IMG/VR virus record: IMGVR_UViG_3300045988_047031
Coordinates: 1-61,038 of that record
Reading direction: 5' to 3' (one strand)
Length of the DNA stretch: 61,038 nucleotides
Origin: a virus
In this document: positions 1-61,038 of the stretch, in pieces
Position numbering within the stretch: the first letter of the stretch is position 1
Layout of the letters: every line of letters begins with the position of its first letter
The notes under the pieces: model-generated
The model's input: only the letters and a program-made list of their open reading frames with translations
Database searches by the model: none
Told to the model about the DNA's origin: nothing
Translations under genes and position numbers: made by a program

Positions 1-55
1 AACACACCATACCGCTTCTTAAGAGTTTTTCGTGAGAACAAGTATGGCGAGATTA
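1..55. repeat. terminal direct repeat, copy 1 (circularisation/assembly overlap)
   Basis: nt 1-55 are identical to nt 60984-61038; unit length 60,983 bp. Confidence 0.95.
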
Positions 56-68
56 GAAGTATAAGGAA

Positions 69-311
69 TTGGTTGATAAGTATCCGAGAAAACCCAATCT
101 AAACTTATCTAGTTATCAGGCAAGCGTATATAGATATTTTGTTAAAGTATATAATCAATTAATCGATATTCCTATAGACACTCTATATCTACCATATCTA
201 TACTATAAATATGTAAGCGACGAACATAATATTAATCCAGAAGGGTCTACATTTATTTCCGATATTATTATTGGTATTGCTGAACTAAAAGAAAGAGGAG
301 AGCTGAAATGA
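69..311 (+). CDS. hypothetical protein (80 aa)
   Basis: ORF with TTG start and weak RBS; its stop overlaps the next start (AAATGA), suggesting coupling. Confidence 0.4.
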   Translation: MVDKYPRKPNLNLSSYQASVYRYFVKVYNQLIDIPIDTLYLPYLYYKYVSDEHNINPEGSTFISDIIIGIAELKERGELK

Positions 312-1126
312 GAAATGATATCATTAATTATGCAACTGGAAAACCTGTAAGTTGTATAGATGTTTATTATGACAAGTTGGTTAAAGAGGGCTGTCTTAAA
401 AATGTAAAAATATTAGAATGTCTCTGTTATATTCTGTGTGGTAAGGTTTATAATAGTTGTAATTTTACAAATAAGGAGGCTGTTTGTAAAATATTCCAGG
501 AAATCGCAGATACCTTATCTATCCCATTTCAAGATGTATTTGATTTATGGAATGGCGACCGGATATTGTTACGTACAAAGAAGACAACCCTTGTATTGGG
601 AGCCGTAACTAACAGCATCTTTAATCAATACGCCGATGGTAAGACTATCTACTTATATTTTGTTCATGAAGAGACCGAGACCCCGCTTCTTGGTTCTTTC
701 GTTTTTGAACCAGAACTTAAATATGGCGTTGCTACTCATCCATCGTGGCTAGCGTTTCTTAAACATATCGACAACGCCTGTAGTTTGATCAGTGCCGACT
801 TTGTTAATCGTCGTTCTTCTACTTATAATACTAAGATACTAGCTAAGAGTTTGCTAAATATTTCAAATAAACAATGGAAAGAAATTGTAAAAGGCCCGGT
901 ATATGTTCTGCTTCAGGATCTTCAAGACAACACTGTTAGTCGACTTACAGAGCTTATGAAGGCAATTCCTGACTATGAAATTGATATATGGCTGCTTGTA
1001 TGTATCGCACAGGATAAACCCCCATATACAAAAGACACAGATAAACTATTTGGTTGTATAGCGTATCATCTTGCTAAAGTGATAAATGAAGGTAAACTTC
1101 GTAAAGTTGTTAAAATTAAAAACTAA
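308..1126 (+). CDS. hypothetical protein (272 aa)
   Basis: long ORF, ATGA overlap with the upstream ORF; no motif recognised. Confidence 0.7.
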   Translation: MRNDIINYATGKPVSCIDVYYDKLVKEGCLKNVKILECLCYILCGKVYNSCNFTNKEAVCKIFQEIADTLSIPFQDVFDLWNGDRILLRTKKTTLVLGAVTNSIFNQYADGKTIYLYFVHEETETPLLGSFVFEPELKYGVATHPSWLAFLKHIDNACSLISADFVNRRSSTYNTKILAKSLLNISNKQWKEIVKGPVYVLLQDLQDNTVSRLTELMKAIPDYEIDIWLLVCIAQDKPPYTKDTDKLFGCIAYHLAKVINEGKLRKVVKIKN

Positions 1127-1140
1127 TAGGAGGAAATGAA

Positions 1141-1464
1141 ATGACAAACACTAATTCAGAAGGACGTGTATTCAAGGTACCTTATTCACCACGGGATTAT
1201 GTTCGCCGATTATGGAAATCCATTGGAGTACATATGATGCGACGTGGGGCTATTGATATCAAGGGTAACCCTATTTGGGATAAGTCCAGTTTAGCAGACC
1301 AAGTGACTAGCCACCGCTATCATGAACGTGCGCTCCGTATCAAGATTAATGAAATCCGTGTTAAGCATGGCCTGGAACCTATCGCTCTGGATTCGCTTAA
1401 ATGGTTCACTGAAGGTTATGTATTGGAAGGATTGGAGGATTATAAGTATGCTAAAATCATCTAA
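1141..1464 (+). CDS. hypothetical protein (107 aa)
   Basis: TAGGAGGA RBS 6 nt upstream of the ATG. Confidence 0.75.
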   Translation: MTNTNSEGRVFKVPYSPRDYVRRLWKSIGVHMMRRGAIDIKGNPIWDKSSLADQVTSHRYHERALRIKINEIRVKHGLEPIALDSLKWFTEGYVLEGLEDYKYAKII

Positions 1465-1945
1465 AGCGCTGCAATTCTTATTCATGGTAAGTCTTTGTAC
1501 TACCGTGATTGGTATTCCATCGCTTATCTTATTCGTTGTGGCCTTGAAATGGCTCTTCCTCATCTACCCAGCTGTATTCCTGTGTCTGGTTATGCTAGTT
1601 TCGTATATTACAGCTATCTGTATGGTATATGATGATATCTTTGGTAGCGGTCGAGATAGACGGTTTCTTGAGGCGAAGACTATACCTGTTACAGATAGGA
1701 AGGAGTTCGGCGAGGTGTATAGGGAGATCTCGAGATCACCGGTTTCAATCGTACCATTTTATGATAATTTTGCGCCAATTTGTAACTCACTTGGGATACA
1801 ACCACCACTAAATGAAAGTGAAGCATCTATACGATTTTCTGAAATGTTTGTAATATTGGCTGACTCGCTAAACGATATCTCAGAAAAACTAAAACCAATC
1901 GATCTTTACAATCTATGGGTACAGAATAAACTCTTAATTATCTAA
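1448..1945 (+). CDS. hypothetical membrane protein (165 aa)
   Basis: ATG 1448 preceded by GGAGGA (1433-1438); hydrophobic helices (FLFMVSLCTTVIGIPSLILFVVAL, IYPAVFLCLVMLVSYITAICMV). The ORF-track start at 1322 lies inside the previous gene. Confidence 0.65.
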   Translation: MLKSSKALQFLFMVSLCTTVIGIPSLILFVVALKWLFLIYPAVFLCLVMLVSYITAICMVYDDIFGSGRDRRFLEAKTIPVTDRKEFGEVYREISRSPVSIVPFYDNFAPICNSLGIQPPLNESEASIRFSEMFVILADSLNDISEKLKPIDLYNLWVQNKLLII

Positions 1946-1973
1946 TTAGATGAGGATTATAATATTGTTTATA

Positions 1974-2010
1974 ATTACGATATTATTACGATATTATTAC
2001 GATATTATTA
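1974..2010. repeat. 11-bp tandem repeat (ttacgatatta x3 plus partial copy)
   Basis: direct reading of 1974-2010 inside the AT-rich 1946-2145 intergenic region. Confidence 0.9.
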
Positions 2011-2145
2011 CATTCACAAGCCCTACATATAGAGACGATCAATGCCGAATCTATATTATAATAAATGATGGTAAAAATTGTTTTACTACAAAAGGAACGC
2101 GTGATGAACTTATTTATACATATAATTTAACGGAGGTAAAATAAT

Positions 2146-3348
2146 ATGATGTCAGAAAAATTAATAGGGCTTTTAGATGAGTTCCAGAAGTTTGCAGTTA
2201 AACTTAAGATCCAACAAATATTGGATACGCTGGTTAAAGATGATCGGGTGCATGAAGTAATCGATGCCGATAAAGTGTTTGATTACCACAATAAGATGCG
2301 TGAACATTTCACCAAGAACCCTCAGGACTTCACATTCTCAAATCGCGAATGGGTGCAGGAATCGCTTAAACGAATTAATGTGGATGTATCTGATATCTTT
2401 GATGCAGGTGCTAATGTAGACCATATTAAGCGTGAAGAGATTATTATTCTATTCATGCTGCTATGGATTCATATGAAGATACAAGACCCATCTAGTTCTT
2501 CGTCTATTGAAGATCCTTATATTCTATTCCACTATTGGATATATGACCGAGTTATCGTTACTAGACCGACAAAAGAAGCTTATTTGAGTCATGAAGATGA
2601 AAAAGTATTAGACCGCGCTTCAGACAAATACGGCTTATTTATAAACCTCCATCATTTTAGCATCAATGAAAAAGGAGAAGTTGATTATTGGTATACAGAT
2701 CCTTCTAATATTATAAACCTTGATTCTTGTGTAAAATGTGGCGCCGAAAGTTTTAGAAAAGTCAAAGACTTGGCTATGAGTAGACTCACAAAAGAACAGA
2801 ATAAACTTGCGGATGCTGATAAGAAGCATTGGACGGAAGCAGATGAGGTACGCGCTCGTTTTCAATCAAAGTTCAGATACATGAAAGGCGGTAGAATTAA
2901 ATTCGGTCATTCTGAAAAGAAAACACCAATTATCTGGCACCATAATATTGAGGAGGTATTGGTTAAAGTTCCTAAAGATATTCACGAGCGGATCCCTGAT
3001 ATAGACTTTGATAATTTCGAAGATACTATTGGTAAACTCACAAACGACCTACTTGCAGAAAAACAGCGTCATCATAACATCGCCCGGAATACTAAATTTG
3101 TAGTACGGAAAATGACGACCATGTCCAATAAAGACTATAAGGCGTTTCTGAAGAAATTCAAAGAAAGGGAAGTGATGCGTTGTTATGATTGGTTTCAATG
3201 CTTCGACGACATCTTGAAAATTAGCGATCTTGAGTTCGATAATGAGGTTATTCTAGAAGCCGCTGTTCAATATAACCGTAGTATTTATCATCTTAATAAA
3301 GCTCTACTTAAACTAAAGGAGAAATTAAATGAAGAAAAAGACCAGTAA
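2146..3348 (+). CDS. hypothetical protein (400 aa)
   Basis: ACGGAGG RBS before ATG 2146; long ORF; no motif recognised. Confidence 0.8.
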   Translation: MMSEKLIGLLDEFQKFAVKLKIQQILDTLVKDDRVHEVIDADKVFDYHNKMREHFTKNPQDFTFSNREWVQESLKRINVDVSDIFDAGANVDHIKREEIIILFMLLWIHMKIQDPSSSSSIEDPYILFHYWIYDRVIVTRPTKEAYLSHEDEKVLDRASDKYGLFINLHHFSINEKGEVDYWYTDPSNIINLDSCVKCGAESFRKVKDLAMSRLTKEQNKLADADKKHWTEADEVRARFQSKFRYMKGGRIKFGHSEKKTPIIWHHNIEEVLVKVPKDIHERIPDIDFDNFEDTIGKLTNDLLAEKQRHHNIARNTKFVVRKMTTMSNKDYKAFLKKFKEREVMRCYDWFQCFDDILKISDLEFDNEVILEAAVQYNRSIYHLNKALLKLKEKLNEEKDQ

Positions 3349-3562
3349 ACCTATTTTCTACGTTTCTACGTTTATCTTACTAGCTGCGGTGGCCTTATTC
3401 ACCTTTATCACTTACCTCTTTATCTCTTGGTTAATGAGTCTGGTTCCGCAAATTGGTATCTTTGGTTTACTGATATCTAACCTTGTCTTAGGTTTTGGTG
3501 CCTTTATTATATATAGTTTATATATGGCGGCTAAGGATGTGTATGAAAGGCAGGTAAAATGA
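3329..3562 (+). CDS. small membrane protein (77 aa)
   Basis: AAAGGAG RBS; two predicted TM helices. Confidence 0.7.
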   Translation: MKKKTSKPIFYVSTFILLAAVALFTFITYLFISWLMSLVPQIGIFGLLISNLVLGFGAFIIYSLYMAAKDVYERQVK

Positions 3563-3565
3563 TAG

Positions 3566-3748
3566 ATGAAACAAGAATTCTTAGATAAAATTGCAAAGAT
3601 TGAGAAAGCCCATGGGCCGTTGGAAGAACCCAAAAGACCTTATAACTCTTCTATCTATGATATTGAACCTGAAGATGAGGACGACATCTTTACTATTAAA
3701 GGTTGGCATCTATTGTCGGATGCTATTTTAGGGAGGTATGATAAATAA
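3566..3748 (+). CDS. hypothetical protein (60 aa)
   Basis: ORF packed tightly between neighbours; weak RBS. Confidence 0.5.
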   Translation: MKQEFLDKIAKIEKAHGPLEEPKRPYNSSIYDIEPEDEDDIFTIKGWHLLSDAILGRYDK

Positions 3749-3973
3749 ATGAAAAGAATGTCGAAAACATGTTTTATTCACAATCTTGCTAGTTGGTTAT
3801 TTATTACAGCATTACTAACGCTTGCAGCCATATGTACTTATGGCGTAATTTATTCTATAATTATTCAAAGCAAACTACCTGAGTTCTTTATTTATATCGG
3901 AGCCAGTGCGGTTTCTATGGGATATGTCGCACTTGTAGTCCTGGCCTTTATTAATTTCGTTATAGAAGGGTGA
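3749..3973 (+). CDS. small membrane protein (74 aa)
   Basis: GGGAGG upstream; two hydrophobic helices. Confidence 0.6.
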   Translation: MKRMSKTCFIHNLASWLFITALLTLAAICTYGVIYSIIIQSKLPEFFIYIGASAVSMGYVALVVLAFINFVIEG

Positions 3974-3977
3974 TGGT

Positions 3978-4268
3978 ATGAAACTGCTTGTATCTTGGGC
4001 GTATTACGTTAGTAATAGGGAAGAACTTGATAATTTAATTAGAGACCCTGATGATAATATTATTAAAGCACCGGATGATTTCTTTGACATGATACCTCGA
4101 GAATATCTTCTTATTGATGATGGGGCTCTTATCGCTACTAAAGAATGGTCTGATTCTTTCGATAAAATCATGGATAAGTCTCCGGTTACTTCTGAAGACC
4201 TTGATGGCGGTGGTATTATTTATAGAAAACAGTTCAATATCCCACCGTTACCTCATAATTTCCTATAA
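3978..4268 (+). CDS. hypothetical acidic protein (96 aa)
   Basis: ORF in tight tandem arrangement. Confidence 0.6.
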   Translation: MKLLVSWAYYVSNREELDNLIRDPDDNIIKAPDDFFDMIPREYLLIDDGALIATKEWSDSFDKIMDKSPVTSEDLDGGGIIYRKQFNIPPLPHNFL

Positions 4269-4293
4269 TATTAGTATAATAAATATGTAACTT

Positions 4294-4321
4294 ATTACAA
4301 AGCTCTTAATAGAAGGAGAGA
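4294..4321 (+). promoter_or_regulatory. phage promoter-like element, copy a (attacaaagctcttaatagaaggagaga)
   Basis: fits TTTACA-N10-TAGAA(A/G)GAGAG with the same fixed spacing as the 12 other copies; lies 105 nt upstream of the SSB-like gene. Confidence 0.5.
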
Positions 4322-4426
4322 GATGGAGAGTTTTGTTTTCCATCAATATTATAGTAGTCTTTTCTACTATTATATACCACTCTCCTCGACGTTTAACACA
4401 CTATTTGCTAGAAAAGGAGAAATAAA

Positions 4427-4918
4427 ATGGTAAATCAATCACAAATCACACTTGAAAACGTTCGCGTTATCTACCCTAACTTCGCTGGTCGTGAATCTGA
4501 GTACAATACAAAAGGTTCACGTGAGTTCGGCATCGCCTTGGATCCTGCTCTTGCTGAGGAACTTGCCGCTCAAGGACTAAATGTTAAGTTTCCTACTGAA
4601 GACAAACCAAACCGTCCTGCTTATTTGCCAGCCACTCTATCTAATGGCCCTGAAATTCAACCATGGATTAAGCTGGTTCTGGTAAACCAAGGTAAAGGTA
4701 CTATCCTTAATAATGCAGATACTAATCAACTTGCTATGCTGGACGAAGTTACAGCTGGCGCACTTGCTAATGTAATCATTAATCCTTACAACTGGACTGC
4801 CGCTGGTCGCTCTGGAATCAAGGCTTATGTGAATAAGCTATACGTCTATATTGATGATATTGACCCAAGCCTGGCTCCAGCTAAGGATAAGTTCGAACAG
4901 GATATTGAATTCATTTAA
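4427..4918 (+). CDS. ssDNA-binding protein-like (T7 gp2.5 / DUF2815-type)
   Basis: N-terminal ITLENVRVIYPNF and C-terminal NPYNWTAAGRSGIKAYVNKLYV pattern; acidic tail (DKFEQDIEFI); sits next to helicase and nucleases. Confidence 0.55.
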   Translation: MVNQSQITLENVRVIYPNFAGRESEYNTKGSREFGIALDPALAEELAAQGLNVKFPTEDKPNRPAYLPATLSNGPEIQPWIKLVLVNQGKGTILNNADTNQLAMLDEVTAGALANVIINPYNWTAAGRSGIKAYVNKLYVYIDDIDPSLAPAKDKFEQDIEFI

Positions 4919-4920
4919 TC

Positions 4921-6222
4921 ATGATACCCCATAAACTGGGTAGTATCGCACTAAAACCCAAGCAATTTGAAGCATGCGGGAAGTTAAAGAACGGCTCTAT
5001 ATTAATGGGAGGTGTTGGCTCAGGTAAGACATTTACGTCTATATTCTGGGCCGCCTCCCAATACGGAGCTTCTTTTTTTACAAAAGACAAGCCTCTTATT
5101 GTTATCACCACTGCCATGAAGCGTGACCTTATCGAGTTAGGTAAGGATAAACCGGATTGGCAAAGCTCTCTGGAGGCCTGCGGTATTACTAATTATATAG
5201 TAGACTCTTGGCAGAACATTGAGAAATACCAACATATAACCGACTCTGTCTTCATATTCGATGAGCAGAGGGTTGTTGGTTATGGTAAATGGGGTAAGGC
5301 TTTTATCCGCACATGTTGGAAGAATAACAAATGGATACTGTTATCTGCCACACCAGGCGATGTCTGGATGGATTATATGACAATATTCATAGCTAATAAA
5401 TTCTATAGGAATAAAACGGATTTCACATCTCGTCATGTTGTATGGGATCCTTATGTTAAATTCCCTAAGGTTAAGAAGTATATTGGTACCGCTGTTCTTG
5501 AGAAATACAGGAATCAAATCGTTGTACCTATGGATGATGATCGTGAGACTGTCCGCCATAGGGAATATCTATATGCTGAGTATGATGCTTTGATGTTGAA
5601 AGACTTGGCTGATACAAGATGGAACCCATTTACTGACGAACCTATATTGAATATTGCCGAATACACACAACTAGTTCGGCGCATCGTCAACACTTCCCCA
5701 GACAGAATTAGGTTGGCTGAGAAGTATATTAAAGAACATGATAAGGTTATTGTATTCTACAACTTCAATTACGAGTTGGAGATATTAAAAGATATCTGCG
5801 AACGTAACAACCTATTATATAAAGAATGGAACGGTAATAAACATGAGCACATTCCTCAAGAAGACTCTTGGGTATATCTTGTTCAATACACAGCAGGAGC
5901 CGAGGGATGGAATTGTATTACTACTGACAATATTCTATTCTATTCTGTTAATTATTCTTATCGTAAAATGGAACAAGCGGAAGGCCGAATAGACCGTTCT
6001 AACACGCCGTTCAAAGACCTTTACTATATATATCTGACGTCGTCTGCCAAAGTTGATAAGGATATTCTAAAGGCTGTTAAAGATAAGAAGAGATTTACAG
6101 AAGCCGCATGGGCGAAGAAACAAGGTTTTACACCTTATGATGATTATATTGATAATTTAGAGAAGGGATGGTTGTATGGCGTCGATACCTTTGGAGAAGG
6201 ATTACCAGGCAAGTCTTCTTAG
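4921..6222 (+). CDS. SF2 (SNF2/DEAD-like) helicase
   Basis: Walker A GGVGSGKT, DEQ box (IFDEQ), LLSATPG, motif VI QAEGRIDR. Confidence 0.8.
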   Translation: MIPHKLGSIALKPKQFEACGKLKNGSILMGGVGSGKTFTSIFWAASQYGASFFTKDKPLIVITTAMKRDLIELGKDKPDWQSSLEACGITNYIVDSWQNIEKYQHITDSVFIFDEQRVVGYGKWGKAFIRTCWKNNKWILLSATPGDVWMDYMTIFIANKFYRNKTDFTSRHVVWDPYVKFPKVKKYIGTAVLEKYRNQIVVPMDDDRETVRHREYLYAEYDALMLKDLADTRWNPFTDEPILNIAEYTQLVRRIVNTSPDRIRLAEKYIKEHDKVIVFYNFNYELEILKDICERNNLLYKEWNGNKHEHIPQEDSWVYLVQYTAGAEGWNCITTDNILFYSVNYSYRKMEQAEGRIDRSNTPFKDLYYIYLTSSAKVDKDILKAVKDKKRFTEAAWAKKQGFTPYDDYIDNLEKGWLYGVDTFGEGLPGKSS

Positions 6223-6508
6223 AAGGCTGCGTAAGGCTTATAGGAGCCGCATATTAGCGACTAAGACTGACCCTGGGTCGGTACAAGGGATACCTGATTT
6301 GATCGTTATATGCGATTCTAAATACGCTCTATTGGAAGTTAAACGCTCTGCCAACGCTTCTAAAAGACCTAATCAAGACTATTATATAGAGAAATTTGGA
6401 CAACATAGTTTTACATCATTCATTTATCCTGAGAATGAAACAGATGTTATATATGAAATGTGTGATTTCTTTGGTCTTGACTTCAATTTATTTCTGAAAG
6501 AAAAGTAG
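6176..6508 (+). CDS. VRR-NUC domain nuclease
   Basis: GIPDLIVICDSKYALLEVKR (D...E-x-K restriction-fold core); typical position after the SNF2 helicase. Confidence 0.7.
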   Translation: MASIPLEKDYQASLLRRLRKAYRSRILATKTDPGSVQGIPDLIVICDSKYALLEVKRSANASKRPNQDYYIEKFGQHSFTSFIYPENETDVIYEMCDFFGLDFNLFLKEK

Positions 6509-6544
6509 TTCTAATTGTAGTAGATATCTTTAAAGGAGCGATGA

Positions 6545-7153
6545 ATGGATTGGATACCACATTGGAACTTGGCTGGGAAACATGCATTCTTATCCCCGTC
6601 AGGTTATTCATGGCTTGGTTATGATGCTGAAAAAATGGCTAAATCCTATGAGAACAAACAGAACGTTGCTCGTGGGACAGCCTTGCATGAGATGGCATCG
6701 CAATTAATTAAGTCTAAAACAGAATTAGCGCCTAAAAAGAAGGCTCTTAACCTGTTTGTCAACGATTGTATTAGGGACGGCATGTCTTCTGAGGTACTTT
6801 TATACTACTCAGACCATTGTTTTGGTACTGCAGACGGTATTAAATGGGACTCAGACCAGCTTGAATTACGTATTTACGACCTAAAAACCGGCGTATCTAA
6901 GCCATCTTTCAAGCAATTAGATATCTATGCCGCTCTATTTTGCTTAGAATATGGGGTAAATCCTAAGAAAATTACCATTATTCAGCGCCTATATCAAGGG
7001 AATGGCTTCCAAGAACAGGTGACTGTCAAGGATAAAGCTCGTGTTGAGGGTGAAAATCCCGGTAATATCGCTTGGATTATGTCGCATATTAAGCAAATGA
7101 GTAAAATATTAGAGGAAAAAGAGGCTGAAATCAGGCCATTTAAGTTCTGGTAG
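6545..7153 (+). CDS. PD-(D/E)XK exonuclease (RecB/Cas4-like, DUF2800-type)
   Basis: GTADGI ... IYDLKTG ... QLDIYA motif series; AAAGGAG RBS 6 nt upstream of ATG 6545. Confidence 0.6.
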   Translation: MDWIPHWNLAGKHAFLSPSGYSWLGYDAEKMAKSYENKQNVARGTALHEMASQLIKSKTELAPKKKALNLFVNDCIRDGMSSEVLLYYSDHCFGTADGIKWDSDQLELRIYDLKTGVSKPSFKQLDIYAALFCLEYGVNPKKITIIQRLYQGNGFQEQVTVKDKARVEGENPGNIAWIMSHIKQMSKILEEKEAEIRPFKFW

Positions 7154-7361
7154 AGCTTGAATTGGTTGGATATTATAGGAAAAATTGGCTATTTTTGGTC
7201 GATTTTCATTCTACAATTGTCGTTTTCGGCTAATTTGCCCCTGACAAAAGTGGCTCAAAACCCTGGAATTTCCCCAAATTTCCCCAAATCAAACTTGGGG
7301 ATTTGCCAAAAAACGTGGGGAAAATGGGTGTTTTTGGGCCATTTCCCCAAATCAGGGGGTA

Positions 7362-7493
7362 TTTTGTGCCACGTTTTGAGCCACTTTTTTAGGCCTATTT
7401 TTGCTATAATGTTATAGTATTTTGGACTAGTTTTTGGCGTGATTTTTAGATGTTTTCAGACGTCGAAAAAGTGGCTCAAAACGTGGCACAAAA
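7362..7493. repeat. 28-bp perfect inverted repeat (arms 7362-7389 / 7466-7493)
   Basis: ttttgtgccacgttttgagccacttttt versus its exact reverse complement; the 76-bp spacer contains TGcTATAAT; partial third copy aaaagtggctcaaaac at 7246-7261. Confidence 0.95.
7402..7410 (+). promoter_or_regulatory. extended -10 box TGcTATAAT (candidate host sigma-A promoter)
   Basis: exact TGnTATAAT; part of the 22-nt direct repeat tatttttgctataatNttatag (7396-7417 and 7639-7660). Confidence 0.4.
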
Positions 7494-7644
7494 CTCTGGT
7501 AAGTTTGGGGAAATTGGTGTTTTCCCATGGTTTTCCCCAAGAAATTTCGCCAATCCCCAGATTAAAGTTGGGGAAAATGGTGAAGAGTTGTCAGGGGCAA
7601 ATTGAGCAAAAAGGGGTCTTTTTGGCCTGTTTTTGGGGTATTTT

Positions 7645-7653
7645 TGCTATAAT
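7645..7653 (+). promoter_or_regulatory. extended -10 box TGcTATAAT (candidate host sigma-A promoter)
   Basis: second copy of the 22-nt repeat. Confidence 0.4.
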
Positions 7654-7659
7654 TTTATA

Positions 7660-7911
7660 GTTTTCCCCAAAATCCCACGGTTTTTTCGGAAACTTTTTAA
7701 ATATATTAATTAGATTTTATATGACTTTTTATGGGTTATGTAGGGTTGTATGGTATTATGTTGTTTTATTATATATTTTATATTATTTTTAATAGTCTCG
7801 CGCGTACGGGAACTATAATCTTAAAAGTATAAAAAATGGTATAATAAACAAGGATTTTTAATCAATATATTTAAAAAGTTTCCGAAAAAACCGTGGGATT
7901 TTGGGGAAAAC
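7660..7911. repeat. 48-bp perfect inverted repeat (arms 7660-7707 / 7864-7911)
   Basis: gttttccccaaaatcccacggttttttcggaaactttttaaatatatt versus its exact reverse complement; 156-bp AT-rich spacer with a GC island (gtctcgcgcgtacggg). Confidence 0.95.
7847..7855 (+). promoter_or_regulatory. extended -10 box TGgTATAAT (candidate host sigma-A promoter)
   Basis: exact TGnTATAAT inside the spacer of the 48-bp inverted repeat. Confidence 0.35.
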
Positions 7912-8055
7912 CTATTTTTATATGGAAAATGGACATTTTTGATGATTTTTGTCTTGTTTTTCTGGTTTTGTGTTGTTTTAGTATAATTTAGGTAAAAATA
8001 CATATTTATTTTAGTATTCTGGTTGTATTTGGTATTTTCCAATGTTGCCGGATGT

Positions 8056-8495
8056 GAAACGATATATAAGCTTCAAACTGCTTAGGTTTGGGTTGAGTGT
8101 GAGTTAAGTTTTTACTTGTTTGGGTAAGCGTCATAACATAGGCATTGTTAAACCTCCTTACAAATGTTTCCTTTCTGAATTATTTACTCATATTCAAAAG
8201 TTGCAGTTTCTGTCATTTCCTGCAACAACCTCAAAAGTGTTCCTACTGGGTTTTCTTATTTTTCCCCAGTTGTTTATAAATCTCCTATTTCTATTTTTTG
8301 GTTAGGCATGTGGTACTAGCAGCAAACTACATGTTCGTGATAAAAGTGTGTTTCATAAACATGACGTAAATGGGTGGTGTGGTTGATGTTCCGATGTGTC
8401 CATACTACAGCCAATTTATCCAATCAAGTGTTGGTGAAGTTTGTACTTTCTCGCATATACCAAACCTAGGTGGTTTCAAGCTTATATATCATTTC
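8056..8495. repeat. 36-bp imperfect inverted repeat (arms 8056-8091 / 8460-8495, 31/36)
   Basis: gaaacgatatataagcttcaaactgcttaggtttgg versus ccaaacctaggtggtttcaagcttatatatcatttc. Confidence 0.8.
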
Positions 8496-8715
8496 GGTAT
8501 GTATTTTTATAGTTTTTATGGGTATTTCTCAGTTTTGGGAAGTTCGAGGCGCTATAATAGCCCTCAGAGGCCCATATTCGCCCTGTATCGCGTTTTATGT
8601 TGTAGTCCGGTAAATAGTTCATCTTTGGGCTAAAATGCTGTGATGGGCCTTATATGGCCTTATACGACGTGTTAGTATTTTGGGCATTTTTAAGATTTTT
8701 GAGGAGGATTACGCA

Positions 8716-11637
8716 TTGGATTTCGGAAATGTCTTCGGAAATGAAGAGGAAATCATGAATGATTTGAGCCAACTTTCGGATACCGGACGAGAAATTATCC
8801 TCAAACATATTGGGGTAAAACGGCGTTCCGGACGTTATCCTTGGGATCCATTTTTACATTTACCCAAGAATTATAAGTTCATCGAAGACCGTGATGAGCT
8901 TAAAAAACGGGGTCTAAGCGACAACGAAATCGCTAAAGAAATGGGTCTTTCAACAACAGTTTATCGTTCAAAAGTAACAATTGCCAAGGAAGAATTGAAA
9001 CAATATAACATGCAACGGATTGCAAAATTACAGTCTGAAGGTATGATTATTGACGATATTGCCAAGACAATTGGGACTACTGGACAGACTGTTCGTAACT
9101 ATTTGGAGGAAATTAAGAACCCAAATAAGAGTGCTCGGGCTAAAAGAGTGCAGACTGAAGCAGTCGCACAAACACTCGAAGACGCTGTAAAACGGTCAAA
9201 ATACATCGATGTTGGTAAGGGTGTGGAGATTCAGATGGGTATTTCCAAGGAAAAACTTAAGTCTGGACTCAATGCTTTGGTCGAATCTGGTGAATATGAG
9301 GTGCATAATCTACGTATTGCGCAGGTTACAGACAAGAATAATTCGACTCCAGTCAAGGTTTTGACGAAAAAAGGGGTAGAAAGAGCTGAAATCTATAAGA
9401 ATATGGATAAAGTTCGCCCTGTCGAAGAGTTTGCAATAAACGGCGATGCCCGTATGTTCCAACAAATGGAGCGCCCTAAGTCGATTGGATGGGATAGAGT
9501 GCATATTCGGTACGCAATTCCTGAAGGACAGAAGGGTCACGGGACAAATGACGATGGCGCAATGATGGACGGAGCCATGTTCTTACGTCCTGGTGTTAAA
9601 GATTTAAATCTTGGTAAAGCATCATATGCCCAAGTTCGTATTGCTGTAGGTGATACCCATTACCTTAAGGGTATGGCTTTATATGGTACCGAGGAAATGT
9701 TTAAAGGTATCCCTAAAGGTACCGATATTATCTTTAATACCAATAAGACAGCCAATAAGACGCCTCAGGAAGTCCTTAAAGAGCTTAAGAAGAACCCTGA
9801 AGGTGGGGCCCCTATCGAAGGCCCGAACCCGTTTGGAGCCACTGTAAAGCGCCAGAATACGCTTGTAGACAGTAACGGAAATCCTGTTTATAAACCTGGA
9901 GTTAAAGACCGGTTTGGAAATAAGGTTCCTCAAATTGGTTCTATCAATATCGTAAATGAGGAAGGCGATTGGGGTAGTTGGTCTAAAGCCTTATCTGCAC
10001 AGTTCCTTTCTAAACAACCTACGACTGTTGTGCATGAGCGATTGAAAGCAACTATGAAGCAGGTACAAGATGAGTATGAAAGTATTCAGAAAGTTACGAA
10101 TCCTGTTATCAAGAAACAATTGATGGAATCGTTTGTGTCTGACCTGGAATCTAAGCAGGTTCATATGAAAGCCGCAGCACCAAAAGGTTTCCAAGGACAT
10201 GTTATCTTACCGGTTCCTGATATGAAGGAGAATGAAGTATATGCTCCTAATTATAAGAATGGTGAGAAGGTTGTCCTTATCCGATATCCTCATGGTGGAC
10301 GATTTGAAATCCCTGAGCTGACTGTAAATAATAATAGTGTAGCTCGTAAGATGATATCTAAGGATAGCCCTGATGCTATTGGTATTCATCCGAAGGTTGC
10401 ATCTAAAATGTCTGGTGCCGACTTTGATGGGGATACTGCATATGTTATTCCAAATAATAAAGGGAAGTTTAAGAGTCGAGATAGTCTTAAAGAACTTAAG
10501 AACTTCGACCCTAACATGTATGCGGATAAGCCTGGTACATTTACACCAATTACTAAACGTTATCAACAAACTTTGATGGGTGTTGTATCAAACCTTATTA
10601 CTGATATGACATTACAAGGCGCCCCATCTAGTGAGATCGCGCGTGCTGTAAAACACTCAATGGTTGTTATTGATGCTGAGAAACATAAGCTTAATTATAG
10701 GCGCTCTGCTGAAGAGAATGGTATCGATGCATTAATGAAACGGTATATGACCCACGTTGATAGAGTTAACTATGGTGAGCTCGAGCGATATAATCCTAAG
10801 ACAAGACGGGTAGATAAAGTAATCGACCCTGAGAAATTAAAAAAGGATTTGACGCCGGGTAAAGAATATACCTCCGCCTCTACAATTATATCCCGCCATA
10901 AACAATCCGTTATTACTGACGGGTATCAAGTAGAAGTGCCCGATCCTAAATCTAAGTCGGGTGGTACTAAGATGGTATGGCGTAACAAGAAGGAAACTTA
11001 TCTTGTTAATATGGTTAAGGATGCCAATGTGTTCCTTGGCCCTAACGCAACCAAGACGGAGCATCATTATGCGGACTACATCAATGAACTCAAGGCCTTT
11101 AAGAATAAGGTCGACTCAGAAATGAGTGGTATCAAGATGCCGTCCCGTGATCCTAAAGCCGCTAAGATCTATGCAGAGGAAGTCCTGTCTATGAAGGACA
11201 AGGTCAACCAAGTAAAGATTAACCGTATCAAAGAACGCCAAGCGCAACGTATGGCTGAGGTATCAAGTAAAGCAGAGATTGCTCGTAGGTCAGAGGATGA
11301 AGTTCTGAAGAAGGATGAGATCTCTCGTATCAAACAACAAGCTTTGAACAAAGCAAGGTCTATGGTAGGTGCAGAAAGAACGCCCGTCACTATTACAGAT
11401 GACGAGTGGGATGCAGTACAATCTAATGCGGTATCGGGTACTCTACTGAAAGAACTGGTATCCTTTATGGATGATAGCCAGCTCAAGTCCCTTGCTACCC
11501 CAAGAGCTAACAAACAGATGACCGAAGCTCGTAAGAGTAAAGCTAAGGCCCTGCTTGCTAATGGCTATACAATAGCACAAGTAGCAGAAGCATTAGGTGT
11601 AAGTAGTTCTACTATTGGTAAGATCAAAGCTGAATAG
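8716..11637 (+). CDS. single-polypeptide two-barrel RNA polymerase candidate (YonO / RdRP-like) with HTH modules
   Basis: VVLIRYPHGG...IGIHPKVASKMSGADFDGDTAYVIP (DFDGD = nt 10420-10434) parallels the beta-prime NADFDGD barrel. Upstream YAQVRIAVGDTHYLKGMAL resembles the first barrel of RdRP/YonO-type enzymes. HTH-like segments lie near the N terminus (EIAKEMGLSTTVYRS, DIAKTIGTTGQTVRNYL) and the C terminus (IAQVAEALGVSSSTIGKI). Start uncertain: TTG 8680 (ORF track), TTG 8716 (GAGGAGGA RBS) or ATG 8755. Confidence 0.7.
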   Translation: MDFGNVFGNEEEIMNDLSQLSDTGREIILKHIGVKRRSGRYPWDPFLHLPKNYKFIEDRDELKKRGLSDNEIAKEMGLSTTVYRSKVTIAKEELKQYNMQRIAKLQSEGMIIDDIAKTIGTTGQTVRNYLEEIKNPNKSARAKRVQTEAVAQTLEDAVKRSKYIDVGKGVEIQMGISKEKLKSGLNALVESGEYEVHNLRIAQVTDKNNSTPVKVLTKKGVERAEIYKNMDKVRPVEEFAINGDARMFQQMERPKSIGWDRVHIRYAIPEGQKGHGTNDDGAMMDGAMFLRPGVKDLNLGKASYAQVRIAVGDTHYLKGMALYGTEEMFKGIPKGTDIIFNTNKTANKTPQEVLKELKKNPEGGAPIEGPNPFGATVKRQNTLVDSNGNPVYKPGVKDRFGNKVPQIGSINIVNEEGDWGSWSKALSAQFLSKQPTTVVHERLKATMKQVQDEYESIQKVTNPVIKKQLMESFVSDLESKQVHMKAAAPKGFQGHVILPVPDMKENEVYAPNYKNGEKVVLIRYPHGGRFEIPELTVNNNSVARKMISKDSPDAIGIHPKVASKMSGADFDGDTAYVIPNNKGKFKSRDSLKELKNFDPNMYADKPGTFTPITKRYQQTLMGVVSNLITDMTLQGAPSSEIARAVKHSMVVIDAEKHKLNYRRSAEENGIDALMKRYMTHVDRVNYGELERYNPKTRRVDKVIDPEKLKKDLTPGKEYTSASTIISRHKQSVITDGYQVEVPDPKSKSGGTKMVWRNKKETYLVNMVKDANVFLGPNATKTEHHYADYINELKAFKNKVDSEMSGIKMPSRDPKAAKIYAEEVLSMKDKVNQVKINRIKERQAQRMAEVSSKAEIARRSEDEVLKKDEISRIKQQALNKARSMVGAERTPVTITDDEWDAVQSNAVSGTLLKELVSFMDDSQLKSLATPRANKQMTEARKSKAKALLANGYTIAQVAEALGVSSSTIGKIKAE

Positions 11638-11719
11638 AAGTTAGTGGGTAGTCCACTACATGTATGATACATCATGTTGTACTATCGTGTGTACTACAAC
11701 ATAGAAAGGAGAGAAGCTC

Positions 11720-12001
11720 ATGCTAACAACTGAAGACAATCCGTTCAGTCCTTGGACACAGTACGAGTTATGGCGACGTTGGGACATCGATCATGGTTAC
11801 AACATCGAGTCTTACATCGCATCACTCATGCCAATGCTCAATGACAGTTCAATTGAAGACTATGAACACGCATGGTCGGTAGCAGTGTCTTCGATACTAG
11901 AACAGAACATCTTCGGAAACTTAAAACTTGTTCCAAAACCTGATGATTACGAAGAAGATCTTGAGTTTCTTAATGAAGATGAAGATGAAATAAAACTTTA
12001 G
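11720..12001 (+). CDS. small highly acidic protein (93 aa)
   Basis: AAAGGAGAG RBS; D/E-rich C terminus (DDYEEDLEFLNEDEDE). Confidence 0.65.
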   Translation: MLTTEDNPFSPWTQYELWRRWDIDHGYNIESYIASLMPMLNDSSIEDYEHAWSVAVSSILEQNIFGNLKLVPKPDDYEEDLEFLNEDEDEIKL

Positions 12002-12257
12002 ACCCCGGGGGGGTGCCTATTACAGGCCTTCCTCTTCAGCATCGGGGCTGGTATCAAAAATTCCCCCGTTGCGATTTTTTTCAAAATGGTTTTGGATTTC
12101 TACAGGCCGATTCTAGGATTGGTTTGTGCTAGAGGGGTACTTTGCTCCTTTCAACCCCTATAGTATATAGCGGGCGTTAGACAGGACTGATGGTCGTTGT
12201 TGAAAACTGACCTAAAGTCGGTCTATAGGAGTCCAAAACTTATGAAAAAGGGTTCTA
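12002..12257. other. non-coding region upstream of the packaging genes (candidate cos/pac region)
   Basis: 256 nt without an ORF; ccccggggggg tract at about 12004-12014; repeated tacaggcc (about 12020 and 12100); sits just before the HNH-TerL module. Confidence 0.35.
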
Positions 12258-12518
12258 ATGATAAAGAAAGAGAGGAGAACTATCGTGGCAGCAGCAAAAA
12301 CTACCTATAAAGTTGTAGCACCTGCCGGGGTATACATTCGTTCAACCCCTGAGCAATCAGAAGAAAACGTCGTACGACTTGCTAATCGTGATGAGCGTCT
12401 AGTCGTCGTGAATGTTGGTGACGAATGGCTTCAAACCGATGAAGGTTATGTCATGAACCAACCTTATATCGTTGAACCCGACACGGTCAAACCACGGAAG
12501 AAAGGAGAGGCTGAGTAA
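12258..12518 (+). CDS. small SH3-like domain protein
   Basis: YKVVAPAGVYIRSTPEQSEENVVRLANRDERLVVVNVGDEWLQTDEGYV pattern; alternative GTG start at 12285 has the better RBS (AGAGGAG). Confidence 0.55.
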   Translation: MIKKERRTIVAAAKTTYKVVAPAGVYIRSTPEQSEENVVRLANRDERLVVVNVGDEWLQTDEGYVMNQPYIVEPDTVKPRKKGEAE

Positions 12519-12520
12519 CT

Positions 12521-12871
12521 ATGACGAATGAAGTAGCTGAATTCGATAACCAGAGAGCCTACAGACCTGCACGTTCGCCTGAACAGCGTGAATTGCAAAT
12601 GATGGAACTCGCTATGGGTCTATCGGAAAAGCGTCTTCAGGAAGGAACCGCATCGGCCTCTGAGATTGTCTACTGGCTAAACCAAGCAAGTCCTAAGGCT
12701 CGTCTTGAACGTAAGCAGTTGGAATTACAAGCAGAGTTGTTACAAGCTCGTATCGATTTGATTCGTAGCGACCAACAATCAGACCTTGACTTCAAACAAG
12801 CATACAAGGCATTCCAAGGATATTCTGGTAAGCCGGCAGAAGTCATTGATGGTGAATTCTATGAGCAATAG
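12521..12871 (+). CDS. hypothetical protein (116 aa); small terminase possible by position only
   Basis: GGAGAGG RBS; coiled-coil-like; no motif recognised. Confidence 0.6.
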   Translation: MTNEVAEFDNQRAYRPARSPEQRELQMMELAMGLSEKRLQEGTASASEIVYWLNQASPKARLERKQLELQAELLQARIDLIRSDQQSDLDFKQAYKAFQGYSGKPAEVIDGEFYEQ

Positions 12872-13256
12872 GCTCACCTATACAGAAATGTCTAAACTTG
12901 AGTCATATACTGAGCGGTTGAATTATCTAAGACTTCGTGGCGTACATCATGAAGCGCCTAGAGAAATATCCAATCGGTTCTATAAATCTCATGCATGGCA
13001 ACAATGTCGTGCGGCTATTATACGGCGGGATTTGGCTCAAGACCTTGGTGTTAGGAAATTATATGTGGAAGGCCCGATTACGGTTCATCATATGAATCCA
13101 CTAACTAAGGAGGATATAGAAAACTTGACCGAGAACTGCTTCGATCCTGACGGACTGATCACGGTCTCTGACAGCACCCATAAACGTATCCACTATGATC
13201 AAAAGGAGTATCAAACATGGGTTGAACGTAAACCGGGTGACACGAAGTTATGGTAA
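12861..13256 (+). CDS. HNH endonuclease
   Basis: ITVHHMNPLTKEDIE ... VSDSTHKRIH (H-N-H core); ATG 12861 overlaps the previous stop; the ORF-track start at 12786 is inside the previous gene. Confidence 0.8.
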   Translation: MSNRLTYTEMSKLESYTERLNYLRLRGVHHEAPREISNRFYKSHAWQQCRAAIIRRDLAQDLGVRKLYVEGPITVHHMNPLTKEDIENLTENCFDPDGLITVSDSTHKRIHYDQKEYQTWVERKPGDTKLW

Positions 13257-13657
13257 GGATGAAGTTTATGACTAGTATCTATGAAGACGTACTCAACTTC
13301 GTCGGGGTGTTACATGATTCCGAACCGGATTCAAATCGTGTAGTTAAGACTCAACTAGGTGTAGCTATTGATGCGGCACTTGGTGTGCTTGTTCAGAATG
13401 GTGTCGGTCATAATGTTAGTGTTATCGCCGAACCTAATTTAACTTGGGCGGAGTTCTTCTACGGTCATATGGATCTGGCTGAAGGAATTAAGGAACGCCT
13501 TAGAAATAATACCTTTGCTAAGAACTATGTTTGTATCTCGGCGTTGATTTCATATGACCCACCACAAGCATCTGTTCTTACCGCATTGAAAGAGGCTCGG
13601 GATGAGAATCTCACTCGCGCTAGATGGGAGGTAGAACTTGTCAAACTTGACATCTGA
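13250..13657 (+). CDS. hypothetical protein (135 aa)
   Basis: ORF overlapping the HNH stop; function unknown (small terminase not excluded). Confidence 0.55.
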   Translation: MVRMKFMTSIYEDVLNFVGVLHDSEPDSNRVVKTQLGVAIDAALGVLVQNGVGHNVSVIAEPNLTWAEFFYGHMDLAEGIKERLRNNTFAKNYVCISALISYDPPQASVLTALKEARDENLTRARWEVELVKLDI

Positions 13658-15254
13658 TGAACTCCACCATGCCGGGCGTAAAGGTATGAAGTGGGGTATG
13701 CATATTTTCGGGAAGAGACGTAGTGGTGCTGGTGGTCGCTTTAGACGTGACAAGAATACCGATCCTAAAAACGTCAAAATCCCTAAGAAACTTCACAAAC
13801 ATGTGGATGAGCGGCTAAGGGAAGCTGAGTACCTCGAGATGTATCGCAGTCGTAGCAATATGTCGACTAAGGCGCTAAAGGCTAAGATTGCTCGCTTAGA
13901 AGCAGAAAGGAAGTTTAAAGAATTAGTAGAGGCTCCTGAGAAAGCTCGGAGAGAGACTCTACAGAAAAAGAGACAGGCTCGTGTTGCTTTTGCTGGTAAA
14001 GCAGTTTCTGCGGCATTGGACGTGTATAGTAAATTACCATCAGAGATCGCAGGTAGAGGTAAAACTGGAAACGCTGCAGCGGAAGCAATAAAGAAATTCA
14101 AAATGTCTCAAGATAAAGTACGAGCGTTTAAGGATGTGCCAATTACTATGACTAAAATTACACAGTCTATTAATGTGGGTGGCGTTGATGTATATATTCC
14201 AGAAACCATTCAGAACCGATTTATGATTCAGCACGCTGGTCGTAAGGGTATGAAATGGGGTATGAATATCTTTGGTAAACGCGATAGGTATGCTCGGAAT
14301 AATTTCTCTAAAGAACATTATCAAACATATAAATATGCACGTGAGCGTGTTAAAAAGGGCGGATCTGAATATAAGCTATCTAAGAAAATCCATAGATTAA
14401 CTAAGGATTTATATGATAGTCAACCGTCTGAGCAAAACCGACTTCTTACAAATGTAGCATATGATGCACGTAAAGATGCGAAGGCTACTCGTAAGAAATA
14501 TAAAGGATCCGTTAAAAAGATTTTTAATAAATATTCTGAGACTGACTTTGATTTAAAGGGAGGTCTCACACAATCAGGAGTACAAATGGGTGAATTTATA
14601 AATGGGGTATACATCCCGTCGCAAGATGACCTACTCTTACACTATGGTAAAAAGGGCATGAAGTGGAAGAAGGGTCGTCAAGGTATGACTCCGGCTCAAG
14701 CAGCTATGGCCGATGCTGAAGAACGCGAAGCTAATCGCGACTATGGTAAAGAGTCCGAGAAATATAAAAAAGAGGCTAAGTATTACTACGATAAGGTAAA
14801 GGGCGGTGTTGAAAAAGGTAAAGCTCGGAATAAGAAAGAGCAGAAATACCTTGACAAACACAACGACGCTATGGATAAATACATCGATGCTTTGGAACGT
14901 AAGAAAAATCAGAAGAATCTTCGTAAAAAGGTCAAACATTCTAGTGTTTCCGATGACGTTTTACTTCACTATGGTAAAAAGGGCATGAAGTGGAAGAAGA
15001 AGGGTGAAGGCGCTATTGGTATCGGTACTGTCGGCGCAGCACCTGCATTCCAGGATAAAGCTCTAGAGCGTCGGGCAATTATCGAACGTCTTATCGCTAA
15101 AGAACATGATAAAGCAGCTAAGAAAACGAACGATCCTAAGAAAAAGGAAATTCGTAAAGATCTTCGTGAAAAGGCGAAGAAGAATTCTAAAGAACTAGAA
15201 AAGAAACGTGAGAAAATGTATAACCCATATCGTGGAGACAAACTTCCTAAATAA
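13638..15254 (+). CDS. lysine-rich protein with four H(A/Y)G(R/K)KGMKW repeats (538 aa)
   Basis: TTG start 6 nt after GGGAGG; repeats at aa 8-27, 196-215, 331-346, 439-455; about 33 nt identical at DNA level at about 14640 and 14968. Confidence 0.75.
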   Translation: MSNLTSDELHHAGRKGMKWGMHIFGKRRSGAGGRFRRDKNTDPKNVKIPKKLHKHVDERLREAEYLEMYRSRSNMSTKALKAKIARLEAERKFKELVEAPEKARRETLQKKRQARVAFAGKAVSAALDVYSKLPSEIAGRGKTGNAAAEAIKKFKMSQDKVRAFKDVPITMTKITQSINVGGVDVYIPETIQNRFMIQHAGRKGMKWGMNIFGKRDRYARNNFSKEHYQTYKYARERVKKGGSEYKLSKKIHRLTKDLYDSQPSEQNRLLTNVAYDARKDAKATRKKYKGSVKKIFNKYSETDFDLKGGLTQSGVQMGEFINGVYIPSQDDLLLHYGKKGMKWKKGRQGMTPAQAAMADAEEREANRDYGKESEKYKKEAKYYYDKVKGGVEKGKARNKKEQKYLDKHNDAMDKYIDALERKKNQKNLRKKVKHSSVSDDVLLHYGKKGMKWKKKGEGAIGIGTVGAAPAFQDKALERRAIIERLIAKEHDKAAKKTNDPKKKEIRKDLREKAKKNSKELEKKREKMYNPYRGDKLPK

Positions 15255-15281
15255 TCTTTTCTAAGCAAAGGAGTCAAATAA

Positions 15282-17030
15282 GTGGTATTAAGTAATACTG
15301 CGGTTCCTGTCGAGTATGGCAGATTTCGGGACGCGGTATTGCGTGGTGAAATCCCTGTATGTCGTGAAGTCTCGATGCAAATGAACCGTATTGATAACGA
15401 TATCGCGAACCCGAATTATTATTACGACCCAGATGCGATACAAGGTTTTATCGATTTCTGTGAGAATGAGATGACCCTAGTCGATGGGCGTCCTTTAACA
15501 CTACTACCAACCTTTAGGTTATGGGCTGAGGATTTATTGGCATGGTTTGAATTTAAGGAAGAGAAGGTCTACGACCCCGAAACCGGAAATTTCAAAATAA
15601 TTAGACATAAGCGCAGACTACGGAACAAGCAATATCTCATTGTGGCTCGTGGTAATGCCAAGTCTTTATATGCCACGCTTCATCAGGCCTTTGGGCTTGT
15701 GATGGATACCAACTCAACCCAGCAAGTTACAACAGCCCCTACTATGGCACAAGCGGCAGAGGTTCTATATCCTTTTGCAACTGCTATAACTAGGGCAGGG
15801 AGCGCCGAGGAAGGATTTCCTTTGTTCCGTGTACTCACAAGAGGGCGGAATAAGGCTAGGACACAGAAGTCCCAGTCTCAGCTGGCTGTAACTAAGGACG
15901 GTATTGTTAATCGACTAACCAACTCTATTTTGGAAGTAAAACCAATGACCATTCCGAAACTCCAAGGTTCTCGTGCCAAATATGCAACGGTCGATGAATG
16001 GTTGTCAGGAGATATCAAGGAGAATGTAATCGGTGCACTTGAGCAATCTGCTTCTAAAGATGGTATCGATGATTACCTTATCCTAGCGGTATCTTCTGAG
16101 GGTACGGTTCGGGACTCTGTTGGTGACTCGATCAAACGCGAGCTTCTATCCATCTTGCGTGGTGAATACGAAGATCCGCATACATCTATTTGGTACTACC
16201 GTCTGGATGATGTTGCGGAAGTGGGTAATCCGGATATGTGGATGAAGGCTTGTCCTAATATTGGTATAACCGTCTCTTATGATGCATACCAGCGTGACGT
16301 TCGGCGTGCGGAATATTCACCAACGAATAGGAATGATATCCTAGCTAAAAGGTTTGGTATACCTGTCGAAGGTACGACATACTTCTTTACATTTGAAGAA
16401 ACGGAGCTTCATCGAAGGCAGAACTTCAGGCGTATGGAAGTATCTATGGGTATGGACGCCTCTCAAGGTGACGACTTCTGGGCATTTACATGGCTGGTTC
16501 CTTTAGGACGAGGTCGATATGGTGTTCAGACAAGGTCGTATGTTTCAGAGGTTAAATATCTACGTTTAAACTCGGCCACACAAGCTAAGTATGACCAGCT
16601 CGTAGCTGAGGGTACTCTAATAATCATGCCGGGCAACTATCTCGATTGGGAAATGGTCTATGATGATGTAGAACGTTATATCGAAGAGATGGAATGGACT
16701 ATCGTATCTTTTGGTTATGACCCATATAACGCGGCCGAATTTATTGACCGCTGGACTATGGAGAATGGCGATGTCGGTGTTGAAGTGGTACGACAAGGTG
16801 TAAGAACTGAGTCAGTACCTTTAGGCGAGATTAAGAATATGGCAACTTCTAGAGATCTTATATTCTTTGAGGAACTTATGAAGTATGCTATGGGTAACGC
16901 TGTTGTTATCCAAGATAATAATGGTAACTATAAATTATCCAAGATGCGTAGTGATGAAAAGATCGATAACGTCGCCGCATTAATGGATGCTTGGGTTGCC
17001 TATAAACGAAATAAGGAGGCATTCTTGTAG
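15282..17030 (+). CDS. terL: terminase large subunit
   Basis: GTG start after AAAGGAG; ATPase motifs (VARGNAKS, ATVDEW) and nuclease-type MGMDASQGDD; followed by the portal gene. Confidence 0.88.
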   Translation: MVLSNTAVPVEYGRFRDAVLRGEIPVCREVSMQMNRIDNDIANPNYYYDPDAIQGFIDFCENEMTLVDGRPLTLLPTFRLWAEDLLAWFEFKEEKVYDPETGNFKIIRHKRRLRNKQYLIVARGNAKSLYATLHQAFGLVMDTNSTQQVTTAPTMAQAAEVLYPFATAITRAGSAEEGFPLFRVLTRGRNKARTQKSQSQLAVTKDGIVNRLTNSILEVKPMTIPKLQGSRAKYATVDEWLSGDIKENVIGALEQSASKDGIDDYLILAVSSEGTVRDSVGDSIKRELLSILRGEYEDPHTSIWYYRLDDVAEVGNPDMWMKACPNIGITVSYDAYQRDVRRAEYSPTNRNDILAKRFGIPVEGTTYFFTFEETELHRRQNFRRMEVSMGMDASQGDDFWAFTWLVPLGRGRYGVQTRSYVSEVKYLRLNSATQAKYDQLVAEGTLIIMPGNYLDWEMVYDDVERYIEEMEWTIVSFGYDPYNAAEFIDRWTMENGDVGVEVVRQGVRTESVPLGEIKNMATSRDLIFFEELMKYAMGNAVVIQDNNGNYKLSKMRSDEKIDNVAALMDAWVAYKRNKEAFL

Positions 17031-17031
17031 G

Positions 17032-18348
17032 ATGGTAAATAACCCTCTAGGGTCATGGAACGCATTCATGTCAACCAACAATGGTATTGATTATGACCCT
17101 GACTTGGTTTCCGGCTCAGGTATTGGCCGGCCATCAGGTGCGCTCCGTGGTTATACTTTCAAGCATCAAGACCTAATCAATAGTATTATCTCTATGATTT
17201 CTCTTGATGTCGCTATGGTTGACTTTAAACATTTAAAGATCAACGAAGAAGACGGTAATCAGACTTCTGTTGACTCAGGTCTGATCAATTGTTTGACAAC
17301 ATCTGCTAATATCGACCAAACAGGTCGCGCATTTATCTATGATGTAGCCTGGTCTCTTTTAGAAGAAGGTGTTGTTGCAATTGTCCCCGTCGACACAACG
17401 TCAAAACCCAACGATGACGGTTCCTATGATATATTATCGATGCGTGTTGGTAAGATCACCCAATGGTATCCTCGTGCTGTTCGGGTTAAAGTCTATAATG
17501 ATCAAAATGGATTAGAACAAGATTTGACGCTGTCCAAACAGTCGATTGTTATCTTAGAGTCTCCTCTTATTGGTCTGCTTAAAGACCGTAACTCAACGCT
17601 TAAACTGCTTGAGCAAAAGATGGATTTAATGTACTCTCAAGATAAGGCAGTGGCGGCTGGTAAACTTAACGGGTTTATCCAAATTCCATATGCCACAAAG
17701 AGTAGCTTACGTCAGGAACAGGCTAAGAGTCGTAAGACTCAGCTTGAGAAGGAATTGGCAGATAGTCAGTTTGGTATAGCGACCCTTGATGCTAACGAGA
17801 AGTTTATCCATACAGGTGGTAACATCAATAACAACCTCGTGGACGACATTCGTAAGCTTCAACAGGATTACTACAACCAAGTTGGTATTTCTTCCAAAGT
17901 CTTAGATGGTACTGCGAGTCAGGCCGAACTAAATCTCTATTACCATAGAGCAGTCGACCCTGTACTTCAGACTATTGTTGACGGTATTAACCGTATCTTC
18001 CTAACTAAGACAGCTCGAACTCAAGGGCAGGTAATCCAGTATTACCGCGACCCATTCCGTATGCTACCAGTTGAACAACTAGGTACTGCGGCAGACCTAT
18101 TTGCTCGTAATGCAATCTTCACATCGAATGAAATTCGTGCAATGCTAGGTCGTGCACCTCACCCAAGTCGTATCGGTGATATGCTCTTTAATAAGAATAT
18201 ATCAACAGGTACCGATTTGATGGGTCTAGGTGGTTATGATGGTACAACCCAAGAAGGTTATCCTGAAATCTATGATGATGGACAAGGCGGATATGTTGAC
18301 GCTGAAGGAAATCCTATAGATGAATACGGCAACCCATTGGATGTATAA
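17032..18348 (+). CDS. portal protein
   Basis: 438 aa directly after TerL; AAGGAGG RBS 12 nt upstream of ATG 17032 (ORF-track start 16987 lies inside terL). Confidence 0.8.
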   Translation: MVNNPLGSWNAFMSTNNGIDYDPDLVSGSGIGRPSGALRGYTFKHQDLINSIISMISLDVAMVDFKHLKINEEDGNQTSVDSGLINCLTTSANIDQTGRAFIYDVAWSLLEEGVVAIVPVDTTSKPNDDGSYDILSMRVGKITQWYPRAVRVKVYNDQNGLEQDLTLSKQSIVILESPLIGLLKDRNSTLKLLEQKMDLMYSQDKAVAAGKLNGFIQIPYATKSSLRQEQAKSRKTQLEKELADSQFGIATLDANEKFIHTGGNINNNLVDDIRKLQQDYYNQVGISSKVLDGTASQAELNLYYHRAVDPVLQTIVDGINRIFLTKTARTQGQVIQYYRDPFRMLPVEQLGTAADLFARNAIFTSNEIRAMLGRAPHPSRIGDMLFNKNISTGTDLMGLGGYDGTTQEGYPEIYDDGQGGYVDAEGNPIDEYGNPLDV

Positions 18349-18369
18349 AAATTTATGGAGGAAAAGTAG

Positions 18370-20469
18370 TTGCGAAAAAAGGCTGATTTCGCCGGATGGG
18401 TAACTAAGAATGACATTCGTTGTTCGGACGGTGTGACAATTCGTCACGATGCTTTCCGACAAAGTAATGGCGCTCAAGTACCTATCGTATGGCAACACGA
18501 TTACTCCAGTCCCTCAAACGTATTGGGGTATATGATTCTTCAGCACCGCGATGAGGGTGTCTATGGCTATGGATATCTTAATGATACAGACCATGCCCAA
18601 GATACTCGTACGCTTCTTAAACATGGTGATTTAAATGCTATGTCTATCGGCGCTCGTGGTATCCGTAAGAACGGTAATGACGTAATCCATGGAGAAATCT
18701 ATGAAGTAAGTCTAGTTCTTAAGGGCGCAAACCCTGGTGCTGTTATTGAACATGTTATGATCCATAGCGCATACGGGACTGAAGAGTATGAAGGTGATCG
18801 TGCGACCATTTTTACTGGTATCACGCAGGAACTTCTTCACTCAGATGATTCTGACGAAGAGGTCAACGAAGAAAAGGAGGGACAGATGTCTCGTTCATAC
18901 GAAGAACTTTTAGAAGGGCTTACTGACGAAGAACTAGCAACATTGGTCAACGGTGTTGTAGAAGACATTGCCGAAGCTATCGATGCTGAGGACGAAGAAG
19001 CTCAAAATGAATTAGAAATCCGCGGTCTTGAAGAAGAAGACGCTGATTACGATGAAGAAGAAGACGATTCAGATTATGATTCCGAAGAAGATGGATTTGA
19101 GTCTGAAGACGGTTATTCCGAAGGTGATGATTCTGCAGATGCAGGAGAGTCAGTGTCACACTCAATTTTTGAAGGAGAAGATATTTTGAAACATAACCAA
19201 TTCCAAGGCGCTACAGCAAGTGTAGATCAAAAGGAACTTGATACTCTATTACATAGTGCTATTTCTGGCAATGCTTCTACACTTGCAGGTGTATTGCGTG
19301 CTAACGGTGTATTGGGTGAAGATTCTATCCAACATGGTTTGGTTGGTATGGAAACTCTATTCCCACAACCAGCTACTAATGGTGGACTGAATGTTTATAA
19401 CCCAAGTGGACTGAATATCGATAAGATCATGGGTCAATTCGGTAAATCACCACTTCCGCGCGTTAAGAATTTGTTCGCTAACTTGACTGAAGACGAAGCT
19501 CGTGCTCGCGGTTACATCAAAGGTAACCAAACTCTGGATTCTATCGAAGAAGTTTACTTCCGTGAAACTACTCCAGGTTCTATTCACCGTCGCGAAACAA
19601 TCGACCATGATGACTTGATTGACTTGCAAGATGGTGGATTTGCGGCTGTAAACTTTATCCAACAAGTTCAAACTGCTAAATTCAAAGAAGAAATTGTTAA
19701 AGCTGCTTTCCTTTCAGATGGCCGTGACTTGACTCTTTCTACTGGTAAACGTAACCCTGAAAAGATTAGCGAACTTCATATTCGCCCAATCCTTAAGGAT
19801 CACCCATTGTTTACAATCAAGGTAACGTCTGCTACATTCAAGACTGCAGTTGATGATGTTATCAAGAAAGCATTCCCTGCATACCAAGGTTCAGGCAAAC
19901 CATCACTTTACATCAATCCGTTTGACTTGGCTAAGTTGAAGACATTGAAAGACGGTAATGGTCGCTACCTGTATGCTCCATCTATGGACAACAACCAAGT
20001 ACCAGGAAATGCCAACATTGCAGCTTACTTCATGTGTGACGAAGTCGTTGAATATCGCGCACTTCCTCAAGGAACTTTCGTAATCGGTAACTTGGCTGAC
20101 TATCAATTCGGTATGTCTCCAAACGGACAAATCGCTACATTTGACAGCTTCGACATCGACTTCATGCAACATAAATATTTGATGCATGCCCGTCTGTCTG
20201 GTGCAATTGTTACTCCTAAATCATTTATCGTGGTTACAGTAACTGATCCAGAAGCAACTGAGGAAACTGCTGTGAACTTTGATTCTACTGGTCTTAAGAC
20301 TAAACCAACTTGGACAGTTCAAACTGACCCAACTGAAGTGAAGGGTATTGGCGCTAAGGCTGTAGACTATGACGAAACTGTCAACGGCGCAGCTATGACT
20401 GAAGAAGAGAAGAAACTCGGAACAGTTGAAACAGCTCCGAAACCAAAGAAACCAAAGAAAGCTGAATAA
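18370..20469 (+). CDS. prohead protease - acidic scaffold/linker - HK97-fold major capsid protein fusion
   Basis: N-terminal HK97-type protease pattern (VPIVWQHD...GYL...MSIGAR...EVSLVLKGANPGA); 110-aa D/E-rich linker; capsid-like C-terminal 420 aa. TTG start; internal in-frame ATG 18886 with AAGGAGG RBS. Confidence 0.75.
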   Translation: MRKKADFAGWVTKNDIRCSDGVTIRHDAFRQSNGAQVPIVWQHDYSSPSNVLGYMILQHRDEGVYGYGYLNDTDHAQDTRTLLKHGDLNAMSIGARGIRKNGNDVIHGEIYEVSLVLKGANPGAVIEHVMIHSAYGTEEYEGDRATIFTGITQELLHSDDSDEEVNEEKEGQMSRSYEELLEGLTDEELATLVNGVVEDIAEAIDAEDEEAQNELEIRGLEEEDADYDEEEDDSDYDSEEDGFESEDGYSEGDDSADAGESVSHSIFEGEDILKHNQFQGATASVDQKELDTLLHSAISGNASTLAGVLRANGVLGEDSIQHGLVGMETLFPQPATNGGLNVYNPSGLNIDKIMGQFGKSPLPRVKNLFANLTEDEARARGYIKGNQTLDSIEEVYFRETTPGSIHRRETIDHDDLIDLQDGGFAAVNFIQQVQTAKFKEEIVKAAFLSDGRDLTLSTGKRNPEKISELHIRPILKDHPLFTIKVTSATFKTAVDDVIKKAFPAYQGSGKPSLYINPFDLAKLKTLKDGNGRYLYAPSMDNNQVPGNANIAAYFMCDEVVEYRALPQGTFVIGNLADYQFGMSPNGQIATFDSFDIDFMQHKYLMHARLSGAIVTPKSFIVVTVTDPEATEETAVNFDSTGLKTKPTWTVQTDPTEVKGIGAKAVDYDETVNGAAMTEEEKKLGTVETAPKPKKPKKAE

Positions 20470-20498
20470 GCATGGCTGGTAGATAGGAAGGTAATACA

Positions 20499-21053
20499 AT
20501 GACAAAAGCTGGAATTCGACTTATCTTCCGTTCTAAAGAGCCTGAAGAAATTAGCGTAGGGGTGCATGAGTATAAATATACTGTATCGCCCCTTATAACC
20601 GCTAAGATTTCTTCTAAATCTTTTAACGTAGAAGACCGAAGCTCAATCAACCAAAACACTAAGACTGAGTTGAAGTTTGATGTTTCGCTAATGAATGACT
20701 CGACCGATCGCGTGAATAGAATTTCTCATATCTTGTATATGGGTTCATATTACAAAGTCGGAAGTATTCGTCCATACCCGCCTCGGGTGGTTTTGACTAT
20801 TGAGGACATGGAAATCTCCGAACTCAAAGAACGTTTAGCTGAAGTCGTAACGAACGCTACTCAGAAAAGTCAAAATGAATTAAAACTTGAAGCACTAACT
20901 AAGATTGGATTGCAGGATTACCAAGAAGGGTTGGAAAACTCTCTAAGTAAATACGCTCTAGTTTTTAAAGATGGCGACGTTCAAGTTTGGACGGGCACCG
21001 AGTTCAAGGACTTTAAGTCTTTCTATGAAGAATTGGTTAAGGTGAAAGAATGA
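20499..21053 (+). CDS. head closure / head-tail joining protein-like
   Basis: position after the capsid gene; ILYMGSYYKVGSIRPYPPRVVLTIE resembles the head-tail joining family core. Confidence 0.45.
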   Translation: MTKAGIRLIFRSKEPEEISVGVHEYKYTVSPLITAKISSKSFNVEDRSSINQNTKTELKFDVSLMNDSTDRVNRISHILYMGSYYKVGSIRPYPPRVVLTIEDMEISELKERLAEVVTNATQKSQNELKLEALTKIGLQDYQEGLENSLSKYALVFKDGDVQVWTGTEFKDFKSFYEELVKVKE

Positions 21054-21355
21054 AAACAAGAGAACAAGTACTTCTTAAGATAAAAGATGAGATTTGTCCT
21101 AATGTTTACTTTACACCACCAGAAAATATTCAGTTGAAATATCCGGCATGTATTGTAACACGGGAAGATATTGATACTCAGAAAGCTAACAATAAGAACT
21201 ATATCACACGGGTTAATTATAAACTCGTCTATATTTCTAAAAGCGAAGCTGATGACGTCTTTATCAAAATCCCTAATGCTTTCATGTATTCGGATTTCAG
21301 AACTGAGTATAAAGTAAACGGTCTCTATCACAAGGTATTTGTGATCTACGAATAG
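21050..21355 (+). CDS. head-tail connector / tail completion protein (by position)
   Basis: 101 aa; ATGA overlap with the upstream gene. Confidence 0.45.
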   Translation: MKTREQVLLKIKDEICPNVYFTPPENIQLKYPACIVTREDIDTQKANNKNYITRVNYKLVYISKSEADDVFIKIPNAFMYSDFRTEYKVNGLYHKVFVIYE

Positions 21356-21370
21356 AAAGGAAGATATAAT

Positions 21371-22117
21371 TTGGCAACAGTTGATGAAGTAATTCAATAT
21401 GCTCGCGGTTTAGCAGATCAAGGTATTGGTACCGATGCCGATGGTTCATGGGGCACACAATGTGTAGACCTACCAAACAGTATTTCCCAAATTTACTTCG
21501 GTAAAATTCTTTGGGGTAACGCTATTGATTTGTTGGATTCTGCGGCTAGTCTTGGGTATGAAGTAGTATATGATGCTATTGGGGTTAATCCTCGTCGTGG
21601 TGCTATCTTTGTTATGGCGGTAGCAGAACATGGTTATGGACATACAGGTCTTGTTATTGAAGACTCTGACGGTTATACTATGTCTACTATTGAACAAAAC
21701 ATTGATGGTAACTGGGATGCTCTCTATGTAGGTGCTCCAGCACGCTACAATACCCGCGACTTTACCGGTATCGTTGGATGGTTCTATCCACCATATTCAG
21801 ATACACCTCAGCCAGAACCTGTTATCGCACCTCAACCAATCACACCTGCCGACGAAGTCGTTACTCATGACGAAGTTGGTAAGTTTACGGTTAAGGTCGC
21901 AGGTCTGAATGTACGTAAAACTCCAAGTCTCTCAGGAGATATTGTTGCTTTGTATACCCCTGATATGTCATTTGTTTATGATTCTTGGATGGACGCTGAC
22001 GGATATCGTTGGCTATCGTATGTTGGAGCAGAAAGCGGCGAACGTCGCTATGTTGCATGTGGTAATGTTGAGAACGGTGAACGTATCAATGCGTTTGGCG
22101 AATTCTCAGAAGCTTAA
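21371..22117 (+). CDS. CHAP-domain peptidoglycan hydrolase with C-terminal SH3-like domain
   Basis: GTQCVDLPN (catalytic Cys), GYGHTGLV (His), EQN; paralogue of the endolysin at 39616. TTG start supported by alignment (M)ATVDEVIQYAR versus MATKAEVINWAR. Confidence 0.8.
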   Translation: MATVDEVIQYARGLADQGIGTDADGSWGTQCVDLPNSISQIYFGKILWGNAIDLLDSAASLGYEVVYDAIGVNPRRGAIFVMAVAEHGYGHTGLVIEDSDGYTMSTIEQNIDGNWDALYVGAPARYNTRDFTGIVGWFYPPYSDTPQPEPVIAPQPITPADEVVTHDEVGKFTVKVAGLNVRKTPSLSGDIVALYTPDMSFVYDSWMDADGYRWLSYVGAESGERRYVACGNVENGERINAFGEFSEA

Positions 22118-22139
22118 TTTTATTGGAGGAAATTACTAG

Positions 22140-22829
22140 ATGGTAATGCTTAAATGGGATGAGGATACTAAACGCTTATTTGAAAATGGTGTGGATCAAG
22201 GTGTCCTCTATCTGAAAAAATCTGACGGTACTTATGACAAAGGTGTTGCATGGAATGGTCTGACTAAAGTATCAGAATCACCAGAAGGCGCTGAGTCTAC
22301 TGCGAAATACGCTAACAACAAGAAGTACCTTAACCTGCGTTCAGAAGAACGTTTCAAAGGTCAAATCTCTGCTTACACTTATCCACAAGAGTGGAATGCA
22401 TGTCAAGGTAAACGTTCACCTATGTCAACTGGTGGAACACCTAAAGCACTTGCTGGTGTAACTGTATCAGGACAAGCTCGTTCAGACTTCGGTCTTTCTT
22501 ACCGTACTCGTATTGGTAACGATACTGAAGGCCTTGACCATGGTTATATCCTTCACTTGGTTTACTCTGCATCTGCTGGTGTATCAAGTAAGGAATACCA
22601 AACAATCAATGAATCACCAGATGCGCTGGAATTCTCATGGGACTTCGACACAGTACCAACTACTGTAGCTGGTATGAAACCAACTGCCCATATCGAAATC
22701 AACAGCACACTTGTTGACAAGACTAAACTTGCAGATCTTGAGAAGAAACTTTATGGTGACGAAAGTGGCGAAGCTACTCTTCCAAAACCAGAAGAAGTAT
22801 TCACAATCCTGGGTCTTACTGCAGGGTAA
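22140..22829 (+). CDS. major tail protein (phi13-family-like)
   Basis: FENGVDQGVLYLK...GVAWNGLTKVSESPEGAE...YANNK pattern; position before the chaperones and TMP. Confidence 0.7.
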   Translation: MVMLKWDEDTKRLFENGVDQGVLYLKKSDGTYDKGVAWNGLTKVSESPEGAESTAKYANNKKYLNLRSEERFKGQISAYTYPQEWNACQGKRSPMSTGGTPKALAGVTVSGQARSDFGLSYRTRIGNDTEGLDHGYILHLVYSASAGVSSKEYQTINESPDALEFSWDFDTVPTTVAGMKPTAHIEINSTLVDKTKLADLEKKLYGDESGEATLPKPEEVFTILGLTAG

Positions 22830-22921
22830 CTAGCTAATTAATCAGTACGGGATAGGGGTTGGACGACTAAGGTCATGTCGGTACTGAAAATTTCAAAATG
22901 AATTCAAAAGGAGTATAGATA

Positions 22922-23344
22922 ATGATTTCAAGAACAGTAACTTATGCAAACTTGCTTGATGGCAAAGAAACAAAAGAAGAACTTTGGTTCCACTTACGTA
23001 AAGATGAGATCTTGCGTATTATGGGACGTGCTAAAAAGGATTGGGACGAGTATGTTAAAGAGATGACAGCCCGTGAAGACGTGGATGAAATCTTTGACTT
23101 CATTGAGTCCGTTCTTAAATTGGCTTATGGTGAGCGTCCATCAGAAGACGGTCGTGCCTTTATTAAGGATAAGAAACTTCAAGAGAAGTTTATTAATTCA
23201 GAAGCATACTCTGAGTTGATGGTTAGTATGATGGTCGACGTAGCCGAAGGCGGAAAAGAAACTCAAAAATTCTTTGGTGCATTGGTTGGCGATCAAAGTA
23301 AAGGAACTGTTCCTGAGAAAGTTTCTAAGCTCAAGAAGAAATAA
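22922..23344 (+). CDS. tail assembly chaperone-like protein
   Basis: acidic 140-aa protein between the major tail protein and TMP. Confidence 0.45.
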   Translation: MISRTVTYANLLDGKETKEELWFHLRKDEILRIMGRAKKDWDEYVKEMTAREDVDEIFDFIESVLKLAYGERPSEDGRAFIKDKKLQEKFINSEAYSELMVSMMVDVAEGGKETQKFFGALVGDQSKGTVPEKVSKLKKK

Positions 23345-23350
23345 AGGTTT

Positions 23351-23382
23351 GGCGTAAAAAATTACGCCTCTCTTTTGTTTTT
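23351..23382 (+). terminator. intrinsic terminator-like hairpin
   Basis: ggcgtaa-aaaa-ttacgcc followed by tctcttttgttttt. Confidence 0.55.
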
Positions 23383-23402
23383 ATCTCGATGGAGGTATAT
23401 TT

Positions 23403-23981
23403 ATGTTGATTATAGATACTCCGGATCGGGAGTTCTTTAACGAAGAGACTAGTAGGTTTATTGTTAAGCCAGGTAAAACCTTACACTTCGAACACAGTCT
23501 AAAAACACTAACCGAATGGGAGTCGATTTATCGCAAGCCTTTTCTAACTCGAGAAGAAAAGACCACTGGGGAGCTTTTCGACTACTTTATTCTAATGTGT
23601 GAAGAGGATATTGATTATTCAGACTTGACTGAGGATGTTGTAATCCAACTTTCCATGTATTTGAATGATAACCCAACAGCAACAACCATTAAGCAGAACG
23701 ACCAAGGTAATAAACAAGGTATGGTTATGACCTCGGAAGTAATATATGCTTATATGGCAAATGCTAGAATACCGTTTGAATGTGAGACTTGGAACCTACA
23801 TAGACTACTAACTCTTCTTAATGTTATAGGTGAGCTAAACTCTCCTAAGAAGAAACAAACAGAGGCGCAGACCTTGGCTGAATATGACCGTATTAACCAA
23901 GAACGTCTAGCCAAACTACAACAAATGAAGGAGGCTAGATTAAATGCGAATCAAGGTAACTTCCGTCCGCCGAAAATCTAA
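23403..23981 (+). CDS. hypothetical tail-module protein (192 aa)
   Basis: GGAGG RBS; position upstream of TMP. Confidence 0.55.
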   Translation: MLIIDTPDREFFNEETSRFIVKPGKTLHFEHSLKTLTEWESIYRKPFLTREEKTTGELFDYFILMCEEDIDYSDLTEDVVIQLSMYLNDNPTATTIKQNDQGNKQGMVMTSEVIYAYMANARIPFECETWNLHRLLTLLNVIGELNSPKKKQTEAQTLAEYDRINQERLAKLQQMKEARLNANQGNFRPPKI

Positions 23982-24324
23982 CCTTAAGTCTTCCCTGTCT
24001 AATGCTGAGACTATGCATAAAACTAAGGCAAGAGTAGATGGGATAGGTGCTAGGGGACTTAGCCGGCTAATATCTGCGACACCTAAGCGATCCGGTTCCA
24101 CTGCTTCTTCATGGGATATGGAAGTCGAAAAAACTCAAAATGGTTTAAATTTATACTATTCTAATTCCAAGAAAGTATCTGATGGGACACCATTAGTTGT
24201 CTTGATTGTTAATGGGCATGGTACCGGTACTGGTGGATATGTTCCTGCTAACAATTTTGTAGGCCCAATCGTGGACTCCATAGCTAATGAAATAATGAGG
24301 GAGGTGGAAAAAATAGTTGAGTAG
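23944..24324 (+). CDS. HK97 gp10-like tail component (tentative)
   Basis: AAGGAGG RBS; ATPKRSGSTASSW and VNGHGTGTGGYVPANNFVGPI resemble the gp10-family pattern. Confidence 0.4.
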   Translation: MRIKVTSVRRKSNLKSSLSNAETMHKTKARVDGIGARGLSRLISATPKRSGSTASSWDMEVEKTQNGLNLYYSNSKKVSDGTPLVVLIVNGHGTGTGGYVPANNFVGPIVDSIANEIMREVEKIVE

Positions 24325-27300
24325 ACAAGTAATTGAAGAACGTCTTATCAAACTCGGTATTGATAATGAACAGTTCAAGAAAGGCCTAAAGGAGTCTTTG
24401 AGTTCTCTTGAAGCTTTGGATAAAGGTCTAAGTAAGTCTGATGGTAAATCTAGTTTTACCAATATCGAGAAATCTGCCAAGAACCTCTCTAAATCTCTGA
24501 TTGACTTGATGGATAAAGCGCCTAAGATCGGTAATGTATTTCTTGGAGCTTTTGATAAAGTGACCGGTTCTTTATCTAGAACTACTGGTAGTTTCGGTAG
24601 CTTCGCGTCTAGTGTACTCGGGTTTATTTCCCCTGTATCGAGCGGCACTCAAGAGGCGGCCCAATCTATCGAGGATATGGGTTCTCGTGTAGAGCAATCC
24701 AGTCAAGGGTTTAGTTTCTTACAATCTATCGCTACCGTTGCACTGGGTAATATCGCAGCATCTGCTGTTCAAGCTGGTCTATCTATTACCATGAATTTAG
24801 GACGTAATATCTTAAATGCTGTTGCTCCGGTTAAACAAGGCTTCGGTCAGTTTGAAGACAAAATCAACTCGGTAAATATGTTGGTCGCGGCCCTTGGTAA
24901 ATCTGAGATGGGTAATATAACGGACTCTCTTGACGACTTGCAACAATATGCGGAAACAACCAAATACTCCGTTAAGCAGATGCATGGGTCTTTGGCTCAG
25001 TTCGTAAATGCCGGTGTTGGACTCAAAGAGTCAACAACCGCCCTGAAGGGCTGGGGTAACTTGGCCGCTTCTGCAGGTGCGTCGACTGATGGTTTTAACC
25101 GTTCATTGCAGTTCGGTGTACAACAAGCTCTACAAATGGGTAAGATGAATACTCAGAACTGGGTATCTGTTGAAAATGCCGGAATGGCAACCCAACGTTT
25201 TAAAGATATCTTGCTTGAAACTGCAGCCGCTATGGGCCAAGAAGTCGATATGTCAGAAGGCTTCCGGAACTCACTCCAACAAGGCTGGTTAACAAATGAC
25301 ATCCTTATTAAGTCTTTGGAAACACTGGCTAATGATGAGACCCTATCTAAGATGGCTGAAGAGTTCCATACTCTCGGTGAAGTATCTGAAGCCGTTGCTG
25401 ACCAGGTAACAAGTGTATGGGCTCGTTTCTGGGAAACCCTTATTGGTCAAGCTGGTAGCGACGAAGTTACTGCTTTCTGGACTAAATGGGGTAATATAGC
25501 GGCCAATGCTTTATCTAAGGTTGGTGCTCAGGCAGTCGGGTTTGCTAAAGCTTTTGTAGACCTTGGTGGTCGTCAGAAGATTATACAGCTAATGGAGACT
25601 GCGTTTAACTCACTTAGTCTTATTCTTAAACCAATAGGTGATGCGTTTCGTAAAGTATTTGGTGATAGTCATACTATAAGTTTGGGTCAGAGACTAGTAA
25701 ACCTTATTCAAGGGCTAACCGATAAACTTAAGATTGGTAAAGCTGAGTCTCAAGCCTTTGGTCAAATTTTCCAAACTATATTTGGTATTATCAAGTGGGT
25801 TTTGGCTGAGTTAGGCGCTAAACTTAAGATTGTTGAATTACTTATTCCCGACCATTTATTTAAGAACTTTGTCTTGTTCTTAGGTATGTTGTCTAGTGTC
25901 GTGAGTTCGGTTATCCGTACGATTGAAACTATTGTCGGTAAATTTATTGACTTCAAGAAAGCCGGCGAAATATTGGACCTTGTGTCCGAGAAAGTCCATA
26001 ACTTCTGGAATAAAGTCAATGAATATCTGGGCAAGTTCGCACAAAATTGGATGACCGCATTTGATAATCTTCCGAATGGTGTCGGTAAGGTTATCGACTG
26101 GCTTAAGAAGTTCTGGGAAGTTATTAAACTTCTAACCCCAGCTATTGGTGAGTTTAAACAGAATATTCGTACAATGTTCTCATACTTTACTAATCCATTC
26201 AAGACTCTTAATGATGTTCTTGGTAAGAACTATAAAGGGTTTAATGATTGGTCGTTTGGCGTTGGTAATGCGATGAAACGATTCCCAGTATTCGGTAAGA
26301 CGCTGGGCGATTTTATTATCGGTTTCTCCCATTTCAATACCGCTACCTATGATATGAATAGTGCAGCCGGTAAGTTCGGAGACAAACTTCGTCGTAACTT
26401 AAGTAAGATTAGTCATGACTGGGATGCGTTCTCAGGAAACATGAAGTTTAACTACAAAGCTTTCTGGACTCAGTTCAATTCGAATATGGATAAGGTTCTG
26501 AATGGACAAATCCGTAGCTGGAAAGACTTTAACAAGAACCTTAACTGGGGTTCTCTAATCCCATCTAACATTTCTGGCATATTTAAAGGACTTAAGTTCG
26601 ATATGCCCGATACTAGTAAGATTAAATCGGGTCTTGCTAGTTTTGCATCCAACCCATTTGGTTCTATTACCAAAGGAAGTGCGGGATTGTCAAAATGGTT
26701 GGAAAGTTCGACATTCTCATTCAAATCATTAGGTGATGTTGTTAGAAAAACATGGCCGTCTCTTGGTGAGTATGCCGATAAACTTGATAAAGTCCAATTC
26801 TCATTCGCCTTTTTATCACCAGTAGTAGATGCTGTCGGTAAGGCCTTTGATTGGCTATCTCAGAAACTAGCTGGGTTTAGTATTGGTAATTTCAAGTTCT
26901 CTGATTTAGCAGATGGGTTTAAACAAATCCAGCAAACGCTGAGCGCTAACTTTGCAGACGGGTTCATCCCAGGTTTGGTTAAGTCTATTGACGGTTTCCG
27001 TAAATGGGCTAGCGAGCTGGGTGCTGTTAAATTGGCAGTAGAAGGCTTCAATACTAGTAAAAATCTTGTCGGCGAGTTGACCGATAATATTAAGAAACGT
27101 TTGTCGCAATCAAAAGGTGATTTTACTAACTATAAGACCACACTGAAGACATTCGGCGGATGGTTTAAATCTTTCTGGCAGGGTATTGGTGATACCGCTA
27201 AAGGCCCTACGATGACTAAGATATTTGATGGTTTCAAGGACACGTTCTCTGGAATTATCAATTGGTTTAAATCTACCTTTGGCCCTTGGTTTAAACAGTT

Positions 27301-30300
27301 CTTCGGTAGTCTACCTGAAGATATACAAAAGGTACTTATTGATATATGGTCTGCAGTAAAAAAATTCGCAAGTGACTTCGGAGCTAACTTTAAAGGTGTA
27401 GATTTCTCATTCAATAATTTTGGTGAGACGATTAAACAAATCGGAGACGGTATCAGTAAGACCTTTGGCAAGATTATCGAATCTGTTAAAGATGTATGGG
27501 ACGCTATGGTTAAGCTATTTGGTGTATCTAAAGCCCATGCGAATGATTTAACGCCTATGGACTTTGGGCAAAGCCAAATGAAGGGCGCGAAAGCTGGTAT
27601 TGACGAACTTAGTAACGACGTTGATCATGTCCATAATAAAACCCAAGGTATCTTTTCTACAATTGGCGACATGGCGAAACTCATGACCAACATGTTTAGC
27701 GAAGCACTTAAACCATTTACCAAAGAGAACTCTGAGTCTATCGGTCGTATCCTAACTCTAGCAGCGGCTATCGCAGTTCTTTGGAATACTCGTAAGAAAG
27801 TTATCGGACTAAAAGATGTATTTGGCGACTTTGTTAAAAATCTAACACATGGGCCTAAAACTGTAGTAGGGTCTTTAGTTGGCATGTTCTCAACAATTAG
27901 TGGATTCTTTAAAGCCAAAACAAGGGTTGAAAACATTAAAGCCTTTGCTATCGCTATTGGCGTATTAGTTGCATCTCTATGGCTGCTCTCTACAATCCCG
28001 GGAGATAAACTCCTTGTCGGATTAGGCGGTTTAGCTGGGGTTCTAGTGGTATTCGAGGTATTCTATCTTACCCTATCCCGAACTACTAAGAAATTCAATC
28101 CTGCTAAGGTACGAAACATGCAACAAGCCATGCTTGGTATGCTGGGTATCGCTGGCTCAATCCTCTTACTTACAGCTTCTGTTGCCTTACTCGGTAATAT
28201 GGACTGGAAGAAGGGTCTTCAGGGTATTATTGGTGTAAGTCTCCTGCTCGGAGCCATCTTTACATCAATGGCTATCATGAACAAACTCCAAGGTAACACC
28301 GTTCGTGGTACTCAGAAGATTGCGGTAACATTCTTGACGTTTGTTGGCATCGCGTATGCGATTAGAAATATCGTTCCGTCTATTGCGGCTCTTGGTGAAA
28401 TGAACTTCTGGAAGCTACAACAAGGCCTATTTGGTATGGTTGCTATTGTGACCGGTATTACAGCCGTTATTCTAGCAACATCTAAGATGCAAGGGACTAA
28501 GTTTGCTTCCGTATTCGCCTTTAGTGCTATGGCGTCTGCTATTAAGAAGATGTCTGCCACTATACAGACTCTTGGTGAGATGAAAACTGACGTCTTAATC
28601 AAGGGTGGTGCGGCGGTACTAGCCATGCTAGGTGTTATGGCGGCCATGACCTTTGCGTTTGGCCAACTAGACAACACCAAACAATCCTTTGCTAAGAACG
28701 CTCTTGTGATGTTCGGCGGAATGATCCTTTTGTTCAAAATGATGTCAGAACTTGCAGGAGAATTAGGCAAGATGCCAAATCCCGACACGTTTATGAATGC
28801 TTTGGGTGGTATCACAATCGTTGTGGGACTATTCTCACTTCTTGCGGCTAAACTCGGAGACGGTGCGGTTGCTGGTGATGGAATGTCACATGGTATCAAG
28901 CGCCTTGGTGTTATTGCCGCAGAAGTTGTAGTGGCTGCTTCTGGTCTATTTATCTTAAGTCAGATGAATACCGATTTAGGACATGTTGCTACTGCAGTTA
29001 TAGCCTTGGGTGCAGTTATGTTAGGGTTTGTTGGTCTCGCTAAGCTTGGTGAGAAAATCAAAACTCAAGGTTTAATTGCCATTGGCGTAGCAGCAGGTGC
29101 TGTTGTCGTAGCCGCTCTTGGTATGCAAATGCTGACACAAATTCCAGTTGATGATATCTGGACTAAGGTTGGTGTTCTTGCGGCTATTGTTGGTGGCCTA
29201 GCTGTTATCGGCGGAATTCTTGGAAACTCTACAATGGGTATGGTTGGTGTAGCCGTGTTGGCCGGAAGTTTCTTGCTTCTTGGGCTCGGCGTCAAAGTGG
29301 CGGCCGATGCTTTAGCCGGCTTCTTAAATGCCGCTACCGGTTTCATTCAAGCAATGAATGATATGATAACCACCACCTCTAAGTTAGGAGCCGAGGGCGG
29401 CCAGAATGTTGCTAAATTCTTCAAAGAAGCAGCTAAGGGTGCTGACGATATGGGTCGTGTTGCGGCAGGTGTTGTAACCGGTATCGTAGTAGGCTTTATC
29501 GAAGGTGTGGAACAAAACATTGGTAGAATTATCCAAGTGGGTATCCGTCTGATGTCAGGTTTTATACAAGGTATCCTAACAATGGCTGGGCAAATCGCGG
29601 AAACTCTTGTAACTATCGCAGGCGAAGCAGTTATTAAATTAACTGAAGCTATGCCTGGTTGGTTTACTAAGTTCTGTGATGCATTCCTACAAGGCCTCCT
29701 ACAAACGGCTCAATGGATTAGAAACAATAAGAATGTTCTAGTCATGGCGGGTCTTGAAATGGTCGAGGCTTTGACCGAGGTTATCTTGGAAGGTCTCCGT
29801 ATCATGACAGTACTTATGCTTAAGTCTATGGAGAATATTCCATTCATTGGCGATAAGGTTAAGGAGATGACCCCTCAAGTTGATGCCGCATTTAAGGCAT
29901 TTGCTGAGTCTGGTCGTAAGGCTCTCGATGAACTTAAAGATTATCCATCAATCGCAACTGAAGACGGTATCAAGAAAGCCATTGAAACTATGGATGCTCT
30001 TGGCCCAGAAGAGGCTGAGGCTGCTCGACGTTTTGCCGCATCAGGTAAAGACGGTTTAGATGTATTTCGTATCTACTGTTCGCAACTTGGTATCCAGGGG
30101 CCTGAAGAGTTCATTAAAGGAATTCAAAATGGTTCAATTTCTGCACAAGAAGCCGGTAAGTTCTTAGCTAAGATGGTAGAACTGGGTATGTCTGAGAACC
30201 AAATCAAGCAAATCGCGGAAGCCGCAGGCTTTGATTACGCTAATGGTGTATTGACCGCTAAGGAAAAAGCTAAAGCTAGCGGTGATGAAGTTAAGAAATC

Positions 30301-31624
30301 TGTTGAAGAAGGTCTATCTGGTAATGGACAAGGCTTTGATACAGGTCTTATAACTCAAGCGTTCACTAAACTCAATGAGCACATGGGTGGTCAACTCGAT
30401 ATAACTAAGGCCATGGCTGGGGTTAAGACTGGTGAAATCAATCAAGAGATGCTGGATAAACTGGCTTCTGGTGATTTCGCAGGCGTCTCTCAAGAAAACA
30501 TGGATGAGTATGCTAAACCTATTGAGGGTATGGGCGATAAGGCAGCGGCCGCTGTTGATGATGCCAATGCTAAGGTTGGTGCATCTATGGACAAGATGTC
30601 TGGAGATGTAAACGCGAAAGCAACTACAACTCAACAAAACCTTAATACTACATTAGGTAACTTTGCTCCAGGTGTAAACTTGGCAGGCGTCGGTATGAAC
30701 AACTATAGCACTACTATCGGTAACGGTAAGACTACTGCCGAAAGTTCAGCTAAGACAGTTGCTGATACTGCTCAGAAAGCGATGAAGTTCGACGGTAAAG
30801 ATTCGGCCGATAAATCGATTGACTCATATGCCAACAATCTTAAGTCTGACGGCAATAAGAGTAAAGCTTCTAAGGCGGCAGGCGAAGTTAATAAGTCAGC
30901 ACAAAACGGACTTAAAGGTACTGGTACTGCGGCCAACTCTGGTGAGGCTATCACTAAGGCCTTTGCTGGAGGTCTCGCTTCTAGCGCTGCGCTTAGGGCA
31001 GTTGATGAGGCTATGGCTAAAGTTAACTCTAAGGTTAAACATCATCAACCACAATCTCCAGCCAAAGAAGGGGTCTTCTCTGGTGATGGATGGCGTGGTG
31101 TATTCCGTTCAGGTCTTGCTATTGTTAAGGAATTTGCTGGAGGTTTAGGTTCAACTAAATCTATGGATGCTATTTCCTCAAATATGGATAAGGTCAACGC
31201 ATTCGTGCAATCTTCTATGGAGACTATGACCAGATATCTGGATGAGAATATGGATATGAACCCTACCATTACACCAGTTCTAGATACGTCAAATCTTGAC
31301 GGATATAGCTGGAATGGCCTCGGTTCTCTTAACCTCTCAGGTAATGTAAATTACTCTGCTCTAAACCCTGCTACAAGGGCACAAGCAAGTAATAGATATT
31401 CTATTGATGAAGTGGTTAAAGGTCTTAATGCTCTTGATCGTAAGCTTGAGACTCTTGCTGAAGTTGGAACTGTTGGTAATGAGCTTCTGGCTCAAGACCG
31501 TGTCAGTCCTGTATTTATGGATAAAGACCTCGTTAATCGGGCTCTTGCTCCAGGTATGGCTGATGCACAACGTTCCTATAACGATCGACTAAATATGTTA
31601 GATGGAGTATTACCAACGATATGA
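24317..31624 (+). CDS. tape measure protein (2,435 aa)
   Basis: largest gene, located before Dit/Tal; helical N-terminal part; a roughly 550-aa central block of many hydrophobic helices. Confidence 0.9.
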   Translation: MSRQVIEERLIKLGIDNEQFKKGLKESLSSLEALDKGLSKSDGKSSFTNIEKSAKNLSKSLIDLMDKAPKIGNVFLGAFDKVTGSLSRTTGSFGSFASSVLGFISPVSSGTQEAAQSIEDMGSRVEQSSQGFSFLQSIATVALGNIAASAVQAGLSITMNLGRNILNAVAPVKQGFGQFEDKINSVNMLVAALGKSEMGNITDSLDDLQQYAETTKYSVKQMHGSLAQFVNAGVGLKESTTALKGWGNLAASAGASTDGFNRSLQFGVQQALQMGKMNTQNWVSVENAGMATQRFKDILLETAAAMGQEVDMSEGFRNSLQQGWLTNDILIKSLETLANDETLSKMAEEFHTLGEVSEAVADQVTSVWARFWETLIGQAGSDEVTAFWTKWGNIAANALSKVGAQAVGFAKAFVDLGGRQKIIQLMETAFNSLSLILKPIGDAFRKVFGDSHTISLGQRLVNLIQGLTDKLKIGKAESQAFGQIFQTIFGIIKWVLAELGAKLKIVELLIPDHLFKNFVLFLGMLSSVVSSVIRTIETIVGKFIDFKKAGEILDLVSEKVHNFWNKVNEYLGKFAQNWMTAFDNLPNGVGKVIDWLKKFWEVIKLLTPAIGEFKQNIRTMFSYFTNPFKTLNDVLGKNYKGFNDWSFGVGNAMKRFPVFGKTLGDFIIGFSHFNTATYDMNSAAGKFGDKLRRNLSKISHDWDAFSGNMKFNYKAFWTQFNSNMDKVLNGQIRSWKDFNKNLNWGSLIPSNISGIFKGLKFDMPDTSKIKSGLASFASNPFGSITKGSAGLSKWLESSTFSFKSLGDVVRKTWPSLGEYADKLDKVQFSFAFLSPVVDAVGKAFDWLSQKLAGFSIGNFKFSDLADGFKQIQQTLSANFADGFIPGLVKSIDGFRKWASELGAVKLAVEGFNTSKNLVGELTDNIKKRLSQSKGDFTNYKTTLKTFGGWFKSFWQGIGDTAKGPTMTKIFDGFKDTFSGIINWFKSTFGPWFKQFFGSLPEDIQKVLIDIWSAVKKFASDFGANFKGVDFSFNNFGETIKQIGDGISKTFGKIIESVKDVWDAMVKLFGVSKAHANDLTPMDFGQSQMKGAKAGIDELSNDVDHVHNKTQGIFSTIGDMAKLMTNMFSEALKPFTKENSESIGRILTLAAAIAVLWNTRKKVIGLKDVFGDFVKNLTHGPKTVVGSLVGMFSTISGFFKAKTRVENIKAFAIAIGVLVASLWLLSTIPGDKLLVGLGGLAGVLVVFEVFYLTLSRTTKKFNPAKVRNMQQAMLGMLGIAGSILLLTASVALLGNMDWKKGLQGIIGVSLLLGAIFTSMAIMNKLQGNTVRGTQKIAVTFLTFVGIAYAIRNIVPSIAALGEMNFWKLQQGLFGMVAIVTGITAVILATSKMQGTKFASVFAFSAMASAIKKMSATIQTLGEMKTDVLIKGGAAVLAMLGVMAAMTFAFGQLDNTKQSFAKNALVMFGGMILLFKMMSELAGELGKMPNPDTFMNALGGITIVVGLFSLLAAKLGDGAVAGDGMSHGIKRLGVIAAEVVVAASGLFILSQMNTDLGHVATAVIALGAVMLGFVGLAKLGEKIKTQGLIAIGVAAGAVVVAALGMQMLTQIPVDDIWTKVGVLAAIVGGLAVIGGILGNSTMGMVGVAVLAGSFLLLGLGVKVAADALAGFLNAATGFIQAMNDMITTTSKLGAEGGQNVAKFFKEAAKGADDMGRVAAGVVTGIVVGFIEGVEQNIGRIIQVGIRLMSGFIQGILTMAGQIAETLVTIAGEAVIKLTEAMPGWFTKFCDAFLQGLLQTAQWIRNNKNVLVMAGLEMVEALTEVILEGLRIMTVLMLKSMENIPFIGDKVKEMTPQVDAAFKAFAESGRKALDELKDYPSIATEDGIKKAIETMDALGPEEAEAARRFAASGKDGLDVFRIYCSQLGIQGPEEFIKGIQNGSISAQEAGKFLAKMVELGMSENQIKQIAEAAGFDYANGVLTAKEKAKASGDEVKKSVEEGLSGNGQGFDTGLITQAFTKLNEHMGGQLDITKAMAGVKTGEINQEMLDKLASGDFAGVSQENMDEYAKPIEGMGDKAAAAVDDANAKVGASMDKMSGDVNAKATTTQQNLNTTLGNFAPGVNLAGVGMNNYSTTIGNGKTTAESSAKTVADTAQKAMKFDGKDSADKSIDSYANNLKSDGNKSKASKAAGEVNKSAQNGLKGTGTAANSGEAITKAFAGGLASSAALRAVDEAMAKVNSKVKHHQPQSPAKEGVFSGDGWRGVFRSGLAIVKEFAGGLGSTKSMDAISSNMDKVNAFVQSSMETMTRYLDENMDMNPTITPVLDTSNLDGYSWNGLGSLNLSGNVNYSALNPATRAQASNRYSIDEVVKGLNALDRKLETLAEVGTVGNELLAQDRVSPVFMDKDLVNRALAPGMADAQRSYNDRLNMLDGVLPTI

Positions 31625-33297
31625 GAGATGAAAGATATTTCTCCATAATCTTTGGTGAGGGAGCTGAAGCTGTTGATATCGGTAAACTCTTTGATGCGGT
31701 AACTAAGGTAGAACGTAACGCTGGTGCCGGTTTGGAACATTCGTATTCCGCCGGCGTCGGTCGTTTTGGTAAGACCTGGATATCGGCTCATAGAGGTACA
31801 TATCCTATCAATATTGAAGCTACTCTACATGGTGGCCCTGTTGATTTCTTAGCCCTTAGAACTAAGCTAGCCAAAGTGCTGGACTGTCCTGATGGGCCTA
31901 AGAAGTTGCAGTTTGATGACCAAGATGGTAAATACTATATGGCGGTAGCTACTGGCGTAACTAAGTTCGCAGAAGACCCGCTTCATGGTAAAGTTACTGT
32001 CTCAATAGCATTTGATGTACCTGATGGTCTACTTCATTCAGAAGTCACCAAGGTGCTGGATGGGTCAACAAGAAGCGCCGACATTGGAACTCTCACTAAA
32101 GAAGGGAAAACTGTCAAAATAACTCTAAACAATACAGGGTCTGCTCCGGCTTACCCTAAGATTAGGGTTCGTAACAATTCAGATAATGGTTGGATTGGGC
32201 TTGTAAACCAGAACGGTATGATGGAAATCGGCACAAGTCTAGCCGATGTCACGGGTACTCGGGTTGCCTCAGGTCAGTTCAACCAATCACATACTTTAAT
32301 AGACATCAAACCCGAAGATAAGGCCGAATGGGCTAAGTTTACAGAAGTCTCAAACCGCTACCAGAATATTTCACCTTTACCTTTTGCTAGTCATGCGGAG
32401 ATTGGTGGACTTAAACTGGGATGGCGAGAGAAAGGATTCGGTGGCGTAGCATATCCTGCTCCTGGTCTACATTGGAATGGTCAAGGTAGCAAGGGTGTCG
32501 GTCGTGACTGGGGTTGCGGTATTTATGAATACGTACTCCCTAATGATAAGACTGGTGTAAAGGGTGCTAAAGACTGGCGTTGTGATTTCAACATGAAAGT
32601 CTGGGCTTCCAAGTTTGGCCAATCAGGTTCCCTATCAATCATATTTGTTACAGATGATAATCGCGTTATTTGTGCGTATACTATTGAGAAGCCAGATACG
32701 TCAGGCGAGATTACCTGGCAGTCATTCTCATTGGGCGATATACACTCAGGTGCTACCTACCAACGTGAGATGAACAGCTTTGGTTCTAACAACAATGAAC
32801 CCGGGACACCTAGACCGAACGTAGCCTTTAACAGTCGTACAGGAGATGCTTATATTATCAAGGAAGGCCCTAAACTGACCTTTTCTTATAATGGTATCCC
32901 TAAGACGCTTAATGACCCGTCTAAAGAGTACTTGACTTGTACTAAGATTTGGGTTATGGCCGGGCGATACAAGGGCGAAAGAGACGGTATTGGGTCATTA
33001 GATACTCTATGTATTCAATCAATTCGCTTCGTCAAGAATAACGCTGAGCGATACGACCTAGTCCCTAACAAGTATGCTAAGGGTAGCGAAGTTGTAGTAG
33101 ATATGGAGCAAGGTAAAGTCTCGTTTGTAGCTAATCCATCAGCCTCTAAGATTGGTGTATCGGCTGCAGGAGACCTTATTAATGGTTCCCGCTACTTCTC
33201 AATACCTCCGGGTGAGTCTAAACTAGAAGTCCATTCATCTGACTTCTGTGAACAAGCGCCTGATGTTACTGTTGAATGGGATGAAGCCTGGTTGTAA
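31621..33297 (+). CDS. distal tail protein (Dit), extended form
   Basis: immediately after TMP (ATGA overlap); 558 aa, larger than a minimal Dit. Confidence 0.65.
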   Translation: MRDERYFSIIFGEGAEAVDIGKLFDAVTKVERNAGAGLEHSYSAGVGRFGKTWISAHRGTYPINIEATLHGGPVDFLALRTKLAKVLDCPDGPKKLQFDDQDGKYYMAVATGVTKFAEDPLHGKVTVSIAFDVPDGLLHSEVTKVLDGSTRSADIGTLTKEGKTVKITLNNTGSAPAYPKIRVRNNSDNGWIGLVNQNGMMEIGTSLADVTGTRVASGQFNQSHTLIDIKPEDKAEWAKFTEVSNRYQNISPLPFASHAEIGGLKLGWREKGFGGVAYPAPGLHWNGQGSKGVGRDWGCGIYEYVLPNDKTGVKGAKDWRCDFNMKVWASKFGQSGSLSIIFVTDDNRVICAYTIEKPDTSGEITWQSFSLGDIHSGATYQREMNSFGSNNNEPGTPRPNVAFNSRTGDAYIIKEGPKLTFSYNGIPKTLNDPSKEYLTCTKIWVMAGRYKGERDGIGSLDTLCIQSIRFVKNNAERYDLVPNKYAKGSEVVVDMEQGKVSFVANPSASKIGVSAAGDLINGSRYFSIPPGESKLEVHSSDFCEQAPDVTVEWDEAWL

Positions 33298-33320
33298 GAA
33301 AGGAGGGCCAAAACTTCAAA

Positions 33321-35111
33321 ATGATTGCAAAACCTGCATGGCAGTTGACTGTTCATGACAATGCTATGAACATCATCGATCATATAAATAATGATGTGCC
33401 TGGTTCTCTTAAGTATTACAACGAAGAGTTCCACGAGTACTGTGGTAAAGGCTCTTCGATCTTTAACTTTACGGTAGACAAGTACCTGAACGGTAAACTC
33501 AATCCTAGAGTTGAAGAACTTACATCTGATTGTTATATTTCTTTCAGAGATAATGATCGAGATTATGTATTCAGTATTATAAACCGTAAAGAAACCAACA
33601 CGACTATTGAGTTTGAATGTAACTCAGCCAACCTTGAATTGCTTAATGAGAAGGTTCAAGCATATGAGGCCAAAGAGGCGCATACGTTTCTTGAGTATGC
33701 TGATATTATGGGTCTATTCAGGTTTACTAAGATTGACCTTGGTCGTTGCGATGTCCGTGACACCAAGCTCACTCTTAAGTTTGAGTCTGATGATGACACC
33801 TGTCTAGCCCGTATTATTAAGCTAGTTGAAGCTTTCGACTGTGAGATGGACATTCGAACCTACCTTAATCAAGGTGGACAAATCGATAAATACGAGCTCA
33901 ATGTCTACAAGTCTCGCGCTCTGTCTGATGACCGTGAAGATGGTCTAGGTCGGGTGCGTACCGATATCCGCCTTGAGATGGGTCGGGATATTGTATCGGT
34001 GGTGAAGAAAGAGGATAAAACCAACCTCTTCTCCGCTATCCGTATCCGGGACAAAGATGGTAACTACATCAAACAACCCAAGGCCAGAGAAGTTAAAGCG
34101 GCCGATGGTGTACATAACGAGATTTACTGTACTCGTAACGCTACAACCATCTATGCCCCTATATCTGCCAGGCTATACCCCTCACTTAATAAACGTGAGA
34201 ACTGTGATAACTGGATTGTTCGTGATGTAAAAACCGAATTCACCGACTACAAACAAGCCTGGGCTTATGCGGTTAAGATGCTTAAGAACTACATGTATCC
34301 CGTGACAACATGGGAGATTGAGTTGAACTCTGCGGTAGTTCTACAACGTCACGACATTCGTATTGGCGATGTTATCTTCTTGACTGACGAACACTTTGCT
34401 GGTGGGTTATTGATAAGGGCTCGTGTTACTGAAATGGTGCGATGCTCAACAGACCAAACCAAAACTAAGGTTATTCTATCAAACGTTATTGCTACTCGAC
34501 CTACGAATAATTCTATTCTAAGTAAAGCGATGGCGCAGATGGTGGCTGATGCTCAACCTTTCAAAATGAATGTAAAAGTGACAGGCCCTACCATGTTCCG
34601 GGAAGTTTCTGATACTTGTGATGTTATTCCTACCTTATATAAAGGTTCTACTGAGTTTACTGAGGCCGAATATATATATTATATCGACAACCAAGTAGCT
34701 GGTAGAGGGGATAAATTCACGGTATCTAAGGCTAACATTGGGACTAGTGGTCGTGCGCTTATTACAGTTCAAGCTCTAGTCAAGGGTGAAGTCGTCGAGT
34801 TCCAAGATATCACATTCTCAACTGTAAGTGATGGCGTTTCGCCAATCTTGACGGTCGTTCATTCTAGTAATGGCGACACCTTTAAGAACGGTATTATCGA
34901 TACTCGTATTACGGCAAAGTTATATCGTAATGATGAAGAGATCGATACTGAAGGCGAAGGCTTCTCTTACAAGTGGACTAAGGTTTTAGCTAATGGTGTG
35001 GCCGATGAAGAATGGGCCAAGAAACCTCAGGCTAGAATGAAAGGCTTTAACTTAACTAACGCTGATGTTTTAAACCGTGCTACATTTTCTGTAGCCATTG
35101 AGACGAAATAG
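33321..35111 (+). CDS. tail-associated protein (Tal) / minor structural protein
   Basis: synteny TMP-Dit-Tal; 596 aa. Confidence 0.6.
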   Translation: MIAKPAWQLTVHDNAMNIIDHINNDVPGSLKYYNEEFHEYCGKGSSIFNFTVDKYLNGKLNPRVEELTSDCYISFRDNDRDYVFSIINRKETNTTIEFECNSANLELLNEKVQAYEAKEAHTFLEYADIMGLFRFTKIDLGRCDVRDTKLTLKFESDDDTCLARIIKLVEAFDCEMDIRTYLNQGGQIDKYELNVYKSRALSDDREDGLGRVRTDIRLEMGRDIVSVVKKEDKTNLFSAIRIRDKDGNYIKQPKAREVKAADGVHNEIYCTRNATTIYAPISARLYPSLNKRENCDNWIVRDVKTEFTDYKQAWAYAVKMLKNYMYPVTTWEIELNSAVVLQRHDIRIGDVIFLTDEHFAGGLLIRARVTEMVRCSTDQTKTKVILSNVIATRPTNNSILSKAMAQMVADAQPFKMNVKVTGPTMFREVSDTCDVIPTLYKGSTEFTEAEYIYYIDNQVAGRGDKFTVSKANIGTSGRALITVQALVKGEVVEFQDITFSTVSDGVSPILTVVHSSNGDTFKNGIIDTRITAKLYRNDEEIDTEGEGFSYKWTKVLANGVADEEWAKKPQARMKGFNLTNADVLNRATFSVAIETK

Positions 35112-35122
35112 AAAGGAAACAA

Positions 35123-36277
35123 ATGGTTGTTGTATCTAGTGGTCAGATCACGATCACCGACGTAGAAGATGGGAAACCAGGGCGTGATGGCCAGGTCGGT
35201 GAAAACTTGCTCTTAGACACTAACGCTATGTCTGTATCTAAGAACTACGCAAATCAAGACCGATATTATTCGCATTCAGAAAACCATGCATTATTTGATT
35301 TCGGGTATGTTCAAATCCAAGACCCTCCAGTTGCTTCTATTTCTACTGGTGTCCGGTTTAAAAATAAAGAAGGTTCTTCCGGTAAGAATATCGGGATCTG
35401 CTGGTATGGCGGAGATTATAAAGGTGTTCCACTCAAAGCTGGAACAAAGTATACAATTTCGTGCTATGCGAGGAAGATTAGCGGTGCGTCAACTGCTAAG
35501 ATGTACATTTACCCAATGCTTAAGGATTGGTCTATCTATGGTAATTTCTTAACGGATTATATTACAACTAATGAATGGGTACAGTTATCTAAGACCTTCG
35601 AATTTGACCCTACTAAAATGGGCGATAACGACCCTAAAGCAGCCCGTATCTACTTCACGGTTCTTGCGACAAATACTGAGTTATTTGAGGTTCAGGTGTG
35701 TGGTTTCAAGCTTGAAGAAGGCGAAGTCGCTACACCATACAAACCTAGTCCAGTTGAGACAACTATCGAACTTGGACGTAAGGCCGACTCAGAGTCTGTA
35801 TTAGAACAGCAACGTCTTCTTAAAGAAGCTCAGGATCAAGCACTAAAATCCCTAAATGATGATATTATGCGAAGAGTGTCTACAGACTGGGCGGATTTAA
35901 TTAAACGTATTCGTGATACAGATGAGGCTGGTAGAAAAGCGGCTGAGGAGTCTTTGCGTGTAATGTCTGCTCGTTTAAGGTCTGAGGTATCTAAGCAGTT
36001 CGGTGAGTATGCCTATATTCGGGAATTCATAACCACTCAGGTCGTTGAGAGTGAAGAAGGGCTCTCTATCGGTAAGCAGGACAATAGTGAACGGTTGGTA
36101 TTTACTCCAAACCGTATTTCGTTTATGTCTGCCGGTAAGGAAATTGCCTCAATCGCTCAAGGGCGACTGAACATCGACTCCGGTGCGTTCACCTTAAGCT
36201 TACAAATCGGTCACTTTATTACATTCCAGGATCCGTCTGATCCTACACGGAATATTACAAAATATATAGAAGGGTAG
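35123..36277 (+). CDS. tail fibre / baseplate protein with carbohydrate-binding-like domain
   Basis: N-terminal SGQITITDVEDGKPGRDGQ motif typical of tail fibre joints; coiled-coil C-terminal half. Confidence 0.5.
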   Translation: MVVVSSGQITITDVEDGKPGRDGQVGENLLLDTNAMSVSKNYANQDRYYSHSENHALFDFGYVQIQDPPVASISTGVRFKNKEGSSGKNIGICWYGGDYKGVPLKAGTKYTISCYARKISGASTAKMYIYPMLKDWSIYGNFLTDYITTNEWVQLSKTFEFDPTKMGDNDPKAARIYFTVLATNTELFEVQVCGFKLEEGEVATPYKPSPVETTIELGRKADSESVLEQQRLLKEAQDQALKSLNDDIMRRVSTDWADLIKRIRDTDEAGRKAAEESLRVMSARLRSEVSKQFGEYAYIREFITTQVVESEEGLSIGKQDNSERLVFTPNRISFMSAGKEIASIAQGRLNIDSGAFTLSLQIGHFITFQDPSDPTRNITKYIEG

Positions 36278-36283
36278 GATAAT

Positions 36284-38368
36284 ATGGGAACTTGGACTTC
36301 GGGAGTTAATAATGGTTACTCCCTAAGAATGAACGCGTATGAGATTGGTGTCAATCATGCCGCCAACTCTTCTACCGTTCGTATAGACTTATGGCTTAAA
36401 GTAGGTACTCAGTCGTTTTACGGCCCAATGTTCGTAGAAGCTCGGTGTGGCGGACAGAGACAAAACAAGACTGTTCAAATCAACGGGCCTGGGTTTAACT
36501 CAGAGGTTTATCTTGGAACATGGGATTTCAACTACCCGCATGGTTCTGATGGTAAACAAATAGCCAATGTTGATGCCTTTGTTAATGCCTACAATACGGC
36601 CTTTGCCTTTACTGGTGAGCTTGTTGTAGGGAATAGACAGTTCGCCTTAACCGATATCCCTCGTGCTTCAGATCCAATGGGCGACTATCAAGGTGTTCTC
36701 GGACAGCCGATTACCTTTACCGCAAGACGTAAATCAGACCAGATGTACAACACTGTCTGGTTACGCTTCGGTGATGTCGATACAAAGATAATCGACTCGA
36801 TGAGAGATACCGCGACATGGACACCCCCTCTGGAGCTCGCATCTAAATTCCCACAAGCTAGTGAAGGTGTCGGTACTCTAACGCTAATCACATATCGTAA
36901 TGGGACAACTATCGAAACTGGTAGGTCTGCTTCCCAGATAAGGTTGAGAATACCCGATACAGAAAAGCCTGTTATCAAGGGTATTAATACGGAGGAACAA
37001 CATCCTAAGTGTAAAGCGCTTCTTAAGAACTTGAAATATGTTCGGATATTGTCCGAGATACAAGTCGCGCTTGGCGATTTTGAAACTAAGTATGGCGCAA
37101 CAATCCCAGATGATGGTATGACGGTTCGTCTCATGCAAGATGCGAAAGTTCTAAGAGAAGTTGTAGGTAAGACTGTAGTTCTTAATAACATCAATACCAG
37201 CGGTAAGCACGTTCTTAATGTCACAATTCGTGACTCTCGTGGTTTGACATCAGCAGCCTTTGAGAAGGTGATTCAAATCGACAATTACGCTCCTCCAGTT
37301 TGTAGTGCTCGTGTTGACCGCCGTAATGATGATGAGAAGAAACTCCGTCTATATCTCAACGGTAGGACTTTCCCGTTATTTGACGACCAGAATAGGAACG
37401 TCAATTTTGGTAAGCGTACCGTTACTATAAAGAATACCACGACTAATACTGTTGTTAATGATACGTCCGGTAATCTCGTAAGTCTTTTTGGTATAAACGA
37501 CAATGATAGAATAGTCGACTTAACTGGTGATTATTCTACGGGCAACTCATTCTCTGTAACTATCTTATATGAAGACGCTTTTGGAAATAAGGCCGACCAG
37601 AGCTTAGTTATTGGTACTATAAAGGTTCATCGTACCGATGATCCATTCGGTATCGGTATCAATAAGGTTCGGGAGCGTGGTGCTCTGGATATTGCTGGAG
37701 ATCTCTTTGTGAATAACAAGAAGATTTCTACCCACGCTTTAACTGGTGACGACGGTTATGGTACCTGGTTGCCCGATAATCATGATATCAACAACGTATA
37801 TCTTGCTGGCTTCTACCGAGCCCGTAATGCTAAGAGTGTACCACCGGGCATCGACTCTCTTATTTACTTAAGGGTCATGGGCAATAACTCAAACTATATC
37901 GTCCAAGAACTATTCACATTTGGCGGTGCTTATCTAGGATACCGTCAGAAAATCGGTGTGAACAAATGGACGCCATGGTTTAGTATCGATAATGACAATA
38001 CACCGATATATACTCTAACCGATGTTCCAATTGGTTGGAATATTAAGGCTACTTTCCAGAAGCGTGGTCGTATTGTTACTGTTGATGTTTTTGCTATCGC
38101 TAATCCAAACGTAAATGTTGAGAATGCCAAGCTTGGAGAACGTATACCAAACGGGTTTAAACCTATGGTAAACACCCAAGTTGTCTTATATCGTAACTCT
38201 GGCTCGACTATCATAAACCCTGCCCTCTGGTCATTTAACGCTGATGGGACTATCGCTCATACGGAGTCTTCCTCTGGTGGTAACCGTGTGTATCGTGGTC
38301 ATGCTAGCTGGTTTGCAGAGTCTACACAACCTGCAACTGGCGGAGCTAACTTTCAAATAAGGAGATAG
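36284..38368 (+). CDS. receptor-binding / tail fibre protein (DUF859-like N terminus)
   Basis: 694 aa in the distal tail module; N-terminal region resembles the siphovirus DUF859 family. Confidence 0.45.
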   Translation: MGTWTSGVNNGYSLRMNAYEIGVNHAANSSTVRIDLWLKVGTQSFYGPMFVEARCGGQRQNKTVQINGPGFNSEVYLGTWDFNYPHGSDGKQIANVDAFVNAYNTAFAFTGELVVGNRQFALTDIPRASDPMGDYQGVLGQPITFTARRKSDQMYNTVWLRFGDVDTKIIDSMRDTATWTPPLELASKFPQASEGVGTLTLITYRNGTTIETGRSASQIRLRIPDTEKPVIKGINTEEQHPKCKALLKNLKYVRILSEIQVALGDFETKYGATIPDDGMTVRLMQDAKVLREVVGKTVVLNNINTSGKHVLNVTIRDSRGLTSAAFEKVIQIDNYAPPVCSARVDRRNDDEKKLRLYLNGRTFPLFDDQNRNVNFGKRTVTIKNTTTNTVVNDTSGNLVSLFGINDNDRIVDLTGDYSTGNSFSVTILYEDAFGNKADQSLVIGTIKVHRTDDPFGIGINKVRERGALDIAGDLFVNNKKISTHALTGDDGYGTWLPDNHDINNVYLAGFYRARNAKSVPPGIDSLIYLRVMGNNSNYIVQELFTFGGAYLGYRQKIGVNKWTPWFSIDNDNTPIYTLTDVPIGWNIKATFQKRGRIVTVDVFAIANPNVNVENAKLGERIPNGFKPMVNTQVVLYRNSGSTIINPALWSFNADGTIAHTESSSGGNRVYRGHASWFAESTQPATGGANFQIRR

Positions 38369-38369
38369 A

Positions 38370-38930
38370 ATGAAATTAGAATTTCAATCAAAATCGCTCA
38401 CATATAGTGCTGATAACAAACCCTTAGCAACTCGTGTTGTATTAGGGAATGCTGAAGGCGCTTTCCATCCAATTAACTTGCCACCAACATCAATCGATAA
38501 ATCTAACGATGAATTGTTTGATGATGCGCTGGCTATCTTATTCTCTGAGAACTTTACAGACCGTAAAATCAAAGAGACTGATGAGAAGGTCGACCGCTTA
38601 CAAGCTCTTATTGACGTGTTTACTATTTACGCCGTTACTAAGGACTATACTGGCGATGACCCAATCGACCCTGTATTGTACGGCGCATTGCTTAAGCTTG
38701 TACCAGACGCTGTTGTAGGTAAGACCTATAAAGCTAACGATGTCGTTGCTATTGAAGATCCTACTATCAACAACTCCTTTGGTACAGGCAACAGGGTACT
38801 TGTTCAGTTTATTCGTGAACATACATATGCGGCCGCTGATACAATCCAAACATTCTACAAGAACGGTAAGAATGAACAAAACGGCGTTGGGGCGGCATGG
38901 CCTTGGCCTAACCCTCGCGCTAATCACTAA
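38370..38930 (+). CDS. hypothetical tail-module protein (186 aa)
   Basis: AAGGAGA RBS; last gene before the holin. Confidence 0.55.
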   Translation: MKLEFQSKSLTYSADNKPLATRVVLGNAEGAFHPINLPPTSIDKSNDELFDDALAILFSENFTDRKIKETDEKVDRLQALIDVFTIYAVTKDYTGDDPIDPVLYGALLKLVPDAVVGKTYKANDVVAIEDPTINNSFGTGNRVLVQFIREHTYAAADTIQTFYKNGKNEQNGVGAAWPWPNPRANH

Positions 38931-38964
38931 AATTTCAAAATAAAGAAAAAGAGGTATATAACTT

Positions 38965-39201
38965 ATGAAACTTAATCTTAAACTTCGTCTTCAAAACCGC
39001 GCTACTCTTATTGCTCTTATCTCAGCAGTATTCTTGATGCTTCAACAGTTCGGACTTACAATCCCTACTAACATCAAAGACGGCGTGAATACTTTCGTGC
39101 TTATCTTGGTTATCTTGGGTGTTGTAACAGACCCTACAACTAAAGGTATCGGTGACTCAGCTCAAGCTTTGGGGTATGATACGCCAAAGGAAAAAGAATA
39201 A
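38965..39201 (+). CDS. holin (phi LC3 / Phage_holin_1 family-like)
   Basis: KLRLQNRATLIALISAVFLMLQQFG ... VILGVVTDPTTKGIGDSAQALGY pattern; two TM helices; upstream of the endolysin. Confidence 0.8.
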   Translation: MKLNLKLRLQNRATLIALISAVFLMLQQFGLTIPTNIKDGVNTFVLILVILGVVTDPTTKGIGDSAQALGYDTPKEKE

Positions 39202-39227
39202 CCTAATTTAGGAAGCGTACATAGATA

Positions 39228-39632
39228 ATGCAGAGATTATTGATGGATGAGAAGGTCTTAACAGGCCTTTCTCTTTTTATTATTGCCCTGATCAGTTTAC
39301 TAACTAGAAGTGTTAATATGTATATTGATAAGGTCAAAAAGGAAAAGGAAGAAGATGTCGCACGTCAGCAACGTTATGCCGATGAGCAAAATGATAAGTT
39401 GAATTCGATTAAGCGGTCTATGTTACGTTCGGAATATCTCGCTATATACAATTCTACGGAATTCACCTATAACGAAAAATATATTATGACCCGACATATT
39501 ATCGCTGATTATCAGAAGCTTCGAGGCAACACCTATATTAAGGAACTCGATGCGAAACTTGCTTCAAAAGTTATAATGTCTGACCGAGAAGGAATTCTAT
39601 ACAACGGAGACTATAATGGCGACCAAAGCTGA
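39228..39632 (+). CDS. membrane-anchored protein in the lysis cassette (134 aa)
   Basis: N-terminal TM (LTGLSLFIIALISLLT); between holin and endolysin. Confidence 0.5.
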   Translation: MQRLLMDEKVLTGLSLFIIALISLLTRSVNMYIDKVKKEKEEDVARQQRYADEQNDKLNSIKRSMLRSEYLAIYNSTEFTYNEKYIMTRHIIADYQKLRGNTYIKELDAKLASKVIMSDREGILYNGDYNGDQS

Positions 39633-40395
39633 AGTAATTAACTGGGCTAGAAATATTGCCGATAGAGGAATTGGGGTTGATGCAGACGGTGCCTTTGGTG
39701 CTCAATGTGTTGACTTACCTAATATGATTGCCCAGAAATTCTTTGGGCGGTCGATGCGTGGGAACGGTATAGATATGCTTAACGCTGGTAGAGGGAATGG
39801 TTGGCTTACCACTGGTGCCGAATCCCCTCGTGCTGGCGCTATATTCTGTATGCGAGTATCTTATCATGGATATGGACATACGGGACTTGTTATATCCAAC
39901 CCTGACGGTGCTGGGCGATTCCAAACTATTGAGCAAAACGTAGACGGAGGACTGGGCGGAGGGCCTGCTCGCTATCGTACACGGACATTAGGTGGTGGTG
40001 CTGAGACCATTATTGGTTTCACATATCCTCCTTATTCTGATGGTATTGATGGCGCAGTTGGTAGCGGAGGCCCTGCTCCTGAAGCCCCTCAACCGAACGG
40101 AGAGACAATGGACTTTACATTTGATATCAAAGGCGACCCGAACTGGAGTGCCGGTACCGTGTATTATTACAACGGTGCTGTCAATGAAATTCAGCCAGTT
40201 CACAACACCGAAGAATTGAAATACCTAAGGTCTATCTACAAGGATACGACAGGTAGAGACTTGAAGGACTATCACTGGGATAATAATGTTCCTGTGTATA
40301 TTCGTATCTTTGGAGCGCTTAGACCAACAACATCTGATAATAACATCAAGGCTACTCTTGACAAGATTATCAAACAACTGGAGAACGCCACTTAA
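39616..40395 (+). CDS. endolysin: CHAP domain plus C-terminal binding domain
   Basis: GAQCVDLPN, GYGHTGLV, EQN CHAP triad context; proline/glycine linker; C-terminal domain (aa about 165-259) is paralogous to the N terminus of the next ORF. Confidence 0.85.
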   Translation: MATKAEVINWARNIADRGIGVDADGAFGAQCVDLPNMIAQKFFGRSMRGNGIDMLNAGRGNGWLTTGAESPRAGAIFCMRVSYHGYGHTGLVISNPDGAGRFQTIEQNVDGGLGGGPARYRTRTLGGGAETIIGFTYPPYSDGIDGAVGSGGPAPEAPQPNGETMDFTFDIKGDPNWSAGTVYYYNGAVNEIQPVHNTEELKYLRSIYKDTTGRDLKDYHWDNNVPVYIRIFGALRPTTSDNNIKATLDKIIKQLENAT

Positions 40396-40943
40396 TGGCT
40401 ATCCATTTTACCTTTAGGATTGAAGGTGGTGACCCAAAACTTGATTATCTTCAAGGTTGGCATAAGGACAAAATCTATTACTATAACGGTGATGAGAATG
40501 AAGTCGCTTATGTCGGTCACCCTGAAGATCTTAAATATCTTAAACAAATCTTTAAAGAAACCCACGGTAGAGACCTTAAGCATTATGATTGGAATGTAGC
40601 GGTGCCAGTATTTATTCGGATATTTGGTGTACTACAACCTTGGACGGGAGCTGGCGGTATGCGTCAAGCTCTGGAGACGCTTAAGAAGAAGATTAAAGAG
40701 TATGAGGATATTTACTGGGAGCCCAAGTTCGTGGTTCCTCGTATGTCTATCCATATTCGCCGTGAACCGACTCGAGTAGCTGAGTCCATAGGTATCTGTG
40801 AGATTGACAAGAAATATGAAGTACTTGACCTAACCACAAGATGCGATTGGCACTGGGCTAAAGTCCGACACAACGGTGTTGAAGGCTGGATGGCTCTAGG
40901 CGATATTACCGGTGAGTGGTATGTCGAGAAACTTCGTGAATGA
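40395..40943 (+). CDS. stand-alone cell-wall-binding-domain paralogue plus SH3-like domain
   Basis: aa 1-100 align with the endolysin C-terminal domain (FTF.I.G.P...YYYNG..NE......E.LKYL..I.K.T.GRDLK.Y.W....PV.IRIFG.L.P); TAATG overlap with the endolysin stop. Confidence 0.65.
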   Translation: MAIHFTFRIEGGDPKLDYLQGWHKDKIYYYNGDENEVAYVGHPEDLKYLKQIFKETHGRDLKHYDWNVAVPVFIRIFGVLQPWTGAGGMRQALETLKKKIKEYEDIYWEPKFVVPRMSIHIRREPTRVAESIGICEIDKKYEVLDLTTRCDWHWAKVRHNGVEGWMALGDITGEWYVEKLRE

Positions 40944-40950
40944 TGTAAGG

Positions 40951-40996
40951 GCGTTGTGTGAGTGAAATCTACAACGCTTATTTTTTTTTATTTTTT
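40951..40996 (+). terminator. intrinsic terminator after the lysis cassette
   Basis: gcgttgt-13 nt-acaacgc followed by a long T tract. Confidence 0.6.
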
Positions 40997-41021
40997 ACAG
41001 CTCTCTATATAGAAAGAGAGG
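40994..41021 (+). promoter_or_regulatory. phage promoter-like element, copy b (tttacagctctctatatagaaagagagg)
   Basis: consensus copy; ATG 41030 is 8 nt after GAGAGG. Confidence 0.6.
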
Positions 41022-41029
41022 TATATGAT

Positions 41030-41377
41030 ATGCAAAAACTTGTTGAAAATTATAATTCTTGTAGGGAGAGATACCTTAACGCACCTACTTTTGGAAATGA
41101 CTTTATATATATTTGTTATTACGATATGTATATTGACGCATGTTCTAAGATATTGGACTGTTTAAATAACCTTAGGGTTGTTTATGATTGTGATCGAGAA
41201 TTGGGTCTCGAAGAAGCAATCCTTAAAGCAAAACTATTGAAATTTAAATGGTTTCATATGGATGGACGTATGTTCAATAAAATAAGAAGACAAATACTTA
41301 TAAAGCAAACCAAAAAGCAGATGCTGGAAGTAGACACCCTTACGATGTTCATAATCAAAGCATATTTGGAGCAATAA
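41030..41377 (+). CDS. hypothetical protein (115 aa)
   Basis: ATG 41030 after GAGAGGTA; the ORF-track N-terminal extension (from 40958) is a translation of the terminator/promoter. Confidence 0.7.
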   Translation: MQKLVENYNSCRERYLNAPTFGNDFIYICYYDMYIDACSKILDCLNNLRVVYDCDRELGLEEAILKAKLLKFKWFHMDGRMFNKIRRQILIKQTKKQMLEVDTLTMFIIKAYLEQ

Positions 41378-41396
41378 ACATTGCTCTTTTTCTTTT
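41369..41396 (+). terminator. intrinsic terminator
   Basis: gagcaa-taaaca-ttgctc plus tttttctttt. Confidence 0.65.
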
Positions 41397-41402
41397 AAAT
41401 TT

Positions 41403-41430
41403 TTTACACGTATCTATATAGAATACTAAT
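41403..41430 (+). promoter_or_regulatory. phage promoter-like element, copy c (tttacacgtatctatatagaatactaat)
   Basis: same TTTACA-N10-TAGAA geometry. Confidence 0.55.
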
Positions 41431-41454
41431 GGATATTTTAAAGGAGGAATTAAT

Positions 41455-41565
41455 ATGCAATATGTTATTGGGACATTGATTGTGTTGTGGATCCTAAGTT
41501 ACGGATTCACTAGTATTTTGAAAGGGATCGGTGGATTTCTATTAAGACTGTTTGGTCGATATTAG
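41455..41565 (+). CDS. micro-ORF, 36-aa hydrophobic peptide
   Basis: AAAGGAGG RBS 7 nt upstream; MQYVIGTLIVLWILSYGFTSILKGIGGFLLRLFGRY; bracketed by promoter element and terminator; below the ORF-track cutoff. Confidence 0.6.
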   Translation: MQYVIGTLIVLWILSYGFTSILKGIGGFLLRLFGRY

Positions 41566-41591
41566 AGATTTCACCAATCTCTTTTCTTTTT
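41564..41591 (+). terminator. intrinsic terminator
   Basis: agagatt-tcacc-aatctct plus tttctttttc. Confidence 0.65.
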
Positions 41592-41597
41592 CAAAAC

Positions 41598-41625
41598 TTT
41601 ACATCTATCTATATAGAATAAAGAA
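41598..41625 (+). promoter_or_regulatory. phage promoter-like element, copy d (tttacatctatctatatagaataaagaa)
   Basis: same geometry. Confidence 0.55.
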
Positions 41626-41639
41626 ATGAGGTAGTTCAA

Positions 41640-41927
41640 ATGAAGAACAAATTATTTATGTTGAAGTTGGAAGATCGCAATACAGTTCGCGATAACTTGG
41701 ACGCAATATTGAGTCGTATCCATGACTATATTGCAGACAAATACTTGGAAGGTGAAGTTGATATTGAAATCACGAATATTACAATCGTGAATTTCGGTAT
41801 TCAGGGGATCGATTTCCGAGCACTGTCTGGTAATCTAGATTTGGTTTATGGCAAACTATTGGAGTCCGGATATCATGCTGAACTATTTAGCGACGAAGAC
41901 ACTACATGGATTAAAGTGAGTGTTTAA
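41640..41927 (+). CDS. hypothetical protein (95 aa)
   Basis: GAGGTAG RBS; cassette bounded by terminators. Confidence 0.7.
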   Translation: MKNKLFMLKLEDRNTVRDNLDAILSRIHDYIADKYLEGEVDIEITNITIVNFGIQGIDFRALSGNLDLVYGKLLESGYHAELFSDEDTTWIKVSV

Positions 41928-41946
41928 TACACTCATTTCTTTTTTC
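41918..41946 (+). terminator. intrinsic terminator
   Basis: gagtgt-ttaat-acactc plus atttcttttttc. Confidence 0.6.
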
Positions 41947-41952
41947 AAAACA

Positions 41953-41980
41953 TTTACAGTTCTCTATATAGAAAGAGAGG
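41953..41980 (+). promoter_or_regulatory. phage promoter-like element, copy e (tttacagttctctatatagaaagagagg)
   Basis: consensus copy; ATG 41989 is 8 nt downstream. Confidence 0.6.
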
Positions 41981-41988
41981 TAGTCGAT

Positions 41989-42072
41989 ATGAACAAAAAG
42001 AATGAAGAAACCAAGGATATGACTTGGTGGCAATTTCTATTGGGTCTATGGTTTTTAGACCTATTTTTCTAA
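41989..42072 (+). CDS. micro-ORF, 27-aa peptide with hydrophobic C terminus
   Basis: MNKKNEETKDMTWWQFLLGLWFLDLFF; consensus promoter/RBS upstream, terminator downstream. Confidence 0.55.
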   Translation: MNKKNEETKDMTWWQFLLGLWFLDLFF

Positions 42073-42074
42073 AC

Positions 42075-42103
42075 GGAGACTACAAAGGTCTCCTATTTTT
42101 TTT
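42075..42103 (+). terminator. intrinsic terminator
   Basis: ggagac-tacaaag-gtctcc plus tattttttttt. Confidence 0.7.
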
Positions 42104-42118
42104 AAGAAAGGATATGTA

Positions 42119-42309
42119 ATGGAACAAACAAGGATACCGGATGCTAAAGAAATGGCAATAAAAAAGGGCTGTATGACGCATATAATGGAAGTAAATATGC
42201 TCTAAATGATAAACAGTTAATTAAATATCTAGAGGACGAACTTGGATATGAAGTAAGCGCCGGATATGAATACAACCTTAGATTATATGGGATTACACTA
42301 AAATGGTAA
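42119..42309 (+). CDS. small gene requiring a -1 frameshift at A_AAA_AAG (42160-42166)
   Basis: the 0-frame ORF (42119-42205) and a start-less 54-codon -1-frame ORF (42148-42309) overlap at the heptamer. The -1 ORF ends right at the next RBS. Fused product is about 63 aa. Confidence 0.5.
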
Positions 42310-42319
42310 AGGAGAATGT

Positions 42320-42634
42320 ATGACAACCAGATGGAAAGAACTAACGACGGTTATTGTCTCGGCCCTGATTTTTGTTACGATCTGCATTGCTCTAATTGAG
42401 ATTAATACAGCTAACAAGATCAATGAGCTGGAAAAAAAACATCAGAGAGAGGTTAAGACTCTAACTGAGGAACGCGACATGTATAAGAAGCGATGGGAAT
42501 TTCGAGATGACGTTGCTACTTATTACTACGATGAATATCTCGATTTGAAGGAAAAATACGAAAATCTTAAACTTGCATTAGGAAAAACGGAGGATGAAGA
42601 AAATGATAAAACTCAAAACAGCAGCGGAAATTAG
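42320..42634 (+). CDS. membrane-anchored coiled-coil protein (104 aa)
   Basis: AAAGGAG RBS; N-terminal TM (VIVSALIFVTICIALI). Confidence 0.7.
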   Translation: MTTRWKELTTVIVSALIFVTICIALIEINTANKINELEKKHQREVKTLTEERDMYKKRWEFRDDVATYYYDEYLDLKEKYENLKLALGKTEDEENDKTQNSSGN

Positions 42635-42971
42635 ACAGATGATTGCGGATAAACGGAGCGCAGTAAGGTCGGGAATTGACTTAACTAAGGTTTATGAAAA
42701 GGTAAACAATAGGTTAGAGAACCTTGAACTCGGCGCAACTAGTATTCTACTTTTAGCAAAATCAATTAGACCTGATGTCAATGTTCCAGATGAAGAATGG
42801 AAAGATTCTTTACAATTCATTTTTGATGAAATCCAAATCAAACTTGAAGATAACGGATATACTGTCCGCCCACATTATGGTTTAGGTTTTGGTAGTACAC
42901 CTCCTCGCATTGGATTGATTATTTACTGGGATCCAAAAGACCTGCCGGATGACGGCGAAAGGGAAGAATAA
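42603..42971 (+). CDS. hypothetical protein (about 122 aa)
   Basis: ACGGAGG RBS 9 nt before ATG 42603 (ATG 42594 also possible). Confidence 0.65.
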   Translation: MIKLKTAAEIRQMIADKRSAVRSGIDLTKVYEKVNNRLENLELGATSILLLAKSIRPDVNVPDEEWKDSLQFIFDEIQIKLEDNGYTVRPHYGLGFGSTPPRIGLIIYWDPKDLPDDGEREE

Positions 42972-42974
42972 ATA

Positions 42975-43002
42975 TTTACAACCCTCCTAATAGAAAGAGA
43001 GG
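42975..43002 (+). promoter_or_regulatory. phage promoter-like element, copy f (tttacaaccctcctaatagaaagagagg)
   Basis: same geometry; ATG 43011 is 8 nt downstream. Confidence 0.55.
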
Positions 43003-43010
43003 ACATTATT

Positions 43011-43187
43011 ATGCGTAAATTTTTAAGATTTGTTGGTTTTCGTTGTCTTGCTGCATACGCTGTTATGGAGGAAGCTTATATTGATAGGCTTGTGAAAAAC
43101 GGTTATGTTGAACAAGATGCTGCGAAACACAACGAACGTCTTGAGGTTACAAGATACGTTCTAACTAAATTGAAGAAAGAGTATTAA
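43011..43187 (+). CDS. hypothetical protein (58 aa)
   Basis: just below the ORF-track cutoff; promoter/RBS element upstream, terminator hairpin overlapping the stop. Confidence 0.6.
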   Translation: MRKFLRFVGFRCLAAYAVMEEAYIDRLVKNGYVEQDAAKHNERLEVTRYVLTKLKKEY

Positions 43188-43210
43188 TACAATACTCTTT
43201 TAATTTTTTA
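43177..43210 (+). terminator. intrinsic terminator
   Basis: 9-bp stem aagagtatt / aatactctt, loop aatac, then tttaatttttt. Confidence 0.6.
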
Positions 43211-43234
43211 CAACTGTCTATATAGAAAGGAAGG
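43207..43234 (+). promoter_or_regulatory. phage promoter-like element, copy g (tttacaactgtctatatagaaaggaagg)
   Basis: same geometry; ATG 43242 is 7 nt downstream. Confidence 0.55.
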
Positions 43235-43241
43235 AAACGTT

Positions 43242-43583
43242 ATGAAACTTTTTAAGAAAAAACACGTTGCTAAAATTGAAGAAACTATCGAGGCTAAACT
43301 CGATGAACTGAATACCCAACTGGCTGAAGTACCAACGGGTAGTGAGGAAGAAGTCAAAATCTTGGACGATATTGATTTTCTTACCAAAACATTGACGGAT
43401 ATTAAAGTCCGCCATATGCAAGGTAAAGAAAAGAAGCTCGAACCACAGGTTAAGGCGGCTATCATCACTACTGTTGGTGGTGCTATTGCTAGTATTGCAG
43501 GTATCCTAATCATCAGGGATTATGAAGCGGAAGACGGTCTCTTCACTTCTAGCGCAAAGAATTTTATTAAGAAGCTGTACTAA
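43242..43583 (+). CDS. hypothetical protein with C-terminal TM (113 aa)
   Basis: ORF after promoter element g; AAIITTVGGAIASIAGILII helix. Confidence 0.7.
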   Translation: MKLFKKKHVAKIEETIEAKLDELNTQLAEVPTGSEEEVKILDDIDFLTKTLTDIKVRHMQGKEKKLEPQVKAAIITTVGGAIASIAGILIIRDYEAEDGLFTSSAKNFIKKLY

Positions 43584-43609
43584 TGTACACTTCTTTCTTT
43601 TTTTTTTTT
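43576..43609 (+). terminator. short hairpin plus tacacttctttc-T12 element
   Basis: tgtac-taat-gtaca; 24 nt (43586-43609) are identical to 45609-45632. Confidence 0.45.
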
Positions 43610-43617
43610 GGTATAAT
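43609..43617 (+). promoter_or_regulatory. extended -10 box TGgTATAAT
   Basis: exact TGnTATAAT directly after the T tract, 19 nt before ATG 43636. Confidence 0.35.
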
Positions 43618-43635
43618 ATAAAAGGAGCAATATTT

Positions 43636-44142
43636 ATGGAGTATGTTGATAAGACAGAGCACCCAACGATTTACAGCCTAATGGAGTATGATGTAGGTTT
43701 TAGAAAGCTGTTTTATCCTTATATCTTTGGGATTATGGCGGATAACCATCTTGAATGTAATGATTATGATTTTGAGATGTTCAAGGTCATCTTTATTTCA
43801 ACTATGGTTATTATCCAAAATTATTATACTTCTGACCTTATCAAGAAGTATGAGGAAGATATCAGAGGTTTGTATTTCGCATATTTCAAGGTTCGAACAA
43901 TAACCAATGTTGGGCAGGACGGTATCGATAAGATTACGACTCGTATTCGTACTAAGATTACAGACTTTGATTTATCACCAACTGATGCAGACTTTGAAAA
44001 TTGTATCGAAATGGTAAAAACAGATATGCCTCGAGTCAATAACTACGAAACATGGGATGTTATTGTATACAAAATGGAATATTTCCGTGATTGCTACTAT
44101 AACATAATTCGTATATTGCATCAAGCTAAAGGAGGGAATTGA
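43636..44142 (+). CDS. hypothetical protein (168 aa)
   Basis: AAAGGAG RBS before ATG 43636; the ORF-track extension from 43522 overlaps the previous gene and terminator. Confidence 0.7.
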   Translation: MEYVDKTEHPTIYSLMEYDVGFRKLFYPYIFGIMADNHLECNDYDFEMFKVIFISTMVIIQNYYTSDLIKKYEEDIRGLYFAYFKVRTITNVGQDGIDKITTRIRTKITDFDLSPTDADFENCIEMVKTDMPRVNNYETWDVIVYKMEYFRDCYYNIIRILHQAKGGN

Positions 44143-44462
44143 TGTCAGAAAGTACGGCACGTATCGCCCAAACCAAGAACCGTGAGTTGCGTCTTAAAAA
44201 GATGAACGACCTATCTTTTATTCATTTCATCACAACCGAAGCTGTTGTTTTGCTATATTTAACACAATATATGATGGAAACAGCTGAAGAATGGGTTGAC
44301 TGGTGTACTGAGGAGTATGGCGGTAATTGGTATTGTGGCCATAACTTTGCCCAACTAGGCGCAGACCATAAATCTTATATTGAAGAGTCAATCAAAAACG
44401 CAAATAAAATTCTTGATGAATTCATTATCGAAGGAGGATATGAACATGAAATTCAACCTTAA
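44142..44462 (+). CDS. hypothetical protein (106 aa)
   Basis: AAAGGAGGG RBS; ATG overlaps the previous stop. Confidence 0.7.
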   Translation: MSESTARIAQTKNRELRLKKMNDLSFIHFITTEAVVLLYLTQYMMETAEEWVDWCTEEYGGNWYCGHNFAQLGADHKSYIEESIKNANKILDEFIIEGGYEHEIQP

Positions 44463-44889
44463 AATCAAAAACCAAAATAAACTATTGTTGATTGTTGCTG
44501 CTATTGCTACTATTGGTGCCATTGCGTGTGGTGTATGGTATTTTATCCCTCACCCACCGCATGCAGATATTGTAACCTTGGAAGATGCTAAAGATTTCAA
44601 GAAAGCCGAAGACTGGTATAAGGTCACACGCTGGGAAGTTGTATCTGTTGATATGTCAGCTTATGATAAAAGTAAAGACGAATACGGCTTCTTCGGAAAG
44701 GTAACGCTTAAAGGGGCAGGAGACCCTGTATATGCCGCGCTTACCAAGAAAGATGGCGGCGAAGACTATTCTATAGAGGAAGGCGATGTTGTATATGCTA
44801 AAACCTCTAACCTCGAAAAGAATTTCCTATTCGGAAACATGGTTACAGGTGATATCTTATATATTGAAAAAGGAGGAGCGAAGAAATGA
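44446..44889 (+). CDS. N-terminally anchored/secreted protein (147 aa)
   Basis: GAAGGAGG 8 nt before ATG 44446; TM/signal LLLIVAAIATIGAIACGVWYF. Confidence 0.65.
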   Translation: MKFNLKIKNQNKLLLIVAAIATIGAIACGVWYFIPHPPHADIVTLEDAKDFKKAEDWYKVTRWEVVSVDMSAYDKSKDEYGFFGKVTLKGAGDPVYAALTKKDGGEDYSIEEGDVVYAKTSNLEKNFLFGNMVTGDILYIEKGGAKK

Positions 44890-45173
44890 GTAACGAAATT
44901 CTATTATTCCCTAACAATGTAATTCTGGTCAATGCTTTATACCATACAAGTATCGGCTACAACAGACAAGACGATACTGGTATCGCGCTTAATCTCACGC
45001 CTATCAGCGCTAATGACCATATCGAAGATGATTTGGATATCATGGAAGATATTGCAGAATATCTATTCCAACTATATTTGAAAGATCCTAAGATTGCAGC
45101 TAAAATCAAGCGACCACGTTATTACTATAACGACATGTATAAACGCTGGATTATCACATTTGAGTTTAAATAA
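44886..45173 (+). CDS. hypothetical protein (95 aa)
   Basis: ATGA overlap with the upstream gene; GGAGGAG RBS. Confidence 0.7.
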   Translation: MSNEILLFPNNVILVNALYHTSIGYNRQDDTGIALNLTPISANDHIEDDLDIMEDIAEYLFQLYLKDPKIAAKIKRPRYYYNDMYKRWIITFEFK

Positions 45174-45178
45174 AAATT

Positions 45179-45206
45179 TTTACATACCACTATATAGAAC
45201 AAATAA
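45179..45206 (+). promoter_or_regulatory. phage promoter-like element, copy h (tttacataccactatatagaacaaataa)
   Basis: same geometry. Confidence 0.55.
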
Positions 45207-45222
45207 AAAGGAGGACATTAAT

Positions 45223-45606
45223 ATGTCAAAAGTAAAACAATTGAAAGAAGCAGAAACTACTGAAGTTATTGAAAATGCAGAGGCTGTTGCCGGTAGCGTA
45301 TTTGAAAACTTGTCAGATGAAGAGAAGGCTAAGCTTCTTGCGATGGTTGACCAACAACCAGTTGTTGAAGAGAAACAAGGAAAAGCTAAACAAGCTTGGA
45401 ATTGGGTCAAATCTAACAAATGGAAAATTGGTGGAGCTATTGCAGGAGCTGCCCTTATCGGATTCCTTGGCAAGAAAGCGTACGATGCTGGTATGCCTGC
45501 AGAATTCGATGCTGATGTAATTGACGGCGACTATGAAATTGCTGAACTTGAAGAGTATGAAAATACTCCTGAAGTTGTTGAAGAGACGGAAGAGGTTGTA
45601 GAGTAA
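45223..45606 (+). CDS. acidic protein with central TM helix (127 aa)
   Basis: AAAAGGAGG RBS before ATG 45223; WKIGGAIAGAALIGFLG helix. Confidence 0.7.
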   Translation: MSKVKQLKEAETTEVIENAEAVAGSVFENLSDEEKAKLLAMVDQQPVVEEKQGKAKQAWNWVKSNKWKIGGAIAGAALIGFLGKKAYDAGMPAEFDADVIDGDYEIAELEEYENTPEVVEETEEVVE

Positions 45607-45632
45607 TCTACACTTCTTTCTTTTTTTTTTTT
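45597..45632 (+). terminator. short hairpin plus tacacttctttc-T12 element
   Basis: tgtaga-gtaa-tctaca; 24 nt identical to 43586-43609. Confidence 0.45.
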
Positions 45633-45645
45633 GAAGGAGAACTTG

Positions 45646-45888
45646 ATGAAGAAAACATATTTGGATAAATACCCATACGAATTGAAAAACATTGATGATA
45701 CGCATTGGTCTATTCTGATTGACCCACTTGACCACCAAGCCGCTACCGACTTGGTTCTGAATTTTGGGCGTACAGATAACCGCGTTTCTATTGAAGGCAT
45801 GGCACTTAAAGTCAAGAGCCACAAGACGGTTCTTTCTAAATACGAAGATGGGATGCAAGCTATTCTTATCTCTGCCTATATTCTTTAA
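45646..45888 (+). CDS. hypothetical protein (80 aa)
   Basis: GAAGGAG RBS before ATG 45646. Confidence 0.65.
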   Translation: MKKTYLDKYPYELKNIDDTHWSILIDPLDHQAATDLVLNFGRTDNRVSIEGMALKVKSHKTVLSKYEDGMQAILISAYIL

Positions 45889-45892
45889 AATT

Positions 45893-45920
45893 TTTACCAT
45901 GCACTATATAGAAAGGAGAC
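45893..45920 (+). promoter_or_regulatory. phage promoter-like element, copy i (tttaccatgcactatatagaaaggagac)
   Basis: same geometry, but not followed by an ORF. Confidence 0.5.
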
Positions 45921-46024
45921 TCCTTGGAGTACTTGGTGTACGATGAGAGCACATGAGTAATTGCAAGGCGCCGGTTTGATTCCGGCAGGAAACAAGGAAA
46001 GTCTACTTTCATTTTTTTTTTTTT
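45909..46024 (+). ncRNA. candidate small structured RNA (about 100-115 nt)
   Basis: promoter element i upstream and T13 tract downstream, with no ORF longer than 5 codons. A 15-bp closing helix (45911-45926 with 45993-46010) and a T-arm-like hairpin gccgg-tttgatt-ccggc (45970-45986). Confidence 0.3.
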
Positions 46025-46038
46025 GAAAAGGAGAACAT

Positions 46039-46716
46039 ATGACCGAAACTAACTACAACGACATTCAAGCTACGAATGTTGCTAAGCCTCAAGAAGCTGC
46101 ACCCAACGATGGAAAAGTTGATGTGGCTCAGCGTCAACCGAAGAAAGCGCTTGTTAGCTCTTCTACCGAACCACTCAAGCCAAGCCTGATGACTCGATTG
46201 GTTAAAGGTATTATTGGTCCTAATGGTATACGTGCTATTTTCGGATATCTTGGTCGTGAGGTTATTGTGCCTGCGATTAAGGATACGGTTGTAAACTCAA
46301 TCACAACAGGTGTGAACATGGCTGCTTATGGCGAAGACCGTGGTCGATATAACAACTCGCCTGGTTGGAATAACTCTATGCGTAGTAGTGGCGTTCAAGG
46401 TAGTCGTACCTACACAAACTACTCAAGTGCATATCATCCAACAAGCGTTATTGAACCACAACCTGTAAACAATCCTGGCCGTGTCAAGGAAATCTACCTG
46501 TTCACCCACAATGACGCTAAGGTCGTCTTAGATAGCCTTAATAGCGATATTATGAACTATGGTTATGCCCGTCTTGCTGACTACTATGATTATGCAGGTC
46601 AGCCTAGCACAAATTACACGGACAACTCATATGGTTGGAGAAACCTAAATAGTGTCCGTATCATTCCTGTCCGCGGTAAATACACACTTGCTTTGCCGCC
46701 TGTAGAAGTTATTTAA
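46039..46716 (+). CDS. hypothetical protein (225 aa)
   Basis: AAAAGGAGA RBS. Confidence 0.75.
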   Translation: MTETNYNDIQATNVAKPQEAAPNDGKVDVAQRQPKKALVSSSTEPLKPSLMTRLVKGIIGPNGIRAIFGYLGREVIVPAIKDTVVNSITTGVNMAAYGEDRGRYNNSPGWNNSMRSSGVQGSRTYTNYSSAYHPTSVIEPQPVNNPGRVKEIYLFTHNDAKVVLDSLNSDIMNYGYARLADYYDYAGQPSTNYTDNSYGWRNLNSVRIIPVRGKYTLALPPVEVI

Positions 46717-46732
46717 GAAAAGGAGAAATATA

Positions 46733-46864
46733 ATGAACAAGAAATTTTTACTTAATGCTGTTAAAATCGTTGCTTTTGGTGTAGTGCCATTTATGGTTGA
46801 AAACGGAAAGAAAGCTCTAGACAAAGCACTTGAAGCTACTGAAAAGGCGGCTAAGGAGGACTAA
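46733..46864 (+). CDS. micro-ORF, 43 aa
   Basis: AAAAGGAGA RBS; MNKKFLLNAVKIVAFGVVPFMVENGKKALDKALEATEKAAKED. Confidence 0.55.
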   Translation: MNKKFLLNAVKIVAFGVVPFMVENGKKALDKALEATEKAAKED

Positions 46865-46865
46865 T

Positions 46866-46997
46866 ATGTTAAGTCTTATTTTAACTATTTTATTCTTTGC
46901 CTTACTTGGCTTCATCGCGTATCTTATTATTAAGTTCGCGTTTGTTATTGGTTTATTCAGTATTGCATGCTGGATTGCGGATAAGTTATTTAAATAA
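46866..46997 (+). CDS. micro-ORF, 43-aa double-TM peptide
   Basis: AAGGAGGA 5 nt before the ATG; MLSLILTILFFALLGFIAYLIIKFAFVIGLFSIACWIADKLFK. Confidence 0.55.
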   Translation: MLSLILTILFFALLGFIAYLIIKFAFVIGLFSIACWIADKLFK

Positions 46998-47016
46998 AAA
47001 AGGAGTATTTTACACT

Positions 47017-47883
47017 ATGGCTAAATGGAATTTGGAAACATTTAAAGAAAACATGGAAGTTCTTGCATTTAATTACAAGAAGAAAGAACCGCTTATTATG
47101 GTCGCTGCTGGGCTCTTCGGTTTCGGCGTTACTGCTGTCCTTGCATATAAGGCGAAAGACAAGATCAACACCATTGTTGAAGATGTTGAATATCTGCGTG
47201 AAAATGATATGCCGGTACCTGTTGGTGATACAATTCTGCGTACTACAAAGGCGCTAGCACCAGCTATCACTGTTGGCGCATTGTCTACCGCCGCTATCCT
47301 ACGTTCTTACCATGTCCTAACAGGACGTAATGCACTGCTCGCTTCTGCCCTTGCAACTGCTACTCAGGCCAACCATCGTCTACGTAAGCAAATCCGGGAA
47401 CAATATCCCGATGACCCTAATGCGCAATTTATCGGCGAACGTCAAGAAACGCTAGCTGGCCCAGAAGAAGAAGGTAAGGAAAATCCTAAGAAAGTTACCA
47501 CTGTTACTGCTGACGAAGCCCAATGGATGGAGTACACACTATTCAACAAATCCGCTGAGTTTGCGAAAGACGACTTGAACTACAACCAAATGTTCATCGC
47601 ATCAATCGACAACGCGTTAAGTGAAAAGCTGCGCCGCCAAGGCTTCCTGACCTTGACAACCGTGTATGACGCACTGAAAATCCCACTCACTCGTCCACAA
47701 CGCCGTGCTGGATCTGAGCTTGGCTGGACTGACCATGACTTATTTGCACTTGACACTCATGTGGTTATGGTGCGTGATGAAAATGGCTACGCATATCCTG
47801 TACCTGTAGTCGAATTTGAACCTGTCCGTGATATCACATCAAGCGTAGACTATGCTAGTGATATTTCTGACTACTTTATCTAA
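47017..47883 (+). CDS. N-terminally membrane-anchored protein (288 aa)
   Basis: AAAAAGGAG RBS before ATG 47017; the ORF-track extension from 46897 overlaps the micro-ORF; TM LIMVAAGLFGFGVTAVLAY. Confidence 0.7.
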   Translation: MAKWNLETFKENMEVLAFNYKKKEPLIMVAAGLFGFGVTAVLAYKAKDKINTIVEDVEYLRENDMPVPVGDTILRTTKALAPAITVGALSTAAILRSYHVLTGRNALLASALATATQANHRLRKQIREQYPDDPNAQFIGERQETLAGPEEEGKENPKKVTTVTADEAQWMEYTLFNKSAEFAKDDLNYNQMFIASIDNALSEKLRRQGFLTLTTVYDALKIPLTRPQRRAGSELGWTDHDLFALDTHVVMVRDENGYAYPVPVVEFEPVRDITSSVDYASDISDYFI

Positions 47884-47897
47884 AAAGGAGAACAAAT

Positions 47898-48545
47898 ATG
47901 AAAACATCTGACGCTATCAAAATCGGAGCTGGCATTTTCGGGGTTATTAACCTCGTTTATGTCGGTTATTCTTTGGTTAAGAACTACAAGGATTACAAGA
48001 ACCAAGAAGGCATCTACGCTCCTGAAGAAGAGCCTGTAACCGCTCAAATCGACTTGTTTGACGGAATGGAAGCTGGGCTTGAAGAAGTTGAGCCTGAAAT
48101 CGTTGTTGAAAAGAAACCTAAACGCAAAATCAAGAAATCTGTATGGATTGGTGTAGGTCTCTTCTCTGCTGTTGTTATTGGTGGATATTGCTATGGATTT
48201 AAATCTGGTTACCGCAACCATAAGAAATATGCTGATGAATTAATCAAAACATATGATGAAGTTGCTGAAGGTAAGGATGCTCTTGTATCCAAACTAGAAG
48301 AACGTCTTGAAAATGCAGAAGTTGCAACCGAGCGCATTACATCTAACGCCCTTGATATGCTATTACCAGATCATATGGAAACTCGCTGGGTAACATTTGA
48401 CAACGAACATATGCGTGCTCATTCCCACTACACTCCTAAGGTAACTGACGACTTGTCTGCAGAGGATATCGATACCGCGGTTAAGTCTATGTGGGAAAAG
48501 CTCTACGAGCCTGTAGTAGTCGTACCTGCTGTAGAAGAAGCTTAA
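47898..48545 (+). CDS. membrane protein (215 aa, two TM)
   Basis: AAAAGGAGA RBS. Confidence 0.75.
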   Translation: MKTSDAIKIGAGIFGVINLVYVGYSLVKNYKDYKNQEGIYAPEEEPVTAQIDLFDGMEAGLEEVEPEIVVEKKPKRKIKKSVWIGVGLFSAVVIGGYCYGFKSGYRNHKKYADELIKTYDEVAEGKDALVSKLEERLENAEVATERITSNALDMLLPDHMETRWVTFDNEHMRAHSHYTPKVTDDLSAEDIDTAVKSMWEKLYEPVVVVPAVEEA

Positions 48546-48630
48546 TCTTATTTAGGATATAGAGAGTAAAGGACTAGGCCGGACAACTTCGAGATTCCCG
48601 GTCTTCCACTGTATCCTCAGGAGGTATAAC

Positions 48631-48813
48631 ATGAGCGATATCACAATCGGGCTACAAAGCCAAGAAAAAGTCGTACTTAATTACGATGAAGATAATGGTA
48701 AATTCTCAGTCGCTGTTGAGGATAATTATGACTCAACAATGAGTGTAGAATTAACTGAAGAAGAACTTAACATGGTTAAAGGTTGTATCCAAGCCATTCT
48801 TGAAAGGAAGTAA
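48631..48813 (+). CDS. hypothetical protein (60 aa)
   Basis: CAGGAGG RBS. Confidence 0.65.
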   Translation: MSDITIGLQSQEKVVLNYDEDNGKFSVAVEDNYDSTMSVELTEEELNMVKGCIQAILERK

Positions 48814-48814
48814 T

Positions 48815-49996
48815 ATGAATAAGGAAAAAGCACTTATCGGTATTGGTATCGGTACTGCGCTTGTTGGTTTGGGTTTCTTTGCGTACAAGTTTATCAAAGA
48901 AACTAAACGACAAATCGCCGAAATCAAAGAAGAAGCCGAACGCGAAAAAGACGAACTTAGGGATATTATTGCTAATAAGGACGTCCAACTTGAACTTATG
49001 GATGAAAACTTGTCCCAACTAACCTCAGGGACTATTGACGAAAACTGGGCGATTAATGAAGCGACGATGGCTCAAGAAAACGCAGAGCTTGAAGAAATGC
49101 GTGCTCGTCAACAACGCAATATTTTCACGGACAATCCGGAGGCTGCCGATATCCACTCTCCCAGTGAGGAAGAAGATTATCATGCAGGCGCTCAACAAAC
49201 AGCAGAAGAAGAAGTTGTCCACCATAATGTCTGGCAAGAAAACGAATACTTTAATACAGGAGAAGCTGATATCCCGTATTTCATCATCGAATCAGCTAAA
49301 GAATTGAAAGGAAATGAAGGACAATCAATGCGACACGACACAGACCCTAACAGTGTAGCGGCCTGGGAACAATACAAAGCCGTAATGATTAGCGAGCTTT
49401 ATGATGACGGCCCTACAGTAGCAAACGATACTTCCAACCGGTATAATTTAGGTATCCTTGTTACAACATCAAACCTCGATGCAATTATCGACCGCTTCTC
49501 ACAACTACTTGAAGTGAACGACACTAAGGTGGTGCAACCTTATAATGCGTTTGACAACAATATCTTTGAGGAAGTTTACGAACGCCGTGAAGACTTCTTT
49601 GGCCCAGACGCATATTACTCAACCACACAATTCCCAGTATCCTTTGGTGAAATCCTTTACGAATTCGCTCAGAAATTTGTAGGTGATACTGAAGCAGGAA
49701 CTCCGCTCGCATTTATTACTTATATGATGCATGAGTCTGGTATCCTTGACTGCGAAAATATCGAACAACAACTTCTCGTAATCTCTAAGATTATGGAACA
49801 CCGTAACGTTCAGAATATCGGTAACGGTATGAAGAAACTCGGTATGTTCGGTATGGTTGTAGACAGTGGAGTTGCAGAACTTACAGGACACGACATTCGC
49901 TTATTCACAGAATACAATGAATTCATTGGCCGCGCTTCAACATTTGAAGAAGTATGGAAGGAGCAAAACGGCTTCGACGATGACGACGAATATTAA
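48815..49996 (+). CDS. N-terminally membrane-anchored acidic protein (393 aa)
   Basis: ATG 48815 after AAAGGAAG; TM ALIGIGIGTALVGLGFFAY. Confidence 0.75.
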   Translation: MNKEKALIGIGIGTALVGLGFFAYKFIKETKRQIAEIKEEAEREKDELRDIIANKDVQLELMDENLSQLTSGTIDENWAINEATMAQENAELEEMRARQQRNIFTDNPEAADIHSPSEEEDYHAGAQQTAEEEVVHHNVWQENEYFNTGEADIPYFIIESAKELKGNEGQSMRHDTDPNSVAAWEQYKAVMISELYDDGPTVANDTSNRYNLGILVTTSNLDAIIDRFSQLLEVNDTKVVQPYNAFDNNIFEEVYERREDFFGPDAYYSTTQFPVSFGEILYEFAQKFVGDTEAGTPLAFITYMMHESGILDCENIEQQLLVISKIMEHRNVQNIGNGMKKLGMFGMVVDSGVAELTGHDIRLFTEYNEFIGRASTFEEVWKEQNGFDDDDEY

Positions 49997-50007
49997 GGCG
50001 GTGTCGT

Positions 50008-50220
50008 ATGGAAAAGGAGTATATTGAAGTAACATATTCCTTTACCGGTGATGATTATGTTAAGGAAGTCATCCCTGCTGAGCAGTACAAGGCATTCAAG
50101 GAAGCATTTCTTAACAATGGCGTATTTATATTTGAGTACGACCGTAAATCACCAACTCATCGCTCAGGCTTGAATATGAAAATGATTGATATGTCCAAGG
50201 TTGTTTGGATAGGATATTAG
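50008..50220 (+). CDS. hypothetical protein (70 aa)
   Basis: ORF between two well-supported genes. Confidence 0.6.
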   Translation: MEKEYIEVTYSFTGDDYVKEVIPAEQYKAFKEAFLNNGVFIFEYDRKSPTHRSGLNMKMIDMSKVVWIGY

Positions 50221-50231
50221 AGGAGTATTAT

Positions 50232-53200
50232 ATGACGGACAGAAAACCGGATTTCTTCAATATTACAGTTGAGGAATTATCTGGCCCAAATCGTAAAGCC
50301 GATGCCGTTATTTCCGCTGATTTCACATATCTAGATAACCAAGGAGGAGACGTTAAGGATATTGTTGTAAAAGGTGGTAGCTTTTATGCTATGTGGACTG
50401 GAGAGAACTGGTCAATGGAAAAGAACGATGTTGTTCGTGTTGTTGACCAATATATCTCACACAAGTTCCACGAGCTTAAAGCGCAAGGTTATGAACGAGT
50501 ATCTGTTAAATTTATGCAAAACGCAGGCTCAGGTCTTATGCGTAATTTCGTCAAGTATTGTGAAGACGCACCCGAGTCCATGCAGGTATTTAATAGTAAA
50601 ATCTTATTCCAAAACCACAACGTTGTCAGAGAAGATTATTCTACTTTCCAACTACCTTATACACCAACTCCTCAACCAACTCCTGCATTTGACGAGCTTT
50701 CTTCTGTCTTATATGCGCCAGACCAACTCGATAAAATCTTGTGGTGTTTGGGTGCCTTATTTACAGGAGAGATTGTTAATATTGAGAAATTCTTATTCTT
50801 ATATGGCCCAGCGGGAACCGGTAAAGGAACAATAATTAAAATCATCGAGATGCTGCTTGGGCAATATATCGGTGGTATCGACTTGAAACAACTTACGAGC
50901 GGTTCCGAGTATGCAACAGGGACTCTACAAGAGCTACCTTTGTTGATTGACTCGGATACAGACTTGAGTCGTATTAAGAACGATACCCCATTGCTTAAGG
51001 TTACATCTCATGAAGAAGTATTTGTACGTAAGTTATATCAAAGACCATATCCCGTGACGTTTAAAGGTCTTATCATCACTGCATCAAACCAACGTGCACA
51101 ATTCCGTGATTCAGACTCTGGTATTGTCAGACGTCTACTTAAGGCGGTACCAACAGGTCATCTTATCGCTGGCCCAAGGTATAAAGAACTGATGAATAAC
51201 ATCCAGTTTGAGTTAGCTGGAATTGCACAAAAATCTATTGATGTATTTTCTCGTCTAGGAGCATTCCATTACGCCAACGACGTCGATATTGAGATGCTTG
51301 AATACGGAGACTCTATATTTGAGTTTGTCCGTGAGAATGTGTTGATGATGAAAGACGACCCAACCTTATCTGAAGTAGAACTACTCTATAAGGCTATGCT
51401 CGAAGATAGGGGCTGGGAGACTAACGGATATAAGAACCGTCTGCGACTAGGCTTACAGCGATTTTTCGAAACATATACCAAAGACACTAAAGATAGCGAA
51501 GGAAATCGAAAACGTGATTGGTATAGAGGTTTCAAATACGAAGAGGCATTTCCTGAAACAAAAGCTAAACCTGTTAGTGAGGATAAACCTAAGATTGACT
51601 TGACAATGGGTCGAGAAACATCTAGGTTTGATATTGAGGGTCGTGATTGGCCTGCTCAATATACTAACAAGGACGGGAACCCTCTGAAGAAGTGGGACTC
51701 GGTAACAACGACGTTAAAAGATATCGACCCCACTCAATTACACTTTGTCCGTGTTCCAACCGAACATATTATAATTGACTTCGATGCTAAGAACGAGAAC
51801 GGCGAGAAAGACCTTGCTAAGAACCTCGAACTGGCATCCGGATATCCTCCAACTTATACAGAAGTATCTAAGTCTGGTGGTGGCGTCCATCTACATTATT
51901 GGTATGATGGCGACCCTACTAAGCTAGCTACACGTATTTCTGACGACATTGAAATTAAGGTGTTTAATGGCGGGGCTTCCTTGCGTAGAAAACTCATATC
52001 TGCCAACGACCTACCAGTTGCTCATATTTCAAGCGGTCTACCACTCAAGGAGGAGAAGAAGTCAATGTATAAAGATGTTGAACACATTATGTGGACAGAG
52101 AAAAAACTTCTTGATTTCATTGACGCATGTCTCCGAAAAGAACACCATGGGGCAACGGCGCCTGAAGTATCATTTATAGCAAAGGTACTAGATGATGCAT
52201 ATGAAGCTGGTGTTATTTATGATTTGCGACATAAACAACAAGAAGTATTACGGTTTGCACTCAAGTCAACCAACCAAGCGCAACAATGTTTGAAGATGGT
52301 TTCTGAGATGCATTTCCATAGAGTTCCTGATGATGAGAACGAATCTTATTCTGAAGGCCTCATTCTACCTGATGAAGATATCGTATTCTTTGACTCGGAA
52401 GTATTCTGCAACCTGTATATGTTAGGTTGGAAGAAATACGGTTTGGACGTCCCCGAATCAATCTACAAAGGTCTCGAAGATTGTACTACTCTAACTGAGA
52501 TTGAGACCATCTTGGTTAATGAGTGGTGGGCAACACACGAGAAAGAAATCGGTATTGAAATCAACCCTACACCTAAACGCGTATGTCATTTATTTGACAC
52601 ATATCCTATGGTCGGCTTCAACAACCTTGGATATGATAACCATATTGCTTATGGTCGTATGCAGGGTGATGATGAAATGGAATGTTATAAACGTTCTCAA
52701 GGCATTATCGAGAAGCGTGATAAACGTGCTAAAATCTGGGCGGCTAACGATATCTCATATGCGGATATCTACGAGTTCCTAGACACTAAGATGTCATTGA
52801 AGAAATGGCAGATTAAACTAGGGCTCCGCCACGATGAGTTCGAATATGACTGGACTAAACCTCTCCCTGAGCATGCATGGGGTCGTTGTGCGGCATATAT
52901 GCTTAACGACGTAACTTCAGAGGAAGAACTGTTCAAATCTAAAGACGGACAAGATGCATGGGCCGCTCGTAAAGTCTTGGCTGAAATCAACGGTCTTTCA
53001 CCTAATGTTAAGACTCAGACGCAAGCTGAGAAATTCTTATTTGGAGATGACCCGAACCCTCAAGATAAGTTCAACTGGTATGATTTGTCTAAGGAATTCC
53101 CAGGTTATACATTTGATAAATTCAAGAAGAAATCTGAATATCTTGGAGAAGACCCATCTGAAGGTGGTTATGTCCATGCCGAACCTGGTGTATATAAGAA

Positions 53201-54350
53201 CGTTATCGTATTGGATATCGCGTCTATGCATCCACACAGCCTGATTGCCATGAATTACTTTGGCCCGTATACACCGAAGTTTGCGGCCCTGGTTAAATGT
53301 CGTATGGCGATTAAGCACGGTAAGATTGATGAAGCATCTCATGCCTTTGATGAGGTAGACCCTGAACTAGCAGATAAACTCCGTCCATATTTGGAAGGTG
53401 GTTCTGTCAAAGGTTTGGCTCATGCGCTTAAGATTATCATAAATATTGTATATGGTATGACTTCCGCACCATGGCCTAATAAATTTAAAGACCCTCGTAA
53501 TGTCGATAACTGTATCGCAAAACGTGGAGCTTTATTTATGATTATGCTGAAGAAGGAAGTTCAAGAACGCGGCTATCAAGTAGCACATATTAAGACGGAC
53601 TCAATTAAGATTATCAACGGCGATCAATCTATTATTGACTACTGTATGAAACGTGCGAATGATTTCAAATACGAGTTCGAACACGAGCATACATATTCCC
53701 GTATGGCCTTACTCAACCGCGCTACCGTTATTGCCGAAATCGGTTGGCCTGAAAAAGAGAAAGGTAATTGGGAAGCGATTGGTGCTCAATTCGGTAAGAA
53801 GACCAATCCGTATGTTTACAAGACTCTGTTAAGTCAAGAAGAAGTAAACGAGAAAGATTTCTTTATTACTAAGGAAGTTAAGACCGCTATTTATCTTGAC
53901 GACCAATATGTTGGTAAGAACGCTCAAATCTACGCTTCTCTCACAGGTCGTGAAATCTCTAGAACTCAACCCAGCAATGTAGCTCAGATGATTCAATCGA
54001 GATGGATTAAACCGAACTATATGCTTAAACGCGAGTCTGCAGGTCTAGACGCATTCCAACTTGAAGAAGCTAAGAAACATAAGATTGCCAATGAACTAGG
54101 CATCGATATCTATGAAGTTAAACAAATTATCGATAACGGGTTCCCTGATACTATTGTCGACAAGAATGTATCTGTAACAGGTACTTCTGGGTATAAGTGG
54201 GAACTAGCTACTCGATATAAAGGCTTCGAAGATATTGATATGACATATTACCATACTCTAGTTAAGGACGCTGTTAAAGACGTCTATGCTGTTGGTGATG
54301 GTGATATTATTTTCGGCGGAACTAAATTTGCCAAATATGCAAAGGAGTAA
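50232..54350 (+). CDS. fusion replicase: SF3 helicase/NTPase - AEP primase-polymerase - family B DNA polymerase
   Basis: Walker A GPAGTGKGT (nt 50805-), Walker B LLIDSD, motif C ITASN. AEP DxD IIIDFDAK plus SGGGVHLHY. PolB ExoI FFDSE, ExoII NLGYD, ExoIII YMLND, motif A LDIASMHPHS, motif B KIIINIVYG, motif C IKTDS. AGAGGAG RBS before ATG 50232. Confidence 0.8.
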   Translation: MTDRKPDFFNITVEELSGPNRKADAVISADFTYLDNQGGDVKDIVVKGGSFYAMWTGENWSMEKNDVVRVVDQYISHKFHELKAQGYERVSVKFMQNAGSGLMRNFVKYCEDAPESMQVFNSKILFQNHNVVREDYSTFQLPYTPTPQPTPAFDELSSVLYAPDQLDKILWCLGALFTGEIVNIEKFLFLYGPAGTGKGTIIKIIEMLLGQYIGGIDLKQLTSGSEYATGTLQELPLLIDSDTDLSRIKNDTPLLKVTSHEEVFVRKLYQRPYPVTFKGLIITASNQRAQFRDSDSGIVRRLLKAVPTGHLIAGPRYKELMNNIQFELAGIAQKSIDVFSRLGAFHYANDVDIEMLEYGDSIFEFVRENVLMMKDDPTLSEVELLYKAMLEDRGWETNGYKNRLRLGLQRFFETYTKDTKDSEGNRKRDWYRGFKYEEAFPETKAKPVSEDKPKIDLTMGRETSRFDIEGRDWPAQYTNKDGNPLKKWDSVTTTLKDIDPTQLHFVRVPTEHIIIDFDAKNENGEKDLAKNLELASGYPPTYTEVSKSGGGVHLHYWYDGDPTKLATRISDDIEIKVFNGGASLRRKLISANDLPVAHISSGLPLKEEKKSMYKDVEHIMWTEKKLLDFIDACLRKEHHGATAPEVSFIAKVLDDAYEAGVIYDLRHKQQEVLRFALKSTNQAQQCLKMVSEMHFHRVPDDENESYSEGLILPDEDIVFFDSEVFCNLYMLGWKKYGLDVPESIYKGLEDCTTLTEIETILVNEWWATHEKEIGIEINPTPKRVCHLFDTYPMVGFNNLGYDNHIAYGRMQGDDEMECYKRSQGIIEKRDKRAKIWAANDISYADIYEFLDTKMSLKKWQIKLGLRHDEFEYDWTKPLPEHAWGRCAAYMLNDVTSEEELFKSKDGQDAWAARKVLAEINGLSPNVKTQTQAEKFLFGDDPNPQDKFNWYDLSKEFPGYTFDKFKKKSEYLGEDPSEGGYVHAEPGVYKNVIVLDIASMHPHSLIAMNYFGPYTPKFAALVKCRMAIKHGKIDEASHAFDEVDPELADKLRPYLEGGSVKGLAHALKIIINIVYGMTSAPWPNKFKDPRNVDNCIAKRGALFMIMLKKEVQERGYQVAHIKTDSIKIINGDQSIIDYCMKRANDFKYEFEHEHTYSRMALLNRATVIAEIGWPEKEKGNWEAIGAQFGKKTNPYVYKTLLSQEEVNEKDFFITKEVKTAIYLDDQYVGKNAQIYASLTGREISRTQPSNVAQMIQSRWIKPNYMLKRESAGLDAFQLEEAKKHKIANELGIDIYEVKQIIDNGFPDTIVDKNVSVTGTSGYKWELATRYKGFEDIDMTYYHTLVKDAVKDVYAVGDGDIIFGGTKFAKYAKE

Positions 54351-54352
54351 AG

Positions 54353-54703
54353 ATGTTTAAGAAACTATTTTCATGGTTTTCTAAAAAAGAAGTAGATGAC
54401 GATCCTCGCCCAATGGGGTTTGTCGCTACTGTAAATGGTTATAAGGATAAGGAGTTGTTTGAACCTAAAACCGATATCCTTATTATCCCTGAAGACCAGG
54501 AGACTGTTGTTGGTAGTATTCCGAATAGTAAAGTGAATATTCGCATCACACTACTTGACAATAATATTATCTACTACAATCCTCCTGGTGAACCTAATAT
54601 TCTACTAATGCCTTTCTATGACCGCGAGGAACTTAAGAATATTCTAGTTACCATGCGTGAACAAGGCATCCGTGGTGTCTTAGGTTGGAATATGCCGGTT
54701 TAG
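54353..54703 (+). CDS. hypothetical protein (116 aa)
   Basis: AAAGGAG RBS. Confidence 0.7.
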   Translation: MFKKLFSWFSKKEVDDDPRPMGFVATVNGYKDKELFEPKTDILIIPEDQETVVGSIPNSKVNIRITLLDNNIIYYNPPGEPNILLMPFYDREELKNILVTMREQGIRGVLGWNMPV

Positions 54704-54716
54704 GAGGGGCTGGGAG

Positions 54717-55274
54717 ATGTTGTATTTAATAGACTCTACTGTACAAAGTTCAAATCGTGTCATGTTTAAGGCGGTTGATTTTTTTGAGCGATATGGCGTT
54801 GAATATAAGATACTATCCACCTATAAGAAAACTCGAATGGGTGGTGGTGAATACACACCTAAACTTCCTCGTGAGCTGGCGGCTAAGATTGTGCGATATT
54901 TCGATTATAACATTAAGGGTATCTGCAAGCTACCAAACTCCTCATATGTTCGAGCCATGCATAAGATATCGCCTCAAGCTAAACGGGATTTGAAGTCTGG
55001 ACGTATTTACGATATGACCTGCTCACAGTTTATTGACTGGATTGCAGAGAATCCATGTATGTTAAAAATCACTGTTCTATATGATGATAAACGAGATATT
55101 ATCATATCGCATTTCAAAGAAGAGGACTTGCGCGTGTTTGTCCCTAAGGAATATCGTTCGGTTAGACGTAACCAAATACAATATACTGTCCTTAGTGAAC
55201 TCGGTCTGGCTTCACCTCTAGAAGAAGACCAACCTGGCGTAAAGACGCGCAAAAAATTACCGTCCTCTATATAG
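54717..55274 (+). CDS. Spx/ArsC-family-like protein lacking the CXXC motif
   Basis: N terminus MLYLIDSTVQSSNR..AVDFFERYGVEY versus Spx [27 protein letters not shown]. C terminus WIAENPCMLKITVLYDDKRDIIISHFKEEDLRVFVPKEYRS versus Spx [39 protein letters not shown]. Confidence 0.6.
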   Translation: MLYLIDSTVQSSNRVMFKAVDFFERYGVEYKILSTYKKTRMGGGEYTPKLPRELAAKIVRYFDYNIKGICKLPNSSYVRAMHKISPQAKRDLKSGRIYDMTCSQFIDWIAENPCMLKITVLYDDKRDIIISHFKEEDLRVFVPKEYRSVRRNQIQYTVLSELGLASPLEEDQPGVKTRKKLPSSI

Positions 55275-55283
55275 AAAGAGAGG
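55256..55283 (+). promoter_or_regulatory. phage promoter-like element, copy j (attaccgtcctctatatagaaagagagg)
   Basis: overlaps the 3' end and stop codon of the Spx-like gene; ATG 55292 is 8 nt downstream. Confidence 0.55.
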
Positions 55284-55291
55284 TATTAATT

Positions 55292-55438
55292 ATGGACAAA
55301 TTATCAAAAGGTTTTTCTGTTGCTATCTTGGGGGCATACGCTGTTATTGGCGTAACGCTTGCTTATGATATCTATGACAGAAGCGAATTGAAAGATAAGG
55401 TCGATGATTTTATCAAAAAGCTAAAGAAGGCTGAGTAA
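55292..55438 (+). CDS. micro-ORF, 48-aa TM peptide
   Basis: MDKLSKGFSVAILGAYAVIGVTLAYDIYDRSELKDKVDDFIKKLKKAE; consensus promoter/RBS; its 3' end plus terminator are duplicated at 60598-60636. Confidence 0.6.
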   Translation: MDKLSKGFSVAILGAYAVIGVTLAYDIYDRSELKDKVDDFIKKLKKAE

Positions 55439-55462
55439 ATTACTCGGCTTTTCTTTTTTTTT
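55430..55462 (+). terminator. intrinsic terminator (duplicated module)
   Basis: gctgagta-aat-tactcggc plus ttttcttttttttt. Confidence 0.7.
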
Positions 55463-55464
55463 GT

Positions 55465-55905
55465 TTGGTTTATGTCGCAAGTGGAAACGACCGATATAAA
55501 CGAGACTTATGGAGGTATGAAACGAAACTAATTGATGAAAAGGAACTCAAAGAACGTTCGCTCTACAAACGAATCGTCAAATTCGAAGAAGATAAACTAT
55601 ATCTAGATGATGGAACTATTGTTTCTGTCGAAGAGACGGATTCTGACTGTTGCGCTTGTGCTTTTGGTGAATTCAAAAATGTTAAACTTGAAGCCCTTAT
55701 TACCGATGTTAAGGTCGGTGAATATAAGGATAATGGCGAGGATGCGGATGAAGAGTACTCGAACGAGAATACGGTAACTATCTACAGTAACCAAAACCCT
55801 GTCGCTCAGGCCGAATGTTACGCCGATGCCGGTAATGGCGGATTTTATTTCAGCATCTGCTCGCTTGTAATTGGGGATGCTTACTTCCCTGTTGTCGAAG
55901 CCTAA
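55465..55905 (+). CDS. hypothetical Cys-containing protein (146 aa; start uncertain)
   Basis: ORF with TTG start and no clear RBS; SDCCACAFGEF ... ECYADAGNGGFYF. Confidence 0.5.
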   Translation: MVYVASGNDRYKRDLWRYETKLIDEKELKERSLYKRIVKFEEDKLYLDDGTIVSVEETDSDCCACAFGEFKNVKLEALITDVKVGEYKDNGEDADEEYSNENTVTIYSNQNPVAQAECYADAGNGGFYFSICSLVIGDAYFPVVEA

Positions 55906-55934
55906 TTTACATTGAAAACTAAAGGAGAATTAAA

Positions 55935-57365
55935 ATGAAAAAACAAACTACACTTAAAATTGCTGCCATGGGTATCGCTCTCTTTGGTTCTGCTGTTGTT
56001 ACGGAGTCTGCATTTGCTGATGTGACAAAAGCCGAAGGGTCTACCGAACTTATTGCTACCGATCCTGCGGTGACTATCAGTAAAAATGAAGAGGACTCCA
56101 TTTGGTCGGATGTCAACGTAAACATCAAGACCGATATTCCTGATGAAGTTCCTATTAACGAAGGCGATAAGATGACTTTCAATATCCCAGAGGAGCTTAA
56201 TCTCGAAACCAGCTACGATTTCCCTGTATATAATGAAACAGGAGAAACTGAAGTTGGTACTGCTGATGTCAAGGCTAATGAACGTACTGTAACTACAACG
56301 TTCAATAATTATTTTACCGAGCATCCGCTGGATAAATCTATCAGCTTGAATTTTACCACTAAGATCAACCGTGAAGTTATGCAGGAAAACACCAAGCGTA
56401 ATGTTTCATTCAATGGTACTATTGTGGAAATCAACGCAGGTTCTAAAGGTACAATCAACCCTAATGAGGAATTGTACAAATACGGTTACCAAGACCGTGA
56501 CGATAAAGATCTTATCCACTGGGTTGCTCGTTTGAATTACAAGCGCCAAACAATGGAAGATGTAAACATCTCTGATACATGGTCTGATGATCAAGACTAT
56601 GTTGAGGGTAGCCTTATTTACAGCTACGTTAAAGATGTGGATCCATGGGTATATGACTCACCTGCTACTCAAGCTCGGGCGAATACTAAATTCAACAAGA
56701 ACGGTTTTACCACACACATCGATAAGATTGAAAACAAAATCTTGATGGTTGAGTATAAGACACGCTTGCGTACACCAGTTCTTTATAACCCAACTAACTT
56801 ATTCACAGCTAGCTGGAACGGAGGGTTTGTATCACACGAAGCTGAAACTAAACTTTATGATGGTAATGGTAAAGCAACTGGTAAATCCCGTCCAAAATGG
56901 GACAAACCAAATGATGCGCCTAAGTATGAGCTTCCTGAGTTTGAAGGAGGCGTTGTTCCTAACGATCCTCCAGTTTACAAAAACCCATCTATTGACTTAG
57001 CCGATATCCCATTGATGCCACCAGCGCCTACATTGGATTTGCCAGAATGGAAAGGCGGAACTGTACCATTTGACGCTCCTAAACACGACAAACCAGAATT
57101 CAACGGTGGTGTTATTCCTAATGATGCACCTATCGTAGACCTTCCAGAGTTGGTTATTCCTGAAATGCCAGCTCCTAAGGAAGATAAACCTAAAGTTGAA
57201 ATCAAAGAAAAACCAGTTAAACCAGCTAAGCAACAACCTCTTGGCCGACCTACCTTACCAGCAACAGGTAGTGATGAAACTACATATCTTGCCATTGGCG
57301 GTGTTGTAATTGGTGTACTCGCATTGGGCATGGCTGGAATGAAAAAGAAAGATGAGGAAAAATAA
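55935..57365 (+). CDS. LPXTG-anchored surface adhesin (collagen-binding/MSCRAMM-like A domain plus proline-rich repeats)
   Basis: signal peptide MKKQTTLKIAAMGIALFGSAVVTESAFA; GDKMTFNIPEELNLETSYDFPVYN...VTTTFNNYF resembles the Collagen_bind domain core; three PE(F/W)xGG(V/T)(V/I)P(N/F)D(A/P)P repeats; LPATG plus TM plus KKKDEEK. Confidence 0.8.
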   Translation: MKKQTTLKIAAMGIALFGSAVVTESAFADVTKAEGSTELIATDPAVTISKNEEDSIWSDVNVNIKTDIPDEVPINEGDKMTFNIPEELNLETSYDFPVYNETGETEVGTADVKANERTVTTTFNNYFTEHPLDKSISLNFTTKINREVMQENTKRNVSFNGTIVEINAGSKGTINPNEELYKYGYQDRDDKDLIHWVARLNYKRQTMEDVNISDTWSDDQDYVEGSLIYSYVKDVDPWVYDSPATQARANTKFNKNGFTTHIDKIENKILMVEYKTRLRTPVLYNPTNLFTASWNGGFVSHEAETKLYDGNGKATGKSRPKWDKPNDAPKYELPEFEGGVVPNDPPVYKNPSIDLADIPLMPPAPTLDLPEWKGGTVPFDAPKHDKPEFNGGVIPNDAPIVDLPELVIPEMPAPKEDKPKVEIKEKPVKPAKQQPLGRPTLPATGSDETTYLAIGGVVIGVLALGMAGMKKKDEEK

Positions 57366-57619
57366 TGAAACGCGGAAAGAATAATAAAGCTGTTTTAATA
57401 AACCAAAGTATTAAATGCATGGAAGCTTATGCCGACAGAAGACAACCCGCTAATCCAATTGGTATCTTTTGGAGAAACAAAGCCGAAAAATTCAAATCGC
57501 TCAACCCATCAAAACTTAAAAAGGCATATCTAAAAGCGTTTATTAGGGCTGTAGTGGTAAGATTGCCTGAGGAGAATGTGTATTACATGGAGGAATTAAA
57601 TGAAAGTAAACCCAACTAA
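57365..57619 (+). CDS. basic hypothetical protein (84 aa)
   Basis: ATG overlaps the preceding stop (TAATG). Confidence 0.6.
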   Translation: MKRGKNNKAVLINQSIKCMEAYADRRQPANPIGIFWRNKAEKFKSLNPSKLKKAYLKAFIRAVVVRLPEENVYYMEELNESKPN

Positions 57620-58178
57620 TATGTTAAAGGCTCATGATGAGCTTCTCGCCATTTTTGAAAAGAAGAATTCCGACTACGGAAATTCGTTCGAAGAGTCCTT
57701 GGAAAAACACGGTCTGATCGCCGCTATCGTGCGTATGGAAGATAAGATGGGACGATTAAATAGTCTTACTAAAGCTGGGTCGAAGCAGAAAGTGTCTGAT
57801 GAATCTTTGGTTGACACGCTCAAAGACCTGTCTAACTATGCACTCATGACCGCGGTTTGGCTGGAAGAGGAAAAGGCGTTTCATGATAGACCAGCACAAC
57901 CACCCCTTAGCGAATGGGACGAACTAATTCCTAATGGCTCTAATCTCAAATCAATTATTGTAGATTTGATGAAGGACTTGCCTGATATATTTACGGTTAA
58001 ACATCTCACTCTTGATGACTGCGAGAAACCTAAATCTGTATTTTTTGTAGTAAAGGATGAAGACAAATTCCGTAAGTGGTCTATTTCTTATATTGATAAG
58101 CATCCTGGGTATGATGCTACGTATCGTTCGCTTAACGAAAAACTCACCCAAGTCCAAGTCTTCTCATACACGGAGTAG
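57600..58178 (+). CDS. DUF1599 / MazG-like all-alpha nucleotide-pyrophosphohydrolase-fold protein (tentative)
   Basis: LAIFEKKNSDYGNSFEES...IVRMEDKMGRL pattern; GGAGGA RBS. Confidence 0.45.
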   Translation: MKVNPTNMLKAHDELLAIFEKKNSDYGNSFEESLEKHGLIAAIVRMEDKMGRLNSLTKAGSKQKVSDESLVDTLKDLSNYALMTAVWLEEEKAFHDRPAQPPLSEWDELIPNGSNLKSIIVDLMKDLPDIFTVKHLTLDDCEKPKSVFFVVKDEDKFRKWSISYIDKHPGYDATYRSLNEKLTQVQVFSYTE

Positions 58179-58181
58179 CCT

Positions 58182-58487
58182 ATGCTTGAAAATGGTCTAG
58201 ATATTGTCCGGGCTTTATCTCAAGTCAGACCTCCTGGACGACCTCGCAAATATGTTAGCGATGAAGATATTATCCTATATAAAGAGGCAGGCTGGTCAAA
58301 TCGAACCATTGCGGTCTCTATGGGTATATCTCGCGCAACAATCAATCGCCGGGTGAACGACTTAATCGAGCAAGGTAAGATAAAGCCTGAGGACTACAAA
58401 TACAATTTCAATAACCCTAGTGCCGCTGCTCAACCTAGACGTACTGATAAGGAGCGATGGGAGTATTGGCATGGGCCTGGAGTATAA
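58182..58487 (+). CDS. helix-turn-helix DNA-binding protein (Hin/sigma region 4-like)
   Basis: PPGRPRKY ... AGWSNRTIAVSMGISRATINRRVNDL. Confidence 0.65.
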   Translation: MLENGLDIVRALSQVRPPGRPRKYVSDEDIILYKEAGWSNRTIAVSMGISRATINRRVNDLIEQGKIKPEDYKYNFNNPSAAAQPRRTDKERWEYWHGPGV

Positions 58488-58491
58488 AAAA

Positions 58492-58519
58492 AATACATGC
58501 CTCATAATAGAAAGAGAGG
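58492..58519 (+). promoter_or_regulatory. phage promoter-like element, copy k (aatacatgcctcataatagaaagagagg)
   Basis: same geometry; ATG 58529 is 9 nt downstream. Confidence 0.5.
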
Positions 58520-58528
58520 TAACTTAAT

Positions 58529-58750
58529 ATGGAAAATCTTAATCCTAATGATCTATTTTATCACGGCTGGATTCCTGCTAGAGATGAAGATGCCGATGTA
58601 GCATATGCTTGGTTTACAACTAAAGATGATGATACACAAACATTTATTGTCCCTATGACTAAGGATCAGGCACGTGATTTAAAGGAAACTTTTGGAGACC
58701 CGATTTTACCAGAAGAAGCTGGTATTTTTCTAAATAATGATGGAGAATAG
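58529..58750 (+). CDS. hypothetical protein (73 aa), paralogue of the N terminus of 60271-60612
   Basis: shared pattern Y..GW.P..D.D....A.F ... PM.K...D.K. Confidence 0.65.
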   Translation: MENLNPNDLFYHGWIPARDEDADVAYAWFTTKDDDTQTFIVPMTKDQARDLKETFGDPILPEEAGIFLNNDGE

Positions 58751-58775
58751 TTTATACTATTCTCTTCAATTTTTT
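58743..58775 (+). terminator. hairpin terminator
   Basis: 9-bp stem gagaatagt / actattctc, loop ttat, then ttcaattttt. Confidence 0.55.
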
Positions 58776-58800
58776 ACATATCTCTCTATAGAAAGAGAGG
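58773..58800 (+). promoter_or_regulatory. phage promoter-like element, copy l (tttacatatctctctatagaaagagagg)
   Basis: same geometry; ATG 58809 is 8 nt downstream. Confidence 0.6.
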
Positions 58801-58808
58801 TATACATT

Positions 58809-59180
58809 ATGATGAATTTTGAATACAAAGGAAAAATGATTAATGTGGAGGCTGCATCAATCTTCTATAAGATTGCTATGCTTACGAAATACGAAACTAT
58901 GGCTATTCTGAAAGACAAATATAAAGAGTCTTGGACAGAAAAGGCAGAGAGTCTGTTTCATCAAGAATACGATCATATGGAGGCATTTATTGAGCAACCA
59001 GATAAATCACAATTCCTGAAAGTCATTTATTATGGTGAAATGCTAAAAATGGAAATTGGAATGACCCCTGAGGAGGAACAGCATTTGGCTTCGTTTAGCG
59101 GTGAAATATATTCTAAACTCGGAGACGAGAAGCAGAATGTGCTTGCTGAACTAACAAGACAATTGATGGAAATCGACTAA
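58809..59180 (+). CDS. hypothetical protein (123 aa)
   Basis: ATG 58809 after GAGAGGTA; the ORF-track extension from 58737 translates the terminator/promoter. Confidence 0.7.
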   Translation: MMNFEYKGKMINVEAASIFYKIAMLTKYETMAILKDKYKESWTEKAESLFHQEYDHMEAFIEQPDKSQFLKVIYYGEMLKMEIGMTPEEEQHLASFSGEIYSKLGDEKQNVLAELTRQLMEID

Positions 59181-59207
59181 GAGGATACATGCCTCTTTCT
59201 TTTTTTT
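59179..59207 (+). terminator. intrinsic terminator
   Basis: aagagg-atacatg-cctctt plus tcttttttt. Confidence 0.6.
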
Positions 59208-59236
59208 AACTTTTATATTATACTAGGAGGTGTATA

Positions 59237-59455
59237 ATGGAACTACGAGATATCGTGGAAGGGTTATTTATATTATATCCCGGTATTGATGATGTTACTC
59301 GTGTAAACTATACCGGAAATTCCGCTGCATTCTATACTAGTCATATCGACGCGGTTAAAGAATATTTCAATCATGTTGAGGGTATTATCTTCAAGACAAT
59401 TAAACTTCCACATAAGGAGAAGTGGGATATCTACGTATGGAAGGAGGTCAAGTAA
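59237..59455 (+). CDS. hypothetical protein (72 aa)
   Basis: TAGGAGG RBS. Confidence 0.7.
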   Translation: MELRDIVEGLFILYPGIDDVTRVNYTGNSAAFYTSHIDAVKEYFNHVEGIIFKTIKLPHKEKWDIYVWKEVK

Positions 59456-59940
59456 TGGAGCTATTTGTTAGTGATGATATGAAAGAAAAACATTATGGTC
59501 TATTTGATTTAATCAAAGAACGCCCCTATGTCTTGCACGGTATTCTTAAAACGACTTCCACTATGTGTGGAGAACTTCCTAGCCAAGCTACAGAAGAAAG
59601 TTTGGATCATGAAATAAACACTCTCGATTACAACCTTAGACGTATCTTTGGTAGAATAGAGGTATATCTTTTCCCAGCATATCCTACTGTTGAGTCTTTA
59701 ATAACTTCGGAACATAAGGGTTCTACGCTTATCGGCCAACATATTAAGGTTACACAGGCTGTTATGCAGGTATATAAGGAGTCTAAGAATTTATGCTGGT
59801 ATATATCAGACCGGCCGCTGGAAGATAATACCCTACGTCGAATTACCATTGATAATAAAGGCTCGGGGTATTTCACATACTTCGGCCCTGATGCACCTAA
59901 TGGTTCAGACTACTATATTGACCAATTCAAGGAGTGGTGA
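59455..59940 (+). CDS. hypothetical protein (161 aa)
   Basis: AAGGAGG RBS; TAATG overlap; the ORF-track start 59422 lies inside the previous gene. Confidence 0.7.
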   Translation: MELFVSDDMKEKHYGLFDLIKERPYVLHGILKTTSTMCGELPSQATEESLDHEINTLDYNLRRIFGRIEVYLFPAYPTVESLITSEHKGSTLIGQHIKVTQAVMQVYKESKNLCWYISDRPLEDNTLRRITIDNKGSGYFTYFGPDAPNGSDYYIDQFKEW

Positions 59941-59941
59941 T

Positions 59942-60232
59942 ATGGATGAATTTCAATTAACGGATTTTCCTAAATTATATTCAACTAATAAGAAAGAAGT
60001 TGAACGATTCACTGATCAGGTCTACAATTATGCTAAATACTACAGCTATATTACTGTTCGAGACTTCGTTCGTCTTTGGTTTAATCTAAAGGAGAACCAG
60101 TCTAATAGCTACGTCCAGTCAGCTTCAGTTCAATGGTGTGTTGAATACAAGGATTTACCTAAGCGCCGTGACATTAAAAAGGACAAGACCAAAGGCTGGT
60201 ATTTGGAAATGCCGGCTGCATATATGTTCTAA
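59942..60232 (+). CDS. hypothetical protein (96 aa)
   Basis: AAGGAGTGG RBS before ATG 59942. Confidence 0.7.
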   Translation: MDEFQLTDFPKLYSTNKKEVERFTDQVYNYAKYYSYITVRDFVRLWFNLKENQSNSYVQSASVQWCVEYKDLPKRRDIKKDKTKGWYLEMPAAYMF

Positions 60233-60234
60233 TA

Positions 60235-60262
60235 TTTACACGTGTCTATATAGAAAGAGAGG
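60235..60262 (+). promoter_or_regulatory. phage promoter-like element, copy m (tttacacgtgtctatatagaaagagagg)
   Basis: consensus copy; ATG 60271 is 8 nt downstream. Confidence 0.6.
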
Positions 60263-60270
60263 TAAATATC

Positions 60271-60612
60271 ATGAAAGAAACATATAAATATGATGGTTGG
60301 TATCCTGGAGACGATAACGATGAAACACGATATGCGTTATTTATAGATGAGGTAACTAAACTAGCTTTGATAAAACCAATGTCTAAATCTGAACTTAAGG
60401 ATTTCGAAATGTTTAACTATTGCGAACCTGCAACATGGGACGCGTATGATAAACAAATGAAAGACGTAAATAAAGGTAAGACATTAGGATTATTATTGTT
60501 GGGAACAGTTGTCCCATTTACAGTAATTGCTATCTATCTAGGTCTCAAGAAAACTGGCCATATTAATAAGTTTAAAATGTGGTGTAAATCTAAATTCAAG
60601 AAGGCTGAGTAA
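60271..60612 (+). CDS. hypothetical protein with C-terminal TM (113 aa)
   Basis: N terminus is paralogous to 58529-58750; the C-terminal ...KKAE plus terminator are identical to the 55292 cassette. Confidence 0.7.
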   Translation: MKETYKYDGWYPGDDNDETRYALFIDEVTKLALIKPMSKSELKDFEMFNYCEPATWDAYDKQMKDVNKGKTLGLLLLGTVVPFTVIAIYLGLKKTGHINKFKMWCKSKFKKAE

Positions 60613-60636
60613 ATTACTCGGCTTTTCTTTTTTTTT
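60604..60636 (+). terminator. intrinsic terminator (duplicated module)
   Basis: same hairpin/T tract as 55430-55462. Confidence 0.7.
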
Positions 60637-60653
60637 CTAAGGAGGTAAATAAA

Positions 60654-60893
60654 ATGACAGATAAAGATTTCCTAAAATGGATGACTTCGAAATTAACTTT
60701 AAATCAATATCGTATGCTGGTAAAAATCGTTTATTCTTTTAAAAAATATACCATGATCGATGAACCAAAAACAGCAGCGTATTGTAATTTTAAAGATATT
60801 CAAGGTCGTTTTGTCGCAAGTGATATACCTAAATTCTTTGATGAAATGGGCAACCTCGTAAGTGACGAATATTTTAGACTCTTTGATTGCTAG
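60654..60893 (+). CDS. hypothetical protein (79 aa)
   Basis: AAGGAGG RBS. Confidence 0.7.
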   Translation: MTDKDFLKWMTSKLTLNQYRMLVKIVYSFKKYTMIDEPKTAAYCNFKDIQGRFVASDIPKFFDEMGNLVSDEYFRLFDC

Positions 60894-60983
60894 TATAATG
60901 ATAATGCTATTTTCTGGCCATATAATGAGACTCCCGAACAAGTAAAAGCTCGTAAACGCCTTATGAAGAAATGTGAAAATCAC

Positions 60984-61038
60984 AACACACCATACCGCTT
61001 CTTAAGAGTTTTTCGTGAGAACAAGTATGGCGAGATTA
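60984..61038. repeat. terminal direct repeat, copy 2
   Basis: identical to nt 1-55. Confidence 0.95.

Follow-up and report, generated by a model that had tools for sequence, protein, structure and literature searches.

The question that this locus raises is what a gene-free region, crowded with inverted repeats and short repeated sites, would be doing between the recombination genes of a phage and the gene of its RNA polymerase. The window, that is, the whole stretch of DNA analyzed (61 kb), is a complete genome with all of its genes on the + strand, and it comes from an uncultured phage, kin of Lactococcus phage 1706. To the left, the region directly adjoins an SSAP-helicase-VRR-NUC-exonuclease block, and to the right lies the gene of the phage's own RNA polymerase, which is of the two-barrel YonO/RdRP-like type with HTH domains, and whose homologue in 1706 is annotated as a virion structural protein. 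Phage elements of this kind are familiar, and the region probably serves for the control of transcription, and possibly also as the replication origin. The reading that we favor, with a probability of around 45%, is that of a cluster of promoters for the host RNA polymerase, set in palindromic operator-like arrays, from which the polymerase gene and, probably, the late genes would be transcribed.

The region is indeed gene-free, as the original prediction had proposed: mechanical ORFs occur in it, those at 7157-7417, 7439-7660, 8120-8305 and 8370-8633 among them, and none is kept in position, frame or strand in the relatives, where 1-base, frameshifting indels fall inside them, so that these candidates were rejected as coding. 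The comparison of the region with 50,697 phage records by megablast and blastn gave zero DNA matches; no tRNA genes were found, nor any relative of the RNA polymerase in the bacterial genomes searched for it, and the literature search returned papers on the polymerase family and the replicase fusion only, and none on this region.

Repeats, sites and promoters

Counting inverted repeats of 16 nt or more within 500 bp, the whole genome contains seven, and six of these are found between 7.2 and 8.5 kb. The three perfect repeats of 16, 28 and 48 bp that had been predicted there were all recovered, in place, by a repeat search, and they are far beyond chance, given that simple arithmetic for 61 kb leads to about 4e-10 expected occurrences of a perfect 28-bp repeat within 500 bp. 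The 16-bp repeat has a longer form of 25 nt at 84%; the 28-bp repeat, with 104 bp from center to center of its arms, encloses a 76-bp spacer that holds TGCTATAAT at 7402-7410; and the 48-bp repeat (7660-7707 / 7864-7911, 156-bp spacer) becomes one of 53 nt at 98% when extended, the spacer then being of 146 nt. The elements identified are collected in Table 1.

Table 1. Position of the elements of the non-coding region and of the genes mentioned in the text
Feature	Position	Strand	Remarks
Cas4-like exonuclease gene	6545-7153	+	left neighbor of the non-coding region
Non-coding region	7154-8715	.	between the Cas4-like exonuclease gene and the RNA polymerase gene; no ORF kept in relatives
Module M1, imperfect palindrome of ~400 bp	7223-7632	.	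arms 7223-7389 / 7466-7632, asymmetric 76-bp center
Site C, left copy AATTTGCCCCTGACAA	7232-7247	+	outer 16-bp inverted repeat; invariant in 24/24
Site A, solitary copy	7250-7260	-	largely co-varies with the right arm of the 28-bp repeat
Left B array	7270-7350	.	TTCCCCAA on + at 7270, 7280 and 7343; TGGGGA core (- orientation) at 7296 and 7316
28-bp repeat, left arm	7362-7389	+	two tandem A sites, 7362-7372 and 7374-7384
Promoter P1, T-tract and extended -10 TTTTTGCTATAAT	7398-7410	+	-10 hexamer 7405-7410; in the 76-bp center; no -35 match
28-bp repeat, right arm	7466-7493	-	two tandem A sites, 7471-7481 and 7483-7493
Right B array, mirror of the left	7505-7575	.	7505 (-), 7533 (+), 7554 (+, core only), 7568 (-)
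Site C, right copy, inverted	7588-7603	-	C-to-C distance 357-359 bp in all loci
Promoter P2 TATTTTTGCTATAAT, duplicate of P1	7639-7653	+	-10 hexamer 7648-7653; three upstream T5GG tracts 11 bp apart
M2 left arm, 53 nt, 48 perfect here	7660-7712	+	B site 7663-7670 and ATCCCAC
M2 center	7713-7858	.	AT-rich; nested imperfect repeat 7765-7792 / 7821-7848
GC island and -10-like hexamer TCGCGCGTACGGGAACTATAAT	7798-7819	+	invariant; single copy in genome
Third conserved -10, TATAAT beside the GC island	7814-7819	+	conserved in relatives
Promoter-like P3 TGGTATAAT	7837-7845	+	not conserved in more distant relatives
M2 right arm	7859-7911	-	B site at 7901-7908
Module M3, inverted repeat	8056-8495	.	8056-8091 / 8460-8495; 36 nt, 86%; flanks 368 bp
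Conserved leader of the RNA polymerase gene	8553-8715	+	begins at -10-like TATAAT (8554-8559)
RNA polymerase gene, likely true start TTG	8716	+	RBS GAGGAGG at 8701-8707
HNH endonuclease	12786-13256	+	after the candidate cos region
Large terminase	15282-17030	+	after the candidate cos region
Replicase, fused SF3 helicase-AEP primase-PolB	50205-54350	+	gene ~14 kb from the region
wHTH protein	58182-58487	+	candidate initiator or binder of the repeats

The two shorter repeats belong to module M1, whose arms carry the C, A and B sites in mirrored order and share 64% identity over 178 aligned columns (score 39 vs. -27 +/- 6.4 in shuffles). Site C (AATTTGCCCCTGAC) has 2 copies. The original prediction of about 13 copies of an 8-mer holds for its 6-mer core TCCCCA only (site B), which occurs 12 times in 7271-7907, once at 8263 and three more times elsewhere in the genome; the exact 8-mer, TTCCCCAA or TTGGGGAA, is present 8 times, all of them in 7270-7908, compared with 2.4 expected genome-wide and with none of 100 shuffles reaching 8, and its 10-bp tandem was found at 7267-7289. 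The core does not appear to be avoided outside the region, since CCCC is rare genome-wide and an order-4 Markov model expects 5.6 copies vs. the 4 observed. Site A (TTTTGNNCCAC) constitutes a second site family, absent from the original prediction, with 5 copies in the region and 6 in the genome (0.45 expected). A mobile palindromic element was discarded by scanning viral contigs with a 14-mer of site C, as pairs around 357 bp apart occur in this phage group only; the lone C-site matches elsewhere in those contigs are due to chance. In module M2, 40-bp windows reach 90% AT from 7694 and 95% AT from 7754.

With regard to promoters, three of the five extended -10 elements of the genome (TGNTATAAT, TGnTATAAT) are in the region, at 7402-7410, 7645-7653 and 7837-7845, all of them on the + strand. 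P1 is flanked on both sides by T-tracts phased at ~11 bp, and the predicted start of P2, at ~7660, coincides with the first base of the 53-nt repeat. The predicted 22-nt direct repeat that includes both elements (7396-7417 / 7639-7660) is present with one mismatch, within a 38-nt repeat at 84%. A different, phage-type motif of 21 nt, TTTACA-N5-CTATATAGAA, appears 10 times (0.23 expected), always on the + strand and only in 40994-60255, so that neither the region nor the late genes contain it, and the polymerase and late genes have no recognizable start signals ahead of them other than the host-type promoters; simple k-mer counting detected no equivalent of this motif in 1706. Promoters that would control the polymerase gene, as had been suggested, are represented by conserved extended -10 elements directed toward it, while the bidirectional symmetry attributed to them was not found: all the promoters point rightward, as does every gene.

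Conservation among relatives and in the wider family

The comparison covered 23 relatives at 77-90% nucleotide identity, which together with this genome gave 24 aligned genomes. In the 24 genomes the three site families, the -10 elements and the GC island are invariant, and their spacing is fixed within 1 bp despite 23-30% divergence between the motifs and compensating indels. The B-site cores of the M1 arrays do not vary among relatives; P1 is identical in 24/24 genomes, with variable flanks; the -10 of P2 (TAAAAT in more distant relatives) lies 12 nt from the repeat in 24/24; the GC island is always 206 bp from the right C site where both are present (24 loci), and 136 nt from the start of the M2 left arm in 24/24 genomes, despite 6 gap columns. 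The segment of M3, on the other hand, is unalignable between groups of relatives, each of which has its own repeat there.

The two long repeats have behaved differently. The arms of the 28-bp repeat stay perfect in the relatives by means of compensatory changes, with 98.6% of the cells paired, 6 pairs with such changes, and a covariation of 0.176 vs. 0.061 in shuffles (0/500 shuffles). In the 53-nt repeat 86.9% of the cells are paired and covariation is absent, and the 48-bp perfection is peculiar to this genome, the relatives having 4-8 fixed mismatches, the same ones in 22/23; the perfection of this repeat therefore cannot be read as a functional requirement, and selection for complementarity is indicated in the 28-bp repeat only. 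A CodY box was also considered for the 53-nt arms, and rejected, because both arms carry TTTTCAGAAAA in the relatives and TTTTCGGAAA here, so that it is not maintained. Of the cruciform- or protein-bound architecture that had been proposed, the second term is the one favored, given that a fixed spacing points to a protein-DNA architecture and not to a loop of free length, and that cruciform extrusion is kinetically unlikely with spacers of 76 and 146 nt. Taken together, the alignments support a conserved cis-acting element, predicted to be bound in a fixed double-stranded geometry.

Beyond this group, the iterons of phage 1706 (ACTTCGGGA) are accompanied by a nested inverted repeat, AT-rich in its center, and this repeat ends 22 nt before the polymerase start codon; P092 has TCCCGGA iterons upstream of the lysin and polymerase genes, one of them abutting TTGACA. 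Both regions occupy the same slot after the exonuclease gene and have a similar iteron core, TCCC[C/G][A/G]A, including 10-bp tandem pairs, although their sequences cannot be aligned to this region, and 1706 differs in that most of its iterons are direct repeats and in that the lysis genes are in the same slot. To our knowledge, neither region has been characterized. The IMG/VR relatives L064, L065 and L070 carry iterons of their own, with a phasing of 10-11 bp, and in L044, a relative at 37% identity, the polymerase gene abuts the exonuclease gene, without an intervening region.

Transcription, replication and other readings

If the region is a transcription control hub, it would operate at the junction between the replication and recombination genes, on one side, and the RNA polymerase, structural and lysis genes, on the other. 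It holds most of the host-type promoters of the genome, and the extended -10 promoters without a -35 (P1, P2 and the third -10) would fire rightward into the polymerase gene, each one inside or beside a palindromic scaffold of B (12 core copies), A (5) and C (2) sites, where the ~11-bp-phased T-tracts should curve the DNA. One or more phage DNA-binding proteins would occupy the arrays and hold the DNA in wraps or loops around the promoters, and the bound arrays, whether by repression or by activation, would set when the host RNA polymerase may start the polymerase gene and the late unit; in addition, transcripts coming from the early genes may be stopped or processed in the region. Several observations favor this reading: (i) the locus heads a long unit in which genes follow one another without gaps from 8716 to 41377, with a strong terminator at its end (41368-41387) and no + strand terminator found after the polymerase gene; (ii) the invariant sites, the fixed spacing and the phased T-tracts suggest a double-stranded nucleoprotein complex; (iii) and finally, the arrangement recurs in 1706, P092, L064, L065 and L070. 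Other observations do not fit it so well. The promoters all lack a -35 element, some 800 bp of fast-evolving sequence (7912-8550) separate M1 and M2 from the polymerase gene, and the proximal -10-like element at 8554 heads the conserved leader, so that this gene may not depend on P1 and P2; the case of L044 indicates that across the wider family the region is not needed for polymerase expression. For a transcription factor, 12 sites or more is a large number, simple operator binding would not predict that the 28-bp arms evolve by compensatory changes, and a 400-bp palindrome exceeds the needs of a one-directional promoter, its strand symmetry being more naturally explained by bidirectional replication.

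This leads to the main rival reading, which is compatible with the promoters and which we put forward tentatively, namely, that the region is the replication origin used by the SF3 helicase-AEP primase-PolB replicase. An initiator would bind the B, A and C iterons in their mirrored arrangement, melting would take place in the AT core of M2 or in the center of M1, the embedded promoters would supply transcriptional activation or an RNA primer, and the palindrome would show the same signals to both strands, for bidirectional initiation. Palindromic arrays of sites beside AT-rich DNA are present in P4 ori/crr, RSF1010 oriV and the SV40 and HSV origins, the P4 iterons being of 8 bp, in both orientations, and bound by the primase-helicase, and in the origins of T7, T4 and lactococcal c2 a promoter and an unwinding element occur together. 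Here, the iteron families are essentially exclusive to 7232-7908, an adjacent element of 90-95% AT lies next to the GC island, the 400-bp palindrome is real and its spacing rigid, the large inverted repeats of the genome are concentrated in the region, which comes directly after the recombination block, and in the relatives the iterons are lineage-specific, as would be expected of co-evolving initiator-origin pairs. Furthermore, the replicase is of the same kind as that described for 1706 gp55 (PMC4889955). On the other hand, the cumulative GC skew is monotonic and therefore uninformative, because every gene is on one strand, the replicase gene is ~14 kb away, the palindrome is not family-wide, with mostly direct repeats in 1706, and another, small array of iterons (TATTATTACGA x 3.8 at 1970-2011) competes with the region as a candidate for the origin.

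A different possibility, which we regard as unlikely, is that the inverted repeats act as hairpins of RNA or of single-stranded DNA, either as RNase III sites or terminators that would separate early read-through from the polymerase and late unit, or as a long 5′ hairpin of the P2 transcript, with the role of a stabilizer or a non-coding RNA, or as signals for the primase or the phage RNA polymerase. Very stable folds are predicted (-105.6 kcal/mol, z -13.8; as DNA, -35.6 kcal/mol, z -10.5), transcription from P2 would begin where the 53-nt arm does, and the 28-bp stem keeps its pairing through the 6 compensatory pairs, where selection rather than routine gene conversion would be at work, as the neighboring 53-nt repeat has not been homogenized. 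Nevertheless, the left 28-bp arm is not preceded by any visible promoter, P1 being inside the loop; the mismatches show no G:U preference (13 G:T, 36 A:C and 130 other in the 53-nt repeat); the 53-nt stem has its fixed mismatches and no covariation; the loops do not vary in length by even one base pair, an unusual trait for those of a hairpin; no conserved U-tract follows either stem; and the Rfam search gave no family match, with microRNA hairpin models below threshold only. It is more doubtful still that the 28-bp and 53-nt hairpins would be functional structures used by the YonO/RdRP-like polymerase itself, as promoters or entry sites, or as RNA templates or primers. The N4 virion RNA polymerase uses hairpin-type promoters, and eukaryotic relatives of the YonO/RdRP-like polymerase copy RNA; if the 1706 annotation holds, the polymerase would be packaged in the virion, and such a use of hairpins, if true, would link a two-barrel phage polymerase to the recognition of structured DNA or RNA.

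The two remaining readings are the least probable. An invertible promoter switch, flipped by a recombinase, could be imagined from the fact that the 28-bp and 53-nt repeats flank segments bearing -10 elements and that many IMG/VR contigs end exactly at the repeat arms, and we consider it very improbable: the orientation of the spacer is identical in 24/24 alignments, the GC-island 18-mer probe TCTCGCGCGTACGGGAAC is on the + strand in the 26/26 loci of relatives that match it (in L017 and L037 the first bases of the probe differ, and the alignment shows the core of the island kept in the same orientation), and no recombinase, serine or tyrosine, is found among the 37 distinct ORFs scanned. The contig ends are the artefact expected when repeats are longer than the assembler k-mer; nor are they physical genome ends, as the contigs are circular permutations with varied ends, and hence assembly breaks. 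A packaging (pac/cos) or partition site would be suggested by the resemblance to P1 pac, in which symmetric arrays of short repeats flank a center; this we find scarcely credible, since the region is ~5.5 kb upstream of the terminase genes, a better, GC-rich candidate cos (CCCCGGGGGGG) exists at 12001-12258, just before the HNH and TerL genes, the deposited ends of 1706 fall after the polymerase gene and not at its repeat region, and neither ParA nor ParB is among the ORFs scanned. A hairpin telomere of the telRL type was likewise rejected, given the spacers of 76 and 146 nt, with no contiguous palindrome, and no protelomerase gene among those scanned.

Comparison with known systems

The single-chain RNA polymerase of the YonO/RdRP-like type is a signature of the 1706-like phages and of many actinophage relatives, and in a genome of this kind the region stands out as the clearest cis-regulatory landmark, with host-type promoters adjoining the polymerase gene and the early genes marked by the distinct 21-nt motif. 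If the transcription control reading is right, it provides concrete sites to footprint, promoters and arms with which the order of the transcription cascade could be approached, and the same targets could establish whether this DNA also fires replication for the unusual helicase-primase-PolB fusion; if the region is merely a usual origin or operator region, the result is a useful annotation and no surprise.

A promoter flanked symmetrically by sets of operators, at fixed and helically phased distances, recalls FL/FR of coliphage 186 CI and OL-OR of lambda, although here the sites are far more numerous and all the promoters have the same direction; no repressor or integrase was found, so that the phage appears to be virulent. 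Like P4 ori/crr, lambda ori and RSF1010 oriV, iteron origins to which primase-helicases or other initiators bind, this region has many short sites, oriented both ways and next to an AT-rich segment and a GC-rich island, in a replicon with its own SF3 helicase-primase, with the difference that here the arrays surround conserved promoters and the candidate initiator gene is 14 kb away. The origin of lactococcal phage c2, with its essential early transcript, and those of the S. thermophilus Sfi21 type resemble this region in being non-coding, in a siphovirus of Firmicutes, at a module boundary, with direct and inverted repeats and a promoter (predicted in our case), whereas there is no sequence similarity to any phage record searched and this region is larger, with three palindromic modules. 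A parallel for the reading that we favor would be that of T7, in which the tandem strong promoters A1-A3 for the host RNA polymerase are upstream of gene 1. In T7 the promoters are not embedded in palindromic arrays and the polymerase is of another type than the YonO/RdRP-like one found here, for which the virion annotation of the 1706 homologue would suggest an N4-like logic; however, in both genomes host-type promoters (predicted in this one) head a unit that begins with the gene of the phage RNA polymerase, and a separate family of phage-specific promoters, of ~20 nt and represented here by the candidate 21-nt motif, is located elsewhere.

The intergenic region and its genome

The window is a complete, circularly permuted phage genome of 61,038 bases, with all genes on the + strand and no close DNA-level relative among 50,697 deposited phages. 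Its largest gap by far, the 1,562 bp of 7154-8715, lies between the Cas4-like exonuclease and polymerase genes, and the gene order upstream of the polymerase is the same in phages 1706 and P092. The polymerase ORF, whose true start is likely the TTG at 8716 behind GAGGAGG, shares 48-51% identity with the "RNA-dependent RNA polymerase"-like protein of Lactococcus phages 1706, P092, P078, P118 and P162, and about 39% with large HTH proteins encoded at the right end of many phages of Arthrobacter, Gordonia and Streptomyces; a preprint (10.1101/842583) identifies this protein as a two-barrel polymerase of the YonO/RdRP-like kind, with HTH domains at its two ends and a DxDGD loop. In the early region, an adhesin-like 476-aa protein (55935-57365) with a bacterial Ig domain, a collagen-binding domain and an LPXTG cell-wall anchor implies a Gram-positive host, and the DUF1599 "nucleotide modification associated" domain of the gene at 57600-58178 hints at DNA or nucleotide modification.

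Coordinates of genes, repeats and motifs discussed in the text
Feature	Position	Strand	Remark
SSAP	4427-4918	+	upstream of region
Helicase	4921-6222	+	upstream of region
VRR-NUC nuclease	6176-6508	+	upstream of region
Cas4-like exonuclease	6545-7153	+	upstream of region
16-bp inverted repeat	7232-7247 / 7588-7603		perfect
28-bp inverted repeat	7362-7389 / 7466-7493		perfect
48-bp inverted repeat	7660-7707 / 7864-7911		perfect; extends to 53 nt at 98% (7660-7712 / 7859-7911)
Polymerase ORF	8680-11637	+	985 aa; PHROG 4291 match, E = 0
GC-rich non-coding stretch GACCCCGGGGGGGTGCC	12001-12258		after polymerase gene and one small ORF
21-nt motif copies	40994, 41403, 41598, 41953, 43207, 45179, 45893, 55256, 58773, 60235	+	

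A repeat search recovered the 16-, 28- and 48-bp inverted repeats exactly where the original prediction had placed them, and six of the seven large inverted repeats of the genome fall within 7.2-8.5 kb. The promoter-bearing direct repeat is also present, its 22-nt core having one mismatch within a 38-nt repeat at 84%; the "about 13" copies of the 8-mer come down to eight exact copies of TTCCCCAA, and their clustering stands, all eight genome copies lying in the region. Of its 6-mer core, TCCCCA, there are 12 copies in 7271-7907 and four elsewhere; specific avoidance outside the region was rejected, this scarcity being due to the general rarity of CCCC. A second site family, TTTTGNNCCAC (A), has five of its six genome copies here, and each 28-bp arm consists of two of them in tandem. 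The left part of the region forms one imperfect palindrome of ~400 bp, in which the site order is mirrored between the arms (7223-7389 and 7466-7632; 64% identity, far above shuffles). A third inverted repeat, 8056-8091 / 8460-8495 (36 nt, 86%), flanks 368 bp in a fast-evolving part of the gap, where the sequence differs in other groups of relatives, each again with inverted repeats of its own around some 225-420 bp.

Conservation, spacing and arm symmetry

Relatives of the polymerase were taken from 43 IMG/VR loci, 42 at 85-98% identity and one (L044) at 37%; 23 of the 43 extend across the entire region, and their nucleotide identity to the window in the alignment is 77-90%. Invariant or nearly so are the C sites (the outer 16-bp inverted repeat), the A-site flanks, the cores (TCCCCA) of the B sites, the TTTTTGCTATAAT of P1 and the -10 of P2 (candidate extended -10 promoters at 7402-7410 and 7645-7653), and a GC island of 18-21 nt with TATAAT at 7798-7819, while the DNA between these motifs diverges by 23-30%, a pattern that reads as a phylogenetic footprint. 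No ORF in the region is conserved among relatives, in agreement with its description as gene-free. The two C sites lie 357-359 bp apart across loci, the right C site is 206 bp from the GC island in every locus having both, and the left arm of the 53-nt repeat is 136 nt from the island in 24 of 24, despite six indel columns whose indels compensate one another. Such rigid spacing would be expected of a double-stranded nucleoprotein assembly, because its sites must keep helical register, and the T-tracts around P1 and P2, phased at about 11 bp, fit this reading.

Further downstream, a leader of ~160 nt (8553-8715) before the polymerase gene is conserved in all relatives and starts at a -10-like TATAAT, whereas the preceding 640 bp cannot be aligned among them; one predicted pairing in the leader, without covariation support, would mask the ribosome-binding site. 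The closest relatives (L003, L004, L008, L009, L013, L015; about columns 700-725 of the alignment of relatives, A1) have one further A-type site, AAAAAGTGGCACAAAA, just 3′ of the right arm of the 53-nt repeat, which the window lacks.

Arm symmetry, on which the original prediction leaned, fares differently in the two repeats when followed across homologues. The 28-bp repeat is kept by paired changes: it is perfect in 19 of 24 genomes even though the arms exist in at least five versions, pairing extends to 98.6% of cells, six pairs have changed on both sides, and covariation is 0.176 against 0.061 in shuffles, none of 500 being as high. The outer and inner A sites of one arm are often unlike, yet each equals its mirror partner; it is the symmetry itself, and not merely the motif, that is kept. 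In the 53-nt repeat 86.9% is paired, four positions are mismatched alike in 22 of 23 relatives, and the relatives' alignment holds no covariation; the 48-bp perfection in the window is lineage-specific, both arms having been homogenised in a mosaic fashion. The SSAP and exonuclease of the phage could possibly have produced the 28-bp symmetry by frequent conversion; because the longer neighbouring 53-nt repeat is not routinely homogenised, we read the pairing pattern as probable selection. Only one feature is still odd: a compensated 28-bp repeat whose loop carries a promoter. Both 53-nt arms in 23 relatives contain TTTTCAGAAA(A/C) (A1 columns 463-476 and 662-675), which resembles the CodY-box core of Firmicutes; the window has TTTTCGGAAA in both (7681-7694 and 7877-7890), a two-sided change with pairing kept.

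Transcription and the possible roles of the region

Three of the five TGNTATAAT sites of the genome lie in the region, all on the + strand, which contradicts a bidirectionally symmetric promoter. None of the three has a -35 match, as is usual for extended -10 promoters. P1 sits within the 76 bp between the arms of the 28-bp repeat, P2 duplicates it, and the predicted P2 start is the first base of the 53-nt arm, at an invariant distance (24/24). The genome has just one other strong extended -10 promoter on the + strand: TTTTTTTGGTATAAT at 43603-43617, which follows a long run of T and precedes the early-region gene that begins at 43637.

A 21-nt bipartite motif, TTTACA-N5-CTATATAGAA, has 10 copies against 0.23 expected, all within 40994-60255, each just upstream of an early gene and often just 3′ of a terminator-like hairpin; neither the region nor 8.7-41 kb contains a copy. 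The spacing is incompatible with a housekeeping-sigma promoter, so the motif is a candidate promoter for the two-HTH YonO-like polymerase of the phage. The gene-dense 8.7-41 kb ends at a strong terminator (41368-41387), before which no + strand terminator follows the polymerase gene; because of this, and of the absence of the motif, start signals preceding the polymerase, structural and lysis genes can be recognised in the region only. The cascade could be T7-like, the phage polymerase being made first by the host polymerase, or N4-like, an injected virion polymerase transcribing the early genes and the host polymerase the late ones; the annotation of the 1706 homologue as a structural protein would suggest the latter. 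For YonO itself, one long late operon is driven by a single promoter (PMC5467207).

The reading we favour, with a probability of roughly 0.45, is that of a protein-bound promoter hub that governs transcription running rightward into the polymerase gene and, probably, the late genes. Iterons, a 90-95% AT core, a GC island and strand symmetry, paralleled in the P4, RSF1010, SV40/HSV, T7/T4 and c2 origins, would suit a replication origin, the main rival, which is compatible with the promoter hub and which we hold to be a serious if tentative possibility. Its user would be the SF3 helicase-AEP primase-PolB fusion replicase (PMC4889955); against this role stands a second small iteron array at 1970-2011 (a tandem TATTATTACGA x 3.8, 96% matches, between two ORFs that lie 200 bp apart), which could be the origin instead, or an operator. 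That the inverted repeats act as RNA or single-stranded-DNA hairpins is improbable: their mismatches have no G:U preference, so nothing points specifically to RNA.

Invertible segments are effectively excluded, the spacer orientation being the same in all loci, and no recombinase was found among 37 distinct ORFs scanned. Many contigs of the phage group start or end exactly at the 28-bp or 53-nt arms (L005, L007, L010-L012, L014, L016, L018, L020, L023, L028, L034, L041); these are assembly breaks, as de Bruijn assemblers produce wherever an inverted repeat exceeds k, and such genomes could be fragmented or wrongly oriented in databases as a result. A mobile element was rejected, the paired C sites occurring only in this phage group. 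A packaging site is effectively excluded too, the GC-rich stretch after the polymerase gene being a better candidate: it is likely the cos region, because it stands just before the HNH endonuclease (12786-13256) and terminase genes, including the large terminase, and the ends of the deposited 1706 genome fall at the corresponding position.

Counterparts in the wider family

The repeats and sites are real, clearly functional and well conserved. Phage control or origin regions of this class are familiar; the value of this one is that it opens to study how phages with YonO-like polymerases programme their transcription and replication. In phage 1706, a 450-bp non-coding region directly before the polymerase gene carries ACTTCGGGA iterons, some as 10-bp tandem pairs, two perfect 36-nt direct repeats, and a 41-nt inverted repeat that has an AT-rich centre and another repeat nested inside it and stops 22 nt short of the start codon. 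The iterons of P092 are of the TCCCGGA type, one of them directly adjoining a TTGACA, and precede a small ORF and the genes for lysin and polymerase; three more distant IMG/VR lineages have AAAAGTGCAATTA (L064), CTAAAAATGC in a 10-bp tandem (L065) and GGGGGTAAAAA at 11 bp (L070). In L044, the polymerase gene abuts the exonuclease gene and a repeat-bearing non-coding region follows the polymerase instead. Since 1706, P092 and the three lineages carry iterons of their own, an iteron-rich region at the junction of the replication and late modules is a family trait, and the palindromic layout is specific to this genus-level group.

Follow-up and report, generated by a model that had tools for sequence, protein, structure and literature searches.

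No living enzymes model the ancestor of all cellular RNA polymerases more closely than the single-chain two-barrel RNA polymerases, and to our knowledge only a handful of them have been studied (YonO, QDE-1, crAss gp66 and P23-45 gp64/gp96). How these enzymes find promoters is largely open, as the authors of the YonO work themselves state (PMC5467207). The protein described here belongs to a family predicted to be of this kind, PHROG 4291. The initial annotation of the window, the whole 61,038-nucleotide stretch of viral DNA analysed here, had proposed such a polymerase with helix-turn-helix (HTH) modules at both ends. The locus raises the question of whether its product is a polymerase of this kind, and of how it might recognize its promoters.

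The gene and its predicted catalytic core

A single plus-strand ORF spans 8680..11637 and encodes 985 aa when counted from its first TTG (ORF list); for its near-identical counterparts in the databases, a length of 973 aa is called most often. The ORF at 8716-11637 and its DFDGD at nt 10420-10434 were verified at exactly the annotated positions, and all strings quoted from the ORF were found in place; their positions are numbered on the 985-aa form.

8701..8707, + strand: ribosome-binding site GAGGAGG, 8 nt 5' of TTG 8716, read from sequence
8716..11637, + strand: RNA polymerase-like protein CDS, 973 aa from TTG 8716; alternative starts are TTG 8680 (985 aa) and ATG 8755 (960 aa)
9463..10815, + strand: two-barrel catalytic core, aa 250-700 of the 973-aa form (core AlphaFold model and Foldseek)
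9622..9687, + strand: beta-subunit-like barrel motif Y-A-Q-V-R...K-G-M-A, SYAQVRIAVGDTHYLKGMALYG, aa 315-336 (985-aa form)
10267..10326, + strand: beta-prime-like barrel motif R-Y-P-H-G-G, KVVLIRYPHGGRFEIPELTV, aa 530-549 (985-aa form)
10420..10434, + strand: predicted metal-binding catalytic loop DFDGD, aa 581-585 (985-aa form)

The SYAQVRIAVGDTHYLKGMALYG motif is located 266 aa upstream of DFDGD, in agreement with the beta-like barrel segment that had been placed about 250 aa upstream. This DFDGD is the sole D-x-DGD signature among ORFs of at least 150 aa in all six frames of the whole window. The catalytic motifs show no variation across 109 aligned sequences with approximately 43% identity, and among 150 representatives of 50%-identity family clusters D-x-DGD is found in all 150, R[YHF]PH in 148 and YAQVR in 130. 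In the first barrel, the invariant columns of the 109 sequences are Y304, A305, Q306, V307, R308, K318, G319, M320 and A321, and this motif is modelled as two beta strands (E304-311 and E315-323) with pLDDT >90. The beta-like barrel of the superfamily contains two invariant basic residues and one Asp (K979, K987 and D837 in Rpb2), and the invariant R308, K318 and D285 of the same alignment are candidates for these positions. In the second barrel motif R523, P525 and H526 are invariant, and R523-Y-P525-H526 corresponds to the R-x-P of the superfamily, an equivalence drawn from sequence order, without superposition. The invariant R-x-P upstream of the catalytic loop is R446/P448 in Rpb1 (PMC2919709). 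The R-Y-P-H was also placed opposite the LRSPH of YonO by hhalign, in an alignment that is itself not significant.

When the full-length AlphaFold model (pLDDT 74.8) was compared with the PDB using Foldseek, QDE-1 (2e-7) and the Thermus phage enzymes P23-45 gp64 (1.5e-6) and P74-26 gp62 (probability 1.0) were matched, and crAss phi14:2 gp66, Rpb1, beta-prime and the AR9 enzyme followed lower. A model of the core (m3819c3f99495) matched P74-26 gp62 (4.3e-8), QDE-1 (1.2e-7), P23-45 gp64 (1.8e-7) and RDR2 (1e-5), and two-barrel RNA polymerases made up nearly all PDB matches of the two models, with 50 of the 50 listed for the core. The best fold matches of the two models have probability 1.0, with modest TM-scores of 0.29 for the full model and 0.37-0.45 for the core. 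In BFVD, the matches were phage 'RdRP' proteins and P23-45 gp64. The Pfam RdRP family PF05183 reached 17.8 bits (E 1.5e-3), less than its cut-off of 23.8, and over aa 572-668 only, and there was no polymerase among the matches of a PDB profile search with the protein. Structure prediction (AlphaFold and Foldseek) thus gave the two-barrel fold rather than an unrelated one, and both models put single-polypeptide two-barrel enzymes at the top. The prediction that the gene product is a single-chain RNA polymerase of the two-barrel (double-psi beta-barrel) superfamily is supported by this fold, and in the models both barrels lie on one chain, with an intact DFDGD site, within a core of aa ~250-700.

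The protein matched PHROG 4291 from end to end, with E=0 and 1036.9 bits (aa 38-984 on profile positions 9-906 of 909). The family is large, with 694 clusters at 50% identity (E<=1e-30) and homologues in 250 deposited phage genomes. It had been regarded as largely undescribed, a view that the literature does not bear out. The protein of phage 1706 was placed in silico in a YonO-like family by Ruprich-Robert & Thuriaux in 2010 (PMC2919709), and Koert et al. (2021) described the DxDGD motif and HTHs at both termini in the same family, whose alignment matched RdRP with an HHpred probability of 95.7% (10.1101/842583). PHROG 4291 is annotated as 'RNA-dependent RNA polymerase', a name also given to RefSeq and nr homologues. 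The family is therefore not new as a prediction. In the literature searched, we found no measured activity, template preference or promoter binding for any member.

SEA-PHAGES annotators name the family HTH DNA-binding protein, and the phage 1706 homologue is labelled 'structural protein' in GenBank EU081845. These labels, together with 'RNA-dependent RNA polymerase' and 'transposase', are inconsistent and probably misleading. The description 'YonO-like' holds at the superfamily level and fails at the sequence level: BLASTP against YonO was not significant (best relevant segment E 1.4), and hhalign of the family profile with YonO or a 35-sequence YonO alignment gave E 0.019-0.19 and probability <3%.

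Predicted DNA-binding modules and genome context

Outside the core, the following elements were identified.

8806..8844, + strand: N-terminal peptide H-x-G-x4-S-G-R-Y-P-W, invariant columns
8911..8970, + strand: first N-terminal HTH, GLSDNEIAKEMGLSTTVYRS, model helices H69-75 and H80-107
9046..9111, + strand: second N-terminal HTH, IIDDIAKTIGTTGQTVRNYLEE, model helices H112-119 and H123-134
9202..9369, + strand: predicted winged-helix-like module, helices then a beta hairpin, following the N-terminal HTHs and preceding the core
11563..11628, + strand: C-terminal HTH, GYTIAQVAEALGVSSSTIGKIK, from Pfam profiles

The three segments annotated as HTHs coincide with helix-turn-helix elements of the model, and two of them, the C-terminal and the second N-terminal HTH, score over curated Pfam cut-offs. 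The first N-terminal HTH gave weak profile matches only (a SigZ region and the Tn552 resolvase HTH); the second matched Pfam HTH_40 with 28.5 bits against a cut-off of 27, and phrog_3855 with E 1e-11. The C-terminal HTH, which is separated from the core by a long helical region, was above the cut-offs of HTH_7 (4e-10), HTH_23 (4.7e-9), HTH_3 (2.6e-8) and HTH_38 (8e-8). Since these profiles score better than Sigma70_r4_2, which stays under its cut-off (24.0 against 25.7 bits), the earlier description as sigma-region-4-like was not sustained; the Sigma70_r4 profile gave E 0.016, and some homologues carry precomputed PF08281 or PF04545 matches. As judged from these profiles, the HTHs are generic and not specifically sigma-region-4. 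The segment following the N-terminal HTHs (H170-173, H178-190, E194-202 and E210-218 in the model) may be a winged-helix-like module, with low-ranked fold matches to the winged-helix factors TFE-alpha, Pol III subunits and MepR. The N-terminal peptide is invariant at H31, G33, S38, G39, R40, Y41, P42 and W43 in the 109 sequences and predicted to be disordered (pLDDT <50 at aa 31-48); GRYPW is present in 84 of the 150 cluster representatives. As a guess, this peptide could be a docking or packaging signal.

The surroundings of the gene contain the following features.

7402..7845, + strand: three host-type extended -10 promoters TGnTATAAT, at 7402, 7645 and 7837
11720..12001, + strand: small conserved ORF, 93 aa, phrog_4303, the next gene after the polymerase

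From the host-type promoters to the polymerase gene downstream the distance is 0.8-1.3 kb, without an intervening ORF; they are part of a 1.5-kb ORF-free structured region that precedes the gene. A further true TGnTATAAT promoter is at 43609. The region just upstream of the polymerase gene is repeat-rich and origin-like. Relatives lack it, their exonuclease gene lying immediately next to the polymerase gene. The phrog_4303 ORF follows the polymerase gene in each relative examined (1706, Scap1, Secretariat, Correa and D_HF5_2C), and its product is a possible partner of the polymerase. The packaging and structural module lies directly downstream on the same strand, with only this small ORF and a cos-like site in between.

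PHROG and Pfam scans of about 40 other ORFs of the window showed no second polymerase or sigma factor, which bears out the earlier statement that no other RNAP subunit, T7-like RNAP or sigma is visible; the only ORFs large enough for a T7-type enzyme are the tape measure, DNA polymerase/primase, protease-capsid fusion and tail proteins. A primase-polymerase fusion is also encoded. The polymerase is 97% identical to a protein from an [Eubacterium] sulci MAG, and thousands of near-identical proteins of this lineage occur in metagenome assemblies. The source is an abundant, apparently uncultured and probably human oral phage of ~61 kb.

A promoter-like motif and its possible reader

Upstream of about 12 early-region genes we found a strand-specific motif of ~21 bp, TTTACA-N5-CTATATAGAA, with 10 sites of identical architecture and 3 variants, all on the plus strand.

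40994..41014, + strand: promoter-like TTTACA-N5-CTATATAGAA, first of the 10 identical-architecture sites
41403, 41598, 41953, 43207, 45179, 45893, 55256 and 58773, + strand: further sites of the same architecture
60235..60255, + strand: last TTTACA-N5-CTATATAGAA site
42975..43002, + strand: variant site TTTACA-N6-CTAATAGAAAGAGAGG
about 58492-58519 and 4294-4321: similar variant sites

The identical-architecture sites lie 5-30 nt 5' of an ATG, frequently right after a hairpin and T-run, and the 12-40 kb structural module has no site except a shorter-spaced look-alike at 36254. The gap from TTTACA to TATAG is 8 nt, which departs from sigma-70 spacing, and the CTATATAGAA of the window is without the -7 T. 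The same architecture was observed in five distant relatives, phages of Lactococcus, Streptomyces, Gordonia, Arthrobacter and Bifidobacterium.

Phage 1706: TTTTACA-N4-CTATAGTAGAAAG, 12-13 sites
Scap1: TCGCAAG-TTTTACA-N4-CTATAGTGAGACC
Correa: TCGCGTAA-ATTACA-N4-CTATAATGAG
Secretariat: TCGCA-N3-ATTACA-N4-CTATAATGAGACC
BitterVaud1: TCGCG-N4-AAACA-N3-CTTATAATGA

With the strict pattern, the strand bias was 20:1 in 1706, 10:1 in Correa and 8:0 in Secretariat, exceeding all shuffles in each of the three, and the motif was not enriched in SPbeta. This promoter-like motif family and its conservation in relatives are new here. Since the six phages share ancestry, the co-occurrence of motif and polymerase may reflect descent and not function. 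In actinobacterial promoters the -10 alone is often enough, and the motif holds a perfect TATAAT in three actinophages, so the host RNA polymerase could read the actinophage motif.

We consider it fairly probable that the single-chain two-barrel polymerase of PHROG 4291 is a DNA-dependent phage transcriptase that uses TTTACA-N5-CTATATAGAA promoters in a cascade started from host promoters. Host RNA polymerase would fire at the three extended -10 promoters (7.4-7.9 kb), leading to synthesis of the polymerase, which would next recognize its own ~21-bp elements at about a dozen short early-region transcription units. The fused HTH modules may read the upstream TTTACA, plus the TCGCA box in actinophages, and the catalytic core may melt the CTATA segment. 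What the analysis demonstrates is the fold, conservation at the catalytic residues, the HTH modules and a motif family kept in relatives; DNA-templated activity, the identity of the motif-reading protein, the HTH role and the timing are what we infer here. YonO is DNA-dependent and was shown to be its phage's own transcriptase (PMC5467207), and P23-45 gp64/gp96 are DNA-dependent, with initiation at phage-specific promoter motifs proposed (PMC10770324). As a bolder proposal, which we put forward tentatively, the enzyme would be sigma-independent and self-sufficient, finding double-stranded promoters via a fused HTH-HTH-winged helix and the C-terminal HTH and reading a bipartite ~25-bp element, (TCGCA)-N3-TTTACA-N4/5-CTATA, kept from Firmicutes to Actinobacteria phages. 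If true, a single polypeptide would combine polymerase and initiation factor, and it would do so in phages whose hosts can be cultured.

Polymerases delivered with the virion are found in N4, crAss-like phages and P23-45 (gp96), and we need to consider that the present enzyme is likewise made late, packaged and injected with the DNA, transcribing the motif-bearing early genes at time zero. The motif precedes early-type small genes, which would need the polymerase immediately, the gene shares its strand with the packaging and structural module that directly follows it, and the disordered peptide that is invariant at the N terminus could act as a signal for packaging or ejection. The GenBank label of the 1706 homologue is an unverified hint in the same direction, away from the cascade with early synthesis; virion proteomics is suggested as its source, since the 1706 record labels two small ORFs of non-structural regions likewise. 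However, the three consensus extended -10 promoters upstream of the gene should fire on DNA entry, and P23-45 gp64, structurally one of the closest matches, is of the non-virion type (PMC10770324), and we regard virion delivery as somewhat unlikely.

A late transcriptase of the YonO type, serving the long structural operon from one or a few left-end promoters with host RNA polymerase or another factor reading the motif, appears less likely still. SPbeta late genes are transcribed by YonO as a single operon (PMC5467207), a motif-like CTATAGTATATAG is present near the left end of the window (about 12158) and TTTACA-N5-TTATAAA near that of phage 1706 (nt 105), and the TATAAT within the motif of three actinophages is a perfect host -10. 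On the contrary, the window motif is a poor sigma-A -10 with TTTACA at a spacing that is not sigma-70, unmistakable host-type promoters are present elsewhere in the same genome, and the conserved upstream boxes TTTACA and TCGCA would be without function in a host promoter that needs only a -10. Very improbable, in our judgement, is a role other than transcription, whether as an RNA-templated polymerase, an enzyme that makes primers or small RNAs (for origin priming or counter-defence) or a DNA-binding regulator with a vestigial core. Databases name the protein RNA-dependent RNA polymerase, but the label comes from the Pfam family name and not from data. Two of the top structural matches, QDE-1 and RDR2, work on RNA templates, whereas those phage enzymes of this fold that have been characterised depend on DNA. 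The HTH DNA-binding annotation of SEA-PHAGES would suit a regulator, yet the invariant catalytic residues speak against a vestigial core. Finally, the origin-like region upstream would suit priming, but the genome already has a primase-polymerase fusion and relatives are without that region.

Under the favoured reading, as a DNA-dependent transcriptase with its own promoters, the fused modules, which may serve promoter recognition, and a motif kept across two bacterial phyla make an immediately testable hypothesis. The family is tractable, since it is found in phages whose hosts are easy to grow (Lactococcus, Gordonia, Arthrobacter, Streptomyces and Bifidobacterium), and with its compact size of 110 kDa and a ~21-bp promoter the enzyme could find use as an orthogonal expression tool.

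Comparison with known systems

Crass-like phi14:2 gp66 (PDB 6VR4), a virion RNA polymerase, is likewise phage-encoded with the single-chain two-barrel fold, but it is a weak structural match (E 0.013-0.027), has 2,180 aa and is packaged in the virion. YonO of Bacillus prophage SPbeta is a single-chain two-barrel phage RNA polymerase of ~100 kDa (PMC5467207), and its R-x-P-H, D-x-DGD and G-x-x-S-N-x-I-T are collinear with those of the window protein in a profile alignment that is not significant. The YonO family, however, has no HTH Pfam domains, and YonO, encoded mid-way in a temperate genome of 134 kb, transcribes the late operon. QDE-1 and plant RDR2 (PDB 2J7N, 5FSW and 7EU0; PF05183), top structural matches, share the chain order of barrel B, connector and barrel A and a weak Pfam match around DFDGD, for which the window protein scores sub-threshold; they differ in serving eukaryotic RNA silencing on mainly RNA or single-stranded templates, and in being without HTH modules.

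P23-45 gp64 and P74-26 gp62 (PDB 8F72 and 8F5M) belong to the best structural matches, with E 4e-8 to 2e-6, and are likewise phage-encoded single chains with both barrels, although with ~12% identity and no detectable sequence homology with the window protein; gp64 has a length of ~590 aa, and fused HTH modules are not seen in its entry. Both are DNA-dependent, and a short promoter motif of their own has been proposed (PMC10770324). The PHROG 4291 relatives (the 'HTH domain-containing putative RNA polymerase' of the actinophage supercluster, Lactococcus phage 1706 and Faecalibacterium phage FP_oengus; 10.1101/842583 and PMC2919709) show full-length collinear homology, with identities of 48-51% to the 1706 group and 37-41% to the actinophage proteins, and share the DxDGD, the barrel motifs and the HTHs at both termini. 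They also share the gene order of exonuclease, polymerase, small ORF and genome end; the window differs in that the 1.5-kb ORF-free structured region with host-type promoters precedes its polymerase gene.

Polymerase gene and predicted fold

One long plus-strand ORF in the window ends at 11637 and has three in-frame start options (TTG 8680, TTG 8716 and ATG 8755). A strong ribosome-binding site (GAGGAGG, 8701-8707) precedes TTG 8716 only, and the resulting 973-aa form is the commonest gene call for near-identical database proteins. The peptides quoted in the initial annotation were all located at their coordinates, including the DFDGD motif (nt 10420-10434) and the Y-A-Q-V-R...K-G segment, which lies 266 residues upstream of it. 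When ORFs of at least 150 aa in all six frames of the window were examined, DFDGD was the sole D-x-DGD; a second polymerase inside the 2,435-aa tape measure protein, in the style of P23-45, was rejected for the lack of this motif there. As had been claimed, the window showed no other RNA polymerase subunit and no sigma factor in the scans of about 40 other ORFs.

The product matches phrog_4291 ('RNA-dependent RNA polymerase') over its full length (E = 0), and the Pfam RdRP family PF05183 gives a sub-threshold match around the DFDGD loop. Sequence searches of the PDB with the polymerase alone and with a 109-sequence profile returned HTH-type matches only and no polymerase, and therefore the fold was tested by structure prediction. 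The alignment for structure prediction and conservation contained 109 sequences with about 43% identity to the query. The full-length model had a pLDDT of 74.8 and a pTM of 0.60, with the barrel region above 85-90. When this model was compared with the PDB using Foldseek, it matched QDE-1 (2e-7), P23-45 gp64 (1.5e-6) and P74-26 gp62 with a probability of 1.0 each, followed at lower rank by CrAss phi14:2 gp66, Rpb1, beta-prime and the AR9 enzyme. A core-only model (aa 250-700) matched gp62, QDE-1 from two fungi, gp64 and plant RDR2 at 4e-8 to 1e-5, and two-barrel RNA polymerases made up all 50 PDB matches listed. Matches in a viral structure library were phage 'RdRP' proteins and P23-45 gp64. 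The two-barrel fold proposed earlier is thus borne out on two predicted models, neither of which pointed to an unrelated fold or to an absence of double-psi barrels, and the modelling supports the structural interpretation as a two-barrel RNA polymerase.

In 973-aa numbering, Y304-A-Q-V-R308, K318-G-M-A, R523-x-P525-H526 and D569-F-D-G-D573 are invariant in the 109-sequence alignment. Of 150 proteins representing 50%-identity clusters, every one has D-x-DGD and 148 have R[YHF]PH. Since the catalytic motifs are invariant or near-universal, their conservation at the sequence level argues against a decayed active site.

All three HTH-like segments assigned to the two ends of the protein are helix-turn-helix elements of the predicted model. 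Pfam matched HTH_40 at aa 116-173 and, at the C-terminal end, HTH_7, HTH_23, HTH_3 and HTH_38. A fourth element, winged-helix-like (aa ~163-218), links the N-terminal HTHs to the core. The suggested sigma-region-4 character proved unspecific, as the C-terminal HTH fits resolvase or homeodomain-type profiles better and sigma region 4 stayed below threshold. N-terminal to the HTHs, the invariant peptide H-x-G-x4-S-G-R-Y-P-W (8806-8844) is predicted to be disordered and resembles a short linear interaction motif; the initial annotation does not mention it.

Genome layout and the region upstream of the polymerase gene

All genes of the window lie on the same strand, in the following arrangement.

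Features of the window around and beyond the polymerase gene
4.4-7.15 kb: single-strand annealing protein, helicase, endonuclease and exonuclease genes (first block in order)
7157-8680: ORF-free region, 1.5 kb, between the exonuclease and polymerase genes
7362-7389 / 7466-7493: inverted repeat, 28 nt, perfect
7660-7712 / 7859-7911: inverted repeat, 53 nt, 98% complementarity
8056-8091 / 8460-8495: inverted repeat, 36 nt
8716-11637 (+): polymerase gene
11720-12001: 93-aa ORF, phrog_4303, directly 3' of the polymerase gene
~12003-12020: G-rich cos-like site, after the 93-aa ORF
Cos-like site to ~41 kb: HNH, terminase, portal, protease-capsid, tail and lysis genes
Beyond ~41 kb: small early-type genes, after the lysis genes
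50205-54350: DNA polymerase/primase, a 1,381-aa primase-polymerase fusion, phrog_4210

The assembly is circular, with bases 1-55 identical to 60984-61038 over 55 nt, and the G-rich cos-like sequence gaccccgggggggtgcc probably marks where the physical genome ends. In Lactococcus phage 1706 and in phages Scap1, Secretariat and Correa, no further large gene stands between the polymerase gene and the right genome end; the same small ORF as in the window follows the polymerase gene in these phages and in D_HF5_2C, another relative. The phrog_4303 ORF has no Pfam match, and shows an acidic tail and a conserved N-terminal motif, ML(T/S)T-x-DNP-x-x-P...W...D...Y; its product could be a polymerase cofactor or have an anti-host role. 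The phrog_4210 fusion gene has a syntenic counterpart in the DNA polymerase genes of 1706, Scap1, Correa and Secretariat, and the fusion and the polymerase gene jointly mark the phage supercluster of the window. Elsewhere, an 11-nt unit, ACGATATTATT, occurs in 3-4 tandem intergenic copies (~1975-2012) before a 400-aa ORF at 2146. The gene at 55935-57365 encodes a 476-aa protein that combines a bacterial Ig (Big_8) and a collagen-binding domain with an LPXTG cell-wall anchor, and this adhesin-like cargo implies a Gram-positive host.

The ORF-free region directly 5' of the polymerase gene is highly structured and contains many copies of TTTCCCCAAA / TTTGGGGAAA. An Rfam scan of the whole window, this region included, gave no match. 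Scap1, Secretariat and Correa have no counterpart, because their exonuclease gene abuts the polymerase gene. The region could be a regulatory leader, contain non-coding RNA genes or serve as an origin. A direct pattern search of the window found host-type TGnTATAAT promoters at 7402, 7645, 7837 and 43609, the first three of them in the ORF-free region upstream of the polymerase gene. A sigma-70 scan of 6.5-13.7 kb gave fewer promoter-like sites than shuffled sequence did, and the extended -10 sites were not among them.

Promoter-like elements and the proposed cascade

The 12-mer TAGAAAGAGAGG is present in 7 copies in the window, all on the plus strand, and the full element is TTTACA-N5-CTATATAGAA.

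Promoter-like element in the window
Sites (+): 40994, 41403, 41598, 41953, 43207, 45179, 45893, 55256, 58773, 60235
Variants: near 42975, 58492 and 4294

A start codon lies 5-30 nt downstream of the sites, which often stand right behind a hairpin and T-run, and the structural module is free of the element, bar one look-alike with shorter spacing at 36254. As only 8 nt separate TTTACA from TATAG, the two cannot be a sigma-70 -35/-10 pair, and the window element also lacks the -7 T of the -10 hexamer. Because textbook TGnTATAAT promoters coexist with this element, the window genome uses, by sequence pattern, two distinct promoter classes.

A stand-alone winged-HTH protein of 101 aa (~58182-58487; Pfam HTH_24) belongs to phrog_3855, which also matches the second HTH of the polymerase, and an element variant (~58492-58519) lies just downstream of its gene. 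Similar small HTH proteins occur in related phages (BFVD match: Arthrobacter phage Qui). A close paralogy with the polymerase N terminus was rejected, the likeness being that of generic HTHs; the protein could be a regulator competing with the polymerase for shared DNA sites.

When k-mers were counted without bias in the relatives, elements of the same architecture emerged each time.

Elements in relatives carrying the polymerase
1706: CACA-N2-TTTTACA-N4-CTATAGTAGAAAGAAGG
Scap1 (61% G+C genome): TCGCAAG-TTTTACA-N4-CTATAGTGAGACCCC
Correa: TCGCGTAA-ATTACA-N4-CTATAATGAG
Secretariat: TCGCA-N3-ATTACA-N4-CTATAATGAGACCCC
BitterVaud1: TCGCG-N4-AAACA-N3-CTTATAATGA

Their sites are on the coding strand throughout, and the majority cluster where the early region begins. 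Plus/minus counts of the strict pattern were 20/1 in 1706, 10/1 in Correa and 8/0 in Secretariat, all above 200 of 200 shuffles; the strict pattern was not enriched in SPbeta. TTTACA-N4/5-CTATA(G/A/T) is common to six polymerase-bearing phages from six host genera and two phyla, with an additional upstream TCGC(A/G) box in actinophages, and no earlier report of it was found in the literature searched. An IMG/VR scan with TTTTACANNNNCTATAGT for co-occurrence of motif and polymerase gave single chance matches among the matches listed. The actinophage element CTATAGTGAGACC / CTATAATGAGACC (Scap1 24086 and similar sites; Secretariat) closely resembles CTATAGGGAGACC, the start region of the T7 class III promoter. 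Since the fold of T7 RNA polymerase is unrelated to the two-barrel fold, the two have probably converged on a TATA melting segment with a purine start after it.

We infer a cascade in which host RNA polymerase would make the phage enzyme, which would then serve its own promoters, the promoter-like elements. The host polymerase could itself read the element in three actinophages, where it contains a perfect TATAAT. The 'structural protein' label on the 1706 homologue in GenBank would favour an enzyme delivered in the virion instead of one made early, and the co-occurrence of motif and polymerase carries the caveat that all six phages share common ancestry. In this proposed scheme the enzyme would be a DNA-dependent transcriptase, its fused HTHs may replace a sigma factor, and TTTACA-CTATA would be its promoter.

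The polymerase family and its relation to YonO

Full-length homologues were found by tblastn in 250 deposited phage genomes, with hosts or sources including Lactococcus (1706 group, 48-51% identity), Streptomyces, Gordonia, Arthrobacter, Curtobacterium, Microbacterium, Rhodococcus, Bifidobacterium, Faecalibacterium and human oral samples. They are variously labelled 'RNA-dependent RNA polymerase', 'HTH DNA-binding domain protein', 'structural protein' and 'transcription factor D5'. When 1.8 billion cluster representatives were searched exhaustively, 694 clusters matched at E<=1e-30. The window lineage is very abundant, with thousands of proteins 97-100% identical on ~60-kb contigs, one of these being from an [Eubacterium] sulci MAG; a nucleotide search of deposited phages gave no match to the window, the relatives being recognizable at the protein level only.

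The 1706 protein was listed among five distantly related 'YonO-like' families (Ruprich-Robert & Thuriaux 2010, PMC2919709). For the same polymerase family, an HHpred probability of 95.7% to PF05183, the DxDGD motif and an HTH domain at either end were described, with the comment that the protein 'could potentially have RNA polymerase activity' (Koert et al. 2021, 10.1101/842583). Our literature search turned up neither biochemical nor transcriptomic work on the family. 'Largely undescribed' was therefore an overstatement for a family already predicted in 2010 and 2021 and already annotated, and the polymerase is, by its homology, a new member of a family known by prediction only. When it was compared with YonO by BLASTP, profile-sequence and profile-profile methods, all similarities were non-significant; membership of the YonO family was rejected for this reason. 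In the non-significant profile alignment the two share R-x-P-H, D-x-DGD and G-x-x-S-N-x-I-T in the same order, whereas the YonO family differs from the polymerase in having no HTH domains.

Follow-up and report, generated by a model that had tools for sequence, protein, structure and literature searches.

A one-stranded, promoter-like element and its candidate cognate two-barrel polymerase in phages of Firmicutes and Actinobacteria

Background

YonO, the two-barrel RNA polymerase encoded by the Bacillus prophage SPbeta, transcribes late genes. The crAss-like phage phi14:2 has a repeated conserved motif that turned out to serve the host's sigma-70; no common motif was seen for the two-barrel polymerase of its virion, and the early transcripts of this enzyme (gp66) share no upstream motif, unlike the element described here. 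The promoters of another virion polymerase, N4 vRNAP, are DNA hairpins. In the Gordonia cluster DJ phage Vardy, a 50-bp intergenic motif that contains TATAAT is present in five mid-genome copies among small membrane-protein genes (PMC9671010). In this study I describe a repeated element in a viral genome from IMG/VR (IMGVR_UViG_3300045988_047031, 61,038 nucleotides, analysed over its full length and called the window below), which is found together with the gene of a candidate two-barrel polymerase.

Results

Within the 61-kb window the pattern WWTACM-N10-TAGAA is matched 14 times, 13 times on the + strand and once on the - strand (19275), whereas dinucleotide-shuffled sequences contain 0.66 matches on average and at most 3. 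The + strand matches are exactly the 13 listed in a preliminary description of this DNA (Table 1), although its title counted nine copies in 40994-45920, an interval that contains eight. A weight matrix of 29 nt, trained on the 13 copies, gives them 15.9-34.9 bits in leave-one-out scoring, and the scores are cleanly bimodal: no further site on the + strand of the window reaches 8 bits, the top site on the - strand has 9.9 bits, and shuffles yield 0.1 matches at threshold. Applied to both strands with shuffled controls, as had been proposed, the matrix recovers these 13 sites and none else; the - strand match at 19275 fails it and was rejected.

Table 1. Positions of the element copies and associated features in the window
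Feature	Position	Strand	Remarks
Element copy 1	4294..4321	+	ATTACA-N10-TAGAA-GGAGAGAG; most divergent; leave-one-out 15.9 bits
Host-type extended -10 box	7402..7410	+	TGCTATAAT within CCACTTTTTTAGGCCTATTTTTGCTATAAT; 1.3 kb upstream of polymerase gene
Candidate RNA polymerase, 973 aa	8716..11637	+	two-barrel YonO/RdRP-like type; proposed reader of the element
Terminator-like hairpin and T tract before copy 2	40949..40993	+	hairpin 40949-40979; -13.8 kcal/mol; closes lysis block
Element copy 2	40994..41021	+	TTTACAGCTCTCTATATAGAAAGAGAGG; ATG at 41030; first copy past lysis genes
Terminator-like hairpin and T tract before copy 3	41368..41397	+	
Element copy 3	41403..41430	+	3' half not Shine-Dalgarno; separate AGGAGG, then ATG at 41455
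Terminator-like hairpin and T tract before copy 4	41564..41592	+	
Element copy 4	41598..41625	+	separate Shine-Dalgarno; ATG at 41640
Terminator-like hairpin and T tract before copy 5	41914..41947	+	
Element copy 5	41953..41980	+	ATG at 41989 (27-aa peptide)
Element copy 6	42975..43002	+	ATG at 43011
Terminator-like hairpin and T tract before copy 7	43175..43206	+	
Element copy 7	43207..43234	+	ATG at 43242
Element copy 8	45179..45206	+	separate Shine-Dalgarno; ATG at 45223
Element copy 9	45893..45920	+	precedes tRNA-like RNA; no start codon found, no ORF after
Structured tRNA-like small RNA	45922..46024	+	core ~45922-45995; then hairpin 45997-46010 and run of 13 T
Element copy 10	55256..55283	+	overlaps 3' end of ORF 54717-55274; ATG at 55292
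Element copy 11	58492..58519	+	AATACA..TAGAAAGAGAGG; ATG at 58529; leave-one-out 16.9 bits
Terminator-like hairpin and T tract before copy 12	58738..58772	+	
Element copy 12	58773..58800	+	ATG at 58809
Element copy 13	60235..60262	+	ATG at 60271

None of the 13 copies lies within 8.7-40.9 kb, as had been noted before. TAGAA is followed by AGAGAGG in seven of them, in line with the earlier 'usually', and the eight copies said to carry the Shine-Dalgarno in their 3' half do so, with the ATG 14-16 nt after TAGAA, that is 7-9 nt after the GG. Three copies lack a Shine-Dalgarno in their 3' half and carry the ribosome-binding site separately, further downstream; altogether, 12 copies precede a Shine-Dalgarno and an ATG, and one precedes a tRNA-like RNA without an open reading frame. 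The hairpin with T tract, previously ascribed to most copies, is present directly upstream of six (Table 1), while the remaining copies come after the stop codon of the preceding open reading frame. Conservation reaches about 7 nt upstream of TTTACA, with the consensus T-M-A-A-A-T-W over 194 distinct instances from related IMG/VR contigs; base-pair covariation was looked for inside the element and not found. The 36-aa open reading frame behind copy 3 has a hydrophobic sequence, which suggests a membrane peptide. Copy 1 is located upstream of another 36-aa open reading frame and a module of ssDNA-annealing protein, helicase and exonuclease genes. Its block is nearly invariant in 10 relatives despite variable flanks, the orthologous position is occupied in the Lactococcus phages 1706 (46476) and P092 (44436), and all close relatives whose upstream flank is long enough retain a copy some 4.4 kb ahead of the polymerase gene.

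The small RNA behind copy 9 matches the Rfam tRNA model weakly at 45927-45994 (15 bits) and has a folding z-score of -3.1, and in 13 relatives five pairs of its acceptor-like and T-arm-like stems are maintained via two-sided changes; ARAGORN detects no tRNA at 45922..46024. As this copy drives a conserved RNA without an open reading frame, the signal appears to work in transcription and not in translation.

Promoters of the sigma-70 family have a -35/-10 spacing of 17 +/- 1 nt. In the element WTTACA and the TATA box are 5-6 nt apart, which excludes a sigma-A -35/-10 reading and confirms the earlier statement that TTTACA cannot be a sigma-A -35. A sigma-A promoter, including the extended -10 type, was considered for the TTGACA-like TTTACA and the TATAAT-like hexamer, but rejected on this spacing and on the box itself: in the window and in the 194 clade instances it reads TATATA-G, with no T at -7 and no TG extension. 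True extended -10 boxes are located elsewhere in the window, at 7402 (Table 1), 7645-7653, 7837-7845 and 43609. The last (TGGTATAAT) is the single other promoter-like signal near the cassettes, outside 7.2-8.7 kb. An extended -10 box is present in all 19 close relatives (19/19), at a distance of 1.18-1.33 kb before the polymerase gene. The element-free block of polymerase, cos site, structural and lysis genes probably depends on this conserved host-type box as a candidate promoter.

The open reading frame at 8716-11637 has a full-length match to phrog_4291 (E = 0) and contains a DFDGD catalytic motif at residues 569-573, so that its earlier designation as an RNA polymerase candidate is upheld at the level of homology; the identity of this polymerase was proposed before from HHpred (bioRxiv 10.1101/842583). 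Helix-turn-helix (HTH) modules are found at about residues 66-84 and 109-128 near the N-terminus and 950-970 at the C-terminus. The Pfam matches are HTH_7, HTH_23 and Sigma70_r4_2, with a sub-threshold RdRP match. In an alignment with the homologues from 1706, Scap1 and Secretariat, DFDGD is invariant across the lineages and all three HTH modules are conserved. The two-barrel fold was not confirmed by AlphaFold2, whose model from a shallow alignment reached a mean pLDDT of 45.5; PDB sequence searches matched the HTH parts only. Searches of the large open reading frames of the window revealed no T7-like polymerase domain, and no sigma factor came up among the 27 larger ones scanned.

The element is present in all six (6/6) more distant polymerase-sharing phage lineages examined, namely Lactococcus 1706 and P092, Streptomyces Scap1, Gordonia Secretariat, Arthrobacter Mudcat and Bifidobacterium BitterVaud1. 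They share the core WTTACA-N5/6-TATAnn with a purine-rich segment after it, and layout, strand and genome compartment (past the tail and lysis genes and inside the replication module) are alike in all of them. Phage 1706 has 10 copies (TTTTACA-N5-TATAGT-AGAAAGAAGG), P092 about 11 (TTTTACA-N5-TATAAT-GAAAG), Scap1 six (TCGCAAG-TTTTACA-N5-TATAGT-GAGACCCC), Secretariat nine (TCGCA-ATTACA-N5-TATAAT-GAGACCCC), Mudcat six with a perfect TATAAT, and BitterVaud1 four, also with a perfect TATAAT and with AAACA replacing TTACA. The block upstream is lineage-specific and reads T-M-A-A-A-T-W in the window phage; 1706 has CACA there, and the actinobacteriophages have TCGCR. A single generic pattern is matched 10, 14, 12, 2 and 9 times on the + strand and 1, 0, 1, 0 and 0 times on the - strand, where less than one match is expected. 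The motif scan and the polymerase scan have at least 16 IMG/VR contigs in common, each of about 60 kb. Element and polymerase thus co-occur in seven lineages of phages from two bacterial phyla, Firmicutes and Actinobacteria, and this co-occurrence with lineage-specific variants is the pattern expected of a cognate promoter/polymerase pair. No published link between the two was found in the literature.

Discussion

The preliminary description proposed that the element is the cognate promoter of the phage RNA polymerase. This is supported in part, by the non-sigma-A geometry, the polymerase homologue, the co-occurrence in seven lineages and the copy in front of a non-coding RNA. Judged from sequence, I consider it rather probable that the 13 elements are sigma-independent promoters read by the phage's own two-barrel polymerase, and that they serve small membrane-protein and replication genes. 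I infer that the product of 8716-11637, a single polypeptide, would read the elements directly without a sigma factor, with its three HTH modules docking on duplex DNA at the invariant WTTACA and the lineage-specific block just upstream. The TATA box, half a helical turn downstream of WTTACA (5 nt in the relatives, 6 nt in the window), would be the melting region. RNA synthesis would begin at or just past TATA(G/A), and therefore the purine-rich AGAAAGAGAGG would form the mRNA 5' end, with leaders of about 15-20 nt, and supply the Shine-Dalgarno. Together with the intrinsic terminators, the elements would make up short independent cassettes that express small membrane-protein genes, the tRNA-like RNA, and replication and recombination genes. 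The polymerase/cos/structural/lysis block would be transcribed from the extended -10 promoter of host type that lies among the iterons before the polymerase gene, a box that allows either scheme, an early-made or a virion-delivered polymerase. The annotation of the 1706 homologue, orf75, as 'structural protein' by its authors speaks for a possible delivery in the virion; orf62 and orf71, likewise located outside the morphogenesis module, were given this annotation too. The structural proteins of 1706 were reportedly identified by mass spectrometry of virions.

Alternatively, the element could be a host sigma-A promoter with a -10 box only, in which WTTACA and the upstream blocks are bound by a factor of the phage, which brings in the host polymerase or redirects it; the large HTH protein could itself play this part, as an activator. 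I regard this as unlikely. Actinobacterial sigma-A can use promoters that consist of a -10 box only, whereas in Firmicutes a -10 box without TG or -35 is normally insufficient. The perfect TATAAT of P092, Secretariat, Mudcat and BitterVaud1, with TATAGT in 1706 and Scap1, agrees with such a promoter. It counts against the phage polymerase as reader, and so does the transcription of late genes by YonO, as the late block of the window phage is without the element; the tripartite repeated motif of phi14:2, used by the host polymerase, is a cautionary precedent. The Vardy announcement also reads its motif as a sigma-70 -10 box (PMC9671010). However, the window phage and its clade have A and not T at -7 and no TG, a start about 7 nt past the box would land inside the GAGG Shine-Dalgarno in eight copies, and an intact, lineage-invariant DFDGD is hard to explain for a mere activator.

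The window core TCTATATAGA is a perfect 10-nt palindrome, 1706 has ACTATAGT, and these genomes encode HTH proteins, all of which would suit an operator for a phage HTH repressor or regulator, without promoter activity of its own. I give this very little credence, as the palindrome is lost in P092, Secretariat, Mudcat and Scap1, and the whole element is asymmetric and confined to one strand. Moreover, other promoter-like signals near the cassettes are scarce and several cassettes start right after a terminator, therefore something there must start transcription. Scarcely any credence is due to an action on RNA, whether by enhancing translation or as a processing site in long read-through transcripts: the eight copies whose 3' half forms the Shine-Dalgarno, at a constant spacing to the ATG, would fit, but neither the copy before the tRNA-like RNA nor the three copies with a separate ribosome-binding site do. 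Furthermore, the conserved 5' blocks persist in the actinobacteriophages, where the Shine-Dalgarno lies 12-18 nt further on, and the lack of covariation noted above points the same way.

The element resembles the T7/T3/SP6-type promoters: both are compact, contiguous and highly conserved, 25-35 bp long and repeated many times on a single strand. Both also have an A/T-rich part upstream, a TATA box for melting beside the presumed start and a purine-rich stretch that is transcribed first, and they occur in terminator-promoter cassettes with short leaders (SP6 CACTATAGAAGAG, window phage CACTATATAGAAAG, 1706 CACTATAGTAGAAAG). The element differs in being bipartite with a variable spacer of 5-6 nt, and the enzyme, a two-barrel DFDGD YonO/RdRP-like protein with HTH modules, is unrelated to the single-subunit, Pol I-like polymerases. 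The comparison with SP6 made earlier therefore holds for the resemblance and not for a T7/SP6-type enzyme, and the likeness is at best convergent.

Compared by description, YonO is likewise a single-polypeptide two-barrel polymerase of about 100 kDa; it too is encoded by a phage with a Gram-positive host, and it is specific in its promoter usage. It transcribes a late operon from one mapped start, its PYONO promoter sequence being undefined, whereas the candidates in the window are located in non-structural regions and the window polymerase has HTH modules at both ends. With the virion polymerases (N4 vRNAP, phi14:2 gp66 and the tape-measure-fused enzyme of P23-45) the window polymerase would share delivery in the virion, if the annotation of 1706 orf75 applies, as well as a regulon of early-looking small genes and a gene that belongs to one transcriptional block with those of the virion; unlike in N4, no hairpin covariation was found in the window element. 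The Vardy motif was described in one phage, without a link to a polymerase gene or to relatives from other phyla (PMC9671010). Vardy belongs to cluster DJ, as does Secretariat, in which the box of the nine copies is followed by GAGACCCCTACGAAAGGA, and its 50-bp motif is probably the same element as that of the window.

Results

The pattern WWTACM-N10-TAGAA, which describes the 28-nt promoter-like element, matches 14 times in the 61,038-base window, once on the - strand (19275) and 13 times on the + strand, exactly at the starts given in the preliminary description, whereas dinucleotide shuffles give a mean of 0.66 matches and a maximum of 3. A 29-nt weight matrix, built from the 13 copies and scored leave-one-out, assigns them 15.9-34.9 bits; on the remainder of the + strand no site reaches 8 bits, the best - strand site has 9.9 bits, and shuffled sequences yield 0.1 matches at the threshold. 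Scanning the window with this matrix and shuffled controls, as had been suggested, recovers the 13 known copies and nothing further. From the pattern counts and the matrix scores I conclude that the set of 13 copies is real, complete and confined to one strand. The single - strand match (19275-19295) lies within the capsid gene, fails the weight matrix and is regarded as a chance match. One - strand pattern match is also present in many relatives, possibly at the same site and held there by coding conservation.

The interval 40994-45920 holds eight copies, not nine as first counted, and the block of the polymerase gene, cos site, structural genes and lysis genes holds none. Conserved sequence reaches approximately 7 nt upstream of TTTACA. 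Twelve copies stand upstream of a Shine-Dalgarno sequence and an ATG, with AGAGAGG following TAGAA in 7 copies and the ATG 14-16 nt past TAGAA in 8, as previously described, but a hairpin with a T tract directly upstream, earlier ascribed to most copies, was found for only 6 of the 13. The thirteenth copy, 45893 (copies are named by their + strand start), has no downstream open reading frame and is followed by a conserved tRNA-like RNA, which has a hairpin and a stretch of 13 T at its end. This RNA has a weak Rfam tRNA match, under the gathering score, and a folding z-score of -3.1, and among 13 relatives five base pairs in its acceptor-like and T-arm-like stems are kept through changes on both sides. 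Rfam gives no match at the gathering threshold in the whole window. ARAGORN finds no tRNA in the window, in the Lactococcus phages 1706 and P092, in Gordonia phage Secretariat or in Streptomyces phage Scap1, and the tRNA-like sequences that follow some copies are therefore degenerate. Two element copies in P092 are likewise followed by a tRNA-like sequence (…AGCTCAGAGGTAGAGC…) that ARAGORN does not call.

Several products of the cassettes (terminator-like hairpin, element, Shine-Dalgarno sequence and small gene) between 41455 and 45606 are, on reading the sequence, very small with hydrophobic, membrane-segment-like stretches, matching the array of small membrane-protein genes described in related actinobacteriophages. 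The phage element is not used by every cassette; within the array a host-type extended -10 box directly follows a terminator and a run of 13 T. Two TATAAT boxes stand 13-25 nt upstream of the divergent copy 4294, the distal of which (AGTATAAT/ACTATAAT) is part of a block conserved among relatives, and the recombination module may be served by a host-type as well as a phage-type promoter.

Features of the window, with the evidence on which each assignment rests
Feature	Position	Strand	Evidence or description
Two TATAAT boxes	4262-4281		CCTATAAT, AGTATAAT
Non-coding region	7154-8715		1.5 kb, just upstream of polymerase gene
Host-type promoter (credible)	7402	+	TGnTATAAT box, …TTTTTGCTATAAT
Inverted repeat	7660-7712 / 7859-7911		53 nt, 98% complementary, around AT-rich core
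Polymerase, 973 aa	8716-11637	+	phrog_4291 ('RNA-dependent RNA polymerase'), full length, E = 0
Probable cos site	~12030-12045		…GCATCGGGGCTG / GTATCAAAAATTCCCCCGTTGCG…, homologous to joined right and left termini of 1706, P092 and Scap1
Invariant blocks	~12178-12245		TTAGACAGGACTG … TAAAGTCGGTCTAT.GAGTCCAAA
Terminase, portal, fused protease-capsid, Dit, Tal, CHAP lysin	12.8-40.9 kb	+	Pfam, PHROGs
Peptidase_S78 prohead protease and Phage_capsid, fused in single ORF	18370-20469
Small membrane-like ORFs	36 aa at 41455; 27 aa at 41989; from 43242; from 45223		hydrophobic stretches
Host-type extended -10 box	43609-43617		TGGTATAAT, before ORF 43637-44142
tRNA-like RNA	45922-46024		follows copy 45893
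Helicase-primase-PolB replicase, 1381 aa	50205-54350	+	phrog_4210, E = 0; homologue of 1706 'four-in-one' GP55
ssDNA-annealing protein, helicase, exonuclease		+	Pfam, PHROGs
Surface-adhesin-like ORF	55935-57365		Big_8 Ig domain, collagen-binding domain, LPXTG cell-wall anchor
DUF1599 ORF	57600-58178		'nucleotide modification associated domain 1'

Scanned with TTTACA-N5-CTATATAGAA, IMG/VR gave more than 117 loci, many on contigs of 57-63 kb with several copies on a single strand, and at least 16 of the element-bearing contigs recur in an independent scan for the polymerase. The clade consensus, from 194 distinct instances, is T-M-A-A-A-T-W-TTTACA-nn-y-y-W-CTATATAGAA-A-G-A, and within the window's clade copy 4294 forms a near-invariant island between variable flanks. 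Distant relatives are more telling than this close clade, and the versions of the element across lineages are the main new evidence: seven lineages, with polymerase identities of 37-51%, each have a version of their own, all genomes compared being carriers of the polymerase. The generic pattern [AT]TTAC[AC]-N5-6-TATA[ATG][AT] has 10, 14, 12, 2 and 9 matches on the coding strand of the window, 1706, P092, Scap1 and Secretariat, respectively, against fewer than one expected per genome, and 1, 0, 1, 0 and 0 on the opposite strand. In every genome the element occupies the same compartment, made up of the replication module and the array of small genes that follows the tail and lysis genes, and the copy before the gene for the ssDNA-annealing protein is positionally orthologous in the window (4294), 1706 (46476) and P092 (44436).

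Versions of the element in phages carrying a polymerase homologue
Phage (host)	Copies	Version
1706 (Lactococcus)	10	cacatgTTTTACA-yAyrC-TATAGT-AGAAAGAAGGTA
P092 (Lactococcus)	~11	TTTTACA-TACCC-TATAAT-GAAAG
Scap1 (Streptomyces, 61% GC)	6	TCGCAAG-TTTTACA-N5-TATAGT-GAGACCCCTAC
Secretariat (Gordonia)	9	TCGCAnnn-ATTACA-N5-TATAAT-GAGACCCCTACGAAAGGA
Mudcat (Arthrobacter)	6	TCGCGtAA-ATTACA-N5-TATAAT
BitterVaud1 (Bifidobacterium)	4	TCGCGAnnn-AAACAT-CGCT-TATAAT-GAA

Two other candidates were discarded. The motif CATATTCG of Bifidobacterium phage is scattered within coding sequence, and a variant 'late' promoter, TTTCAACCCCTATAGTATATAG, at ~12148 near the left genome end, is unconserved in relatives that are 70-88% identical there. 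Weak look-alikes are seen in 1706 (position 104) and in P092, close to the left genome end in both.

In this phage the element does not fit a promoter of the sigma-70 type. TTTACA is separated from the TATA box by 5-6 nt, against the 16-18 nt between sigma-70 hexamers, and neither the 13 copies nor the clade instances have a conserved hexamer 17 nt upstream of the TATA box. In the window and its clade the box is TATATAG, without a TG extension and without a T at -7, although the A at that position (position 18) is fixed by the search pattern itself; the T that would complete an alternative TAGAAT hexamer is present in only 29% of instances. The earlier statement that TTTACA is unable to act as a sigma-A -35 box is borne out by the spacing. 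Another register for sigma-A, with TAGAAW as the -10 box and the -35 box in T-M-A-A-A-T, was rejected for this clade, as it matches poorly and its key bases are unconserved. A sigma-type start, approximately 7 nt past the box, would land inside the Shine-Dalgarno sequence, and the two 20-kb regions scanned show no excess of sigma-70-like sites (48 found vs. 57.5 and 58.1 expected). The features of a -10 hexamer are present in P092 and the actinobacteriophages (TATAAT).

A hairpin promoter of the N4 type was likewise rejected, since in 113 distinct 30-mers pairing equals the expectation from column composition at every pair of positions. The resemblance to SP6 promoters that had been pointed out holds as far as the sequence goes (CACTATA(TA)GAA), but no T7/SP6-type polymerase domain (Pfam RNA_pol, PF00940) was found in the large ORFs of the window to go with it, and the spacer of the element is variable. 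The T7/SP6-type promoter is a contiguous signal spanning -17 to +6, in which TATA occupies -4 to -1 and the purine after it is the start. Three ORFs reach 800 aa: the two-barrel polymerase homologue, a tape-measure-like protein without a Pfam match, and the helicase-primase-PolB replicase.

The polymerase carries SGADFDGDTAY at residues 566-576, the metal-binding DxDGD loop, which is invariant in four lineages. Pfam recognizes HTH_7, HTH_23, HTH_3 and Sigma70_r4_2-type modules in it, and RdRP (PF05183) at 17.8 bits, under the cut-off of 23.8. Aligned with the homologues of 1706, Scap1 and Secretariat, its catalytic core is highly conserved and three HTH modules lie at approximately residues 66-84, 109-128 and 950-970. 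The same protein was proposed in a 2021 preprint to be a YonO/crAss-like RNA polymerase flanked by HTH domains, on the basis of HHpred (95.7% probability) and the DxDGD motif (bioRxiv 10.1101/842583). Searches of the PDB by sequence and by profile matched the HTH modules only, with no two-barrel match, and the AlphaFold2 model is unusable (mean pLDDT 45.5, core below 50), being built on a shallow alignment because two protein searches gave almost only sequences of 97-100% identity. The loop nevertheless points to a polymerase of the two-barrel YonO/RdRP-like type; the enzyme is not of the T7/SP6 type.

Among isolated phages, 250 encode a homologue with 37-51% identity; their hosts are Lactococcus, Streptomyces, Gordonia, Arthrobacter, Rhodococcus, Microbacterium, Curtobacterium, Bifidobacterium and Faecalibacterium, and the gene invariably stands close to the right genome end. 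In database searches the polymerase has more than 7,800 protein matches, of which the best 120 are 97-100% identical, many of them on contigs of 59-62 kb. A search of GTDB genomes gave no close relative of the polymerase, which fits a virulent phage. A near-identity DNA search with 40-48 kb against isolated phages gave no match. Many of the related IMG/VR contigs come from seemingly human-microbiome samples and one copy lies in a bin labelled [Eubacterium] sulci; the phage seems to be uncultivated, associated with humans and highly abundant.

Every large ORF is encoded on the + strand. As the cos ends of 1706, P092 and Scap1 were determined experimentally and the region around 12040 is homologous to their joined termini, this region is probably the cos site with the physical genome ends, and the window would hold a complete cos genome in circularly permuted form. 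The linear order would then begin with the structural and lysis genes, followed by the small-gene array (41-46 kb), replication and recombination (46-61 kb, then 0-7.1 kb), the 1.5-kb non-coding region and, at the right end, the polymerase gene and a small ORF. The stretch that leads from the cos site to the first structural-block ORF contains sequence blocks with partial inverted symmetry that are invariant across relatives, with variable sequence next to them; a terminase-binding site or a leader structure of the late transcript is possible.

The non-coding region is dense in iteron-like direct and inverted repeats in both orientations (TTCCCCAAAT / TGGGGAAAAT / AAAAGTGGCTCAAAAC), and 1706 (AAAACTTCGGGA repeats) and one IMG/VR locus, L164 (AAACTTGTACA repeats), also have iteron-rich regions ahead of the polymerase gene. 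Three of the four + strand TGnTATAAT boxes of the window fall within it, among them the box at 7402, which all 19 close relatives compared keep at a distance of 1.18-1.33 kb before the polymerase gene, and which is a credible host-type promoter. The region may be a replication origin, the control region of the late block, or both.

Further loci deserve mention. The adhesin-like ORF is unusual cargo for an apparently virulent phage, the phage DNA may be modified (cf. the DUF1599 ORF), and the fusion of protease and capsid has also been described for the Arthrobacter phage clusters AM and AU.

Discussion

I consider it fairly probable that the element is a promoter read by the phage polymerase. 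I infer that the HTH modules would bind WTTACA together with the lineage-specific upstream block, that the TATA box would be the melted region, that transcripts would start on TATA(G/A) or immediately behind it, and that the purine-rich segment would serve both as the 5' end of the mRNA and as its Shine-Dalgarno sequence. Six copies follow a terminator-like hairpin, so that transcription has to restart there, and this restart, together with the non-coding RNA after copy 45893, indicates that the element acts on transcription; an operator and a role at the RNA level, even taken together, seem quite improbable.

Alternatively, the host polymerase could read the element with the help of a phage factor. 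P092 and the actinobacteriophages have a perfect TATAAT as the box, and actinobacterial sigma-A can use promoters that have only a -10 box. A 50-bp motif of cluster DJ phage Vardy, probably the same element and the sole published account of it that I came across, was read as a sigma-70 -10 box (PMC9671010). In the phage studied here, spacing and box indicate that the element is no sigma-A promoter, and I regard a host polymerase with a phage factor as unlikely. The TATAAT boxes and the Vardy reading, along with the precedent of phi14:2 and the late-gene role of YonO, are nevertheless the reasons why my confidence in the phage polymerase is not higher.

Extending this reading by the phage polymerase, I would give an even chance to a self-sufficient system, in which a polymerase of approximately 110 kDa, with the two-barrel core that cellular RNA polymerases also have and with fused HTH modules instead of a sigma factor, recognizes a compact duplex promoter WTTACA-N5/6-TATAnn conserved from phages of Actinobacteria to phages of Firmicutes, and is possibly injected for the early/middle programme. 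The observations fit a T7-like scheme, in which host polymerase makes the phage polymerase first and this then fires the 13 promoters. They also fit a scheme as in N4 and crAss-like phages, in which a virion polymerase is injected for early and middle genes and host polymerase then expresses the late block, which would begin with the polymerase gene itself. The latter is favoured by the annotation of 1706 orf75, the polymerase homologue, as 'structural protein' by its authors. The 1706 products orf62 and orf71, which like orf75 are encoded outside the morphogenesis module, are annotated likewise, and the structural proteins of 1706 were reportedly identified by mass spectrometry of virions.

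Promoters specific for a phage polymerase are already a known kind, and separate pieces of the present picture have been published: the putative polymerase (bioRxiv 10.1101/842583), the Gordonia-phage motif read as a sigma-70 box, and YonO with its promoter undefined. In the literature searched I found no link between element and polymerase and no report of conservation across phyla, although the original papers on 1706 (Garneau 2008) and ReqiPepy6 (Summer 2011) could describe the repeats. If such a self-sufficient system is real, the YonO/RdRP-like branch of RNA polymerases would for the first time have a defined promoter, and the small polymerase with this promoter would be a candidate orthogonal expression system for Gram-positive bacteria. 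With a defined promoter, natural sequence variants in at least seven lineages, and cultivable models in Lactococcus phage 1706 and the SEA-PHAGES Gordonia, Arthrobacter and Streptomyces phages, it becomes possible to test directly how the polymerases of this lineage recognize their promoters.

A known system gives reason for caution: the conserved motif that recurs in the crAss-like phage phi14:2 was shown to be a promoter for host sigma-70, and the virion two-barrel polymerase has no common motif. YonO, the one characterised relative, transcribes late genes from an undefined promoter, whereas here the late block is without the element. The YonO/RdRP-like enzymes are distant relatives of cellular polymerases, and the one described here is accompanied by a sharply defined, multi-copy candidate promoter, a case relevant to the evolution of promoter recognition before, or without, sigma factors.
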